From positions 1-54,083 of the forward strand of contig VFJJ01000176.1 of NCBI GenBank assembly GCA_009886115.1: DNA of 54,083 bases. Direction: 5' to 3'. Of the stretch, positions 1-54,083 are shown in pieces. Both the position numbers and the translations under genes were made by a program. Every line of letters begins with the position of its first letter. Position 1 is the stretch's first letter. The notes under the pieces are model-generated. The model worked only from the letters and a program-made list of their open reading frames with translations. It had not been told where the DNA came from and ran no database searches. Origin of the DNA: Actinomycetota bacterium (GTDB lineage: Bacteria; Actinomycetota; Acidimicrobiia; IMCC26256; VFJJ01).

Positions 1-1013
1 AGGATGCGCAGCTTCTCGTCGGCCGGGGCCGTCATGGCCTTGGCCCATCCGGGCAGAGCGTCGAGCAGGAACCCGCTGTCGAACGAGACGTAGATGCGCA
101 TGAGATCGGGCACGGTGAGAGCCAGGACCGTGGCGCCGCGCTCGGCCGCATAGTCGGAGGCGCTGAGCTTGGCATCGGTCGCGGCGCGCATCTGGGCGTT
201 GGTGCCGATCACGTTCCAGTTCAAGGGGCGATTGGCTCGCAGCGACATCTGCGTCATCAGCTCGACGTGCGAGTCTTCGAACGGTCCGATGGTCGGGATG
301 AACTCGAGCCCGGTGCCCGGGTACTCGCTCACCACGTCGCACAGCGCCAGGATCTCCTCGGGCGTGGCATGGCGCGACGGGACGGGTTCACCGTCGGCGT
401 CACTGTGGGTCGTGGCCTGCGACGACGAGAAGCCGAGACCGCCAGCCGCCAGACCTTCTCGGAGGAGCGTCTTCATGCGCTCGAGCTCGTCGGGCGTCGA
501 CGCGTTGCCGACAGCCCGCTCGCCCATCACGACACGCCTGATTGCCGAGTGCCCGACCATGAACCCGAGGTTCACGGCGGTGGTGCCGTCGATGAGATCG
601 AGGTACTCGCCGAAGCTGCGCCAGCTCCACGGCACGCCTTGCTGCAACGACTCGACAGGCATGCCCTCGACCCGTGCGAGCATGTGCAACAGGTAGTCGG
701 CCTCGCTGGCTTCGAGCGGGGCGATGCTGAAACCGCAGTTGCCGGCGACGGCCGTCGTGACGCCGTGCAGGGGGCTCGGGGTGAGCGCAGGGTCCCAGAA
801 CACCTGCGCGTCGTAGTGCGTGTGCACATCGACGAAACCGGGGGCGACGATCAACCCGGTGGCGTCGATGGTCTCGGTGGCACCTTTGGCGTCGAGCGAG
901 CCCGGATCGCCGATCGCAGCGATCCGGCCGTCGCGGATGCCGACGTCGGCTCTCTGGCGCGGGGCGCCCGTCCCGTCGATGACCGTTCCACCGGTGATGA
1001 GGACATCGAACAT
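1..1013 (-). CDS. N-acyl-D-amino-acid deacylase family amidohydrolase (3' end outside window)
   Basis: Not in the ORF track. Manual translation from ATG at 1013 (AAGGA upstream): MFDVLITGGTVIDGTGAP...APGFVDVHTHYDAQVFWDP...HGVTTAVAGNCGFSIAP; HxH metal motif and GNCG are typical of the family; open to the window edge. Confidence 0.9.
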   Translation of the reverse strand, partial: MFDVLITGGTVIDGTGAPRQRADVGIRDGRIAAIGDPGSLDAKGATETIDATGLIVAPGFVDVHTHYDAQVFWDPALTPSPLHGVTTAVAGNCGFSIAPLEASEADYLLHMLARVEGMPVESLQQGVPWSWRSFGEYLDLIDGTTAVNLGFMVGHSAIRRVVMGERAVGNASTPDELERMKTLLREGLAAGGLGFSSSQATTHSDADGEPVPSRHATPEEILALCDVVSEYPGTGLEFIPTIGPFEDSHVELMTQMSLRANRPLNWNVIGTNAQMRAATDAKLSASDYAAERGATVLALTVPDLMRIYVSFDSGFLLDALPGWAKAMTAPADEKLRI

Positions 1014-1127
1014 GGTGCGCTCCTTCGACTTCGGTGACTGGCGCCGGCGCGTGCGGCCGACGGGCACTGCCCCACGCTACCGGTCTCCTGGTGCGGGCGC
1101 GCCCTCCTGGCGATAGGTTCCGCCCCC

Positions 1128-1832
1128 GTGAAGACCCTCATCGTGGGCGGCGACGACACACTGTCCTCCGGTCTGGCCGACGGGCTGCGTTCGCGTGCCG
1201 TGGGCGGGCTCGTTCATCTCCAGCCCGACGCCACCTCGTTCGGCGGACGGGCTGCCGTTGGCTCCGCCGTCGGTGGAGCCATCGAGCAGCTTGGCGGGCT
1301 CGACCTCCTCGTGCACACGTGGACCCATCCGGCCGCGCTGGAGGAGTGCGTGCTGGCCACGATGAGCGAGCACGTGTGGGAGGCCGCTGCGGAGACCTCG
1401 CTGTACGCCGCGATCCACACGGCCCAGACGTGCTTCGCTCCGTTGCGTGACAGCGGGCGAGGCCGGATCGTGTTCACGATGCCGACCATCGGCACGGCGG
1501 GTGGTGCAGGTTTCGCGCCGTTGGCGTCGGTCGCCGAGGGGGTCCGCCAGCTCGGCAAGGCCCTGGCGAAGCAGTGGGGCAAGTACGCGATCACCGTCAA
1601 CATGATCCAGCTCGCGCCGGGCATGGTCCTGGCGGGCGCGGACGGTGGTGCCGGCGCCGCCGCCGGGGAACGGCTGTCCTCGGCGATCTCGCTGTCGGTG
1701 CCGGCACTGGGCTCGGCCGGCGATCCGGCGCGCGACCTGGCTCCCGTCGTCGCCCTGCTCGCATCCGACGACGCCCACTTCGCCACCGGCGCCACCATCA
1801 CGCTCGACGGCGGGATCTGGATGGCCCAGTGA
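1128..1832 (+). CDS. SDR family oxidoreductase (divergent)
   Basis: C-terminal LAKQWGKYAITVNMI and TGATITLDGG are SDR hallmarks; N-terminal Gly motif and YxxxK are degenerate. Confidence 0.75.
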   Translation: MKTLIVGGDDTLSSGLADGLRSRAVGGLVHLQPDATSFGGRAAVGSAVGGAIEQLGGLDLLVHTWTHPAALEECVLATMSEHVWEAAAETSLYAAIHTAQTCFAPLRDSGRGRIVFTMPTIGTAGGAGFAPLASVAEGVRQLGKALAKQWGKYAITVNMIQLAPGMVLAGADGGAGAAAGERLSSAISLSVPALGSAGDPARDLAPVVALLASDDAHFATGATITLDGGIWMAQ

Positions 1833-2013
1833 TGAGGTGTTCTCGCTGCCGGGCCCCTGGCCTCCGGCCATCCCGGCAGGTACCCGAGAGGCCCCACCCC
1901 CGGGCCGCGCGACGGGTCCGCAGCGACGTCTCGACCCGCCGTCTCGCCTCCCGGCGCCCCGGCAGGTGCCCGGCTGGTCGCGGACCGTGGATCCAGACAG
2001 TGATGGGAGCCTC

Positions 2014-2781
2014 GTGAACGGGAATCTGTTGGTTGGCAAGGTCGCCATCGTCACCGGCGCTGGTGGCGGCGTGGGCCAGGGCATCGCGGTGGCGATGGCT
2101 CGCCAGGGGGCGTCGGTGGTCGTCGCCGCTCGCCGCACCGAGACCGGCGAACCGGCAGCGGCAGCCATACGCGACGAGGGCGGCGAGGCCGTCTGCCTCC
2201 GCTGCGACGTGGTGTCGCGGGCCGACGTCGGCGCCGTCGTGGCGGCCACCGTCGAGCGCTACGGGCGGCTCGACTGCATGGTGCACAACGCGTTGGCGAG
2301 CACGGGCGTGCCGTCGGAGCTGCAGGACCTGGCCGACGACGGCATCGACGCCATGATGTCGACAGCGGTCCGGGCCACGTTCTCGTGCGCGCAAGCGGCC
2401 TACCCGCACCTGCTGGCCAGCGGGGGCTCGTACATCATCATCAGCTCGGCCGCGGGCGTAGAAGGCAGCTCGTACCTGCCGGTGTATTCGGTGGTGAAGG
2501 GCGCGCAGCGGGGCTTCGCCAAGTCGCTGGCGCGTGAGTGGGGGCCGCTGGGCATCAGGGTCAACTGCATCGGCCCCGTGGCCCTGACGCCGGCCATGGA
2601 GGCGATGTACGTGAAGAACCCGGTGTTGGAGGAGCGCCTCGTCGGCCGCACCCCGTTGGGCCGGGTGGGTCGGCCCGACACCGACATCGGCCCGGTCGCG
2701 GTGTTCCTCGCGTCCGACCTCGCGCAGTACGTCACCGGCCAGACCATCATGACCGACGGTGGCGGCTTCCTCGGCCTGTAA
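2014..2781 (+). CDS. classical SDR family NAD(P)-dependent oxidoreductase
   Basis: TGAGGGVG, HNA, YSVVK (YxxxK), VTGQTIMTDGG; GTG start at 2014 after GGGAG, inside ORF 1645..2781. Confidence 0.9.
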   Translation: MNGNLLVGKVAIVTGAGGGVGQGIAVAMARQGASVVVAARRTETGEPAAAAIRDEGGEAVCLRCDVVSRADVGAVVAATVERYGRLDCMVHNALASTGVPSELQDLADDGIDAMMSTAVRATFSCAQAAYPHLLASGGSYIIISSAAGVEGSSYLPVYSVVKGAQRGFAKSLAREWGPLGIRVNCIGPVALTPAMEAMYVKNPVLEERLVGRTPLGRVGRPDTDIGPVAVFLASDLAQYVTGQTIMTDGGGFLGL

Positions 2782-2805
2782 CCCGCCCGCCCCCCAGCCG
2801 ACCAA

Positions 2806-2843
2806 GAGTGAGTAGACCCCCCTCTACGGCGGTGTACTCACTC
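2806..2843. repeat. intergenic inverted repeat (REP-like or mRNA stem-loop)
   Basis: GAGTGAGTA (2806-2814) and TACTCACTC (2835-2843) are exact reverse complements. Confidence 0.55.
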
Positions 2844-2877
2844 CTGCTCGGGTTGACAGCTCCGAAAGAGGCCCGCG

Positions 2878-3504
2878 ATGCCCCTCGACCTCCGACCGCT
2901 GATCGCTGCCGACCACACCGCGGTGCTCACCATGGAGTGCCAGCGCGGCGTCGTGGGCGACCTCTCGACCGTCCCCCACCTGCGAGATGCCGCCAACTCC
3001 CGCAACACCTTCCAGAACCTGGGGCGTTTGTGCGCCGGGGCCCGGGCCGCCGGCGTGCGGGTGGTGCACTGCACGGCCGAGTTCCGCCCCGACCGGGCCG
3101 GATCGAAGGCCAACTGCCGCATGCTCGCCGGAGCCAGACCCGGCTCCGACCACGTGGGCGTCGGCTCCACCGAGGCCGAGCTGATCCCCGAGCTGGGCTA
3201 CGACGCCGTGCGCGACATCGTCGTGTCACGCCTGCATGGCATGACGCCATTCACCTCGACGGCGCTCGACCAGATCATCCGCAACCTCGGCGTGACGACG
3301 GTCATCGCCACCGGCGTCTCGGTGAACATCGGCCTGCTCGGGATGGTGCTCGGTGCCGTCGACCGGGGCTACGAGGTGGTCGTGCCCACCGACGCCGTCG
3401 CCGGGGTGCCGCTCGATTACGCCGACGACATGCTCCAACACACGTTCAAGCCGCTTGCCACCCTCACGACGACCGACGCCATCATCGCCGCCTGGCGTTC
3501 GTGA
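2878..3504 (+). CDS. isochorismatase / cysteine hydrolase family protein
   Basis: AVLTMECQRG, GVRVVHC, VIATGVSVNIG, AVDRGYEVVVPTDAVAG match the isochorismatase fold; the catalytic Cys position appears non-canonical. Confidence 0.85.
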   Translation: MPLDLRPLIAADHTAVLTMECQRGVVGDLSTVPHLRDAANSRNTFQNLGRLCAGARAAGVRVVHCTAEFRPDRAGSKANCRMLAGARPGSDHVGVGSTEAELIPELGYDAVRDIVVSRLHGMTPFTSTALDQIIRNLGVTTVIATGVSVNIGLLGMVLGAVDRGYEVVVPTDAVAGVPLDYADDMLQHTFKPLATLTTTDAIIAAWRS

Positions 3505-3549
3505 GCTCGTGACGTCTGGGGAGACACGGGACGTGATCGTCGGCCTGCG

Positions 3550-4335
3550 ATGACTGCTCCGGAGGGCGGAACCGGTCCCGTCGTGATCGACCTGCGCGAC
3601 CCGCAGATATGGATCGACCCGCACCCAGTGCTGCGGGCTGCCCGAGCCGCCGGGCGGACGGCCGTCACCCATACCGGCGAGGTCGTGCTGCTCTCGGCCG
3701 ACGACATCGAGACCGTGCTGGCCGACCCCGAGGAAGGCTTCACCGAGCCCATGACGCCCGAGGCTCGCCAGCGAGCCGAGTCGTCGATCGTGGCGCTGTA
3801 CGCCTATGTGAAGGCACTGCTGGCGAAGCGGGAAGCGGACCCCCGCGACGACGTGATCTCGATGCTGGCCGCCGACGGCGGAGGCGCGGCCGAGGCTGGG
3901 GCAGGGGGCGGGGCAGAGGGCGGGGCCGGGTCCGGGTCCGGGGCGATCGATCCGGACGACCGGCTCGCACTGGTGGTGAACCTGATCGGCGGCGCGGTCG
4001 GATCGAGCCGGGCGGTGATCGTGAACTCGGTGCTGGCGCTCGTTCGTCACCCCGTGCAGGCCGACCGGCTGCGGGCCGACCGTACGCTGCTGCGGGGTGC
4101 CATCGAGGAATGTCTGCGCCTGCACCCGCCGTTCCGGGTGGGCCGCCGCAAGACCGTCGAGCCGGTCGAGGCCTTCGGTCTGTCGCTGCCGGCGGGGTCC
4201 ACCGTGTTCTTCGTCCGGGCCAGCGCCAACCGCGACCCGGCCCGCTTCGAGCGCCCCGACGAGCTCGACATCAGCCGCCCGGAGGCCCGCCACCTGAGCT
4301 TCGGGCACGGCCCGCACTTCTGCCTCGCGCCGTAG
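3550..4335 (+). pseudogene. cytochrome P450 with internal deletion and C-terminal truncation
   Basis: Only 261 aa; ExxR (ECLR), ANRDP and FGHGPHFC are present, but the stop falls 3 residues after the heme Cys (no L helix) and the B'-F helix region is missing (VLADP joins EEGF). Confidence 0.8.
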
Positions 4336-4346
4336 CCCACGACCGC

Positions 4347-4394
4347 CAACTGTCAGCGTGGCGGGCCGGATACGGCCCGCCACGCTGACAGTTG
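4347..4394. repeat. perfect 22-bp inverted repeat with 4-nt loop
   Basis: CAACTGTCAGCGTGGCGGGCCG-GATA-CGGCCCGCCACGCTGACAGTTG. Confidence 0.9.
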
Positions 4395-4429
4395 CGAGAA
4401 CGGCCGGGCGAGACGCGGGCCTGAGGCCT

Positions 4430-4570
4430 GGGGAGCGGGAGCGGTACCGATGGCATAGATACGGTCGCCAGCCACGTCGAGGTCGGCGATCCAGAGCTCG
4501 TCCTCACTCGCTACAGGTTCCCAGTTCACGCCGCCGTCGGTCGAGCGATAAAGCGCCTGGCCGGCGACCG
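4430..4570 (-). pseudogene. fragment of a BNR/Asp-box (beta-propeller) protein gene
   Basis: Manual translation AGQALYRSTDGGVNWEPVASEDELWIADLDVAGDRIYAIG contains SxDxGxxW; an in-frame TGA lies just upstream and there is no evident start. Confidence 0.55.
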
Positions 4571-4723
4571 GCCGGGGTCACCACCCACCAACAACCCCCG
4601 TCAACACCGGTCGCTCAGCCGTGCATGTGCCGCCGCGGCGACAGGTGCTCGCAGGGATCGGGTCGCTCGGACGAGACTGCCCCGACATCGAGCGTCCGAG
4701 TTCGATGAACAGAGGACGGCCAC

Positions 4724-5695
4724 ATGAGAGTCGGCGTGTACTTCGACATGCGCAACCCGCCGGGGTGGCGCCAGGATCCGACCCGCCTCTACGGCTTCAC
4801 GCTGGAGATGTGCGAGGAGGCCGAGCGCCTCGGCGCCGACTCGATCTGGCTGTCGGAGCACCATCTCTTCGAGGACGGGTACCTCAACCAGCCCTTGGCC
4901 TTCGCCGCCGCCGTCGCCGCTCGCACGAAGCGAGCCCGGATCGGCACTGCCGTGCTCCTGGCGCCGCTGCACGCCGCGGCCGAGATTGCCGAGCAGGCGA
5001 CCCTGGCCGACATCATCAGCGGGGGCCGGATCGACCTCGGGCTCGGAGCGGGCTACCGCGTGCCCGAGTTCGAGCTCTTCGGAGCCGACATCGGCCGCCG
5101 TTACACGACCACCGACCAGCGCGCGCGCGAGCTCCGAGCCCTCTGGGCGAGCGGCCGCCTGACGCCGGCGCCCGTCCAGGGCGAGATCCCGATCTTCATG
5201 GGATACCAAGGCCCCCAGGGAGCTCGGCGGGCCGGCCTGCTCGGCGAAGGCCTGCTCTCGGTGAACCCCGCGCTCACCGAGCCCTACGAGTCGGCGCTGG
5301 CCGAGGCCGGGCACTCACCCGCACGCGCCAGGCGCGGCGGTTCGGTACAGGCCTGGGTGACCGACGATCCCGAACGCGACTGGCCGGTGGTCAAGAAGCA
5401 CCTCGCGTACCAGCTCGACTCGTACCGGCGTTACATGGTGGAGGGGACCGATCAGCCCATCCCCCGCCCGGTCGACCCCGATCGCCTGATCGGCAAGGAC
5501 CCCGGCAAGGTGCTCGGATCGTTCATGTACGGGACGCCCGAGATGGTCGCACGAGGGATCCTCGACTACATCGGCGATCTGGCCGTCGAGGACGTGTTCC
5601 TCTGGGGTTCACTCGCCGGGATGCCCGAGCCCATGGTGGCGCAGGCGATCGAGACCATCTGCACCAAGCTGGCTCCCCTGCTGCGCGCCGGCTGA
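4724..5695 (+). CDS. LLM class flavin-dependent oxidoreductase
   Basis: WLSEHH, RIGTAVLLAPLH, ISGGRIDLGLGAGYRVPEF. Confidence 0.92.
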   Translation: MRVGVYFDMRNPPGWRQDPTRLYGFTLEMCEEAERLGADSIWLSEHHLFEDGYLNQPLAFAAAVAARTKRARIGTAVLLAPLHAAAEIAEQATLADIISGGRIDLGLGAGYRVPEFELFGADIGRRYTTTDQRARELRALWASGRLTPAPVQGEIPIFMGYQGPQGARRAGLLGEGLLSVNPALTEPYESALAEAGHSPARARRGGSVQAWVTDDPERDWPVVKKHLAYQLDSYRRYMVEGTDQPIPRPVDPDRLIGKDPGKVLGSFMYGTPEMVARGILDYIGDLAVEDVFLWGSLAGMPEPMVAQAIETICTKLAPLLRAG

Positions 5696-5697
5696 CT

Positions 5698-6768
5698 TCA
5701 GGACGGGGCGCGTTCGGGGATCGACCAGTCGGTGCGCCGCACGAGGACGGCACCGACCGCGACGAGGAGGCCGGCTGCGACCAGGCCGAGCATCAGCCGG
5801 CCGGGCTCGTACGACGCTCCGGGAGGCTCAGAGAAGCGCAGGCTTGTCGGCCTGCCCGACCACACGAACTCGTCCGACACCACCGACAGCGAGCATGGTG
5901 AATCTCGATCGCACGGGCGGTCCTCGAGACCCACGCGCCCCTCGTGCACGACGATCTCGGCCCGGGCGGCACCCGTATCGTCGAACGTGACGGCAACTCC
6001 GGCAGCCGGCGGATCGCAGGTGTGGACGCTCCGGCGGTCGGGTGCGGCGCAGCGCACGATCGCCGCCGACGATCCTGGTGGGAATCCGCTGAGCCGCAGT
6101 GTGATCGCCTCACTGTCGCGCACGCGGCCGCCAGCCGCCCCGTCGTCAGCCACCCCATCGCCAGCCACCCCATCGCCAGCGGGCTCAGCCGAGCCGATCA
6201 CGAGACGGCCGTCGACGGGTCGGGCCGATCCGAACACGAGATCGGCCATCCCGAAGTCACCGAAGTAGCCGACGGTCAGCACGCAGGGAGCCGCCGGCGC
6301 TGTGCAGTCGACGGGGCGACCGTCGAGGCCGGGGATCTCGGCGGTCACCCGGGCCAGGACCGTCGCCGCGCCGTCGTCGTCGAAGTGCACCGGAAGCTCA
6401 TTGGTGCACGGCCAGGCACCTTGAGACGAAAGCACACACTGGACGACCCCACCGTCGCCGGGCGGGAAACCCTTGGCGTGCACGGTGATCACGTCCCGGT
6501 CGGCGACGCCGACGATCACGGGAAAGGAGCGAAACGTCGACCCGCGGCGTTCGATCGCGACCACGAAATCGTCCGGTGGTGGTTCGGCCTCCCGAGTGAC
6601 GACCGTCAGTGACGCGGGTTGCGGGTCTTCCGTCGCATCGACCGCGTTCTCATCAAAGACCTCATCTGAGGCCCCGCGCGCTCCGATCAGGCCGCCGAGC
6701 GCGACGACCAGCAACAGCAGCAGCGCGAACACTGCCCCAGCCGCCAGTAGCACTCGGCGCAGCGACAT
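5698..6768 (-). CDS. membrane-anchored protein with two neocarzinostatin-apoprotein-like domains
   Basis: N- and C-terminal hydrophobic helices; two repeats of IT.xx.GFPPG...C...C...FDDxGAA...C...PC.L.V. Confidence 0.7.
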   Translation of the reverse strand: MSLRRVLLAAGAVFALLLLLVVALGGLIGARGASDEVFDENAVDATEDPQPASLTVVTREAEPPPDDFVVAIERRGSTFRSFPVIVGVADRDVITVHAKGFPPGDGGVVQCVLSSQGAWPCTNELPVHFDDDGAATVLARVTAEIPGLDGRPVDCTAPAAPCVLTVGYFGDFGMADLVFGSARPVDGRLVIGSAEPAGDGVAGDGVADDGAAGGRVRDSEAITLRLSGFPPGSSAAIVRCAAPDRRSVHTCDPPAAGVAVTFDDTGAARAEIVVHEGRVGLEDRPCDRDSPCSLSVVSDEFVWSGRPTSLRFSEPPGASYEPGRLMLGLVAAGLLVAVGAVLVRRTDWSIPERAPS

Positions 6769-6769
6769 G

Positions 6770-7687
6770 TCACGACACCGCGGCGATGTCGCGCCGGCGG
6801 AACATCTGCACGGCGATGATCACGAGGACGGCGACGTACGCCAGCAGGATCAGGGTGCCGTCGGTGACCGTGCGGACACCGTCCTCGAGCCCGGTCGGCT
6901 GGCCGGAGATGAACGCTCCCGCGTTCTCGGCCACCAGCCATCCCGACCAGCGGGGCCGCAACCCACGGATCAGGTTCTCGATCACCGCCAGGTACAAGAA
7001 CGCCGATCCGATGGCCGCGGTGGTCGACCGTCCGATGAAAGCCACCGCGGCGCCGGCGACCGCCGCCAGGGCAACCGCGGCGATCCCCCGGCTGGCCCCG
7101 CCGATCAGGTCGACCACCCAAGCTCCGTCGGCCCCCTCGGTCGAGCCCCTCGTGAACGCGCTCGGGAGCGCGGCAACAACCACCAATGCCTGCAACACCA
7201 CGGCGATCATCGCCGCGCACAGTCCGACGGCGGTGAAGCGCGCCGCCACCGCCCGCAGCCGGCGGGGCTCCCAGGTGAGCAGCGTGGTCATGGTCCCGAA
7301 CTTCCACTCGCCGCCGGCGACCGAGGCCGCCCCCAGCACCGCGCCGAAGACGAGGTAGATGCCGGTCACGAGCAGGACGCCTTCGGTCGTGTCGCCGCCC
7401 GGCCACAGGCCGGTGAGGTAATAGGGATCGTCCCGTCCGATGAACTGGGGGTTGTCGACGTCGCCGGCGTGCACGAACAACACGACGCCGACCAGCACCA
7501 CACCGCCCAGCGCGAGCAGCACGAGCATGCGGGTGACCCGTCGAGACAGCGCCCGGCGGATCTCCGAGCCCAACAGCACGCCGAATCCCGCCCGGGGACG
7601 GGCCTCCGGAGAAATCCGTCCGTGGCCAGCCTGAGCCGCCTGGCCAGCCTGAGCTGTCGATGCCTCTCCGCCGTATGCCGCGCTCAT
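6770..7687 (-). CDS. ABC-2 type transporter permease
   Basis: GGEWKFGTMTTLLTWEPRR, terminal FRRRDI, about 6 TM helices; ATG at 7687 overlaps the ATPase stop (ATGA). Confidence 0.88.
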   Translation of the reverse strand: MSAAYGGEASTAQAGQAAQAGHGRISPEARPRAGFGVLLGSEIRRALSRRVTRMLVLLALGGVVLVGVVLFVHAGDVDNPQFIGRDDPYYLTGLWPGGDTTEGVLLVTGIYLVFGAVLGAASVAGGEWKFGTMTTLLTWEPRRLRAVAARFTAVGLCAAMIAVVLQALVVVAALPSAFTRGSTEGADGAWVVDLIGGASRGIAAVALAAVAGAAVAFIGRSTTAAIGSAFLYLAVIENLIRGLRPRWSGWLVAENAGAFISGQPTGLEDGVRTVTDGTLILLAYVAVLVIIAVQMFRRRDIAAVS

Positions 7688-8697
7688 CGCGCCACCCCCT
7701 GGTTCACCCATGCAGCTCCGCCATCAGCACCGGCGCCCACACCGGCGTTCCCCGCAGCACCAGCCACGGCGGGATCGTCGCTCGTGAGCTCGAGGAAGAG
7801 GTCCTCGAAGCTCACCTCGTCGGGTTTGAGCTCGCTCACCCACTGGCCGGCCGCAGCGAGGGTGGACGTGATCCAGGCCCCGTGCTCGGGAGCCACCTCG
7901 ACCCGGAGGCATCCGTCGAGCCGGGCGACGGGCGCTCCGGCCGCGCGGAGCGCGTCGGCGCCGGCATCGAGGTGCTCGACACGCACGAGCATGGCCCCGG
8001 CCCGCTTCGATGCGAGCACGTCCTTGACCGAGCCCGCTGTGACGAGTCGCCCCCGGCGCAGGATCGCCACCGTGTCGCAGGTCTGTTCGATCTCGTGCAA
8101 CAAGTGGCTGGAGACGAACACCGTCCGCCCCTCCGAACCCAGTTGGCGCACGAGCTCGCGGATCTCGCGGATGCCTGCGGGGTCGAGCCCGTTGGCCGGC
8201 TCGTCGAGGATCAACAGCTCGGGATCGCGCACCAGGGCCCCGGCGATGCCGAGCCGCTGCTTCATGCCGAGCGAGTATCCCTTGACGGGATCGTCGGCCC
8301 GATCGGCCAGGCCCACCCGTTCGATCGACGCCGCCACAGCCGTCCGCCCGATCCCCTGGATGCGGGCGAGCAGCTCGAGGTTGCGCCGGCCCGAGAAGTT
8401 CGGAAAGAACGTGGGCGTCTCGACGATCGAGCCGATGCGGGTGATAACCCGAGCCAACTGCTGGCTGTCGGTGGCGTCGACCCCGAGGATCCGACACGTT
8501 CCGGCCGATGGCCGCACGAGACCGAGGAGACAGCGGATGGTCGTGGTCTTGCCCGAGCCGTTGGGTCCGAGGAACCCGTACACGCCTCCCCGGGGTACGA
8601 CGAGATCGAGCCCGTCGACGGCGATCGCCCGCCCCTTGCGGAATCTCCGGTACTCCTTGCGCAGCCCGGCGACCTCGATGACAGGTTCAGTGCTCAC
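7684..8697 (-). CDS. ABC transporter ATP-binding protein (BcrA/exporter type)
   Basis: GPNGSGKT, YSLGMKQR, LILDEP, SSH. Confidence 0.95.
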   Translation of the reverse strand: MSTEPVIEVAGLRKEYRRFRKGRAIAVDGLDLVVPRGGVYGFLGPNGSGKTTTIRCLLGLVRPSAGTCRILGVDATDSQQLARVITRIGSIVETPTFFPNFSGRRNLELLARIQGIGRTAVAASIERVGLADRADDPVKGYSLGMKQRLGIAGALVRDPELLILDEPANGLDPAGIREIRELVRQLGSEGRTVFVSSHLLHEIEQTCDTVAILRRGRLVTAGSVKDVLASKRAGAMLVRVEHLDAGADALRAAGAPVARLDGCLRVEVAPEHGAWITSTLAAAGQWVSELKPDEVSFEDLFLELTSDDPAVAGAAGNAGVGAGADGGAAWVNQGVAR

Positions 8698-8727
8698 AGT
8701 CGACCTCTCGCGGTTGTGTGGACCCGA

Positions 8728-9363
8728 TCATGATGACGCGTCCGACTCTGACGGTGGTGGCGGTGGCGTCGCCTGGTCGAGCCGTCGGTTGAGGGTGAGC
8801 AGGCGGCCGATCACCGGGAGCAGGATCAGGTTGGCCGAGTGCAGGATCCCGATGATGAGCACGATGCCGCCGACGCGCTGGATCGAGTGCTGGACCTGAT
8901 CGGGCGAGACCCCCACATCCCAGCCCAGCGGCCGCTCGATCTTGACCGTGAACATGATGTACGCGAGGAAGATCAGGTAGTACGCGAAGTCGGTGAGGAC
9001 GATGAAGCTCTTGCCGGTGTTGGGATTGGCCCTGAACACGTCGGCTGCGTAGCCCTTGCCGAAGCGTTTGATGAATGGACCCAGCCAGGCCGCCAGCCCG
9101 ACCAGGCCCAGCGAGACGAGCAGCTCGAGAATCCACCAGTCCATGATCAGCTCCCCGTTGCGTAGTTCGGATACGGCGATGACGACGGCGGCGATGGCGC
9201 CGAACAGGCATCCGGCGATGCCCGCTCCCCGACGACGCTGGCGGCGACGGGTGCGGTCGCCCTCGATGCTGAGCTCGACCCGGTCGAACAGGTCGCGCGA
9301 CTCGTAGACGTGCTCGGCAGGTTCCTGCAACGCATCGCGCAGCCGCTGCTCGAGGAGGGTCAT
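8728..9363 (-). CDS. multi-pass membrane protein, putative anti-sigma factor
   Basis: LEQRLRDAL N-terminus, RRRQRRR before the first TM, about 4 TMs; translationally coupled to the ECF sigma gene. Confidence 0.6.
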   Translation of the reverse strand: MTLLEQRLRDALQEPAEHVYESRDLFDRVELSIEGDRTRRRQRRRGAGIAGCLFGAIAAVVIAVSELRNGELIMDWWILELLVSLGLVGLAAWLGPFIKRFGKGYAADVFRANPNTGKSFIVLTDFAYYLIFLAYIMFTVKIERPLGWDVGVSPDQVQHSIQRVGGIVLIIGILHSANLILLPVIGRLLTLNRRLDQATPPPPPSESDASS

Positions 9364-9989
9364 GGCGCCCCCTCCCCGCCCACAGCGCCTTCGGTCCGGC
9401 CGGCCGCCAGCGCCTTCTCCAACGCCGCCAGCCCGCGCTTGAGATGGGTCTTGACGGAGTTGGCCGAGATGCCGAGCGTGTCGGCGATCTCGGGAATGCC
9501 GAGGTCGAGGTAGTACCGCAGCACCACGCAGTCGCGCTGGCGGACGGGCAGGGCCCGTACGGCGTCGAGCACCTCGCGCTGGTCTTCGCGTACGACGAGC
9601 TCGTCCTCGGCCGAGTCGAGGTCGGCCACGGCACTCGGTCGGTGTCGCAGCGACACGAGCCCCCGCCGGTTGTGATCACGGGCCAGGTTCAACACGATCG
9701 AGCGAAGGTACGGTGCCGCCTTGGACCGGTCGTCGATGCGATGCGCCGAGCGGGCCAGGCGGATGAACGCCTCTTGCACCAAGTCTTCCGCCGCGTTCTT
9801 GTCGTCGACGAAGAGACGGGCCATGCGTACGAGAGAGCGGGCGTGCTGGGTGAACAGATCGGTGACGAGCCGGTTGACCCGGGCATCGTCGAAGACGGTG
9901 CCCGGGTCAACCGCGGTCTCGGGGCGAGCGCCCACGGAACCAGAGAGGGGGAATTCGGCCGTGAACACCCACGGCCCGATCGTGGTCAT
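9360..9989 (-). CDS. ECF RNA polymerase sigma factor (actinobacterial SigE-like)
   Basis: AEDLVQEAF (region 2) and LPVRQRDCVVLRYYLDL...IADTLGISANSVKTHLKRG (region 4). Confidence 0.92.
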   Translation of the reverse strand: MTTIGPWVFTAEFPLSGSVGARPETAVDPGTVFDDARVNRLVTDLFTQHARSLVRMARLFVDDKNAAEDLVQEAFIRLARSAHRIDDRSKAAPYLRSIVLNLARDHNRRGLVSLRHRPSAVADLDSAEDELVVREDQREVLDAVRALPVRQRDCVVLRYYLDLGIPEIADTLGISANSVKTHLKRGLAALEKALAAGRTEGAVGGEGAP

Positions 9990-9998
9990 CGTGCAGAC

Positions 9999-10028
9999 AG
10001 ACGCACCCGGCGAGGTCCGCGGGTGACA
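9999..10028 (-). promoter_or_regulatory. candidate ECF-dependent autoregulatory promoter
   Basis: Minus strand TGTCACC...CGTCT about 10 nt upstream of the sigma ATG, resembling the CAAC/CGTC class of actinobacterial ECF promoters. Confidence 0.45.
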
Positions 10029-10121
10029 CGAGTCCCGCGGACGCCGCCGATCGCGCTGGCGGCGTTGCCGGGCACACCGAGCCCGAGCAACCGCCCGATC
10101 ATCATCGGAGCACGACCGCCC

Positions 10122-11267
10122 TCATGTCTGCCGTCTCTGACGAGTCAGCCAGGCCTCACGCTGACGGACGGTCGATACCACGGGATCGGTGTCGTACTTG
10201 GGGATCACGTGCTTGCCGTAGGTCTCGACGGCCTCGATGGCGATCTCGACGGGCATGGTGGTCGAGAGCATCCCGAACACGAGCTGGTCGGCGCCGGCAT
10301 CGGCGTAGCCCTGGGTGGCCTTGTCGCACTCCTCGGGGGTCCCCACGATCACGTGACCGGCGGCGATACGCGCTTCCATCTCGGCCGGCGTCGGCTCGGG
10401 AATGAGGTCGGGCCACACTGGGGCGCCTGCGGGCTTGGGAAACGTGTCGAGATAGCGGAACACGAGGCTGTTCTGGTAGCCCGATGTCATATTGCACGCG
10501 ATGTCACGCGCTTTCTGTCCGTCTTCCAAGCACAGCATCTGGCTCGTGACCATGATGTTGTTGTTGATGTAAGCCCCGGCCGGGTTATCGCACTTCTCGA
10601 TCTCGGTCTTATATGTCTCAATCAGCGGCTTGAGCGACTCGGGCGTACCCATGGTGAAGCAGAGGATCCCGATGCCCATCTGAGCGGCCTTCTTGAACGT
10701 TCCCGGCGAACCCGCGGCAACCCACAGCGGTGGGTGCGGCTTGGTGTAGGGCTTGGGCAGCACATTACGGGGCGGCATGGAGAAATACTTACCGTTATAG
10801 CTGTAGTCGGTGGAGCCCCACATGTCCTTGAACTGATAGACGACCTCGTCGAACATATTACGAGTTTCCTCGGGATCCTCGATGCCGAAACCGCGCTGCT
10901 CGAGGGTCGACGATCCCCGGCCCATACCGAGCTCGAAGCGGCCCTTGGAGAGGTGATCGAGCATGGCGACCCTCTCGGCGATCCGGGCGGGATGGTTGAC
11001 GGGCGGGGTGATGTTGAAGATGCCCGTCCCCAGGTGCATGCGCTCGGTCTTGGCCGCCAGGTAGCCGAGGAACGACTCGTTGGCCGACAGGTGCGAGTAC
11101 TCGTCGAGGAAGTGGTGCTCGGTGGCCCATGTGTACTTGAACCCGTTGCGGTCGGCGGCAATCGTGTACTCGAGCTCGTCCATCAGACGGAGGTGCTCGG
11201 CCTGTTCGCCGTTGCGCTCGCGCAGGTGCTTGGGCAGGTACAAGCTGTTGAAGACTCCGAACTCCAT
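10122..11267 (-). CDS. LLM class flavin-dependent oxidoreductase
   Basis: MEFGVF start after GAGGAG; WATEHHF, NHPARIAERVAMLDHLSKGRFELGMGRG, PKPYTKPHPPLWVAA. Confidence 0.92.
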   Translation of the reverse strand: MEFGVFNSLYLPKHLRERNGEQAEHLRLMDELEYTIAADRNGFKYTWATEHHFLDEYSHLSANESFLGYLAAKTERMHLGTGIFNITPPVNHPARIAERVAMLDHLSKGRFELGMGRGSSTLEQRGFGIEDPEETRNMFDEVVYQFKDMWGSTDYSYNGKYFSMPPRNVLPKPYTKPHPPLWVAAGSPGTFKKAAQMGIGILCFTMGTPESLKPLIETYKTEIEKCDNPAGAYINNNIMVTSQMLCLEDGQKARDIACNMTSGYQNSLVFRYLDTFPKPAGAPVWPDLIPEPTPAEMEARIAAGHVIVGTPEECDKATQGYADAGADQLVFGMLSTTMPVEIAIEAVETYGKHVIPKYDTDPVVSTVRQREAWLTRQRRQT

Positions 11268-11328
11268 GGGTGCGTGCTCCTCGGGGTGGGACGGGGGACG
11301 GGCGGGCGTACCAGGGTCGCGGCGGCCG

Positions 11329-11345
11329 TCTGACACTGTGTCAGA
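11329..11345. promoter_or_regulatory. 17-bp palindrome, candidate repressor operator
   Basis: TCTGACAC-T-GTGTCAGA between the divergent LLM and EamA genes. Confidence 0.55.
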
Positions 11346-11384
11346 GTCCCCGTCCCCACACCAAGAAGGCGGACCGTCAACCTG

Positions 11385-12371
11385 ATGACCGTCCTGCATC
11401 GCCCCCGCCCAATCGACATGGTGCTGCTCGTGATCGCCGTGACCGGCGTGTCGACATCGGCGCCGGTGATCCGGGAGGCCGCAGCGCCGGCGCTGGCCCT
11501 GGCCATGTGGCGCAACCTGCTGGGCGCGGCCGTCGTGGTGCCGGTGGCGCTGAGCACCCGGCGACGGCGAGACGCGCTGCGGGCCATGTCATCGCGCGAC
11601 AGGCGCCTTGCCGTCGCCGCCGGAGCCTTGCTGGGACTGCATTTCGCGCTGTGGATACCGTCGCTCTCGTATACCTCGGTGGCGTCGTCGGTGGCGCTCG
11701 TCGCCACGCAGCCCGTCTGGTCGGCGCTCATCGCCCACCTGCGCGGCGAGAACGTGAGCCGAGGGGCGTGGACGGGCATCCTCGTCGCCGTGGCCGGAGC
11801 CTTCGTCCTGTCGGGCTTCGATCTGTCGCTCTCGCGCCGGGCCCTCGGCGGCGACGCCCTGGCGTTACTGGGCGCGATCTGTGCCGCGGCCTACGTGGCC
11901 GTCGGAGCGCAGGCCCGCCAGACGCTCAGCACCACGAGCTACACGGCCGTCTGCTACAGCGTCGCGGCTGCGGGCCTGTTCGTCGCATGCCTCGTCGGCG
12001 ACGTGCAGCTCAGCGGTTTCTCGGCCCGCACGTGGTGGTGCATCGTGGCGCTCACCGTGGGCGCGCAGCTCCTCGGGCATTCGATCTTCAACCGGGTGCT
12101 GGCGACCACCTCGGCCACGGTTGTGTCGGTGTCGATCCTGGGTGAGGCCATCGGCGGGACGGTGCTGGCCTGGATCTGGTTCTCCGAGGCCCCGTCACGC
12201 GGGTTCTGGCCCGCCGCTGCGCTCATCTTCACGGGCGTCGTCCTCGTCGTCCGAGCCGGCCGGACGGCCGAGGGGGCCGGTGCCGGTGCGCTGGCACCCA
12301 GAAGTCTTCCGCCATCACCAACCCCGATACGAGCCCCTGCCGACGATCGCCCGGCCAAGGAGGAACAGTGA
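11385..12371 (+). CDS. DMT/EamA family transporter
   Basis: About 10 TMs; LGLHFALWIPSLSYTSVASSVALVATQP, GDALALLGA, QLLGHSIFN. Confidence 0.9.
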   Translation: MTVLHRPRPIDMVLLVIAVTGVSTSAPVIREAAAPALALAMWRNLLGAAVVVPVALSTRRRRDALRAMSSRDRRLAVAAGALLGLHFALWIPSLSYTSVASSVALVATQPVWSALIAHLRGENVSRGAWTGILVAVAGAFVLSGFDLSLSRRALGGDALALLGAICAAAYVAVGAQARQTLSTTSYTAVCYSVAAAGLFVACLVGDVQLSGFSARTWWCIVALTVGAQLLGHSIFNRVLATTSATVVSVSILGEAIGGTVLAWIWFSEAPSRGFWPAAALIFTGVVLVVRAGRTAEGAGAGALAPRSLPPSPTPIRAPADDRPAKEEQ

Positions 12372-12563
12372 CATCACAGATAGCGGTCAACGTGGCGGCG
12401 GCCAGTCCCGCCGAGCCTGATCCCCGAGTTGCGAAGCGAACGGGGCTGGGCCGAGGCGCGAGGCCCGGCAATCACCACGATCGTCGATCTGGTCGGGGAC
12501 CGGTTCACGCTCGACGAGACCCAGCGCGCCAAGCAGCCCGACTGGACCTACGCCACTGACTGA
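12368..12563 (+). pseudogene. degenerate gene remnant of unknown family (frameshift or internal deletion)
   Basis: Strong RBS (AAGGAGG) and GTGA coupling to the EamA stop, but the coding-like tail LIPELRSERGW...IVDLVGDRFTLDETQRAKQPDWTYATD* (stop 12561-12563) is in a different frame. Confidence 0.45.
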
Positions 12564-12647
12564 GGGGACCGTGGGTCGTCACTTGTAACGTGGACGGGAC
12601 GCGTGCGCCTGAGCGCACGGAGCGCAGGAGGGCACGGGCGAGTGGCG

Positions 12648-13610
12648 GTGAGCGACACGGCGACGATGGGCACGCCATCGTGCACCGACCCGGTGGCGCT
12701 GCACGAGTGGTATCCGATCAGCGCGCTCGTCGAGATCACACCGGGCCTCGTACATCGCACACAACTCCTCGGCGGCGCCATCAGCTACACCCGCACGCCA
12801 GGCGGCAGCCGCCCTGTGGTGTGGCCGTCGGGAGGCGAGGCCAGCGGAGCCGAAGTCGACGGTTTGGCCGTCGATCATCAGCTACCCGTGCGGGTGAAGT
12901 TCGGATACGTCTGGACGACGCTGGGCCGGCCCGAGCACGAGCTGTTCGACATCGCCGAGTGCGATGAGGCCGATCGCCGGATCCAGAACGGCGGCAGCAT
13001 CATGGTGGCCACGTCGGCGCCCCGGGCCATCGAGAACTTCCTCGACATGGGCCACTTCCCGTATGTGCACACGGGAATCCTCGGTGCCGAGCCCCGCACC
13101 GAGGTGCTCGAGTACGACGTCGAGGTCACCGACGAGGAGATCCTCGCCACACGCTGCCTGTTCTTCCAGCCCCAAGCGGCGCTCAGCGCCAGCGACGGGC
13201 AGATGACCGAGTACGTGTACCGGGTGCCGCACCCGTACTGCGTGATGCTCTACAAGTCGGTCCCGACCGACGCCAGCCGCATGGACGTGATCGCCCTGTT
13301 CTGCCAGCCGATGACCGAGGAGCGGGTGCGGGCCCACAACTTCTTGTGCATGGTCGACGCCGTCAACTCCGACACCGCGCTGAAACGCTTCCAGCAGCTC
13401 ATCTTCGGCCAGGACAAGCCCATCCTCGAGAACCAGTCGCCCAGGCGGCTCCCCCTCGACCCCCGGGCCGAGACGCCGATCAGGGCCGACAAGAGCTCGA
13501 TCAGCTATCGCCGTTGGCTGAGCGCCAAGGGCCTGACCTACGCCGTCATCCCAGCGACCGCCCCGTCCCCCACGCCCGCTCCCACGCCCGCTCCGACGCG
13601 GTCGAGCTGA
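12648..13610 (+). CDS. ndmC: Rieske-less non-heme iron oxygenase, NdmC-like methylxanthine N7-demethylase subunit
   Basis: Mononuclear Fe motif RAIENFLDMGHFPYVH and FQQLIFGQD...RLPLDPRAETPIRAD present, no CxH/CxxH Rieske ligands; resembles Pseudomonas NdmC as recalled; start uncertain (12642/12648/12666). Confidence 0.8.
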   Translation: MSDTATMGTPSCTDPVALHEWYPISALVEITPGLVHRTQLLGGAISYTRTPGGSRPVVWPSGGEASGAEVDGLAVDHQLPVRVKFGYVWTTLGRPEHELFDIAECDEADRRIQNGGSIMVATSAPRAIENFLDMGHFPYVHTGILGAEPRTEVLEYDVEVTDEEILATRCLFFQPQAALSASDGQMTEYVYRVPHPYCVMLYKSVPTDASRMDVIALFCQPMTEERVRAHNFLCMVDAVNSDTALKRFQQLIFGQDKPILENQSPRRLPLDPRAETPIRADKSSISYRRWLSAKGLTYAVIPATAPSPTPAPTPAPTRSS

Positions 13611-13621
13611 GCCGGACCGGA

Positions 13622-15505
13622 GTGGAACCCGACCCGAGCACCTCCTGGTATCCGGTCGCCCGAAGCGACGATCTCCCGCTGCGCCATGTGTTCCAAGGGG
13701 AACTGCTGGGCCGCGAGCTGGCGATCTGGCGGGCCGACGACGGGTTCGTGAACGTCTGGGAGAACCGGTGCCTGCACCGTGGGGTCCGACTGTCGATCGG
13801 GTTGAACGAGGGCCGTGAGCTCCGGTGCCAGTACCACGGATGGCGATATGCCAACCGCACGGCTGGCTGCACGTACATCCCCGCGCATCCGGCCGACGCG
13901 CCAGCACGCGTCATCTGCAACGTGACCTTTCCCGCAGTCGAGCGCTACGGCCTGGTTTGGACCTGCGACTCGCCGGGCGGCGTGGCTCCGGGCGACGGGC
14001 CGCCGGTGCTGGCCGCGCTCGAAGCGGCGGCTCCCCTCGGTTTGCGCAACCTGCCCGTCAACGCCGAGCCGTCCACCGTGCTCGACGAGCTCGCGGCGTA
14101 CGCCTTTGTTCCCACCGGGCTGCTGGCCCAACGCACCGCCCACGACCGCCCGGTCGCCGGCTCCGCGACTCTGGGTACGGAGGAACTCGGCGCGGAGGTG
14201 AGCGTCACCGATCGAGGTCACTCGTGGATCGAGCTCACCGCCCGGATGGGTGAAGCCGCGAGCAGGGTGGTGCTGTTCGTACAGCCCGTCGACTCGGCCC
14301 GTTCGGTCGTCCGGGGCGTCCTGGCCGGCGGTGCCGACGGTGCCGACGGTGCCGACGGTGCCGGCGTGCACTCTCCTGAACGCGACCAGATGGCCGTGCT
14401 GCGCCATCATCACCGCGAGCTCTCACGGCTACGAGACGCGATCGAGGATCGAGCGGCGAGACGGCCCTCCCCCGTCCCGATGACACCCCGCCTCCAACAG
14501 GTGCGGCTGCGCCCCGCAGAATCCGCTCTTGAGCACGATCGGCGTGACGGCGGGCGCCGGACGGGGCTGCGGGTCAGCGTGGCTCGGCGCTGGGACACCG
14601 CCGACGCAATCGTGGCCTTCGAGCTCCGTCAGCTCGACGGGCTGCTCCCGACACCCCGGCCCGGTGCTCACATCGACGTGGAGCTCCCCAACGGGTTGGT
14701 CCGGCAATATTCGCTCGTCAACGGTCCGGGAGAAACGGACCGTTACCTCATCGGTGTGAAGCGCGAGCCCGCCTCGCGCGGCGGATCGGCTTGCCTGCAC
14801 GACACGGTGATCGTCGGTGACGTGCTCGCCATCTCAGAGCCCCGCAACAACTTCCCGCTCCGGCGCGACTCCTTCCGCACGATCCTTATCGCCGGCGGGA
14901 TCGGCATCACGCCATTGCTCTCGATGGCCCAGGCGCTGCACTGGAGCGGCCACACCTACGAGCTCCACTACTTCGCGCAATCGGCCGGGCACGTGGCGTT
15001 CACGGAGATCCTCGATTCACTCGGGCCGGACGTCACGACCCATCTCGGCCTCGACCCGTCGGGGACGGGGTCCGTGCTCACGCGATTACTGTCCGACCCC
15101 GAGGACGGCGGCCACGTGTACGTCTGCGGCCCCGGGCCGATGCTCGACGCCACCAGGAACACGGCCACGACTGCGGGTTGGCCCGACCATGCCGTGCACT
15201 TCGAGTACTTCACCAACGCCACGGAGATCGACTCCAGCTCCAGCTTCGAGGTCGAGTTGGCCCGCAGCGCGCTGACGCTGCCCGTTCCCGCGGGATCGTC
15301 GATCATGGACGTGTTGCGCGCCAACGGCGTAGCCGTGGCGTCGTCGTGCGAGCAGGGCGCCTGCGGAACCTGCCTGACGGCGGTGATCGCGGGCGAGCCC
15401 GACCACCAGGACGTGTATCTCAACGCATCCGAGCGTCGAGCCGGCGACCGGATGGCCATCTGCGTCTCCCGATCACGCTCGCCTCGGCTCGTGCTCGACA
15501 TCTGA
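13622..15505 (+). CDS. ndmD: Rieske domain fused to PDR/VanB-type reductase, NdmD-like
   Basis: N-terminal WENRCLHRG...CQYHGW; RQYSL (FMN), AGGIGITP and CGPGPM (NAD), CEQGACGTC...C (plant-type 2Fe-2S). Confidence 0.85.
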   Translation: MEPDPSTSWYPVARSDDLPLRHVFQGELLGRELAIWRADDGFVNVWENRCLHRGVRLSIGLNEGRELRCQYHGWRYANRTAGCTYIPAHPADAPARVICNVTFPAVERYGLVWTCDSPGGVAPGDGPPVLAALEAAAPLGLRNLPVNAEPSTVLDELAAYAFVPTGLLAQRTAHDRPVAGSATLGTEELGAEVSVTDRGHSWIELTARMGEAASRVVLFVQPVDSARSVVRGVLAGGADGADGADGAGVHSPERDQMAVLRHHHRELSRLRDAIEDRAARRPSPVPMTPRLQQVRLRPAESALEHDRRDGGRRTGLRVSVARRWDTADAIVAFELRQLDGLLPTPRPGAHIDVELPNGLVRQYSLVNGPGETDRYLIGVKREPASRGGSACLHDTVIVGDVLAISEPRNNFPLRRDSFRTILIAGGIGITPLLSMAQALHWSGHTYELHYFAQSAGHVAFTEILDSLGPDVTTHLGLDPSGTGSVLTRLLSDPEDGGHVYVCGPGPMLDATRNTATTAGWPDHAVHFEYFTNATEIDSSSSFEVELARSALTLPVPAGSSIMDVLRANGVAVASSCEQGACGTCLTAVIAGEPDHQDVYLNASERRAGDRMAICVSRSRSPRLVLDI

Positions 15506-15524
15506 TCTCGCGGGAGCCCCGACC

Positions 15525-16214
15525 ATGATGAAGATCTACGACTACGAGCTGTCGGTGAACTGCTACAAGCAGCGACTGTTGCTGGGGATCCTCGGGGTGC
15601 CCTACGAGTCGATTCCCGTCGATTTCTTTCCCGGCTGGGAGCACAAGGGCGAGGCGTTCGCCGAGATCAACCCGCTCGGCCACATTCCCGTCATCGACGA
15701 CGACGGCTACATCCTGCGCGATGCGCAGGCCATCCTCGTGTATCTGGCGCTGCGTTACGACCCGAGTGGCCTGTGGTATCCCGTGACCGATCCCCGGGTT
15801 GCCGGTGAGGTGGCCTCGTGGATGGCCTTCGCCGAGGGCACCACCAACACCGCGTCGGCCGCCCGTCTGCACGACACGCTGGGCTACCCGTTCGACATCG
15901 ACACCGTGAGAGCCGGAGCGCAGAAGCTGTTCCGGGTGCTCGACGACCACGTGTGGTTCCACGAGCAGCAGGAGCGTCCGTGGGTGGCGTCAGCGCCCCA
16001 TCCCACCATCGCCGACCTGGCCCTGTTCCCCGACGTGATGCTCTCCGAGCAGGGCGGCATCAGCCTGCTCGACTACCCGGCCCTGCGTCGCTGGACCGAT
16101 CGGGTCAAGCACATCCCGGGCTTCACGGTGATGTCGGGGATCTTCCCGGCCCCCGCCGGCGCAGCCCCCGCCGGCGCAGCCCCCGGCGGCGCGACCGTTG
16201 GGCGCCCGCGATGA
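15525..16214 (+). CDS. ndmE: glutathione S-transferase-like protein, NdmE-like
   Basis: YDYELSVNCYK, INPLGHIPV, LRDAQAILVYLA, SAARLHD, PTIADLA, RRWTDRVK; directly follows the ndmD-like gene. Confidence 0.82.
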   Translation: MMKIYDYELSVNCYKQRLLLGILGVPYESIPVDFFPGWEHKGEAFAEINPLGHIPVIDDDGYILRDAQAILVYLALRYDPSGLWYPVTDPRVAGEVASWMAFAEGTTNTASAARLHDTLGYPFDIDTVRAGAQKLFRVLDDHVWFHEQQERPWVASAPHPTIADLALFPDVMLSEQGGISLLDYPALRRWTDRVKHIPGFTVMSGIFPAPAGAAPAGAAPGGATVGRPR

Positions 16215-17317
16215 CCGTCGACGAGTGGTTCCCCGTGGCGGCTGACGATCCGGCGACCACCGACGACGCAGCCCCGGATCCGATCGCCGACGAGTGGTTC
16301 CCCGTGGCGACAGCCACGGAGGTGACGCCGGGGACGGTCCATCCGTTCCAGCTGCTCGACGAACGGTACGTGCTCCTCGCCGCCAACGACGCCAACGACG
16401 CCAGCGTGACCGTGGTGCGCGACACCTGTCCCCACCGGGGCGCCCAGCTCAGCCTGGGGCGCTTCGACGGCGATCGCCTCGAGTGCGCGTATCACGGATG
16501 GCAGTTCGACACCTCGGGACGCTGCCGGCACCAACCGGCCCATCCCGATGCCACGCCGTCCGAGGCTTCCAACCTCAGGCCGGTGCGGGTGAGCCGGGCC
16601 TACGACCTGTACTGGGTCTGCCTGGGCGACGAGCCCCGCAACCTGCCGTACTACCCGGCCTTTCACCTCCACCCCGGCCGCACCACGATCTGCGCGCCCA
16701 AGCGGGTGCGAACGTCGGGCCCGCGCATCGTCGAGAACTTCCTCGACATGGCCCACTTCCCGTTCGTGCACGGGGGTTACCTGGGGACGGCGCCCCACAC
16801 CGAGGTCCGCGACCACGAGATCGCCAGCGTCGACGGGGAGCTGAGGGCCATCAATTGCACCTTTTGGCAGCCCCAGCCCGGTCCCGGCGCCGGCCAGGGT
16901 GGCGACGTGGAGTACACCTACGGCGTCTCGCACCCGTACGCCGCCAGGCTGGTGAAGATCCCGAGCGAGGCCGACGGGGGCGCCGCCGAGGCTTTCGAGA
17001 TCCTTCTGGCCGTGAGCCCGGAGTCGGAGCTGTCGTGCCGGGCCTGGATGCTCACGACTGCGCACAGCCCGTCGGCCGATCTCGATTCCTTCAACGAGTT
17101 CGGCGCGCTGATCTTCGGCCAGGACGTCGCAGTCGTCGAGTCCCAACGCCCGGCGCGACTCCCCCTCGACCCCCGGGCCGAGCAGCACCAACGAGCCGAC
17201 CGGACGAGCCTGGCCTACCGCCGCTGGCTCGTCGCCCGAGGCATCCGCTACGGCACGTCCCGCAACGAGCCGGAGCGCGGCGGGACGGGCCCGACGGGTT
17301 CGGCTCGCAAGCCGTGA
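16211..17317 (+). CDS. Rieske non-heme iron oxygenase (VanA/Ndm family)
   Basis: CPHRG...CAYHGW Rieske ligands; ENFLDMAHFPFVH; IFGQD; ATGA overlap with the GST stop. Confidence 0.88.
   Translation: MTVDEWFPVAADDPATTDDAAPDPIADEWFPVATATEVTPGTVHPFQLLDERYVLLAANDANDASVTVVRDTCPHRGAQLSLGRFDGDRLECAYHGWQFDTSGRCRHQPAHPDATPSEASNLRPVRVSRAYDLYWVCLGDEPRNLPYYPAFHLHPGRTTICAPKRVRTSGPRIVENFLDMAHFPFVHGGYLGTAPHTEVRDHEIASVDGELRAINCTFWQPQPGPGAGQGGDVEYTYGVSHPYAARLVKIPSEADGGAAEAFEILLAVSPESELSCRAWMLTTAHSPSADLDSFNEFGALIFGQDVAVVESQRPARLPLDPRAEQHQRADRTSLAYRRWLVARGIRYGTSRNEPERGGTGPTGSARKP
16219..16309 (+). repeat. 22-bp in-frame direct repeat duplicating DEWFPVA
   Basis: CGACGAGTGGTTCCCCGTGGCG at 16219-16240 and 16288-16309 (69-bp spacing). 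Confidence 0.85.
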
Positions 17318-17405
17318 GCGGTCAGGTGCCCGTCAGGCAGCGGCAACGGCCGGTTCATCGCCTGCGTGCGGGACGTGCCCGACGACCCACGTAGATTTCC
17401 CGGTT

Positions 17406-18542
17406 ATGACCCATGTGAACCTTCCCAAGCGGCGCCGCGTGCTGAGTGCGCTGGCGCTGGTCCTGTCGATCTCGCTGCTGGCCGCGGCCTGCGGCGACGA
17501 CGACGACGACGACGCCACCTCGACCGAAGCTCCCACCGACACCACCGCAGCGGCCGCCACCGACACGACCGCAGCCGCGGATCCGGCGACGGCCACCACC
17601 GAGGCTGCAGCGGCGGCTCCCGCCAACTCCGACGCCCCCAAGCTGGCGATCGTCTACTCGGCCGACTGGCTCGATGGGTCGTGGGGCCAGGCGGCGTTCG
17701 ACGGGGCCAACGGCCTCCTCGAGTCTGGCGTGATCTCCGACCTGCTGCTGCAGGAAAACGTGCCGCCGGGCGCCGAGGCGCAGCGTGCACTGCGGGCTGC
17801 TGCCGAGGACGGCTTCAACCCGATCATCGCCCACTCGTTCGACTACGGCGACGACGTGAAGGCAGTGGCCGCCGACTTCCCCGAGACGATCTTCGTGTAC
17901 GCCGGGGGCTTCGGCGACGTGGCCGCCAACGTGGGCGACTACGACCAGCCCTTCTACCAGGCGTCGTACCTGTCGGGCATCCTGGCGGCCGGCGTGCAGG
18001 GCGAAGGCAACGTCGCCGGAGCCGGCGGCTTCGAGATCCCCGCCTGCTACTCGATGTACGAGGCCTACCTGGCTGGTGCCCAGGCGGTGCTGCCCGACAC
18101 GACCGGCAGCTTCGTGGCCGTGGGCGACTGGTACGACGTGCAGCTGGCCAAGGAAGCCGCGCTCGGTCAGCAGGCCGACGGCGCCACGATGTTCGTGGGC
18201 TGCGGTCAGGGCCCGACGTTCGGCCAGATCGAGGCCGCCAACGACACCGACGGAGTCTCGACGGGCTACGTCGGCGACATGGCCGAAGTGGGCCCGTCGG
18301 TCGTGTCGTCGTTCATCTGGCGCCTCGACAAGGTCTTCGAGCTGATCGTGGCCGACGTGGCCGCGGGCAAGACCGAGGCGCAGTACTACTCAGTGCCACT
18401 CGCCGCCGGCGGTATGGATCTGGTCATCTCCGATGCCTGGGCCGACCAGATCCCGGCCGACACCTTGGCCCTGTTCGAAGAGCGCCTGGCGGCCATCCAG
18501 GACGGAAGCTTCGAGGTTCCCTTCGTTCCCGAGGCTGGGTGA
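17406..18542 (+). CDS. BMP/PnrA family ABC substrate-binding lipoprotein (purine nucleoside type)
   Basis: Lipobox LAAAC; DGSWGQAAFDG, IIAHSFDYG, VAADFPET, YQASYLSGILA, GDWYD. Confidence 0.88.
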   Translation: MTHVNLPKRRRVLSALALVLSISLLAAACGDDDDDDATSTEAPTDTTAAAATDTTAAADPATATTEAAAAAPANSDAPKLAIVYSADWLDGSWGQAAFDGANGLLESGVISDLLLQENVPPGAEAQRALRAAAEDGFNPIIAHSFDYGDDVKAVAADFPETIFVYAGGFGDVAANVGDYDQPFYQASYLSGILAAGVQGEGNVAGAGGFEIPACYSMYEAYLAGAQAVLPDTTGSFVAVGDWYDVQLAKEAALGQQADGATMFVGCGQGPTFGQIEAANDTDGVSTGYVGDMAEVGPSVVSSFIWRLDKVFELIVADVAAGKTEAQYYSVPLAAGGMDLVISDAWADQIPADTLALFEERLAAIQDGSFEVPFVPEAG

Positions 18543-18565
18543 TCTCAACCTCACACCATCCCGAT

Positions 18566-18605
18566 CCTTCGGGCAGGGCGGGCCCGTGCTCGCCCTGCCC
18601 GAAGG
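18566..18605 (+). terminator. 15-bp stem-loop after the substrate-binding protein gene (terminator or mRNA stabiliser)
   Basis: CCTTCGGGCAGGGCG / CGCCCTGCCCGAAGG exact reverse complements. Confidence 0.7.
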
Positions 18606-18670
18606 TTGCCGGTCGGTCGTGAGGTGGCAGAGACTTCCGAGATGCCATGTGTATGGGGGGCCCGAGCCTG

Positions 18671-20194
18671 ATGAGGAGCGAGGCCCTCGTCGAGATGCGG
18701 GGCATCCACCGGCGCTTCGGTGAGACCCACGCGCTGGCGGGGGTCGATCTTTGCCTGCGCGCCGGGGAGATCCATGCGCTGCTCGGCTCCAACGGGGCGG
18801 GCAAGACCACGCTGGTGCGGATCCTCGCCGGGCTCGACCGTCCCGACGAGGGCACCGTCACCGTGCTCGGAGAACCCGTCACCAAGTTCGAGCCCAAGGT
18901 GCTCCGGGCGGCCGGCGTCGCCCTCGTGCAGCAGCACTTCACGCTGGTCCCCACGCTGTGCGCATCGGAGAACCTGGTGCTGGCTCGACCCGACGGCTGG
19001 CGCGTGCCCCGTCAACGCTCCGCACGCGCCCGTCTGGGGGCACTCGTCGAACGGACCGGGCTGACGGTACGCGACGACGTTCCGGCCGGCGCGCTCTCGG
19101 TCGGAGAGCAGCAACGCCTGGAGCTGCTGCGGGCCCTCGACGCCGACGCCCGGGTGCTCCTGCTCGACGAGCCGACCGCGGTCCTCACCGATCAGGAAGC
19201 CGAGGCGCTGCTCGCGGTGTGCCGCACGCTGGCGGCCGAGGGACGGGCGCTGGCGTTCATCACGCACCGGCTGGGCGAGGTCTTCGCCGGCGCCGACCGC
19301 GTGACCGTGCTGGCCGAGGGCAGGGAAGTACTGAGCGACGAGCTCGTGACGCAGCACGACCGAGCCGGACTGGCCAGTGCGATGATCGGCCACCAGAGCT
19401 CGGGCGCGTTCACCCATCGGGGCGGACGGGCCGGCGATCGCGCCGCCGGACGCCTCGTGGTCTCGGGCCTGCGCCTCGGACGCTTGCACGGCCTCGACAT
19501 CTCCGTCGCCAGCGGCGAGATCGTCGGCGTCGCCGGCGTCGACGGCAACGGCCAGGCCGACCTCGAGGCTGCGCTCTCGGCCCGGGTGGCGCCGGAGTCC
19601 GGGACCGTCGCCGTCGACGGTGCGGTGCTCGAGCCCGGCGACCCGCGCGGTCGGCGCACCCGGGGCTTGGCGTACATCCCGTCCGACCGCTACCAGTGGG
19701 GACTCATCCGGGCCATGGACCTGGCCGACAACCTGGAGCTGGGCCGGGTTCCCCGGTGGCGGGCTCGACGCTCGCAGCGGCGGGCGGCGAGCGCACCGAG
19801 CCTCGGTCACTGGGACGTTCGCACGAGCGGACCGGCGGCCCGCGCCGCCACGCTGTCGGGGGGCAACGCCCAGAAGCTGGTGCTGGCCCGGGAGCTCGAC
19901 GGGCGTCCCCGGGCCGTGCTGGCGTGCTACCCCACTCGGGGTCTCGACCCGACGGCGGCCGACACGGTCGCGGCCCGGCTCGTGGCCTGCGCCGACGACG
20001 GCGCCGGCGTGTTGTGGATCGGCGCCGAGCTCGACGAGCTGCTGGCCGTGGCCGACCGCATCGTCGTGCTCGCAGGCGGACGTCTGCTGGGACCGTTCTT
20101 CGCCCCGTACGACCGTGCCGCCATCGGCCTGGCCATGGCCGGCGTGCACGACGGCGAGGCCCTCCAACCTGTCGAGGCGGTAGGCGACCGATGA
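18671..20194 (+). CDS. CUT2/NupA-type ABC ATP-binding protein (two NBDs)
   Basis: GSNGAGKT, LSVGEQQR, LLDEPT; second domain GVDGNGQ, LSGGNAQK, PTRGLD. Confidence 0.92.
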   Translation: MRSEALVEMRGIHRRFGETHALAGVDLCLRAGEIHALLGSNGAGKTTLVRILAGLDRPDEGTVTVLGEPVTKFEPKVLRAAGVALVQQHFTLVPTLCASENLVLARPDGWRVPRQRSARARLGALVERTGLTVRDDVPAGALSVGEQQRLELLRALDADARVLLLDEPTAVLTDQEAEALLAVCRTLAAEGRALAFITHRLGEVFAGADRVTVLAEGREVLSDELVTQHDRAGLASAMIGHQSSGAFTHRGGRAGDRAAGRLVVSGLRLGRLHGLDISVASGEIVGVAGVDGNGQADLEAALSARVAPESGTVAVDGAVLEPGDPRGRRTRGLAYIPSDRYQWGLIRAMDLADNLELGRVPRWRARRSQRRAASAPSLGHWDVRTSGPAARAATLSGGNAQKLVLARELDGRPRAVLACYPTRGLDPTAADTVAARLVACADDGAGVLWIGAELDELLAVADRIVVLAGGRLLGPFFAPYDRAAIGLAMAGVHDGEALQPVEAVGDR

Positions 20195-21324
20195 CCGTCG
20201 AGACGGCCGCGACCCGATCAACCACGCCCGGCGCGAGCTCGGGCTCGGGCCCCGGCTCGGGCCCCGGCTTCGCGGCCCGTGTCGCCGAGCGGGCCGGTGC
20301 CGGCGGCCCCGTCGTCTCGATCCTGATCCCCGTGCTCGCGGTCGTCGCGGCGCTGGCGGTGGGTGGGGTGCTCATCGCCTTCGACGGCTCGAACCCGCTG
20401 TCGGTGTACCGCGAGATCGTCAGCGCTGTGCTCACGGGGAACCGTGGGTTCTCCGATACGGCGACCGCAGCCACGCCGCTCATCCTCATCGGCCTCGGTT
20501 ACGCAATCGCCTACCGGGCCCGGGTCTTCACCATCGGCGGCGAGGGCCAGTACCTCATCGGTGCGCTGGCCGGCACCGCCTGGGTCACCGGAGCGGGACT
20601 TCGCGACCTGCCCCGCTGGCCGCTCATCCTCAGCGGCGTCGTGGTCGCCACGCTCGCCGGTGCTGCCTGGAGCGGTCTGGCCGGATGGCTGGGCGTGCGC
20701 TTCGGTGCCAACGTCGTGATCTCCAGCCTGATGCTCGTCTACATCGCCGACTCGGCGCTGGCCTGGGGAGTGCGAGACGGCATTCGCGACCCCGAGTCGT
20801 TCGTGAACCAGAGCCGCCAGATCGGCCGGGCCAGCCTGCCCGAGCTGCCGGGCACGACCACCCACATCGGCTTCGCCATCGCCATCGCCATCGTGCCCTT
20901 GGCGGCAGTGCTGATGGCCCGGCACCGCGGCGGGTTCCGCATCACGGCGTACGGCCACAACCCGAGCGCTCTCGACGCCAACGAGGTCTCCAACCGCACG
21001 GTGATCATCCTCGTGATGGTGATCGCCGGGGCGCTGGCCGGCCTGGCGGGCATCGTCGAGACGACCGGCGTGAACGGACGGCTGGGCGCCCAGGCGTCGG
21101 TCGGCTTCGGGTTCCAGGCCATCATCGTGGCCCTGCTCGGACGGCTCAACCCGGTGGGGGTGGGCATCGCCGGACTGGGTATGGCCGGCTTGACGATCGG
21201 GTTCGAGTCGGCCCAGCGCGAGTTCGACCTGCCGTCGTCGTTGGTGGGCGTGATCACCGCGCTGATCGTGGTGTTCGTGGTGGTCGGCGACGCGCTGGCC
21301 GGTCGAGCCCGGGGAGATCGGTAG
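20191..21324 (+). CDS. nucleoside ABC transporter permease (NupB-like)
   Basis: ATPLILIGLG, FTIGGEGQY, GANVVISSLML, GFQAIIVALLGRLNP; ATGA coupled. Confidence 0.9.
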   Translation: MTVETAATRSTTPGASSGSGPGSGPGFAARVAERAGAGGPVVSILIPVLAVVAALAVGGVLIAFDGSNPLSVYREIVSAVLTGNRGFSDTATAATPLILIGLGYAIAYRARVFTIGGEGQYLIGALAGTAWVTGAGLRDLPRWPLILSGVVVATLAGAAWSGLAGWLGVRFGANVVISSLMLVYIADSALAWGVRDGIRDPESFVNQSRQIGRASLPELPGTTTHIGFAIAIAIVPLAAVLMARHRGGFRITAYGHNPSALDANEVSNRTVIILVMVIAGALAGLAGIVETTGVNGRLGAQASVGFGFQAIIVALLGRLNPVGVGIAGLGMAGLTIGFESAQREFDLPSSLVGVITALIVVFVVVGDALAGRARGDR

Positions 21325-21326
21325 CC

Positions 21327-22196
21327 GTGGACGTCATCTTCAAGCTGGCGACCCTGGAGGCGGCGATCCGCCTGGGCGTCCCCGTGGCCCTGGCCGCGCT
21401 CGGCGCACTGGTGTCGGAGCGGACGGGTGTGCTCAACCTCGGCCTCGAGGGGATGATGCTCTCGGGCGCCCTCGGCGGCTACGCAGCCAACGAAGCGACG
21501 GGCTCGGCCTGGCTCGGCGTGCTCGCGGGCACGCTCATCGGTGCTGGGTGCGGAGCCATCCTGGCCCTGCTGGTGGTCACCGCCCGCGCCAACCAGGTCG
21601 TCACCGGGATCGCGTTCACGCTGCTCGCCCTGTCGGCCACCACCTACCTGTTCCAGCTCCGGTACTCGATCGGCGGCATCCCGCCCCGGGTCAACCGGCT
21701 CGACATGACGCCGCTGGTGCTGTTGACCCTCGCCTGTGTTGCCGCACTGTGGTTCCTGTTCAACCGCACCACCCTCGGGTTGGCGATGGGTGCGGTCGGT
21801 GAGGCTCCCGAAGCCGCCGATGCCTTGGGGTACAAGGTCGAGCGGCTGCGCTGGATCGCCACCATGATCGGCGGCGGTCTGGCCGGCCTCGGCGGCGCTG
21901 CACTCGTGTGCGGCCCGCTCGGACTGTTCATCGAGAACGTCACCGCCGGGCGTGGATGGGTGGCCCTGGCGCTGGTGGTGTTCGCCGGCTGGAAGCCCGG
22001 CGCAGCCGTGGCCGGAGCGATCCTGTTCGGCCTGTGCGACGCCGTGCAGCTGCGCCTGCAGGGCACCGCCACCGATGTGCCCTATGAGGCATTCCTCGCG
22101 CTGCCCTATGTCGTGACGCTGGTGGCGCTGGTACTCCGGGCCCGAGCCAGCCGCACCCCGGCCGCCCTCGGCGTGCCCTACGTGCGCGGCATGTGA
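21327..22196 (+). CDS. nucleoside ABC transporter permease (NupC-like)
   Basis: SERTGVLNLGLEGMML, ANQVVTG, AGRGWVALALVVF, LPYVVT, PAALGVPY. Confidence 0.92.
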   Translation: MDVIFKLATLEAAIRLGVPVALAALGALVSERTGVLNLGLEGMMLSGALGGYAANEATGSAWLGVLAGTLIGAGCGAILALLVVTARANQVVTGIAFTLLALSATTYLFQLRYSIGGIPPRVNRLDMTPLVLLTLACVAALWFLFNRTTLGLAMGAVGEAPEAADALGYKVERLRWIATMIGGGLAGLGGAALVCGPLGLFIENVTAGRGWVALALVVFAGWKPGAAVAGAILFGLCDAVQLRLQGTATDVPYEAFLALPYVVTLVALVLRARASRTPAALGVPYVRGM

Positions 22197-22274
22197 GCGA
22201 AGTTCCACGCCCGGCCGGCAGCGCCCCTCAGCGCTCGAGACTCAGGGTGATCGCCCGAAGCGGAGCGAGACACG

Positions 22275-23381
22275 TCACCGATCGCTTCGGGCGGTCCCGG
22301 TAGCGCCTGCAGCCACGGCCACGGCAGCGGCAACGGCAGCGGCGAGGTCGGCGAGGACGCGGCGCATCTCCAGGGTGATGCGGTCGGCCTTGGTGTGGAT
22401 CTCGGCCGTGGGATCGAGCGGTACGCCCTTGCGGTGCATGCGTTCGAGCAACGCCTGGTCCTCGACGGCTACGGCGAGCTGGAAATCGACGGCGCCCTGA
22501 CGAGCCTCGACGGTGTCGGCGATGTCGTTGCGGTAGTCGGTGCAGTACAGGCGCGTCGTGGTGGCGTTCACGGGCTGGTGGCAGAAGCTGATCGTGAGCA
22601 CGGCGTTCTCGGCCCGGTACTCGATGCGCAGGTACACGTGATGGGGCGGGGTGAACACGAACAGGTCGTGCCGGTCGACGAGCGCGAACTCCTCACCTGC
22701 GCCGTGCGAATCGGCCAACGCCTTGGTGGTGTGGGTGTGGCGCACCTCGAATCGCCAACCGTCCCGGTCGATCCGGTAGTCGGGCACGATCCGGTCGTCC
22801 AACGCGCCGAAGGTGGCGAGGTGCAGGTACGGGAAGTGGCCCTGGTCGAGAAAGTTGTCGGCCATCTGCGCCGCGCTGGCGTTCCAGTCGAGCACCGGTA
22901 AGGGGCAGTTGACGAACGTCGGATCGTCGTGCTCGGGCACGTGCGGAAGCCCGACGAGCGGCTCATCGAGCGCCAGCCACACGAGCCCCAGATGGTCGAT
23001 CGCACCGTGGGCCGGTCGGCACGAGGCCCGAGACGGGATGGGCGCCGTGGGCCCGATGGCCGGGATCTCGACGCAACGGCCGGTGGCGTCGAAGCGGTAA
23101 CCGTGGTAGCCGCATTCGAGGGTGCCATCGACGATACGGCCGGCCGACAACGGCGTGAACCGGTGCGGGCAACGGTCGGGGAACGCCGCCAGCACCCCGT
23201 CGAGCCGCACCACGCACCATCGTTCGCCGAGGAGCTCGACACCGACAGGCCCGTCCGCCACGTCCTCGCTGCGGGCCACCGGATGCCAACAGCGCCGCAA
23301 CGCCGGATGCTCGTTGGTGAACCAACGCTCGTCTCCGGAACGCGCGGTGAGACGATCGGCGGGGACGTTCTTCGGGGCCAT
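22275..23381 (-). CDS. Rieske non-heme iron oxygenase (NdmA/NdmB/VanA-like)
   Basis: WHPVA, CPHR...CGYHG, DNFLDQGHFPYLH, PLDPTAEIHTKAD; ATG at 23381. Confidence 0.88.
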   Translation of the reverse strand: MAPKNVPADRLTARSGDERWFTNEHPALRRCWHPVARSEDVADGPVGVELLGERWCVVRLDGVLAAFPDRCPHRFTPLSAGRIVDGTLECGYHGYRFDATGRCVEIPAIGPTAPIPSRASCRPAHGAIDHLGLVWLALDEPLVGLPHVPEHDDPTFVNCPLPVLDWNASAAQMADNFLDQGHFPYLHLATFGALDDRIVPDYRIDRDGWRFEVRHTHTTKALADSHGAGEEFALVDRHDLFVFTPPHHVYLRIEYRAENAVLTISFCHQPVNATTTRLYCTDYRNDIADTVEARQGAVDFQLAVAVEDQALLERMHRKGVPLDPTAEIHTKADRITLEMRRVLADLAAAVAAAVAVAAGATGTARSDR

Positions 23382-23466
23382 GGCACCATTCTGCTGCCGA
23401 CGGCGCCGATCGTGTGCGCTCGTCCACGCTGGGCGTCGACGGGCGCGCGTGTGGTCGAATGGCGTC

Positions 23467-24315
23467 ATGTTCATCTCGATGGTGGTTCCCCCCGACGATG
23501 CCGACCACGACGATGCGATCTGGTTCGTGGTGCGCAACAACGAGCTCCTCGTGGTCGTCGAGGAAGGGCGGCGCGAGGTCGATGTTCCCGGCACTGTCGG
23601 CGTCAAAGGCAGCGTCGAGCACGACGAGCCGCACTTCCTCGGGATGCTGGCGGGCCGGCCGGTCTGGGCGGCCGGCGTGCCGCACGACCACGCGGCGCCG
23701 GCAACTCCTGCACCCGGAGGCGGGCACTCGTACGAGAACCTCCGGGGCCTGTGGGGACGGGTGCCCGAGCCGTTGTACGGCTTGGCCGGGCGGGCCGTGC
23801 AGATCGTGGAGTGGGACCGAACCCACCGCTTCTGCGGCCGCTGCGGCGAGCCGACGGTGTTGGCCACCCCCGAGCGGGCCCGCAAGTGCCCCCGCTGTTC
23901 GCTGCTGTGCTTCCCCCGCTTGGCCCCGGCCACGATCATGCTCGTCGAACGGGGCGAGCGGGGCGAGGAGTGCCTGCTGGCATGGGGCCGGCAGTTCCCG
24001 ATGCGCATGTTCTCGTGCCTGGCCGGGTTCGTGGAGCCCGGAGAGTCGCTCGAGGAGTGCGTGCGCCGGGAGGTCAAGGAGGAAGTGGGTATCGAGCTCG
24101 ACGAGGTCACCTACTTCGGATCACAGCCCTGGCCCTTCCCCCACCAGCTCATGATCGGCTTCACGGCGACCTGGGCCGGCGGCGAGCTTGAGCTCGACCC
24201 GGTCGAGATCGTCGAGGCCGGGTGGTTCCGGGCCGACGACCTTCCTCCCCATCCGCCGGCCGGGATGAGCATCGCCGGCTCGCTCGTCGAATCCTGGAAG
24301 GCCCGACAGTCGTAG
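23467..24315 (+). CDS. nudC: NAD(H) diphosphatase NudC
   Basis: Zn-ribbon FCGRCG...CPRC, Nudix box GFVEPGESLEECVRREVKEEVG, SQPWPFP. Confidence 0.92.
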   Translation: MFISMVVPPDDADHDDAIWFVVRNNELLVVVEEGRREVDVPGTVGVKGSVEHDEPHFLGMLAGRPVWAAGVPHDHAAPATPAPGGGHSYENLRGLWGRVPEPLYGLAGRAVQIVEWDRTHRFCGRCGEPTVLATPERARKCPRCSLLCFPRLAPATIMLVERGERGEECLLAWGRQFPMRMFSCLAGFVEPGESLEECVRREVKEEVGIELDEVTYFGSQPWPFPHQLMIGFTATWAGGELELDPVEIVEAGWFRADDLPPHPPAGMSIAGSLVESWKARQS

Positions 24316-24348
24316 CGGCCGGGTCGCGCGTCAGAACTCGGACGGAGC

Positions 24349-25026
24349 TCAGACGATACGGCGTTCGGTGGCCCAGATCGTGAGCTCGTGGCGTGACGAG
24401 AGCTGGAGCTTGCGCAGCACCGCCGACACGTGGGTCTCGATGGTCTTCACCGACACGTGCAGCCGGGCTGCCACCTCTTTGTAGGTGTAGCCCCGGGCGA
24501 TGTGGCGCAACACGTCCTTCTCCCGAGGCGTGAGCTGGTCGAGCTCGGGATCGGGGACGATCGGCAACACCGTCGAGAAGGCGTCGAGCACGAAGCCCGC
24601 CAGCCGGGGCGAGAACACGGCGTCGCCGCTGCTGACCCGACGGATGGCATCGACGAGCTCGTCGGGTGCGATCGTCTTGGTCACGTAACCGCGGGCGCCG
24701 GCCCGGATGACGGCGATGACGTCCTCGGCGGCATCGGAAACCGAGAGCGCGAGGAACTTCACGTCGGGATGGGAGTCGCGGAGCGCGTCGATGACTGCGA
24801 TCCCGCCGCCGCCCGGCAGGTGCACGTCGAGCAGCACCACCTCCGGCGCCGTGGCCCGGATGCCGTCGACGGCGCCGGCCACGTCCTCGGCTTCGCCGAC
24901 CACGGTGACCTGAGCGCCGATCTCGGCTCGCACACCCGACCGGAACAGCCGATGGTCGTCGACGATGAACACCCGCACGACCCGGCCGCTCGTTCCACCC
25001 GTCCCACCCGTCCCGCTCCCGGTCAT
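24349..25026 (-). CDS. NarL/LuxR family response regulator
   Basis: VDDH, LLDVHLP, GARGYVTK; LTPREKDVL...KTIETHVSAVLRKL. Confidence 0.95.
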   Translation of the reverse strand: MTGSGTGGTGGTSGRVVRVFIVDDHRLFRSGVRAEIGAQVTVVGEAEDVAGAVDGIRATAPEVVLLDVHLPGGGGIAVIDALRDSHPDVKFLALSVSDAAEDVIAVIRAGARGYVTKTIAPDELVDAIRRVSSGDAVFSPRLAGFVLDAFSTVLPIVPDPELDQLTPREKDVLRHIARGYTYKEVAARLHVSVKTIETHVSAVLRKLQLSSRHELTIWATERRIV

Positions 25027-26279
25027 GAGCTGGCCTCCATGACCTTCAGAGGCACTTCGAGGCGTACCTCGGTGCCCGTACCCGGAGCAGACCACACCTC
25101 GGCCGAGCCACCGACCCGCTGGATGCGACCCTTGATCGAGTCGGCGATCCCCCGGCGTTCGGCGGCAACCGCCATGGGATCGAAGCCGCGGCCCCGGTCG
25201 CGCACGTAGGCCGTTGCCGCGGTCGGGTCGATCTCGACGTACAGGTCGACACTCTCGACCCCGGCGTGCCTCGCCCCGTTGACGAGCGCCTCGCGGGTGG
25301 CCCCGAGCAATGCTCGCAGGGAGTCGTCGAGGTCGTGATCGCCGACCACCACGGTCTCGACCCTGATGTCGTGATCGGCCTCGACCTCCTGCGCGAGCGC
25401 TTCGACGGCCGAGGCCATGGTGACCGGCGGCGCCGAGGCGTCGGCCAGGGCAGCTCGGCCGTAGAGCCACGAGCGCAGCTCGCGTTCCTGGCGGCGGGCC
25501 AGGCTGACCATCCGGCGGGGATCGTCGGCGTTGCGCTGGATGAGCGCCAGCGTCTGGAGCACCGAGTCGTGGAGGTGAGCGGCCATCTCGCCCCGTTCCT
25601 CGGTACGGATGCGTTCGCGACGCTCGTCACCCAGTTGGCGCATGAGGCCGCCGATCCAGGGCCCGAACACCACGAGGGCACCGGCCAGCCCGAGCGAGGC
25701 CGCCACCGCCGCTCGGCGGAGATCGTCGAACGATCCGCCCCGACCCGCCAGCGAGATGGTGCCACCGAGCACCAGCCCGACACCGACGAGCATCCGTACG
25801 ACAGAAGGCCGCCCCGAGAACATCGCCCCGAACGAGGAGCTGCGCACCCCCATCACGCCGGCTCCGATGGCCAGCACCAGCACCGGGAACATGAACCCGT
25901 CGCCCAACCAGAGCCCGAGGCCGCGCAGGATCAGCACGACCCCACCGACGATGCAGCCAGCGGCCAAGGCCCGGCGAGGTTCGGGCGCCTTGGCGGTTGA
26001 CGATCGGGCGCCCCGCACCGGTGGTTCCTGGGTCTCGCCGGGACCGACGGGAGTGACGGGCGGGATCGACACGAACCAGAAGATCCCGTAGACGACGATG
26101 CCGATCCCCCCGGTGAGGGTGAGCACGACCAGGAAGGCCCGCACGAGGAACGGATCGAGACCGAGGCGGGCGCCCAGCCCACCGGCCACGCCCGCGAAGA
26201 CCCGGTCATCGGTGCTGCGTGCGGTCCGCAGCTTGGCGGCGAGCCGATCGATGTGGGCGTGACGCGTTGGACGGGGCAT
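25023..26279 (-). CDS. PspC-domain sensor histidine kinase (HisKA_3)
   Basis: RSTDDRVFAGVAGGLG (PspC), TMs, HLHDSVLQTL, EALVNGARH, DRGRGF. Confidence 0.92.
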   Translation of the reverse strand: MPRPTRHAHIDRLAAKLRTARSTDDRVFAGVAGGLGARLGLDPFLVRAFLVVLTLTGGIGIVVYGIFWFVSIPPVTPVGPGETQEPPVRGARSSTAKAPEPRRALAAGCIVGGVVLILRGLGLWLGDGFMFPVLVLAIGAGVMGVRSSSFGAMFSGRPSVVRMLVGVGLVLGGTISLAGRGGSFDDLRRAAVAASLGLAGALVVFGPWIGGLMRQLGDERRERIRTEERGEMAAHLHDSVLQTLALIQRNADDPRRMVSLARRQERELRSWLYGRAALADASAPPVTMASAVEALAQEVEADHDIRVETVVVGDHDLDDSLRALLGATREALVNGARHAGVESVDLYVEIDPTAATAYVRDRGRGFDPMAVAAERRGIADSIKGRIQRVGGSAEVWSAPGTGTEVRLEVPLKVMEASS

Positions 26280-26316
26280 CGGTCACAAGCGTCGCGCGTC
26301 GCGGGTCGAATGACCA

Positions 26317-26376
26317 TCAGGGATGACCCTGAGACGCGGCCGGAGTCTCAGGGTCATCGCCGGGATGCCCCCGATG
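26317..26376. promoter_or_regulatory. palindromic sites in the divergent promoter region, likely response-regulator binding sites
   Basis: TCAGGG-ATGA-CCCTGA (26317-26332) overlapping a 14-bp inverted repeat GATGACCCTGAGAC/GTCTCAGGGTCATC (26322-26358). Confidence 0.6.
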
Positions 26377-26409
26377 GTTCGGGGCGTGGAGAAGGCGCAT
26401 GCTGGAGCC

Positions 26410-27846
26410 ATGAACGACACCGCCGAGCACGACACCGCAGGGAGCGCCACCGCAGGGAACGGCGCCGCAGGGGACGACGCCGCCGGGGACGACCCGCTCG
26501 CAGCCGGCGCCGCACCCGACGACAGCACCGGGAGTGCGACGGCCGGGGATGAGACCGGACAGAAACCGTGGGACGGCCTCTTCCGCCACCGGGAGGGCCG
26601 GGTCGTCGGCGGCGTCGCGGCGGGCATCGCCGACCGGTTCGGGCTCGATCCCACCGTGGTGCGCATCGCGTTCGTGGTCGTCGGGGTCATGGGTGGCCTC
26701 GGGGTGCTGATCTACCTGGCGCTCTGGCTGCTGATCCCCGAGATCGGCGACGAGAGGCCTCGGACCTTTGCGGCCCGCCGCCGCACCACCCGCTTCTGGC
26801 TGGGCGTGATCGTGCTCGCTGGCGTGGCGGCCGACCTCGTCGATGGCTCCGACCTTCCCAGCTCGGGCTGGCTGTTCGCCCTCTTGCTCATCGGGATCGG
26901 TGTGGCCCTCTGGAAGCCGGTGCTCCCGGGTCCAGGCGGCGGTCGTCGGACGCGCGCCGATCGCACGGGCCGTCCACAACGTGACACTCAAGCGCCTCGC
27001 CAGATCGCCGCTGAAGTCAGAGCCACGATGAAGGCCGAGGCCACCGAACAGGCCCTCGCCCGCTGGCGGGAGCGGCCGCCGCGGCCGCGCTCGTACCTGG
27101 GGCGACTGACGATCGCCGCGGCGCTGATCGCCGGGGGTGTGGCAGCCGGTCTGGAGCGCGCCGACATCGGGAGCGTGAGCCTGGCGCAGACGCTCGGGCT
27201 GACCTTGGCCGTGCTGGGCGCCGGCCTGGTCGTGGGCACGATCTTCGGACGGGCCCGGTGGCTGATCATCCCTGCGCTGGCGCTCACGCCGTTGGTGGCC
27301 GGCTTCGGCACGCTCGAGCACCTCGGCCTCGACGTCGGCGCCGGCACAGGTGAGCGCCGGTACGCGCCCGTCTCGGTCGGTGACCTTTCACCGATGTACG
27401 AGCACGGTATCGGGAAGCTCTCCATCGACCTGACCGGTCTCGAGCTCGACGGCGCGACCGTGCCCGTGAACGCCGAACTGGCGATCGGCACGTTGGTGGT
27501 GCACGTTCCACCCCGTGTCGAGGTCTCCGTGACGGCGCGAGTCGGCGCGGGCGAGATCGAGCTCCACGGCGAGCGCAACATCGTCACGGACGGGCTCGAC
27601 AAGGAGGCGACCGCCACCATCCAGACGGGGGCACCGGGGGCTGGCCGTCTCGAGCTCGTCTTGGAGACCGGTATGGGCGAAGTCCAGGTCCACGTCGACT
27701 CTCCGACACCGGCCGACAACGCCCCGACGCCCCTTCCCTCGACTCCGTTGACTCTGACTCCCTCGACTCTGGGGGCGATTCCCACCTCACCGACGGCACC
27801 CGTCGTACCCACGGCGCCCGTCGCACCGACCACAGGAGGCCGCTGA
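26410..27846 (+). CDS. PspC domain membrane protein with C-terminal LiaF/DUF2154-like beta domain
   Basis: RHREGRVVGGVAAGIADRFGLDPTVVRI...YLALWLLIP; several TMs; YEHGIGKLSIDLT...VPP...VGAGEI. Confidence 0.85.
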   Translation: MNDTAEHDTAGSATAGNGAAGDDAAGDDPLAAGAAPDDSTGSATAGDETGQKPWDGLFRHREGRVVGGVAAGIADRFGLDPTVVRIAFVVVGVMGGLGVLIYLALWLLIPEIGDERPRTFAARRRTTRFWLGVIVLAGVAADLVDGSDLPSSGWLFALLLIGIGVALWKPVLPGPGGGRRTRADRTGRPQRDTQAPRQIAAEVRATMKAEATEQALARWRERPPRPRSYLGRLTIAAALIAGGVAAGLERADIGSVSLAQTLGLTLAVLGAGLVVGTIFGRARWLIIPALALTPLVAGFGTLEHLGLDVGAGTGERRYAPVSVGDLSPMYEHGIGKLSIDLTGLELDGATVPVNAELAIGTLVVHVPPRVEVSVTARVGAGEIELHGERNIVTDGLDKEATATIQTGAPGAGRLELVLETGMGEVQVHVDSPTPADNAPTPLPSTPLTLTPSTLGAIPTSPTAPVVPTAPVAPTTGGR

Positions 27847-28154
27847 TGTCACCTCACCCGTTCGACCCGATCTCGTTCGTGTTCGGAGCGTTGTTCATGG
27901 TCACCGGCATCGCGGCACTGGGAACCTGGCTCGACATCCGTCACCTCGACGCCGACACCAGCTGGTTCCTGCCTGTGGCCTTGGTGGTGCTGGGGCTCGG
28001 GCTGCTCTCGTCGGCCGTCAACCGTCGCGCCCTCGGCGATGACGGCAGTGGGGCCGGGTCGCGGTCGACGGCATCCGACACCGTCGACCGGGACCCCGAT
28101 CACCAGACAGACCAAGCAGACAGCCCCAGCAATCCCTCAGCGTGGCCGGTGTAG
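27846..28154 (+). CDS. small two-TM membrane protein of the PspC locus
   Basis: HPFDPISFVFGALF, WFLPVALVVLGL; TGATG coupling. Confidence 0.7.
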   Translation: MSPHPFDPISFVFGALFMVTGIAALGTWLDIRHLDADTSWFLPVALVVLGLGLLSSAVNRRALGDDGSGAGSRSTASDTVDRDPDHQTDQADSPSNPSAWPV

Positions 28155-29783
28155 TTACCCCCGCTCGGCGGCCCGGAAGTCGTCGGTCGGCGTGATGCAC
28201 ATGCCCTCGGCGTACGGGAAGTCCCGCGGGCACGGGTACTCGAACACCAAGGTGTGCACGGCATCGGGCGCCGAGGTCTTACCCGGGACGAGCGTCGCCG
28301 GAAGCATGCCGTTCACGTCGATCGGGCCCAGGTTGGCGAGCGCGGCATAGATCTCGTCACGGGTGGGGTTGTCGCCGGCGTCGTAGATCGCCCGGGCTAC
28401 GAGGCGCACCTCGGCGCACACCGTGAGCGTCATGCCCCATGCGCCGGTCTCAGCCTGCGATTCCGGCGTGTGGCTGTTGCCTCCCGCGCTGTACTGGTCG
28501 TAGGTGTCGTGGCACATCGCCTCGAACGGCAACTCGTCGAAGCCGTCGATGCGGTAGCCCCCCGTGTCGGCGTCGTCGACGATGACGGCACCGTTGTAGA
28601 GCTCGCCGGCGGCCTCGCCCCCGAAGGTGAGGATCTTGCTCGACACCAGCTCGCCGGCCTGCGAGTTGACGTCGGAGGCATAGAACTGGATCGATCCCGG
28701 TGTCGCACCCTGAGCCAGAAGCTCGTTGAGGTACTGCGGCCAGCTGATCACGTTCAGGGTGTTGAACACCGCGGTGACACCGGCGTCGAGCATGTTCGAC
28801 ACCGAGTCCTGCAATCCTTCGGTGCACGTGGACGACCCGGCGCAGCCGAGCGTGTCGTACACCGCCACCTCGAGGCCGGCATCCTCGAGCACGTCCACGA
28901 GACCTCCCTGGACGGCCTCCGGGATCCCCGGCGTGTCGGGCTGAACCACGCCGATGACCTGATCCTCGAGGGCGCCCGACTCGATGAGGTCCTGCGCCAC
29001 GAAGCGCAGGCTCTCCTCCTGGGTCGGCGACAACGAGACCAGACGGTCCTCACCACGGGCCATGTACTCCTCGGACTGGCCCTGCGTGGAGATGAACGCG
29101 ACCCCAGCTTCTTCGACCAGGCACAGGTTGGCCGAGCCCTGGAAACCCGTGGAGTTCATGACGATCACACCCGGGCTGTCTTCGGTCGCCTCGATGCACG
29201 CAGCGTTGCGCAGGGCGTCGATGTCGGCCCCGCCGCCGCCCAGAGCGTCGACCTCGACGAGCTTCAGGTCGATCTGACGGCCCCGGATGCCACCACAGTC
29301 GTTGATGGCTTCTACGAACGCCTGGAACATGTCGACCGTGTCACCCACGGGCACGGCGAAGCCGATGCCCTCGAGCTGCTCGAGCCGGGAACGCAGGTGG
29401 ACCAACGTGATCGCCTCGGCCGTGATCCCGTCGTCGGTGTCGGTCAACTCGGCTGCCGGATCGTGAGCGACACAGAACGACTCGAGCGACTGGAACGGGT
29501 GGGTGCGGTCGAAGGTCGTCTGGAACTCGGCCAGGATCCCTCCGCGCGGATCGTCGAAGACCCCCTCACCGAGGGGAGCGACCGTCGTGTCAGTGACGGT
29601 CGCCGCTGTCGTCGTGGCCGGAGCGTCGGAGCCGGCCGTGGTCTCGGGGGTTGTCGGCGCGGTAGACGCCTGGCTCGTTTCAGTCGGCTCCTGAGCGTCG
29701 TCGTCGTCGTCGTCGGCGCACGCAGTCGCCATGAGAGACATCGTGATGAGGACAACAGCAGCACGGCGTGACCAGCGACCCAT
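28155..29783 (-). CDS. ABC substrate-binding lipoprotein, type I PBP (LivJ-like)
   Basis: Lipobox MATAC with an acidic/Thr linker; GITAEAITL, INDCGGIRGRQI, AACIEATED, AGDNPTR. Confidence 0.8.
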   Translation of the reverse strand: MGRWSRRAAVVLITMSLMATACADDDDDDAQEPTETSQASTAPTTPETTAGSDAPATTTAATVTDTTVAPLGEGVFDDPRGGILAEFQTTFDRTHPFQSLESFCVAHDPAAELTDTDDGITAEAITLVHLRSRLEQLEGIGFAVPVGDTVDMFQAFVEAINDCGGIRGRQIDLKLVEVDALGGGGADIDALRNAACIEATEDSPGVIVMNSTGFQGSANLCLVEEAGVAFISTQGQSEEYMARGEDRLVSLSPTQEESLRFVAQDLIESGALEDQVIGVVQPDTPGIPEAVQGGLVDVLEDAGLEVAVYDTLGCAGSSTCTEGLQDSVSNMLDAGVTAVFNTLNVISWPQYLNELLAQGATPGSIQFYASDVNSQAGELVSSKILTFGGEAAGELYNGAVIVDDADTGGYRIDGFDELPFEAMCHDTYDQYSAGGNSHTPESQAETGAWGMTLTVCAEVRLVARAIYDAGDNPTRDEIYAALANLGPIDVNGMLPATLVPGKTSAPDAVHTLVFEYPCPRDFPYAEGMCITPTDDFRAAERG

Positions 29784-29911
29784 GTCGATCTCTCCCCCTG
29801 ATGGACCGGCAATCGGCCCCTCGGCGGGACACTAGCCGCCTCCTCGGTGATGCGTCTCTGACCCGGCGCACTTCCCGCACGCCACGATCGACCGCTCGGC
29901 CCGACGACCTC

Positions 29912-30064
29912 GTGAGCACCGCGATCCTGTTGACCGCGCTCGCGGCCGCGGCGCTGATCTGGCTCCTCCACGGTCGTACCTCCGTCGAGCGGGCCTACAC
30001 GCTCGGCGTCACGCTCGGAGTGGCTGCGGTCGGCAGCCTCGCCTACGTGGTGCTCACCGGCTGA
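29912..30064 (+). CDS. small hydrophobic protein (about 50 aa, 2 TM)
   Basis: GTG start; MSTAILLTALAAAALIWLLHG...LGVTLGVAAVGSLAYVVLTG with GC3-rich codons. Confidence 0.45.
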   Translation: MSTAILLTALAAAALIWLLHGRTSVERAYTLGVTLGVAAVGSLAYVVLTG

Positions 30065-30237
30065 GCCGCACAGAGACCCGTTCCTCGAGCTCCCCGACCC
30101 CAGCCCGCTCCCGCATCTCCACGACGTCGCCCACCAACGGCACGCCACGCGGCCGCGGACCCTCAGGATCACGCCGGTTCCCCACTCGGTCCGAGTCTCT
30201 CGGGCTATGGTCACGCTCCCACGACGAGGGGGGCGAA

Positions 30238-32433
30238 GTGGCGCTCGATCACGACGATCCCGGGGCGCTGGCTGCAGCGGTCCTGGACGAAGAGGCGCGA
30301 CGCCAGGCCGAGGAGGACGCGCGTTCGGCGGCCGTGGTGCTCCCCGACGATCTGCTTCCCGGCGTGGGCGCCGCTCCCATGTCGCTGCGGGCCGCCTTGC
30401 GCACCGGCGGTCCAGGCATGGTCATCGTCATGCTCCTCCTCCACTTCGTCGACGAGCTCCCGCGCACGATCCGCGTCCTTGCTCCCGACATCCAGGACAC
30501 GCTCGGCGTGAGCGACACCACGCTGCTCGGCGTCCTGGGATTCGGTGGCGTCACCCTGGTGCTCGGCGCCGTGCCCATGGCTGCGTTGGCCGATCGGGTC
30601 AAGCGGGTGGCCATCATCCCGGTCGCGGCGCTGTTCTGGGCCGTGTTCATGTTCCTGTGCGGGACGGTGGCCAACGCCTTCCAGCTCTTCGTGGCCAACG
30701 CCTTCGTGGGTCTCGGTCTGGCCCATCGGATCCCCGTGTCGAGCTCACTGCTCGCCGACACGTACCCGATCGAGGCCCGCAGCCGGGTGTTCGCCCTCGA
30801 GAACATGGGCCGACCACTTGCGCATCTCACCGGGCCGCTGATCGTCGCCGGCATCGCAACCGCCGCCGGCGGCGACGAAGGCTGGCGATGGGCCTTCTAC
30901 GCGCTGGCGATCCCTCCGGTCATCATGGCCTTCGTCGCGTTGATCCTGCGCGAGCCACCGCGTGGTCGCTTCGAGCAGGAGGCGGTGTTCGGGCACACGC
31001 TCGACCGGGCCGAGGAGCTTCCGGTCTCGATCGGGACGGCCTTCGCCCGTCTCAAGAAGGTGCGGACCTTTTATTACCTCTGTGTCGGCGTCGGCGTCCT
31101 CGGCTTCGCCCTGATCGCCATTCCCGTCCAGTTCAACCTGCTCCTCGAGGACCACTACGGATACGAGGCGATCGATCGCGGCATCATCGAGTCGCTCCTC
31201 TGGCTGATGTCGTTGCTCGTGCTCCCTGTCGCCGGGAGGGTGTTCGACGCCCGCTTCCGGCGCGATCCGTCGGCCGTCATGCGACTCGCCGGCATCCTCG
31301 TCATCAGCGCGGGCGTGCTCTACCTGATCGGGCTACGGCTCGAGCCGATCGCTCCGCTCGTTGTGTTCCTCGGCCTGGCCCAAGCGTGCATCTCGGCGTC
31401 GTTCATCGCCGCGCCTGCGATCATCTCTGCCGTCGCCCCGTATCGAATCCGAGCCCAGGCCTTCGCGCTCCTCCCCGTGTTCGTGTTCCTGATGGGCGGA
31501 TTCCTCGGGGGCCTCCTCGTCGGCCAGGTGTCCGACGCGTACGGCGAGCGAACGGCGATGACCGTCGTCGGACCGGCTGCGGCCCTCATCGCCGGGCTGC
31601 TCATCGTGTACGGGGCCCGCTTCATCAGGGCCGACATATCGCTCGCGGTCGCCGAGCTCCTGGAGGAGCAGGAAGAGATGCAGCGCATCCGCGAACAGCC
31701 CGACGACGTTCCCGTGCTGCAGGTGCGCAACCTCGACTACAGCTACGGGCCGGTGCAGGTGCTCTTCGACGTGGCGATCGACGTTCGCGAGGGCGAGGTG
31801 CTGGCCCTGCTCGGCACGAACGGCGCCGGCAAGTCGACCCTCCTGCGCGCCGTGTCGGGCCTGGGGATCCCCGATCGCGGCGTTGTGCGACTCCGCGGGC
31901 GGACGATCACCTACGTCGAGGCCGAGCTGCGCTTCGCGGCGGGGATCGTCCAACTCCGTGGCGGCAACGGCATCTTCGCCGAGCTCACGATCGCCGAGAA
32001 CCTGCGAGCCTCGTTGCTGGCGGCCGATCTCAGCCGGGCCGAGGTCGACGAGCGGATCGCCGAAGCGCTCGGGACGTTCCCCGTGCTCGCCGATCGGCTC
32101 GGTGAGCGGGCCGGCGACCTCTCGGGTGGCCAGCAACAGATGCTGGCGTTGGCGATGGCCCTGATGCACCGTCCCGAGATCCTGCTCATCGACGAGTTGA
32201 GCCTGGGCCTGGCCCCGCTCGTGGTGCAGGAGCTCCTGAGGGTCATCGAGCGGTTGAAGGCCAAGGGCCAGACCATGATCATCGTCGAGCAGTCGCTGAA
32301 CGTCGCGCTCTCGATCGCCGATCGAGCGGTGTTCATGGAGAAGGGCCGAGTCCGGTTCGAGGGTCCGGCCCGCGAGCTCCTCGAGCGTGACGATCTCGCC
32401 CGGGCGGTGTTCCTCGGGGGCGAAGGCGGATGA
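30238..32433 (+). CDS. MFS transporter fused to a LivF-type ABC ATPase
   Basis: MFS motifs LADRVKR, LLADTYP, GWRWAF, GQVSDAYGER; then GTNGAGKST, LSGGQQQM, IDELSLGLAP, IVEQS. Confidence 0.9.
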   Translation: MALDHDDPGALAAAVLDEEARRQAEEDARSAAVVLPDDLLPGVGAAPMSLRAALRTGGPGMVIVMLLLHFVDELPRTIRVLAPDIQDTLGVSDTTLLGVLGFGGVTLVLGAVPMAALADRVKRVAIIPVAALFWAVFMFLCGTVANAFQLFVANAFVGLGLAHRIPVSSSLLADTYPIEARSRVFALENMGRPLAHLTGPLIVAGIATAAGGDEGWRWAFYALAIPPVIMAFVALILREPPRGRFEQEAVFGHTLDRAEELPVSIGTAFARLKKVRTFYYLCVGVGVLGFALIAIPVQFNLLLEDHYGYEAIDRGIIESLLWLMSLLVLPVAGRVFDARFRRDPSAVMRLAGILVISAGVLYLIGLRLEPIAPLVVFLGLAQACISASFIAAPAIISAVAPYRIRAQAFALLPVFVFLMGGFLGGLLVGQVSDAYGERTAMTVVGPAAALIAGLLIVYGARFIRADISLAVAELLEEQEEMQRIREQPDDVPVLQVRNLDYSYGPVQVLFDVAIDVREGEVLALLGTNGAGKSTLLRAVSGLGIPDRGVVRLRGRTITYVEAELRFAAGIVQLRGGNGIFAELTIAENLRASLLAADLSRAEVDERIAEALGTFPVLADRLGERAGDLSGGQQQMLALAMALMHRPEILLIDELSLGLAPLVVQELLRVIERLKAKGQTMIIVEQSLNVALSIADRAVFMEKGRVRFEGPARELLERDDLARAVFLGGEGG

Positions 32434-35297
32434 TCGAGCTGTTCGGCGCGGCGATCAGCCAGCAGGACGTCGTCATCGGCCTCGTCACCGGGTTGACCTA
32501 TGCCGCGTTCGCAGCCGGGTTCATCCTCGTGTACCGCTCGACCGGGGTGTTGAACTTCGCCCACGGCGAGACCGGCGCGTTCTGCGTGGCCCTCTTCGTG
32601 ATGCTCGTCGTCAACTACGACGTGAACTGGTGGTTCGCGTTCGGGCTCTCGGTGCTGGCCGGGGCGGCCATCGGGATGGTCACCGAGTTGGTGGTGATCA
32701 GGCGCCTCTTCGACGCTCCCCGCCTCGTGTTGCTGATCGCGACGATCGGCATGAGCCAGGTGCTGGTGTTCTCCAAGATCAGCCTGCCCAAGGTCGTGAC
32801 GGGCGGTTCGATCCCGTTGCCCTTCGACGTGATCTGGGAACCCACCGACGATCTGCGCATCCTGTCGCGTGAGCTGGTCGTGGTCCTGGTGGTACCGACG
32901 CTCATCGCGGCGTTGGCCCTGTTCATGACCCGCACCCGCTTCGGCCTGGCGGTGCGTGCCTCGGCCAGCAACCCCGACACGGCCCGGGTGTTCGGTACCA
33001 GCCCTCGACGGACCTCGACGATCGTGTGGACGATCTCCGGTGCGCTGGCGGCCACGACGGCGATCCTCATCGCCCCGCTCCAGGGGATCAACGCGGCGCA
33101 AGCCGGGACGGCAGCGATCGCGGAACCGTTGCTCCTGCGGGTGCTTGCCGTGTCGTTGTTGGCCCGGATGCGGTCGTTGCCGCGGGCGCTGGCCGCCGGG
33201 CTCGCTGTCGGCGCGATCGAACAGGTCGTACGGTCGAACGTCGAGTCGTCCAATCGCTCGATCATCGACCTGTATCTCTTCGGGGCCGTGCTCGTCGTGG
33301 TCTTGTACTCGGGCCGGTCCCGCATCGACGACTCGTGGTCGTTGTCGCCGCGCACCCGACCGGTGCCCGAGCGACTCCGCAGCGTGTGGTGGGTCGCGCA
33401 CCTCTCGACCATCGGGTTCGTCGTGTTGTTCGGGTTCTTCGCCCTGCTGCCCCTCCTGGTCACGTCGCCGAGCGGGACGTTCATCTGGACGAACATCCTC
33501 GTCTGGTCGATGGTCACGTTGTCGGTCACGGTGCTCACCGGGTGGGCCGGCCAGCTCTCGCTCGGCCAGTTCGCGCTCGTGGGCGTGGGCGGTCTCACCA
33601 CGCTGGCGCTCACCGCCGGTCACGACATCCCGATGCCGTTCAACCTCTTCGACGCCGACGTCGAGCTCCCATGGCTGCTTGCCCTCCTGGGAGGCACCGC
33701 GGTCGGGATCGTGATGGCCGTCCTGGTGGGACTGCCGGCCCTGCGGGTCAAGGGCCTGTTCCTGGCGGTCACCACGCTGGCGTTCGCCGTGGCCGCGGCG
33801 AGCTGGCTGTTCATCCAGGATTTCTTCACCGGCGGGACGTCTTCACCACGCCCCCCGGCCAAGCCCGTCGTCGACTGGGGACCGATCGAGATCGACTTCA
33901 ACGAGTCACGCCGGGCCTACTACTACCTGTGTCTCGTCGCCCTGGGTGTCGCAGCCGTCATGGTCGGTCGCCTCCGCCGCACCGGATCGGGTCGGTCGAT
34001 GATCGCCGTCCGCGAGAACGAGGACATGGCCGCAGCGTCCACCGTGTCGCCGACCCGGATGAAGTTGACGGCGTTCGCGCTCTCCGGAGGAATCGCGGCG
34101 TTCGCTGGCGGTCTCTTCGTGACGCTGCAACCGTCGCTGCAACCGACGAGCCTGTTCCAAGCCCGCGAGTCGCTCGACGTTGTGGCCACCGCGATCATCG
34201 GCGGGCTCGGCACCGTCGCCGGTCCGATGCTGGGCACCCTCTGGGTACGGGGCCTGCCCGAGATCATCCCGCAAGAGCTCGACGATCTGGTGCGTCTGCT
34301 CACCAGCGACATCGGCTTGCTGCTCCTGCTCATGTACTTCCCGGGCGGGCTGTTGCAGGTCGTCTACAAGCTCCGGGACCTGGCGTTCGACCACGCCCAG
34401 CGACGCCTCCCCGAGGTGTCGACCACGGGTGTCGCCGCCGTCGCCCGGCCCGTTCCCACGCGGCCGGCGCGACCGATCGCGGCTGCGGGCGTCTCCACCT
34501 CGGGACCCGCGCTCGACGTTCGGGACGTGACGGTGCGTTTCGGCGGCAACGTCGCGGTGTCCTCGGTGTCGTTGCAGGTTCAGCGGGGAGAGCTCGTGGG
34601 GCTCATCGGCACGAACGGTGCCGGCAAGTCGACCCTGTTGAACGCCATCAGCGGGTTCGTGCGCTCGACCGGGCACATCGAGGTGCTGGGAACCGACGTG
34701 TCGTCGATGTCGGCTGCTCGTCGCCACGCCGAGGGTCTCGGGCGTGGCTTCCAATCCGCCCGCCTCTATCCCGACCTCACCGTGCGGGAATCGATCATGG
34801 TGGCACTCGAAGCGCGGGAGCGATCACTGCTCGTGCCCTCCATGACCGGGCTGCCACCATCGCCACGTGCGGAACGCCGCAAGCGGGCCGAGGCCGACGA
34901 GCTCGTGAACTATCTCGGGCTCGGACGCTACGCCGACCACTACATCGCCAACCTCTCGACGGGGACGCGGCGCATCGTGGAGCTCGGCAGCCTCCTCGCC
35001 GTCGACGCCCGGGTGCTGTTGCTCGACGAGCCCACCGGCGGGATCGCGCAACGCGAGACCGAGGCGTTCGGGCCGCTCATCAAGCGCATCCAACGCGAGC
35101 TCGACGCGGCCGTGCTCGTGATCGAGCACGACATGCCGCTGATCATGGCGATCAGCGACCGTGTCTACTGCCTCGAAGCCGGGACGGTGATCGCCGAGGG
35201 CACCCCCGACGTCATCCGCCACGACCCCGCCGTCGTGGCGTCGTACCTGGGAACCGACGACCGGGCGATCGACCGGAGTGACGCGACGCGAGCGTGA
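32430..35297 (+). CDS. fused LivH-LivM-LivG ABC permease/ATPase
   Basis: GVLNFAHG (LivH), GWAGQLSLGQ and PALRVKGLFLAVTTLAF (LivM), GTNGAGKST, LLDEP, IEHDM (LivG). Confidence 0.92.
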   Translation: MIELFGAAISQQDVVIGLVTGLTYAAFAAGFILVYRSTGVLNFAHGETGAFCVALFVMLVVNYDVNWWFAFGLSVLAGAAIGMVTELVVIRRLFDAPRLVLLIATIGMSQVLVFSKISLPKVVTGGSIPLPFDVIWEPTDDLRILSRELVVVLVVPTLIAALALFMTRTRFGLAVRASASNPDTARVFGTSPRRTSTIVWTISGALAATTAILIAPLQGINAAQAGTAAIAEPLLLRVLAVSLLARMRSLPRALAAGLAVGAIEQVVRSNVESSNRSIIDLYLFGAVLVVVLYSGRSRIDDSWSLSPRTRPVPERLRSVWWVAHLSTIGFVVLFGFFALLPLLVTSPSGTFIWTNILVWSMVTLSVTVLTGWAGQLSLGQFALVGVGGLTTLALTAGHDIPMPFNLFDADVELPWLLALLGGTAVGIVMAVLVGLPALRVKGLFLAVTTLAFAVAAASWLFIQDFFTGGTSSPRPPAKPVVDWGPIEIDFNESRRAYYYLCLVALGVAAVMVGRLRRTGSGRSMIAVRENEDMAAASTVSPTRMKLTAFALSGGIAAFAGGLFVTLQPSLQPTSLFQARESLDVVATAIIGGLGTVAGPMLGTLWVRGLPEIIPQELDDLVRLLTSDIGLLLLLMYFPGGLLQVVYKLRDLAFDHAQRRLPEVSTTGVAAVARPVPTRPARPIAAAGVSTSGPALDVRDVTVRFGGNVAVSSVSLQVQRGELVGLIGTNGAGKSTLLNAISGFVRSTGHIEVLGTDVSSMSAARRHAEGLGRGFQSARLYPDLTVRESIMVALEARERSLLVPSMTGLPPSPRAERRKRAEADELVNYLGLGRYADHYIANLSTGTRRIVELGSLLAVDARVLLLDEPTGGIAQRETEAFGPLIKRIQRELDAAVLVIEHDMPLIMAISDRVYCLEAGTVIAEGTPDVIRHDPAVVASYLGTDDRAIDRSDATRA

Positions 35298-35342
35298 GCT
35301 CCTCTTCGTGTCGGCGCCGACGGCGGCGCCGATGCCCCGACC

Positions 35343-35394
35343 CCGTTCTTTGTGTCCAGCACCGCCACTGCGATGACCGGGGACGCAAAGAACG
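35343..35394. repeat. REP-like palindromic element, copy 1
   Basis: CGTTCTTTGTGTCC ... GGACGCAAAGAACG (14 bp, 1 mismatch); 22/23 identity with 40165-40187. Confidence 0.75.
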
Positions 35395-35448
35395 ACGGGG
35401 GTCCGGAGGAGGGATCGCCACCCTGATCCACTCATCTAGCATCGGGTC

Positions 35449-37125
35449 GTGCCTACCGTCTTCGGGATCGACCTCGGAACCACCTACTCGTGCATCGCCC
35501 GGGTCGGGGCCGATGGCCGGCCCGAGGTGCTGGCCAACCTCGACGGCGAGACCACCGTCCCGTCGGTGGTGCGCTTCACCGGCCCCGACGACTACGTGAC
35601 CGGCACCTCGGCCGCCCGGGAGCAGCGCTCCGATCCCCACAACGTGTGCTCGCTCGTCAAGCGGCGCATGGGCGAGCCGGAATGGCGCTACGTGGCCCAC
35701 GGTCGTGGCTGGACCGCCCCGCAGGTCTCGTCGCTCATCCTGCGTTCGCTGGCGACCGACGCCTCGTTCATCGCCGGGGAGACCGTGCAGGAGGTCATCA
35801 TCACCGTCCCGGCCTACTTCGGCGACGAGGAACGGCGAGCCACCAAGCGCGCGGGCGAGTTCGCCGGGCTCACCGTCGTCGACATCATCAACGAGCCCAC
35901 GGCCGCGGCCATCGCCCACGGGCTGCTCGAGTCCGATGCGGTCGTGCGCGGCGGCACCCGCCAGACCGTGCTCGTGTACGACCTGGGCGGCGGGACGTTC
36001 GACATCACGATCATCGAGCTGGCCGGCGGGGTCATCAACGTGTTGGCCACCGACGGCGATCACGAGCTCGGCGGCGCCGACTGGGACGAGAAGTTGGCCG
36101 TCGAGCTGGCTCGGCGCTTCGTGGCCGAGCATGCCGGGATCGAAGACCCGTTCGACGACTCGTCGGCGACCCAGGCCTTCTTTCTCGCCGCCGAGGCCGC
36201 CAAGCGGGAGCTGTCGAACGCCGACACGGTGACGGTCGACCTCGAGCACGCCGGACGACGCACGACAACGACCGTCACCCGCGCCGACTTCGATCGTCTC
36301 ACCGACACCCTCATGGCCCGCACGATCGACCTCACGCACTCGGCACTGCACCACGCGCGAGCCCGAGGCGTGTACACGATCGACCGTGTGCTGCTCGTGG
36401 GCGGTTCGTCACGCATGCCGCAGGTCGCCAGTCGTTTACGGTCCGAATTCCAGTTCGCACCCGTCCTCACCGATCCCGACCTCGTGGTCGCCAAGGGTGC
36501 CGCCCTCTACGGCCAGAAGAAGGGACTCGAACGCGAGGTCCGCCAGGAGCTGCTGGCGCAACGGCGTATCGACGAGTTCGATCAGGTCGCCGACGCGGCA
36601 CCTCGTGACTTCGACGCCGCCGTCGCCGTCGTGGCTCCCCGCCACGCCATGACGACCGACGAGGTGGCGCGGCTGGTCTCGGTGCAGGTCAACAACGTGC
36701 TGTCACGGGCCTTCGGCGTGGTTGCGCTCGACGAGACCGGCGAGCGGTATGCCCATTTCCTCACGCACCGCAACGAACGGTTGCCCGTGAAGATCAGCGA
36801 GAGCTTCGGGACGGTCGTCGACGACCAGCCCCAGATCCGCTTGGCGGTCGTCGAACAGGCTGGCGGTCTGGAGTCGAGGATCCTCGACGACAACAACGTG
36901 CTCGCCGAGGGTTACATCGACGGCATCCCTCCCGGATACCCCGCGGGCACGAGCGTTTCGGTGACCCTGTTCATGGACTACGACGGCATCCTCCAGGTCA
37001 CCGCCAGTCACGTCGGCGTCGACGAACCCCTGCGGCTGCAGGTGGAGACCGCCACCGCCCGGGACGATCGCATCGCCGCGATCGAGCGGGCCGAGATCGG
37101 CCGCATGCGGCGACAGCCATCCTGA
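35449..37125 (+). CDS. atypical Hsp70/DnaK-family protein (no lid, altered linker)
   Basis: GIDLGTTYS, TVPAYF, INEPTAAA, YDLGGGTFD, LGGADWD, LVGGSSRMP; ends soon after DYDGILQVTA. Confidence 0.92.
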   Translation: MPTVFGIDLGTTYSCIARVGADGRPEVLANLDGETTVPSVVRFTGPDDYVTGTSAAREQRSDPHNVCSLVKRRMGEPEWRYVAHGRGWTAPQVSSLILRSLATDASFIAGETVQEVIITVPAYFGDEERRATKRAGEFAGLTVVDIINEPTAAAIAHGLLESDAVVRGGTRQTVLVYDLGGGTFDITIIELAGGVINVLATDGDHELGGADWDEKLAVELARRFVAEHAGIEDPFDDSSATQAFFLAAEAAKRELSNADTVTVDLEHAGRRTTTTVTRADFDRLTDTLMARTIDLTHSALHHARARGVYTIDRVLLVGGSSRMPQVASRLRSEFQFAPVLTDPDLVVAKGAALYGQKKGLEREVRQELLAQRRIDEFDQVADAAPRDFDAAVAVVAPRHAMTTDEVARLVSVQVNNVLSRAFGVVALDETGERYAHFLTHRNERLPVKISESFGTVVDDQPQIRLAVVEQAGGLESRILDDNNVLAEGYIDGIPPGYPAGTSVSVTLFMDYDGILQVTASHVGVDEPLRLQVETATARDDRIAAIERAEIGRMRRQPS

Positions 37126-37146
37126 GAACGGCCTGAGAACGCAACC

Positions 37147-38874
37147 ATGGCACACACCCCGACGCCGTTCACCCCCCTGCCGGCCATCGATCTCGACCGG
37201 TACCGACGCGAGGTTCTGGCTGCCGTCTTGGCCCGAGGGGGCATCGACGCCACCGATCCCTGGGAGGCGTTCGTGCTTCCCGCCGAGGTCGAATCGGAGC
37301 CGGTGATCGCCGCCCGCATCGACGAGATCTCGGGTCTCTGGCAAAAGGATCGTGACAACCCCAAGTACCGGGCACTCGTCACCGCGCTCCTCAAGCAACG
37401 CGACGACTGGCGCCAACAGCTCCTCGATCCCGGTGCCCGGGGCCGTCTGCGGGCCGAGGTTGCGGCGCAACGCAAGCGACGTCGTGAGCGGCGTTTCGAG
37501 ATCCTCGACCCGGTCATCAGCGGTCTGCTGGAACGCCACGGCCGGGCCATCCCGCCCGACAAGCTGACCAAGCTCCGCGAGGTGGCCGCGCAGTACGACC
37601 TGAGTGACGCCGACCTCGACGGGCGCATCACCGAGCTGGCGCGGGCCGGGGCCGGGGCTGGACGCGGCACGGGCACTCCCGCCGACCCGGCTGGCAGCCC
37701 GGCTCCCGACCCGCCGTCGGGGCCGACGGTCGAGCCCCCGGCTGTGGCCATCGACCCCGTCGCCGGGGCCCGCCAGGTGCGCTCACTGCTCGAGGAGCTC
37801 CACCAGCTCCTGCCCAACGAGGACGAGTTCTCCACGCTGTTCGAGCTGCTGGGCCTCCGGGTCGACGCGCCCCGCGCCGCGGTCGAGGAGGCGGTCGCTG
37901 CGCTGAAGGGCCGCAACCGCGAGCGCCGGGCCGATCGCTCGCGGGCCACGATCGACGATCTGCTGGCGCTGGTCGACGCGCTGGTGCTGCGCGGCGACCG
38001 CGACCTGTACATGGATGCCGTGGCCGACGAGGTGCGCGACCGCCTGCGGCCCGAGGTCGCGGCGGCGATCCTCCTCGACGACCGTTTGACCCCCGAGGCC
38101 CGTCGTCGGCTCCTCGCCCGGGCCGTCGACCATTTCGGCCTCGACGAGCGACGAGCCACCCGGTTGATCGACGAGCTCTCTGCCGGGCCCCCGCCCGAGC
38201 CGCCCAGCCGCGTTGTGGCCCAGCCCGGCGCCGACGGCGCCGTCGTCACGTGGACCGCATCGCCGACGCCCGGCGTCGAATACCGGATCGTCGCCGAGTC
38301 GACCGTCGGGACGACCCGCATCCTGGGTCGGACCACGAGCTGCCAGATAGTCGACGGTCTCCCGGCGCCCGGGACGGTCTACCTGGTCGTGGCCCGCCGC
38401 GACGGGGCATCGTCGACCCCCGCCCGCTCCGCCGAGCCCACGCCCACGCCCACAAGTGCGCCGCCGGCCGAGCCCGCACCCACGGCGGCGCCCACGCCGC
38501 CGCCGACGGCGCCGAACGAGCCGGACGAGCCGAACGTGGGGCCCACGGCGCCCGGGCCGCAGCTCGCGGCGCCCGTCACCGGCGTGCAGGCGGGCGCCGA
38601 CGGGCGGCTGCGCTGGCGCTGGCCGGTCGGGGTGACCGAGGCCCTGGTGTGCTGGCGGTCCGATGCCGCACCCGACGGACCCGACGATCCGGCTGCACAG
38701 CGCAAGAAGGTCACCAACGGGCTCTACGAGACCGGCGACGGCTGGGTCCTACCCGTGGGGACGGGTCCCGTCCACGTCGCCGTGTTCTCGGGCCTGCGGG
38801 ACGGCTCGACGCTGCACTGGAACCCCGCCTGTCCTGATGACGCCCGAGCGCTCGTCGACCCCTCGCTGACGTAG
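37147..38874 (+). CDS. Hsp70-associated protein with two degenerate J-domain-like regions and FN3-like C-terminal domains
   Basis: DPWEAFVLP...LLDPGARGRL and STLFELLGLRVDA...RRADR...RDLY; PEPPSRVVA...VTWTAS...EYRI...YLVVA; APVTGV...LRWRWP. Confidence 0.6.
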   Translation: MAHTPTPFTPLPAIDLDRYRREVLAAVLARGGIDATDPWEAFVLPAEVESEPVIAARIDEISGLWQKDRDNPKYRALVTALLKQRDDWRQQLLDPGARGRLRAEVAAQRKRRRERRFEILDPVISGLLERHGRAIPPDKLTKLREVAAQYDLSDADLDGRITELARAGAGAGRGTGTPADPAGSPAPDPPSGPTVEPPAVAIDPVAGARQVRSLLEELHQLLPNEDEFSTLFELLGLRVDAPRAAVEEAVAALKGRNRERRADRSRATIDDLLALVDALVLRGDRDLYMDAVADEVRDRLRPEVAAAILLDDRLTPEARRRLLARAVDHFGLDERRATRLIDELSAGPPPEPPSRVVAQPGADGAVVTWTASPTPGVEYRIVAESTVGTTRILGRTTSCQIVDGLPAPGTVYLVVARRDGASSTPARSAEPTPTPTSAPPAEPAPTAAPTPPPTAPNEPDEPNVGPTAPGPQLAAPVTGVQAGADGRLRWRWPVGVTEALVCWRSDAAPDGPDDPAAQRKKVTNGLYETGDGWVLPVGTGPVHVAVFSGLRDGSTLHWNPACPDDARALVDPSLT

Positions 38875-38927
38875 CTCGCCCCCCGAACCCCCGGTGCGCG
38901 TCTGCCTGCCGCGGAGCCGTTCCTACG

Positions 38928-39371
38928 TCAGCCGGCCAAGGGTTGCACGTGCAGGTTGGCCAGTCCAGACGCGAGGACTCCAAGGTCATCTAGATGTCCC
39001 GTCACGATAACCGCCGGATGGTGCTGGGCTGCGGTCGCGACGACGAAGGCATCGACGGCTGCTTGCGATCCGAGGCGAGCTCGGCCGAGCAGCAGGCCGG
39101 CTCGTTGGGCGATGGCCCGGTCGGTCGCGATCACGGCCAGCTTGGCGATGGCGACGTCCACGGCCCGGCGGCGGTCACGGCTGCGTCCGACCTCGGCCAG
39201 GATCGGGGCCGGAACGATGACACGGGACCCTGCGGCCAAGGCCATGGTCAAGATCGCGGAGGCGCGACGGCGACTGATCCCTCGCTCGCCCTGATGGATG
39301 ATCGAGGACAGGGCCTCGGAGTCGAGCACCACCGTCGTCGCTGGCGGTGCCGGGGCTTTACGCTGCGCCAC
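38928..39371 (-). CDS. PIN-domain (VapC-like) toxin
   Basis: VVLDSEALS, ILAEV, AVDAFVVA, IVTG; GTG at 39371 overlaps the antitoxin 3' end. Confidence 0.82.
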   Translation of the reverse strand: MAQRKAPAPPATTVVLDSEALSSIIHQGERGISRRRASAILTMALAAGSRVIVPAPILAEVGRSRDRRRAVDVAIAKLAVIATDRAIAQRAGLLLGRARLGSQAAVDAFVVATAAQHHPAVIVTGHLDDLGVLASGLANLHVQPLAG

Positions 39372-39603
39372 GGCGGCGACGAGCGGGTTGCGCCAGCACC
39401 GCGCTGGCCCAGGTGAGCTCGTCTTGGGTGGGCGGTCCGAGCTCGTCGTGGAGCGCTGCGACGAGCTCGGCGAGCTGGGCACGTTCGAGCTCGTGCCTCA
39501 ATGCCCTATTGACGAAGTCGCTGAGCCCACGAGGACCGACGCGGGCCCTGACGGAGGCGAGCACCTCGGCCTCGACGGTGGCGGAAAGCCTCTGGCGATT
39601 CAC
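39358..39603 (-). CDS. RHH-type antitoxin
   Basis: RLSATV...VRARVGPRGLSDFVNRALRHELER...LHDELGP; TATACT -10-like element just upstream of GTG 39603. Confidence 0.78.
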   Translation of the reverse strand: MNRQRLSATVEAEVLASVRARVGPRGLSDFVNRALRHELERAQLAELVAALHDELGPPTQDELTWASAVLAQPARRRRGAA

Positions 39604-39696
39604 AGTATGATGAGTATACCACTCGACCGGCAAGGCCGGGACGGTCGCCAAGCCCCGCCGGCGCGATGGCCGTCGCTCCTTCGATGGCCGAAGCGT

Positions 39697-39950
39697 CGGA
39701 CACGTGGGTTGGTACTCGGCGAGATCGCCGATGTTGGTCTCCCACTCGTCGATCGTGAGATTGCGCCCGGCCATCCTGCAGGCTCCATCGATCCAGTGTT
39801 GCGGGTCGAGGTCCCAGATCTTGATGCCCGTCGCAGAGCCCTCCTCCGACCGCCAGACGGCTGCCGTCGAGCGCCAGCGATATCAAGCCGCGCTCGTCGT
39901 CGGGGATGGTGATGGTGGAACCCAGCCGTATCCCGGTGGCGACGTCGTTA
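39697..39950 (-). pseudogene. C-terminal remnant of a WD40-repeat (nSTAND-type) protein gene
   Basis: DVATGIRLG...LDGSRLAVGG, then a frameshift, then IKIWDLDPQHWIDGACRMAGRNLTIDEWETNIGDLAEYQPTCP, the typical tail of actinobacterial NTPase-WD40 proteins. Confidence 0.7.
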
Positions 39951-40164
39951 CGGCCGGTACGCGGCCACATGCGATGCCGGTGCATCGACGAGGGGACAAT
40001 TTCCGCCACAGACGGCGAGTAAACCGGCGTCGCCGGTCGAGCGGCACATCTGCACCATTGGAGGCGAGATACACCAATTGTCGCGTTGACCCCGCCCGAC
40101 GCCCGCGCCCGCGTCATCGTCGCCGGATGACGGCCGCCTACGGGAGCGCGCCGCCCGCCCCCCA

Positions 40165-40214
40165 CCGTTCTTTGTGTCCAGAACCGCTCCATGCGCGGCG
40201 CTGGACACAAAGAA
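40165..40214. repeat. REP-like palindromic element, copy 2
   Basis: TTCTTTGTGTCCAG (40168-40181) / CTGGACACAAAGAA (40201-40214), a perfect 14-bp inverted repeat. Confidence 0.78.
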
Positions 40215-40254
40215 GCTGGGTGGGGTTGGCCAAGCCGAGCGGGCTAGGCGTGGG

Positions 40255-42930
40255 CTAGGCGGCGTGGTTGTCGGCGTTCTGCGAGCGGCCCCAGGCCCTC
40301 ACGGCCCAGGAGACGGGCAGCACCGTGGCGCCGACCAGGATGCACTTGAAGAAGTCGCCGGCGGTCAGCCCGTCGGTCGAGAAGACGTCGCCGCCGAACT
40401 CCACGATGAGGATCTGCAGCACGATCACGATGCCGACCATGCTCAGGAACGTCGTGCTCTTGAACACGCCCTTGAACGGGTTGCGATGGAATCGTACCGA
40501 CCGGCAGTTGAACCAGTTGAAGATCTGCAGCCACACGAACGTGTTGAACACGACCGTGTTCCGGTACAGATCGTTGGCGTCGTCGACCTCGAACACGTTC
40601 TTGTCGACGACGAGCCCGGTCGTGAGCACGATCGCCAGCACGGCGATCTGGTAGATGCCCATGCTGAGGATGCTCGTCCACATCGACTTGGAGATGAGCG
40701 GCTCGGCCCGACCATGCGGGGGCTGGTCGAAGAGCTCGTCGGTGGGGGGTTCCAATGCCAGTGCCAGGGCAGCCAGCGAGTCCATGATGAGGTTGACCCA
40801 CAGGAGCTGCACCGCCGTCAGCGGGGTGCCGTAGCCGAGTACCGCGGCCATGAACGCCGTCGTGAGGGCGACCACGTTGATCGTGAGCTGGAACTGCAGG
40901 AACTTCCGGATGTTCTCGAAGACGCTGCGTCCCCACCGGATCGCCCGGACCATCGTCACGAAGTTGTCGTCGACGATCACGATGTCGCTGGCCTCACGGG
41001 CGACCTTCGATCCGGAGCCCATCGAGAACCCGACATCGGCGGTGACGAGCGCAGGAGCGTCGTTCACCCCGTCACCAGTGACGGCGACAACCTCGCCCTG
41101 GCTCTGGAGCAGCTCGACCATCCGCTTCTTGTCGTCGGGCAGGGCCCGGGCCAGCGCGGTGATCCGTGGCAGCTGCGCGAGCACTTCGATGTCAGGCATG
41201 TCCCGGAACTCGGCCCCCTCGAGGACGATGTCGCCCTCGGAGACGATCATCGAGCGCCGACCGATCTCGGTGGCGGTCTCACGGATGTCGCCAGTGATCA
41301 TCATCACTCGTACGCCGGCTTTGCGGCAGCGGGCGACAGCGTCGGGAACCTCCGCCCGGAGAGGGTCGGCGATGATCAGCAGCGCGTCGAAGCGCATCTC
41401 GGCGTCGATGTCATCGGGGGCGGTGGACCCCGGCCGGACTGCCGAGGCCAGACCCAGGGTCCGGTATCCCCGCCGGGCGGCGTCGCGCACCGTCTCCAGG
41501 ATGCGTTCCTCGGTCTCGTCGGTCATGAGGTGGTCCTGACCGTGGGCAGCCAGGCTGGACGTGCAGTGACCGAGCACGATCTCAGGGGCACCCTTCATGT
41601 ACACGGTGAGCTCACCGTCACTTCCGGGGGCCCGGACGGCTGTCAGCATGTGCTTGCGGGTGCTGTTGAACTCACGCCGGATGGTGACATCGGCGCTGTC
41701 GCGGATCTCGCGGTAGTCGACGCCCTGGCTCACGATCCAGCGCAGCAGAGCACCCTCGGTGCTGTTACCGGCAACGACAGTCTGGCCTTCGCGTTCGAGG
41801 AGATCGGCCGAGCTGTTGATCGAGATGGCGCGTGCCAGCGCGGCGAAGGGAGCTCCGGCGTCGGCGTGATCGGCGACGGTCTCGAGCTCGTCGATGGTCC
41901 AGCCGATACCGGCGAACTCCGCCGAATGCAAGGTCATGTGCCCTGCGGTGAGTGTGCCGGTCTTGTCGGTGCAGACGATCGTCGCTGCCCCCATCGTCTC
42001 GCAGGCCGAGAGCTCGCGTACGAGCGCCTGTTCAGCGGCCATCTTGCGGGTCGTGAGCGCCAGCGAGAGCGTGACGGCCAGCGGAAGACCTTCGGGCACA
42101 GCAACGACGACGATCGTGATGGCGATGGTGATGGCGTCGATGATGAACGTGACGAAGTCCTTCGACCATTCGAGGTCGACTTCGTTGCGGGCAAAACCCG
42201 AGATGATGAGAGCAACGAAGGTGACGATCGCCGCCCACTTGCCGCCCATACCGATCTTCACGGCCAGCTTGGCCAACCGTTCCTGCAATGGTGTCGTCTT
42301 GTCCTTCTGGGCGATCTCCTGACGGATCTTGCCGAAGGTGGTGCCATCGCCGACGGTGAGGACCACACCGCGGCCCGAACCGTCCAGGATGCGCGACGAG
42401 CCATACAGATGCTCGCCTAGCTCCTTGGTGGTATCTGGCTCGCCGGTGATGTGGGCCTCGTTGACCAGGAGGTCGTTGCCCCGGGCGAAGCGCATGTCGG
42501 CCGGAACGATGTCGCCCGTGTTGAGCTCGACGACGTCGCCGACGACGAGCTCCTCGCTGTCGACCTCCTCGACCTGCCCGTTGCGGATGACACGCACCTT
42601 CTCGCGCTGGGCGATGGCGTCGAGCGCGGTGTATTCGTTCCGGGCCCGCACCTGGTTCAGCGTGCCGACGAGCGTCACGATGATCACCGCTGCGGTGATC
42701 GCCACACCCTCGATGTAGTGGCCGGTGTACGCGCCCAAAGCCACCGAGACCACAGCACACAGGATCAGGATCCGCAGCACCGGGTCTCCGGCGGCTTCCT
42801 TCACGAAGTCCCAGATCGTCTTCTGGGGCAGCTCGCTGAAGGTGTTCGCACCATGGATGCGGCGGCTTTCGTCGACCTCGGCGTGCGACAGGCCGTGGAC
42901 GACGTCGGTCGTGGACGTCTCGATGGTCAA
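40255..42930 (-). CDS. calcium-translocating P-type ATPase, PMCA/P2B-like
   Basis: TGE, VAVPEGLPLAVT, DKTGT, KGAPE, TGD, GDGVNDAP, FLQFQLTINV, QLLWVNLIMDSLAALAL; TTG start after GGAG. Confidence 0.93.
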   Translation of the reverse strand: MTIETSTTDVVHGLSHAEVDESRRIHGANTFSELPQKTIWDFVKEAAGDPVLRILILCAVVSVALGAYTGHYIEGVAITAAVIIVTLVGTLNQVRARNEYTALDAIAQREKVRVIRNGQVEEVDSEELVVGDVVELNTGDIVPADMRFARGNDLLVNEAHITGEPDTTKELGEHLYGSSRILDGSGRGVVLTVGDGTTFGKIRQEIAQKDKTTPLQERLAKLAVKIGMGGKWAAIVTFVALIISGFARNEVDLEWSKDFVTFIIDAITIAITIVVVAVPEGLPLAVTLSLALTTRKMAAEQALVRELSACETMGAATIVCTDKTGTLTAGHMTLHSAEFAGIGWTIDELETVADHADAGAPFAALARAISINSSADLLEREGQTVVAGNSTEGALLRWIVSQGVDYREIRDSADVTIRREFNSTRKHMLTAVRAPGSDGELTVYMKGAPEIVLGHCTSSLAAHGQDHLMTDETEERILETVRDAARRGYRTLGLASAVRPGSTAPDDIDAEMRFDALLIIADPLRAEVPDAVARCRKAGVRVMMITGDIRETATEIGRRSMIVSEGDIVLEGAEFRDMPDIEVLAQLPRITALARALPDDKKRMVELLQSQGEVVAVTGDGVNDAPALVTADVGFSMGSGSKVAREASDIVIVDDNFVTMVRAIRWGRSVFENIRKFLQFQLTINVVALTTAFMAAVLGYGTPLTAVQLLWVNLIMDSLAALALALEPPTDELFDQPPHGRAEPLISKSMWTSILSMGIYQIAVLAIVLTTGLVVDKNVFEVDDANDLYRNTVVFNTFVWLQIFNWFNCRSVRFHRNPFKGVFKSTTFLSMVGIVIVLQILIVEFGGDVFSTDGLTAGDFFKCILVGATVLPVSWAVRAWGRSQNADNHAA

Positions 42931-42974
42931 TGCTGTCTCCGGTGCTCGGGCTGCCCACCGCGCAGCGCTCGGTC

Positions 42975-43094
42975 CTACAGGTCGACGCTGAAGATCTGCG
43001 CCAATTCTTCGATGCCACCCTGAATGCCATCGCCCAGGTCCGGAAACCTCCACGCTCCACGAGAGCGGTACAGGTCTCCGGACATCATCGACAC
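42975..43094 (-). pseudogene. C-terminal fragment of a second TerD-family gene
   Basis: Not in the ORF track; MSMMSGDLYRSRGAWRFPDLGDGIQGGIEELAQIFSVDL* aligns with the neighbouring TerD tail [38 protein letters not shown]. Confidence 0.72.
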
Positions 43095-43130
43095 CTCACG
43101 ACAATGCAGCGCGGGCGATCTGGACTCCCG

Positions 43131-43706
43131 TCAGACGCCAACCCCCAGGCTCTGCGCTAGCGGACCGAGTCCCCCAACGAAACCCTGGCCCACTGCTCGG
43201 AACTTCCACTCGGCACCGCTGCGGTAGATCTCGCCAAAGACCATCGCTGTCTCGGTACTGGCGTCCTCCGACAGGTCGTATCGCGCGATCTCGCCGTCGT
43301 TGTCGTCGTTCACGATACGGATGAAAGCGTTGCCGACTTGACCGAAGTTCTGGCTCCGCGTTTCGGCTTGATCGACGGTCACCGCAACCACAATCTTGTC
43401 GATGTCAGCAGCCAGCGTGCCGAGATTCACCTTGATAGCCTCGTCGTCGCCGTCGCCTTCACCCGTGCGGCTATCGCCGGTGTGCTCCACTGCGCCGTCT
43501 GTAGACCGCAAGTTGTTGTAGAAGATGAAGTCGGCATCGCTGCGCACTTTTCCTTGCCCAGTGACAAGAAATACACTCCCGTCCAGATCGAACTGCGCTC
43601 CGTCTGTTGCCCGTACATCCCAGCCTAGGCCCACTCGGATCTTGGAAAGGCCTGGAACTTCTTTTGACAGAGAAACATTTCCGCCCTTGCTGAGTGACAC
43701 TGACAT
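43131..43706 (-). CDS. terD: TerD family stress protein
   Basis: [63 protein letters not shown]. Confidence 0.95.
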
Positions 43707-44070
43707 GTTGATGTCTCCTTTTCTTCCGGCTACCCATGTAGCCATCGTCATGCTGGATTGAGGGGTGACAACTCGCTCAGGTCGCTCAGCCTCCCGGCGA
43801 GCGAGGCTTCCGGGAGCGCAGGGCCCGAGGCTGAAGGCCAGGTTCGCTGCGTCGTGCAGCCCGGGGGTCGAGTCGTAGGTCAGTCGTTCATGCGGTCCAT
43901 GATCCCGCATCCCCTACTCGGAAGGTAATGGGGAAGATCCGAAGAGTTTCGACATCTTACTCTTCCGAGATCGAGAGGATGGCGTCCCTTCTGCCTCGAA
44001 CTGCCTCGCTGTGCCGGAGATCCGCAGCTCCCGGTGGCGCTCGCTTCCAGAATCCGGCAGACTGCTTGAA

Positions 44071-45327
44071 ATGACAGCACGATCCATCAGCCGCTCGGGG
44101 GCGGCGGCCCGCTCCGAGATCGAGGCCCTCGTCGGTCCGTCGGCGCCCAGGGCCGCGCGAGTCGCAGCTCGAGCCGCTCGCGACGCCGGTCTCGAGACCG
44201 GGCTGGTCGGCGAGTACCTCCTCGCCGTGATCGACGCGGCCCAGACGGGTCGGCGGCTGTCGCGGGCCGAGCTCGACACCTGCCGCAGCCAGGGTGAGGA
44301 CTCCGCCGAAAAGGGCATCGCCCTGTCGGCAGTGCTCGACCTCTACCTGAGCGCGACGTGGCGGCTGTGGGCCGACATTGAAGCCCGCACGCCCGAGTCA
44401 CGTCCGAAAGCGGTGGCCACGGTGGCGGCCACGCTGTTCCGAGCCGCTGACGACGCCGCCGCGGCGATCGCCGAGGGCAACGAACGGTCCCAACGCCGCA
44501 TGGTGCGCTTCGAGGAGTCGCAGCGTCGCGAGTTCGTCGATGATTTGCTGTCGGGAACCGCCGAGCCGGGTCTCCTCCAGGACCGGGCCGCCCGCTTCGG
44601 GTTCAACCTCGCCGGAAGATATATCGTCGCCGTGGCCAGAACGCATAGGCGGCTGGTGGACACCGGCCCGGTCCATGGACAGCTCGAAGCTCAGGTGCTC
44701 GCCACCTTCGGGGGACGCGACGTGGTGGTCGCCACCAAAGAAGGCCAGCTGGTCTGCGTGTTCCCCGAAGGCGGCCGAGATTTCACCGTCGTCCTGGCTC
44801 GAGCGTTGGAAGACACTGGCGAGGGCCCGTGGCGGCTCGGGGTTGGTCGGCCAGCTGGAGGGCCGGGTGGGCTGGTCCGCTCCTACGGCGAAGCCCGCCA
44901 GTCCCTCCAGCTGGCCGACCGGCTGGCAGTCGCCGGCCCGGTCGCGCACTTCGAGGACCTCCTGCCCTACCGGATGCTCGTTGCCGACCCCGGGCTCGGC
45001 ACCGAGCTGGTCAGCGCCGTCCTTGGGCCTCTCCATCGGGCCCGCGGCGGGGCGGAGCGCCTCATCGAGACCATCGAAGCCCACATCGCCGCATCCGGGA
45101 ATGTGTCGGCCACCGCCCGTGCCCTTTACCTCAGCCCCCGCGCCGTGGTGTACCGGCTCGAACGCATCGCCCAGCTCACCGGGCACTCACTCCTGGACCC
45201 CGAAGGCCGCTTCATCCTCGAGCTCGCCGTCCGGACCCGCCGCCTCACAGGACCAACCGAACCGGCTGCTCACAGCGCAGCCGCTCCTCCGAAATCTGGC
45301 AACAAGCCACGCCCGAAACCCTCGTAG
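44071..45327 (+). CDS. PucR/CdaR family transcriptional regulator
   Basis: RREFVDDLL, GVGR...LVRSYGEA, C-terminal HTH GNVSATARALYLSPRAVVYRLERIAQLTG. Confidence 0.9.
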   Translation: MTARSISRSGAAARSEIEALVGPSAPRAARVAARAARDAGLETGLVGEYLLAVIDAAQTGRRLSRAELDTCRSQGEDSAEKGIALSAVLDLYLSATWRLWADIEARTPESRPKAVATVAATLFRAADDAAAAIAEGNERSQRRMVRFEESQRREFVDDLLSGTAEPGLLQDRAARFGFNLAGRYIVAVARTHRRLVDTGPVHGQLEAQVLATFGGRDVVVATKEGQLVCVFPEGGRDFTVVLARALEDTGEGPWRLGVGRPAGGPGGLVRSYGEARQSLQLADRLAVAGPVAHFEDLLPYRMLVADPGLGTELVSAVLGPLHRARGGAERLIETIEAHIAASGNVSATARALYLSPRAVVYRLERIAQLTGHSLLDPEGRFILELAVRTRRLTGPTEPAAHSAAAPPKSGNKPRPKPS

Positions 45328-45593
45328 CTACCAGGCCGACCGTGACCCGGGATCCTCGCCATCGGACACACCCACAGAGTGAGCGCGCGCGGTCAGAGAT
45401 GCAGTCGTCAAGGTCATTGCTCCAAGGAATCCAGTCTCGCCCTGTAGGGATGGATCGCTACACGAACTGTCTCACCTGAGCCTGACACACAGGGGTCTGC
45501 GGGTACACCGTTACGGCTGCGCTGGTCGGTCATGCGCTGTGGCCCCGATCAACGCTGTGACTCCTCCCGGGGGCCCGAAGGGGATCTGGCGGT

Positions 45594-46679
45594 TCAGTCG
45601 GTGGACGCACCTTGGCCGTCGGGCCGACGATGGTGGCGTTGGCGGTAGACGGCAGTTGCAAGGGTGATCACCGTGAGAGGAAGGACGAAGGCGATCATGA
45701 CGAGCGCGAACGGGTCGGCGGCTCGGTGGCCTGTGCTGTCGAGCACGAGGAACGTCACGTATGCGCCGTAGTAGGCGACGAACATCGCGCCTTCCCAGCG
45801 GCTGAGTTTATGATCCCACGAGACGACTGGAAGGCACGCAATAGCCACAGCGACCAGGATAGGAAGATCCAGCCGTAGGACCTCATCGGACACGGTGATA
45901 CCGGATGGGGCGACCAGACCGGTTGCGCCGAGCACGAACAGGATGTTGAAGATGTTCGAGCCCACGGCGTTGCCGACGGCGAAGTCGTAGCGGCCTTGGC
46001 GGGCGGCGACGAGCGTGGTGACGATCTCAGGTGCAGAGGTTCCCAGCGCGACGATGGTGAGCCCGATGATGAGCTCGGGGACACCGAGGGATACGGCGAT
46101 GTCCTCGGCGCCGCCGACGACCATGCGGGCTGCGAGGGCCGACAAGGCGAGGCCTGCGACGAGTTCGGCTCCGGCACGTGGGATCGACATCGCCGGTTTC
46201 AGCGGTCGGGCGTCGTCGATTTTGGTGGGTCGGTTCCGTTGCGTGGTGCGAAGCGTCCAGGTCACGAACCCGATCAGTCCAGCGAAGAGCACAAGGCTGT
46301 CGAGCCGGCCGAGCACGCCGTCGATGGCCAGGATGAGGAGGAGCGTCGAGGCGGCGATCATGACGGGGATGTCAGTGCGAACGACTCGTGATGCGACGTG
46401 GATGGTGCCGAGGGTTGCGGCGATGCCGAGCACCAGCAAGATGTTGGCGATATTGGATCCAACGATGCTGCCGACCGCCAGCTCGGTGTCTTCAGCGGCG
46501 ATTGCCTGGCCCACGACAGCGAGCTCGGGGACCGACGTGCCGGCGGCGACGATGGTGAGGCCGATCACCATCGGCGTGAGCCCGAGCCGTTTGCCGAGGT
46601 CCGAGGCCGCGCGCACCACGAGAAAGGCCGAAGCGAGGAGCGTGAGGAGTCCGCCAGCGAAGACGACCAACGCGGTCAT
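45594..46679 (-). CDS. calcium/sodium antiporter (CaCA, YrbG-like)
   Basis: alpha-repeats GLTIVAAGTSVPE...GSNIANI and GLTIVALGTSAPE...GSNIFNI. Confidence 0.93.
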   Translation of the reverse strand: MTALVVFAGGLLTLLASAFLVVRAASDLGKRLGLTPMVIGLTIVAAGTSVPELAVVGQAIAAEDTELAVGSIVGSNIANILLVLGIAATLGTIHVASRVVRTDIPVMIAASTLLLILAIDGVLGRLDSLVLFAGLIGFVTWTLRTTQRNRPTKIDDARPLKPAMSIPRAGAELVAGLALSALAARMVVGGAEDIAVSLGVPELIIGLTIVALGTSAPEIVTTLVAARQGRYDFAVGNAVGSNIFNILFVLGATGLVAPSGITVSDEVLRLDLPILVAVAIACLPVVSWDHKLSRWEGAMFVAYYGAYVTFLVLDSTGHRAADPFALVMIAFVLPLTVITLATAVYRQRHHRRPDGQGASTD

Positions 46680-47331
46680 CGCGTGGTGAGTCGCACCGGT
46701 GTCTCGGCGTTGGTCCAGTCGGACCGTTTCATGGCCATGCCCGGGTCGATCCGAGCGAAGCCAATCGCGATGTCGGTGCACTTCGGGTGTGGGACGTCGA
46801 GGTCGTCAGGGCCGCCGGCGAGGTGATCCAGCAGGTCGTCTGGGCTGGCGCCCGTCCCCGTCATCCTTCGATCGCGGCTGGCGGTGATTGCTCCATTGGG
46901 AAACGTGCCCGCGTCGATGACGCGTTCGGGGCGACGGTGATGTCTTGGGCGTCGATCTTGCACAGGTTGGTCTCTCCGCGGGGCTCGACGATCGGATGAT
47001 CGAGAGGAGTGCCTTGATGGTCCGGTCGGGGCCTGCCGGTATGAGCGTTGATCGCGGCGTCGCCAGGCGGGCCGAGCTTGTTCTCGGCAACCACCACGCG
47101 TTCGATGTCGCCCGTGATCGTCTCGATGGTCGGGCCGGGTGTTCGGGTGTTCCGAGGTTGCCGACCCTTCGGGCCCGAGCGGCAGCGAAGGTTTCGTGAG
47201 CGCAGGCGTCCTGTCCGGTTTGTTCCACCACAGGAACTGATGGGATACGGGACTTGCGTGCGCGGGTAGGTCGCGTGGGTGACCCATTTCTCGTCGGGAC
47301 CGGCGGCAGTGAAACGACCGACGTGACTCAA
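46676..47331 (-). pseudogene. degraded gene region of unknown family
   Basis: TTG overlaps the baeRF3 stop and a TGA in a different frame overlaps the antiporter ATG; no single coherent ORF spans the interval. Confidence 0.35.
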
Positions 47332-48341
47332 TAGCGCAGGACCGCTGCGATCCGGCCGTGCGTTTCGAGCTCACCGTCGGCGACGATGACGGCCTTGCCG
47401 CTGCGGAGGAGGACGGCTTCGATCGTCTCGTCGATGATGTCGTCGATCACGTCGGGGGCTTCGCGGTCGTCGGCTCGTTGAATCTGACCGTCGACGATGC
47501 GGACGGCGACGGCGTAGCCGTCTTCGACGACGAGCGTCTCGACCCGACCTTCGTTGGCCAGAGGCCAGATCTCGTCGATGCCGCCGGCGAACCGGGCGCT
47601 CGACCGGGCCCGGGCGAGCGCCTCGATGGCTCGGCTCCCATCAGCGCGCAGCCAGTCGCACACCAGCGGCCATGCCGCGTCGTGGAGGTCGGCCCAGCTG
47701 GTCCGATCGTGATTGCCGGGAACGAACCCAACGGTGTTGCACAGCTCGGGTACGAGGGTCTTTCGTACGGTCCGCACAACCCCTGCGATCACCGTAGGAA
47801 GCGGGTTTCGATTGTCCTCGTCGCGTAGCGACTGAGTGACGTCTCGCGTCCAGAACGCCTCGCCCTGTTCTTCGGACCGGACCATCGGCCAGGTTTCGGT
47901 GCGTTCTTCGACGAGCTGAGCACGGTCACCAACCAGAAGGCGGACCTTGCGCTCGCTGACGGCGACAACGCGGTAGAGCGCGGTGCGGTTGAGGTCCGCA
48001 ACGAGATCGCGTGTGGCGAAGGTTTCATCGATCACGACCCGCTCTTCGATCGTGCGCCCAAGTCGTACTGCCGCGACATAGTCGGGCGACACACACAATG
48101 CCAACGCGTGTGATGACCGCTCGGTGATCTGGTCGGCAATGAGGTCGCTGAGCTTCCCGGCGAGTGTGGCTCGTAGGTCGTCTGAGAGGCCGCCGAGTCG
48201 GCGTGCAGCATGCTCAGCCAGGCGACGAGCAGTCACCATCTCGGCCTGGCTGAGCATGGCTCCCGGCGATGTGTTCATCAACAGGGTGATGCTCGGGTAC
48301 ACACGCCGACGTTGTAGCTCGGCTAGGAGCGCGCGGTTCAT
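47328..48341 (-). CDS. baeRF3-type bacterial aeRF1-like protein (Balon-related candidate hibernation factor)
   Basis: YPSITLLM, VVIDETFATRDLV, GNHDR, GGIDEIWPLANEGRVETLVVEDGY, DDIIDETIEAVL...IAAVLRY. Confidence 0.8.
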   Translation of the reverse strand: MNRALLAELQRRRVYPSITLLMNTSPGAMLSQAEMVTARRLAEHAARRLGGLSDDLRATLAGKLSDLIADQITERSSHALALCVSPDYVAAVRLGRTIEERVVIDETFATRDLVADLNRTALYRVVAVSERKVRLLVGDRAQLVEERTETWPMVRSEEQGEAFWTRDVTQSLRDEDNRNPLPTVIAGVVRTVRKTLVPELCNTVGFVPGNHDRTSWADLHDAAWPLVCDWLRADGSRAIEALARARSSARFAGGIDEIWPLANEGRVETLVVEDGYAVAVRIVDGQIQRADDREAPDVIDDIIDETIEAVLLRSGKAVIVADGELETHGRIAAVLRY

Positions 48342-48728
48342 GTGGTAGAGCCTCTCATTCAGATTGGACGGGTCCCGGCGGCCAGGGCGGCGGCAAGAGA
48401 GCCGTCGTCTTTGCTGCACCGTTCGGGTGCCAACAACATTCGTTCCGGTGTGACCGCTACGAATTCGCCGGTTCGATCATGAGGCCATCATCGAGTGCCG
48501 CTACCTGGAAAGCAATGGCGAAAACCAGACGAATATCCCACCGCAGACTGCCGAGATCAGGAGCGCGTGGAGGTCTGGGAGGAGGAGGCTGTGGCCGGCG
48601 TCGATCGCGCCGCCTCGAACGTCTCGCTGGTGGCGGCGAGACCACGGCGGGCGTGACGGCGACCGAGCGCTCGATCCTGTCGTTGCGGTCGTACCAACCG
48701 ATCGCCCGTTCGATGGTTCCGGAGCGCC

Positions 48729-48910
48729 CTGCTCCCGATCGAGGCCGGCGCCCGGCTCGAGGCGATCAGCGACATCCTCGGCCACGCGTCGCGCAGCTTC
48801 ACGAAGGACCGGTACGTCGGCCACGTGAATGAGCTCCAGCGCCAGGCCGTCACCGCGATGGACGGTGTGCTCCGTGGGGTCACCGTGGGGGTCACCGTGG
48901 GGGTCAAACG
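48729..48910 (+). pseudogene. C-terminal remnant of a tyrosine integrase
   Basis: IEAGARLEAISDILGHASRSFTKDRY (LGH...T...Y box II with the catalytic Tyr); no N-terminal part; points toward the tRNA 3' end. Confidence 0.8.
48872..48906 (+). repeat. three tandem 11-12 bp repeats, candidate integrase arm-type sites
   Basis: CCGTGGGG(G)TCA x3 between the integrase end and the tRNA. Confidence 0.65.
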
Positions 48911-48963
48911 GACAGAAGCTCGAGAATCTCGGACCGGGAAAGTGGCTCTGAACTGCTTTAATG

Positions 48964-49039
48964 TGGTGGGCCCGGCAGGGATCGAACCTGCGACCGAGGG
49001 ATTATGAGTCCCCTGCTCTGACCGCTGAGCTACGGGCCC
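48964..49039 (-). tRNA. tRNA with CAT anticodon, most likely tRNA-Ile2 (lysidine); Met not excluded
   Basis: GGGCCCGTAGCTCAGCGGTCAGAGCAGGGGACTCATAATCCCTCGGTCGCAGGTTCGATCCCTGCCGGGCCCACCA, 76 nt, cloverleaf with encoded CCA; resembles ileX-type tRNAs. Confidence 0.95.
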
Positions 49040-49226
49040 TGATCTGATGGGATCTGAATCGACCAACGCCCCCAGTGTCTCCCAGCCGGCGCTGCGCGGC
49101 CAGCATCCGACGAGCGCGTGGTCGTTGGGAGGCTACGTCCGGGCATCGGCCCCGAGCCCTCCCCCGAAGAACTCGCACCCAACGACAGCAACAGCAGATA
49201 GCACCTATTGCTGGCATCGCCGAGAT

Positions 49227-49520
49227 ATGACGACGATTCGGACGACGTTCACGCTTGACGAGTCGCTGGCCGATCAAGCTCGGCGGCTCGGCGTCAACGT
49301 CTCGGCTGCAGCTCGGGAAGGAGTCGCAACGAGCATCCGCCGCATCGGCGCGGAGGTCGCTCTCGATCACCGGGCGATCGGTCTCGAGCGAGAGTCGGCC
49401 GTGAACTGCGACGGGCTGCACACCGTGACGCAGACGTCACTCACCCGTCGGATCGGACAACTCGATGACACGACGATGAACCAGGTCTGCTCAGCCGTGA
49501 GCTACGCGCTCGGCTGCTGA
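49227..49520 (+). pseudogene. in-frame chimera of an RHH antitoxin N-terminus and a MazF/PemK toxin C-terminus
   Basis: MTTIRTTFTLDESLADQARRLGVNVSAAAREGV joined to IRRIGAEV...GLERESAVNCDGLHTV...IGQLD...VCSAVSYALGC. Confidence 0.72.
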
Positions 49521-49914
49521 ATCGACCACGATGCCTTCTGCCTGGACCCCGGTGCCGCTGTCGTGGGGGTGCACGAGGTGTGCCCCTGCTGCGTGTCGAA
49601 GCGACCACCATCGATTGGCTGGCGGAGCTGGCGGAGCTGCCACGAAGTGGCATGAGTGGCGCCGGCGTCATCTCAAGGGCACTTTCTGGGAGGCCGACGA
49701 TGGTGAGCGATGAGCGCTCGTGTTGCGCTCGACGGGATGCTCCTGCCGCCGAGGTCGAGCACGCTGGCGAGATGAGCGATGGTCACGAAGTGTGGAAGTT
49801 CTCGGCTCTGACTGATCGAGGCCACGGTCGAAGACGCAGACGGACGGGCCGGGGGGCTGGACGGGGGCGTGGGCGCCCGGGGCGAAGGTGCTCGGTTGGG
49901 TTCGTTGTCGAGGC

Positions 49915-51162
49915 TCAGGCGGGGTTCCAGATGCAGGGGAGGTGTACGGCGGTGCGGGCCATGAGGCCGTCGATGTGAACGTCGGACGCCTCGGGGTCGA
50001 GACGAACACCGGGCAGGAGGTCGAGGATCTCCTCGAGCGCCACGCGCAGCTCCATCCGAGCGAAGTGGATGCCGAGGCAGATGTGATTGCCCTGACCGAA
50101 CGCCGTGTGAGCCTGGACCGGGCGGGAGATGTCGAAGGCGTCGGGATTCTCCCAGCGCGCGGGGTCGTGGTTGGCGGCCTGCACGCTCAGGTTCACCTTG
50201 GTCCCCGCCTTGACCGGACATCCCTGGATCTCCGTGTCGCGTATGCACGTGCGCCCGAACGACATCAGCGGCGCCTCCCAGCGCAGCCCTTCCTCGATGG
50301 CCCGCGGGATGAGCGACCGATCGCGGCGCACGGCGTCGAGCTGTTCGGGATGGCTGAAGAGGCCGTAGAGCACGTTGGTGAGGGTTCGGTACGTCGTCTG
50401 CGCGCCGGCAGGCACCAGGAGGCGCAGGAACGCCACGATCTCGTCATCGGCGAGGCGGTTACGGGCCCCGGTATCGGGGTCGGTCAGCTCGGCACGACAC
50501 AGGATGCCGATGAGGTCGTGGCGATGCTCCCGCCGACGCTCGTCGATGATCTCCTGGACCATCTCGCCGAGCTCGGTGGCCGCCTGCAGCCGGTCGGTTT
50601 CGGGGACCGCCACGTTGGTGAGCAGCGCAGCCTGCTTGTAGAAGATGGGTACGTCCTCGACCGGGAGCCCCGCAGCCACCGCCGTCACGGTGATCGGGTA
50701 GTGGAACGCGAACTCGGTCGCGAGATCGGCGCGTCCGAGCGGGACGAGCGGGAGCAGGTACGAACGCACGATGTCGCGCACGAACTCTCGCTCCCAGCGC
50801 TCCATCTCTTTCTTGGTGAACGCTCCCTGGATGAGCAGACGGAAGCGGCCGTGGTCGGGCGGGTCCATCTCGAGGATGGTCCGTCCGATGACCTTGTTGA
50901 GCGCGGGTTTCACGTAGGTGCTCGACAACGCCGGGTCGCGGAAACCCTGTTCCACACCGGCGAAGGTGACGACGGTCACCTGCTCGGCGTCGGGATACAG
51001 GAGATTGTCGGGGCCGGTGAGGCCGTACTGCCCGCTGAAGGAACCAGGGTGCACCGGGCTCGTCGCCCGAAGCGTGTGCAGGAGCGGGTAGGGGTCGCGC
51101 ATGAGGCCGATCCCGTACATGCGGTCCTTGGCGGCAAAGACATCCTCGTCTGACGCGCTCAT
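49915..51162 (-). CDS. cytochrome P450
   Basis: MDPPDH, AGAQTT, EGLR, ANHDP, FGQGNHICLG. Confidence 0.95.
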   Translation of the reverse strand: MSASDEDVFAAKDRMYGIGLMRDPYPLLHTLRATSPVHPGSFSGQYGLTGPDNLLYPDAEQVTVVTFAGVEQGFRDPALSSTYVKPALNKVIGRTILEMDPPDHGRFRLLIQGAFTKKEMERWEREFVRDIVRSYLLPLVPLGRADLATEFAFHYPITVTAVAAGLPVEDVPIFYKQAALLTNVAVPETDRLQAATELGEMVQEIIDERRREHRHDLIGILCRAELTDPDTGARNRLADDEIVAFLRLLVPAGAQTTYRTLTNVLYGLFSHPEQLDAVRRDRSLIPRAIEEGLRWEAPLMSFGRTCIRDTEIQGCPVKAGTKVNLSVQAANHDPARWENPDAFDISRPVQAHTAFGQGNHICLGIHFARMELRVALEEILDLLPGVRLDPEASDVHIDGLMARTAVHLPCIWNPA

Positions 51163-51163
51163 G

Positions 51164-52855
51164 TCACGGCCTCACGGGACTGCGGATGACGGTGCCCGGG
51201 AGCGCCCCGGTGTGCTCTCCTTCGTCGTAGAGGGGTTCGCCGTTGACGATCGTCATCCGGTATCCGCTCGAGCCGAACACGAGACGGGCGGCACCGGTCG
51301 GGAAGTCGCGAACGAACCGGGCCGGGCTCACCGCCAGCGCGTCGGGATCGAACACGGTGATGTCGCCGGCGGCGCCGGGGCGGATCATCCCCCGGTCCCA
51401 GAGGCCGTGCAGCATGGCGGGCTGGAGGGTCAAACGCGCGACGGCCTGCTCGAGCGACAACACGTCGGGGACGGGCTCGGTGAGCACGCGGGTGGTGTAG
51501 TCTGCGCCGCAGAACGTGAGGAGGTGCGCGCCGCCATCGGAGCTGCCGGCCATGGTGAGGGGATGGCGGATCAGCGCCGTGACGGTCTCGGCCAACGCGG
51601 GATTGGGTCGGCGCTCCCACACGAACACGGTCTCGAGGTTCTCGGACCGGGCCGCGTCGATCATCCAATCGAGACCGTCGACGCCCGAGGGTCCGGCCAG
51701 GTCGGCGATCAAGCGGCCCACCCAACCGCTGTGGGCCTCGTCGGCCACCGACACCACCTTGACCTCGTCCCAGCCGAACACCAACGCCCGTCCGGCCGTG
51801 TCGGCGAACGCCGCGCGCAACCCATCGCGGACCGCTGGGTCGCCGAGGGCCCGCATCCGCTCGGGAAACGGGAGCGTCAGCGTGTGGCGGAAGATCGGCA
51901 TCTCGTCGAAGACGAACGTGGAGCCGAGGTCGAAATGGATCCCCTTGAAGTTGATGCTGAACATCGGGTGGATGCGATGCCCGGCGGCGTTGGCCTCGGT
52001 GAGGAACTCGAGCGCCATTCGGCAGCCCTCCGGGCACGCCGGGAAGTGCGTGAGCGGGTTGACGTTCATGGGCTTGCCCGCTGCGGCACTCATGGCGAGC
52101 AGCAGCTCACGATCGGCGCCCGAGTACCCCTCCGATCCGGTCCGGGGCAGGAACTCGATGACGCCATGGTCGAACTCGCCGAGCACGCCAGCCAGGGCCA
52201 CGAGCTCGTCGGGCGCCGCGAGGTTGCACGGCACCGGTCGACCTTCGTGATCGGCGTGGATGTCGAGCTGCGAGCTCGACCAGCCGATCGCCCCATCCAC
52301 CATGGCCTGGCGCAGGATCGCCGTCATCGCCGCGATCTCGTCGGAGGTGGCGACGCGCTCGGACGCGGCGTCGCCCATCACCGCACGACGGATCGGCGCA
52401 TGGCCAGCGAGCATCGCCATGTTGACGCCCACCCGCCCGTCGAGACCACCGAAGAAGTCGGCCACCGAGCCACCCCGGAACGAGACCCCTTCGATCAACG
52501 CGTCGTACGACATCCCCTCGACCCGCGACAGCATCGACACGAGCCACTCGATGTCGGCCGGTCGAGACGGCGCCAACGTGAAGCCGCAGTTCCCCGTGAT
52601 GACCGTCGTCACCCCATGCCACGACGACGGTGATGCCGTGGGCTCGAAGTGGAGCTGCGCGTCGTAGTGGGTGTGGATGTCGATGAAACCGGGCGCCACC
52701 ACCAAGCCGTCGACATCGACCGTTCGCTTCGCCCGATCGGTGATGCGCCCGACCCGGGTGATGCGCCCATCGGTGATCTCGACATCGGCCGTGTACGACG
52801 ACTGCCCCGTCCCGTCGACGACGCGCCCGCCCCGCACGATGAGATCTGCCGGCAC
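51164..52855 (-). CDS. N-acyl-D-amino-acid deacylase family amidohydrolase
   Basis: VRGGRVVDGTG, PGFIDIHTHYD, GNCGF, SDGGAH, DRGMIRPG; GTG start at 52855. Confidence 0.92.
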   Translation of the reverse strand: MPADLIVRGGRVVDGTGQSSYTADVEITDGRITRVGRITDRAKRTVDVDGLVVAPGFIDIHTHYDAQLHFEPTASPSSWHGVTTVITGNCGFTLAPSRPADIEWLVSMLSRVEGMSYDALIEGVSFRGGSVADFFGGLDGRVGVNMAMLAGHAPIRRAVMGDAASERVATSDEIAAMTAILRQAMVDGAIGWSSSQLDIHADHEGRPVPCNLAAPDELVALAGVLGEFDHGVIEFLPRTGSEGYSGADRELLLAMSAAAGKPMNVNPLTHFPACPEGCRMALEFLTEANAAGHRIHPMFSINFKGIHFDLGSTFVFDEMPIFRHTLTLPFPERMRALGDPAVRDGLRAAFADTAGRALVFGWDEVKVVSVADEAHSGWVGRLIADLAGPSGVDGLDWMIDAARSENLETVFVWERRPNPALAETVTALIRHPLTMAGSSDGGAHLLTFCGADYTTRVLTEPVPDVLSLEQAVARLTLQPAMLHGLWDRGMIRPGAAGDITVFDPDALAVSPARFVRDFPTGAARLVFGSSGYRMTIVNGEPLYDEGEHTGALPGTVIRSPVRP

Positions 52856-53008
52856 GAGTGCCCCCTGACGTCGGTCGACGAACTCTTCCGAGCGACCATA
52901 TCCCCGACCCGCGGCGGCGGCCACCGGGCTTCCCAGACCGTTCGGTGGCGGGTGCGCCCGCCGAGGGTGGCGCAGTGGGCGCAGCACGTGGCGCGCGCCG
53001 CACCGGCG

Positions 53009-54083
53009 TCACGACGCAGCGACGGCAACGAAGACCGCGAACGGTCGGTCGCCGCGTTCTGCGTTGAGTGACGGGGGTTCGGCGATACCGCCCCTCGCGA
53101 ACACCTCGCCGTCCTCGACCACCGTCAGAAGGCCGTCACCGAACGGGGTGAGATCTCGAACGAGATATCGGGGTCGCGCAGGGGCACGCTCGTCGGGGTC
53201 GGGAGCGTCGAGGGCCCTCACCGAGCCGTCGCCGCCAGCGATCCAGTACCCGGCGCCGTCGGGGTCGGGAACGAGCGACACGCTCGAGTCGGCACGTCGC
53301 GCCAACGGCATGGGGCCCGGATGGGGACTGTCTCCGAACGCAGCCACGCCTCCGTCGGCCGTCAAGAGGGAGTATCCCGATCCACGTGGCGAGCCAGCGA
53401 TCGCCGTGACGTCCGAGCGCAGCGTCAACGCGCTGAGATTCCCCAGAAATGGAGCATCGCCCAGCGGAACCACACGACCCCTGGACGTGACGATCCAGCA
53501 ACCGGTGCGCGCCGGGCGACAGGTCAGGCCGACAGCCACTTCGTCCGAACGCCAGTCGGTGCGGGGTCGGCGAGGTTCGAGCTGAGGAGCGGCACCGAAG
53601 GCCCACACCACTCCCGTGCGATCGAGCACCCAATAACCGTCAGCGCCGGGCGTGGCCTGGAGGTCGACAGCACGGACGTCGTTCCCGCTCGGCTCCCCGA
53701 GGTGTTGAGCCGAGCCGGCCGTCCAGATCGTGCCGTCGAGACCGAGGAGCCAGTATCCGGATCCGGCGGCGTCGACGGCGGGGCGGCGAGCAACGATCGG
53801 GAACTCGTCGCGCACCTCCAGCGGGGTGATGTGGAGCCGACGTTGGCCCCGTTCGCACGTGTTCTCGCGCTCACACCGCGGGTACGACGGATAGTTGGCG
53901 TCGGGCCAGCGCCAAGCGTGGTAGGCGAGCAGCGGGTTGCCCGACGAGTCGGTGAACGCCGTGGCCCCGCCCGGACCCAACTCCAGCTCAGCTCGGGCGA
54001 GGACCGGATTCGGACTCTTTGTGCAGGGTCCGAGAACGGTCAGGCATCGGGCCACCCCGGTGGCGTAGTTGGCCGAGCGCCAG
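53009..54083 (-). CDS. GH43-like glycoside hydrolase with C-terminal GYW-type repeats (5' end outside window)
   Basis: WRSANYATGVARC...GPC...GPGG...LAYHAW...RRLHI, then repeats GYWLLGLDG, GYWVLDRTG, GYSLLTADGGV, GYWIAGGDG. Confidence 0.75.
   Translation of the reverse strand, partial: WRSANYATGVARCLTVLGPCTKSPNPVLARAELELGPGGATAFTDSSGNPLLAYHAWRWPDANYPSYPRCERENTCERGQRRLHITPLEVRDEFPIVARRPAVDAAGSGYWLLGLDGTIWTAGSAQHLGEPSGNDVRAVDLQATPGADGYWVLDRTGVVWAFGAAPQLEPRRPRTDWRSDEVAVGLTCRPARTGCWIVTSRGRVVPLGDAPFLGNLSALTLRSDVTAIAGSPRGSGYSLLTADGGVAAFGDSPHPGPMPLARRADSSVSLVPDPDGAGYWIAGGDGSVRALDAPDPDERAPARPRYLVRDLTPFGDGLLTVVEDGEVFARGGIAEPPSLNAERGDRPFAVFVAVAAS

Follow-up and report, generated by a model that had tools for sequence, protein, structure and literature searches.

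A widespread ndmCDE-type gene cluster with a BMP-type importer in an Acidimicrobiia-like actinobacterium, probably directed at methylated purine bases

What does an actinobacterium import and oxidize with a locus that combines a split Rieske oxygenase, two complete Rieske oxygenases and an ABC importer? An earlier note on this DNA, here called the window (the whole stretch that was analyzed, 54,083 nucleotides), had proposed uptake and demethylation of methylated purines by an NdmCDE-like system. The ten genes that it named are all present at the positions given in Table 1 (Pfam, ORFs), and the frame that it chose for RO1 is the right one, as the alternative frame at 16294-17394 has no Pfam match. 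From C through permease 2 the genes lie on a single strand, with no gap between them longer than 104 bp and with overlaps of 4 bp. We therefore read C-D-E-RO1-BMP-ATPase-permease-permease (12642-22196) as an eight-gene operon, with the convergent RO2 beside it. C starts at a GTG about 10 nt downstream of an AGGAGG read from the sequence, D starts at a GTG 11 nt past the stop codon of C, E begins 19 bp beyond D, and the first 4 bp of RO1 are shared with the end of E. The EamA carrier, which had been counted as a component, does lie upstream of C, but it has no conserved counterpart: tblastn at E<=1e-10 found no homolog in any of 80 related loci, and on these sequence comparisons its part in the system is doubtful. 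No regulator or riboswitch hinting at a ligand was found. The host is an actinobacterium, Acidimicrobiia-like. The named relatives of the Ca-ATPase encoded in the window belong to Acidimicrobiales/Acidimicrobiia and the nearest relatives of C, D, E, RO1 and RO2 all come from Acidimicrobiia, which together with the lipoprotein signal of the BMP binder marks the contig as actinobacterial and not proteobacterial.

Table 1. Genes of the locus, with positions in the window and supporting domain matches.
Feature	Position	Strand	Evidence and remarks
EamA-family carrier	11385-12371	+	Pfam EamA; 270 bp upstream of C
C, Rieske-less oxygenase subunit (NdmC family)	12642-13610	+	Pfam VanA_C alone
D, reductase (NdmD family)	13622-15505	+	Pfam Rieske, NAD_binding_1, Fer2
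E, GST-like protein (NdmE family)	15525-16214	+	Pfam GST_N_3, GST_N_2, GST_N
RO1, complete Rieske oxygenase alpha subunit	16211-17317	+	Rieske and iron motifs
BMP/PnrA-family substrate-binding lipoprotein	17406-18542	+	Pfam Bmp, 2.4e-22
ABC importer ATPase, two ATP-binding cassettes	18647-20194	+	Pfam ABC_tran, two stretches
ABC importer permease 1	20191-21324	+	Pfam BPD_transp_2
ABC importer permease 2	21321-22196	+	Pfam BPD_transp_2
RO2, second complete Rieske oxygenase	22275-23381	-	Rieske and iron motifs; convergent with the operon

The core of the locus is an oxygenase whose two metal centers are encoded in different genes. C lacks the CxH...CxxH Rieske motif and keeps the NxxDxxHxxxxH iron motif as NFLDMGHFPYVH at residue 132, a pattern that holds throughout its family, where the Rieske motif occurs in 0 of 57 sequences and the iron motif in all 57. 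Its structure model (pLDDT 91) aligns with whole SxtT/GxtA chains at TM 0.76-0.79 and with NdmA at 0.65-0.67, and its sequence aligns with RO1 at 34% identity; C is a dead Rieske-fold N-domain joined to an intact mononuclear-iron catalytic domain. D begins with a Rieske domain, which is followed by the shrunken, iron-less vestige of an oxygenase catalytic domain and then by a flavin/NAD module of the PDR type, and it ends in a plant-type [2Fe-2S] ferredoxin, with PDB matches to 2pia (1.3e-60) and to the NdmD ferredoxin 6icm_D (2.6e-20). The Rieske ligands lie at residue 50, and the N-termini of the homologs carry the Rieske motif in 27 of 27 cases and the iron motif in none of the 27. A model of the N-terminal 315 aa (pLDDT 84.9) reaches TM ~0.6 against whole SxtT/GxtA chains over 304-336 aligned columns, and hhalign pairs the D N-terminus with the C family at a probability of 98.2% (E 3e-14, 172 columns). 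From these alignments and models we read C and the N-terminal half of D as putative homologous oxygenase alpha subunits with complementary losses, the iron site being in C and the Rieske center in D. E, whose best PDB match is 3m3m (5.8e-20), belongs to a highly conserved family (mean column identity 58%, 47 sequences) and is proposed to be the scaffold of the C-D assembly.

NdmCDE, the 7-methylxanthine N7-demethylase of P. putida CBB5, is built from the same three parts in the same order C-D-E: an iron oxygenase that lacks a Rieske center, a reductase extended at its N-terminus by a Rieske domain, and a GST-like protein encoded next to them (Summers et al. 2013, as cited in PMC4408171). NdmCDE is the last enzyme by which bacteria break down caffeine. 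As a reference we used the plasmid cluster of Paraburkholderia caffeinilytica, standing in for CBB5 NdmC/NdmE; this cluster also contains frmA, fghA and BMP-type ABC genes. The homology of the three parts that had been claimed is real: full-length identities to the P. caffeinilytica orthologs are 44% over 290 aa for C (NdmC), 38% over 632 aa, colinear, for D (NdmD) and 54% over 209 aa for E (NdmE).

This cluster type is common, with 595 species-level genome matches, and we counted gene neighborhoods in the best 80 of these 595 relatives. Among those 80 loci, the trio with a fused full-length D adjoining E is found in 49 and an importer with at least three of its four parts in 47, so the arrangement in the window is not due to chance. 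The claim that the system lies outside the proteobacteria stands for this host but does not make it a rarity: Actinomycetota account for 29 of the 80 best-matching species-level loci, and homologous clusters have been known since 2013, when, according to a 2015 review (PMC4408171), "ndmCDE homologous clusters of unknown function" were reported from 18 organisms, mostly Sinorhizobium and Mesorhizobium. The window C shares 58-60% identity with its relatives in Sinorhizobium, Mesorhizobium and Aminobacter, and the S. meliloti pSymA locus likewise has a BMP ABC importer, D and a GST, together with a GntR gene and two C genes. The rhizobial clusters differ in having two to three C paralogs and no full Rieske oxygenase, whereas the window has one C and two full oxygenases.

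The neighbors of these related loci are what points to a substrate. Purine deaminase or permease genes accompany 27 of the best 80 loci, by kind a match above cut-off to the 8-oxoguanine deaminase model in 15 and to the adenosine deaminase model in 10, an adenine-deaminase-like gene in 9 and, in 4, a fusion of a xanthine permease with OHCU decarboxylase. One-carbon or formaldehyde genes accompany 17 of the best 80, namely S-(hydroxymethyl)glutathione dehydrogenase (FrmA) in 9, S-formylglutathione hydrolase (FrmB) in 3, a GcvT-like gene in 6 and SHMT in 4. In 39 of the 80, several of them on short contigs, neither kind of neighbor lies within 10 kb. The three loci nearest to the window in layout (L034, L052 and L061) have both deaminase types and a deaminase gene between the RO and C. 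Homologs of RO1 (55-56% identity) adjoin C in L034 and L052, and a homolog of RO2 (62-64%) is part of the RO-deaminase-C-D-E operon of L061. The window itself, searched by tblastn with representatives and by Pfam across 47 ORFs, contains no homolog of XDH, FrmA, FrmB, GcvT, SHMT or a purine deaminase, the sole exception being a weak AdeC-like stretch at 52592-52969; tblastn and Pfam scans likewise found no uricase-pathway gene. The earlier statement that xanthine dehydrogenase and formaldehyde-disposal genes are missing is thus borne out, and the purine and demethylation readings rest on other genomes.

The purine genes at 27 and C1 genes at 17 of the 80 related loci support a role in taking up methylated purine bases and removing their N-methyl groups by oxidation. 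For the methylpurine idea, then, the deaminase, xanthine-permease and formaldehyde/C1 genes at related loci speak in favor, and their lack in the window speaks against. With a probability of roughly 0.55, we infer a system for the import and oxidation of an N-heterocyclic base, the likeliest substrate being a purine base that is methylated. The lipoprotein BMP binder and the ABC transporter would bring the compound into the cell. In D, NAD(P)H would reduce the flavin and, by way of it, the C-terminal ferredoxin cluster, from which the electrons would reach the Rieske centers of both RO1 and RO2, RO1 probably drawing its electrons from D; the N-terminal Rieske domain of D would supply the cluster-less C. 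The C protein and the N-terminal half of D may pack against each other as adjacent subunits do in an ordinary alpha3 Rieske oxygenase, and the GST-like E would be their scaffold. Each oxygenase would hydroxylate an N-methyl group with release of formaldehyde, RO2 alternatively hydroxylating the purine ring, and the demethylated purine would go on to salvage or catabolic pathways whose genes lie elsewhere in the genome.

The Pfam content of the importer, a BMP binder, a tandem-cassette ATPase and two BPD_transp_2 permeases, completes the BMP/PnrA-type part list. The binder has an N-terminal lipoprotein signal with the lipobox LAAAC and a long acidic, Thr/Ala-rich linker, and its best PDB match, and closest solved relative, is AtzT, a periplasmic binding protein of Pseudomonas sp. 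ADP (6pi5, 2.1e-26); the relation is distant, and the lipoprotein nature and long acidic linker set the window binder apart. The importer had been called nucleoside-type, a label that we do not find supported because AtzT co-purified with guanine, a base (PMC6834077). The same source reports that AtzT also binds 2-hydroxyatrazine. Among NCBIfam models the importer comes closest to parts of a "putative B6 ABC transporter", every one below its cut-off: ABC_ATP_B6 for the ATPase (368.7 bits against a cut-off of 670), ABC_B6_perm_2 for permease 1 and ABC_B6_perm_1 for permease 2. The binder is also only 27-30% identical to those encoded next to the clusters of the ndm plasmid and of S. meliloti, and judging by this divergence its ligand may differ from theirs.

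These observations leave room for a substrate that is not a purine. The importer would then take up a different N- or O-methylated compound or heterocycle, for example a B6 vitamer, a pterin, a triazine, a cytokinin-like base or a methoxy-aromatic, and the purine neighbors seen elsewhere would belong to other subfamilies. The missing purine genes in the window, the sub-cut-off B6 models, the 2-hydroxyatrazine bound by AtzT, the low identity of the binder to those of purine-context loci and the broad chemistry of the VanA_C family are all compatible with this reading. We nevertheless consider it unlikely, as L034, L052 and L061, nearest to the window in layout and sequence, have purine deaminase genes in or beside the operon, and the nearest characterized oxygenases all act on purine-like rings: the substrates of NdmA/B, HpxD and SxtT/GxtA are all purines or purine-like alkaloids.

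The two complete oxygenases bear on the chemistry. RO1 scores 154 bits against SxtT, 119.6 against NdmA and 99.8 against NdmB, and RO2 110 against SxtDIOX, 106.4 against NdmA and 87.3 against NdmB. Among solved structures, SxtT and GxtA (SxtDIOX; PDB 6wn3, 6wnc) match best in sequence and fold, not only for RO1 and RO2 but also for C and the D N-terminus; they differ in being hydroxylases of the cyanobacterial saxitoxin biosynthesis pathway, in their 20-24% identity in the fold alignments and in their unrelated genomic context. To the annotated Pantoea HpxD, RO2 is 34% and RO1 32% identical, about as close as to NdmA. The phylogeny (FastTree, 105 rows, local support values only) places RO1 as sister to the entire Rieske-less clade and RO2 near HpxD at the base of the tree, the latter placement being weakly defined; by sequence, RO2 could be either an N-demethylase or an HpxD-like purine hydroxylase.

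The locus might accordingly hydroxylate the purine ring instead of demethylating it, converting hypoxanthine or xanthine to urate independently of Mo in the manner of HpxDE and replacing the missing xanthine dehydrogenase. HpxDE (Klebsiella/Pantoea annotation) likewise pairs a Rieske oxygenase with a PDR-type reductase, and it acts on a purine; it differs in that HpxD works with a plain reductase, with neither a GST nor a Rieske-less partner. Genomic context also fits, in that C-D-E on the P. putida Tik1 plasmid occurs together with hpxO and an HpxD-like oxygenase, and in four Actinomycetes loci C-D-E adjoins the xanthine permease-OHCU decarboxylase fusion (directly next to it in L038, L049 and L055). 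Against this, no HpxD-type model of NCBIfam matches RO1 or RO2 at E<=1e-5. The formaldehyde/C1 genes that accompany the C-D-E family at 17 of the best 80 loci and on the ndm plasmid fit demethylation, and the only characterized member of the Rieske-less clade, as reviewed in PMC4408171, is a demethylase. Ring hydroxylation as the main chemistry thus appears quite improbable, and N-demethylation of a methylated purine base remains the reading that we prefer.

Orthology of C, RO1 and RO2 to their Ndm counterparts is not supported. RO1 and RO2 share with NdmA and NdmB, the N1- and N3-demethylases (PDB 6ick, 6icl), the build of complete alpha-only Rieske oxygenases, the same broad clade and a place beside an NdmD-type reductase, but are roughly 30% identical to them. 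The full oxygenases of the P. caffeinilytica plasmid reach 688.6 bits against NdmB and 649.2 against NdmA; because 87-120 bits thus stand against 649-688 for true orthologs, RO1 and RO2 are not, on sequence comparison, orthologs of NdmA/NdmB. In the tree, the NdmC ortholog pairs with the P. putida Tik1 protein (support 100). The window C lies apart from this pair, in a subclade of 55 rows that also takes in Acidimicrobiia from soil and sea, Devosia and rhizobia, S. meliloti C2 among them; the support of 90 for this subclade falls short of what the tool counts as well supported. C is outside the NdmC subclade in this phylogeny, so it does not qualify as an NdmC ortholog.

A caffeine/methylxanthine pathway as in P. 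putida CBB5, with RO1/RO2 as NdmA/NdmB and C-D-E taking the N7-methyl off 7-methylxanthine, is therefore highly improbable even though the part list fits (two full oxygenases, Rieske-less oxygenase, Rieske-reductase, GST), C/D/E are homologous to the ndm plasmid genes and BMP-type ABC genes lie near that plasmid cluster too: besides the low bit scores and the placement of C, frmA and fghA are absent from the window by tblastn, and the soil and marine Acidimicrobiia, Devosia and rhizobia in the C subclade would make a caffeine-specific role unlikely.

What the locus shares with CBB5 beyond C-D-E itself is a single reductase that probably also serves full Rieske oxygenases encoded nearby. It differs in its Acidimicrobiia-like host phylum, in the subclade of C, in partner oxygenases that are not NdmA/B orthologs, in lacking frmA/frmB and in having the BMP-type ABC importer inside the same operon. 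The cluster is another member of a widespread, already known type of gene cluster, whose substrate here is probably methylated purine bases.

Genes in the window, whose G+C is about 70%, were called by third-position GC and then verified with Pfam, and the span under study runs exactly from the start of the EamA carrier gene (11385) to the start of the minus-strand oxygenase (23381). Every element that the earlier note had described there was recovered by Pfam and motif: a Rieske-less oxygenase (C), a reductase carrying an extra Rieske domain (D), a GST-like protein (E), two complete Rieske oxygenases (RO1 and RO2), a BMP-type ABC importer and the EamA carrier. From C through permease 2 the intergenic gaps do not exceed 104 bp, and we therefore consider a single operon likely on the basis of spacing. 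A promoter and terminator scan, ill-suited to high-GC actinobacteria, returned no promoter-like and one terminator-like site, below the counts in shuffled sequence. Between 9000 and 25000, Rfam detected neither a riboswitch nor any other RNA, and the entire window yielded a single tRNA. No NCBIfam model reached its cut-off for C, D, E, RO1, RO2 or the importer; the NudC-type NAD diphosphatase is the sole protein of the region to do so.

Features of the window, with the cluster under study and its surroundings
Feature	Position	Strand	Remarks
Neocarzinostatin-family domain protein	5698-6768	-	
Luciferase-like (FMN/F420-type) monooxygenase	10122-11399	-	upstream, divergent from EamA
EamA carrier	11385-12371	+	upstream of C
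C	12642-13610	+	GTG start, AGGAGG upstream
D	13622-15505	+	GTG start 11 nt past the C stop
E	15525-16214	+	GST-like
RO1	16211-17317	+	overlaps E by 4 bp
BMP binding protein	17406-18542	+	lipoprotein
Tandem ABC ATPase	18647-20194	+	
Permease 1	20191-21324	+	
Permease 2	21321-22196	+	
RO2	22275-23381	-	convergent
NudC-type NAD diphosphatase			downstream of RO2 and divergent from it; passes NCBIfam cut-off
PspC-domain histidine kinase, LuxR-type response regulator, PspC/LiaF-like protein	24349-27846		
Peripla_BP_6 binding protein	28155-29783		divergent from the fused transporter genes
Two fused transporter genes	30238-35297	+	first, 731 aa: MFS then ABC ATPase domain; second, 955 aa: two BPD_transp_2 stretches and an ABC ATPase with branched-chain C-terminal motif
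Hsp70-family protein (558 aa), directly followed by a 575-aa protein	35449-38874	+	second protein without Pfam match
Stretch of lower G+C	42-50 kb		0.62-0.68
baeRF_family3 protein	47328-48419	-	
tRNA	48967-49039	-	
ORF	49047-49520		weak PemK-like and CcdA-like matches

Outside the cluster, the two fused transporter genes are unusual, and the three genes around the PspC-domain histidine kinase look like an envelope-stress module typical of Actinomycetota. At the upstream edge, the luciferase-like monooxygenase has homologues (31% identity) within a few kb on the downstream side of the cluster at L034:12964-14085 and L052:15489-16592, the two related loci nearest in layout; the protein could be an accessory enzyme or a chance association. 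An EamA homologue is conserved in none of the 80 related loci, and the carrier was therefore left out of the system.

The domain composition of C and D revealed a reciprocal pattern of loss. By Pfam, C consists of the VanA_C catalytic domain alone; aligned to RO1 (34% identity) it lacks both Rieske Cys/His pairs and retains the NxxDxxHxxxxH iron motif, and RO1 and RO2 each carry Rieske and iron motifs together. D contains, in order, a Rieske domain with intact ligands, a reductase module of the phthalate dioxygenase reductase type (2pia, 1.3e-60) and a plant-type ferredoxin, with about 200 residues between Rieske domain and reductase that match no Pfam family; E has a GST fold. The ferredoxin domain was rejected as an NdmD-specific mark, scoring 75.3 bits against 6icm_D versus 74-78 bits against generic PDR-type reductases. 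A model of D residues 1-315, built from 27 homologues (pLDDT 84.9), aligned with whole SxtT/GxtA alpha subunits over 304-336 columns at a TM of about 0.6, and profile comparison of the D N-terminus with the C family gave 98.2% probability over 172 columns, extending into the catalytic domain. Across the family, the D N-termini hold the Rieske ligands in 27 of 27 cases and the iron motif in none of the 27; the C proteins hold the iron motif in 57 of 57 and the Rieske ligands in 0 of 57. For C, the model (pLDDT 91.0) aligns with entire SxtT/GxtA chains at a TM of 0.76-0.79; C therefore retains a cluster-less Rieske fold. One possible structural reading is that a single ancestral oxygenase gave rise to both C and the front half of D, each a degenerate subunit complementing the other. 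In Rieske oxygenases of the alpha3 type, electron transfer runs between adjacent subunits, from the Rieske cluster in the first to the iron in the second; C and the N-terminus of D would be assembled as such neighbouring subunits, with E as a putative scaffold. Such a role for E agrees with that proposed for NdmE in a review (PMC4408171). In Rhizobium-type loci (L068-L075, L079 and L080; e.g., L069:4056-4718, minus strand), D is represented by a separate protein of roughly 220 aa, which comprises a Rieske domain and a catalytic-domain remnant, adjoins the GST gene and lacks the reductase; the reductase fusion is therefore not universal in the family.

A PDB search contained no NdmC chain, and our reference C, D and E are those of Paraburkholderia caffeinilytica CF1 plasmid p1, found by tblastn of C against plasmids, rather than the CBB5 NdmC and NdmE themselves. 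This cluster encodes two full oxygenases, a GntR regulator, C, D, E, an S-(hydroxymethyl)glutathione dehydrogenase and an S-formylglutathione hydrolase, with BMP-type ABC genes and a nucleobase symporter nearby. Its full oxygenases score 688.6 bits against solved NdmB and 649.2 bits against solved NdmA, and its C, D and E were therefore taken as the NdmC, NdmD and NdmE orthologues. In the deposited plasmid (L084:11992-14628), the NdmC-like gene is shortened to 227 aa and the NdmD-like gene, under the name 'PDR/VanB family oxidoreductase', to 464 aa. Read from GTG/TTG starts, their open frames extend over 283 and 591 aa, and the shortened annotation thus hides the Rieske part of D. Window C is 44% identical to its plasmid counterpart (290 aa, 7e-85), D 38% and colinear (632 aa, 7e-137), and E 54% (209 aa, 1e-86). 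By sequence comparison, membership of the window proteins in the NdmC/D/E family is established, and the NdmCDE-like three-part architecture proposed earlier holds at the level of homology.

Orthology to NdmC is a separate matter and is not established by the sequence comparison. In a FastTree phylogeny of 105 proteins, all Rieske-less proteins formed one clade with support 100, within which the NdmC orthologue groups with a plasmid-encoded protein of P. putida Tik1; window C falls in a separate 55-row subclade (support 90), alongside the second copy of S. meliloti and proteins from Devosia and Acidimicrobiia. The sister position to the entire Rieske-less clade is taken by RO1 (support 96), NdmA and NdmB branch further out, and RO2 appears to lie near HpxD at the tree base. 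Since window C lies outside the NdmC subclade and RO1 and RO2 reach only 100-120 bits against NdmA/B, equating the system with the caffeine enzymes fails, despite the shared architecture. Ring hydroxylation of the HpxD type could draw on the position of RO2 and on the identity of RO1 (32%) and RO2 (34%) to annotated HpxD. The Tik1 plasmid itself carries C-D-E together with hpxO, an HpxD-like oxygenase and a nucleobase symporter.

The family proved to be large. Among 8000 scored candidates, C has 2214 relatives at E<=1e-5, and it matched 96 clusters at E<=1e-30 after clustering at 50% identity. A pattern scan of one genome per species returned at least 602 stretches, at least 595 of which encode a relative, and the best 80 were examined. 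By record title these comprise 49 Pseudomonadota, 29 Actinomycetota, one Eremiobacterota and one unclassified locus; the Actinomycetota include many Acidimicrobiia MAGs, Nocardioides immobilis, Pseudonocardia sp. MH-G8, Streptomyces cavernicola and Saccharopolyspora elongata. One locus counted here by title as Rhodococcus sp. JCM 9791 (L077) is listed under Chroococcidiopsidaceae/Cyanobacteriota in the origin table of the tree, so the Actinomycetota may number 28 rather than 29. With such a share among the best 80 of at least 595 loci, the supposed rarity outside the proteobacteria falls away: the cluster type is known and widespread, and the actinobacterial copy is not exceptional in the databases. 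A BLAST survey reported in PMC4408171 describes homologous ndmCDE clusters, function unknown, in a further 18 organisms, mostly Sinorhizobium and Mesorhizobium, and window C is 58-60% identical to rhizobial proteins of this type. A C-like gene (50% identity over 75% of the query) was also seen on a plasmid (hit H99) of Komagataeibacter nataicola from a kombucha tea culture; for this acetic acid bacterium of tea fermentation, a link to methylxanthines is possible.

The actinobacterial host was confirmed and a proteobacterial contig ruled out. For each of C, D, E, RO1 and RO2, the nearest relatives come from Acidimicrobiia, and the BMP protein carries a lipobox signal. Among named sequences, the window's Ca-ATPase is related to MAG proteins of Acidimicrobiales and Acidimicrobiia at 63%, with Microthrix and Iamia lower; further matches reach 97% and 85%.

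Gene neighbourhoods tie the family to purines. Counts over the best 80 of at least 595 loci are lower bounds, several contigs being short. A full fused D with E occurs in 49 loci, and a Rieske part with E in 62, a figure that may include Rieske domains of full oxygenases; at least three of the four importer parts are present in 47, and Rieske part, E and importer together in 40. At least one full oxygenase is found in 18 loci (12 of the 29 Actinomycetota) and a GntR regulator in 13. Any purine gene accompanies 27 loci, any C1 gene 17, and one or the other 41. The purine genes include proteins above the model cut-off for 8-oxoguanine deaminase (15 loci) or adenosine deaminase (10), adenine-deaminase-like proteins below cut-off (9) and a xanthine permease fused to OHCU decarboxylase (4, all Actinomycetes); the C1 genes include S-(hydroxymethyl)glutathione dehydrogenase (9), S-formylglutathione hydrolase (3), a GcvT-like protein (6) and SHMT (4). 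In L034, L052 and L061, which among the best 80 are nearest to the window in layout, an adenosine-deaminase-family gene sits between the full oxygenase and C, with an 8-oxoguanine-deaminase-like gene close by. On S. meliloti pSymA, a GntR regulator, a BMP ABC importer, two C genes, D and a GST gene lie about 3 kb from XDH-family genes. The purine link thus holds at family level. As a caveat, the other 39 loci have neither a purine nor a C1 neighbour. By tblastn of representatives against the whole window, none of these accessory genes occurs there, and the earlier remark that it holds no xanthine dehydrogenase or formaldehyde-disposal gene is borne out.

Two or three C paralogues were counted in 14 of the 80 loci. 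Rhizobial loci L013, L066 and L067 and S. meliloti pSymA (L081:13095-14906) have two or three Rieske-less paralogues for one D and one E, and one pSymA record contains five matching places. The surplus of C proteins over D and E suggests that a single electron-transfer pair serves more than one substrate or methyl position.

For the importer, the best solved relative of the window's BMP protein is AtzT, which is described as having kept guanine through purification (PMC6834077). As the ligand of this best solved relative is a base, the 'nucleoside' label that the importer had been given is not borne out. The window binder is only 27-30% identical to the binders of the ndm plasmid and of S. meliloti.

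Taken together, the neighbour-gene counts, the Tik1 and pSymA contexts and the guanine of AtzT favour a system in which imported methylated purine bases would be demethylated with release of formaldehyde. The original proposal of methylated-purine uptake and demethylation is partly supported: it holds in its homology to NdmCDE, its actinobacterial host and its purine link at family level, and is given up as to rarity, nucleosides and identity with the caffeine enzymes. The window cluster adds an Acidimicrobiia member to a type of cluster that earlier literature lists as 'function unknown'. The literature searched gives no function for the non-caffeine clusters, rhizobial ones included, and describes no Rieske demethylase for methylguanines or methyladenines.

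Methylated purine bases are released by every cell, from tRNA, rRNA, mRNA caps and alkylated DNA. To our knowledge, work on a split Rieske oxygenase partnered by a GST has been confined to the final step of caffeine degradation in a single Pseudomonas. We tentatively propose, while thinking it somewhat likelier to be wrong than right, that the window is one case of a very widespread bacterial scavenging of methylated nucleobases from RNA and DNA turnover, in which caffeine use by NdmCDE would be a recent specialization of an older housekeeping pathway. A BMP-type importer would feed regiospecific oxygenases that share one common reductase, whose N-terminal half would be a 'half-dead' oxygenase subunit lending its Rieske cluster to a 'half-dead' catalytic partner. 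Candidate substrates would be 7-methylguanine, methyladenines and their deaminated products; a relative is carried by at least 595 species-level genomes from Actinomycetota, Pseudomonadota and others.

The gain from the window alone is modest. Soil and marine bacteria from at least two phyla commonly share the three-gene core, which usually comes with a BMP-type importer and often has purine deaminases, a xanthine permease and genes for formaldehyde or C1 metabolism as neighbours. Two points merit follow-up: the association of the family as a whole with BMP importers, C1 genes and purine deaminases, and the complementary way in which C and D have degenerated. The survey makes the bacterial fate of methylated purine bases a testable question.
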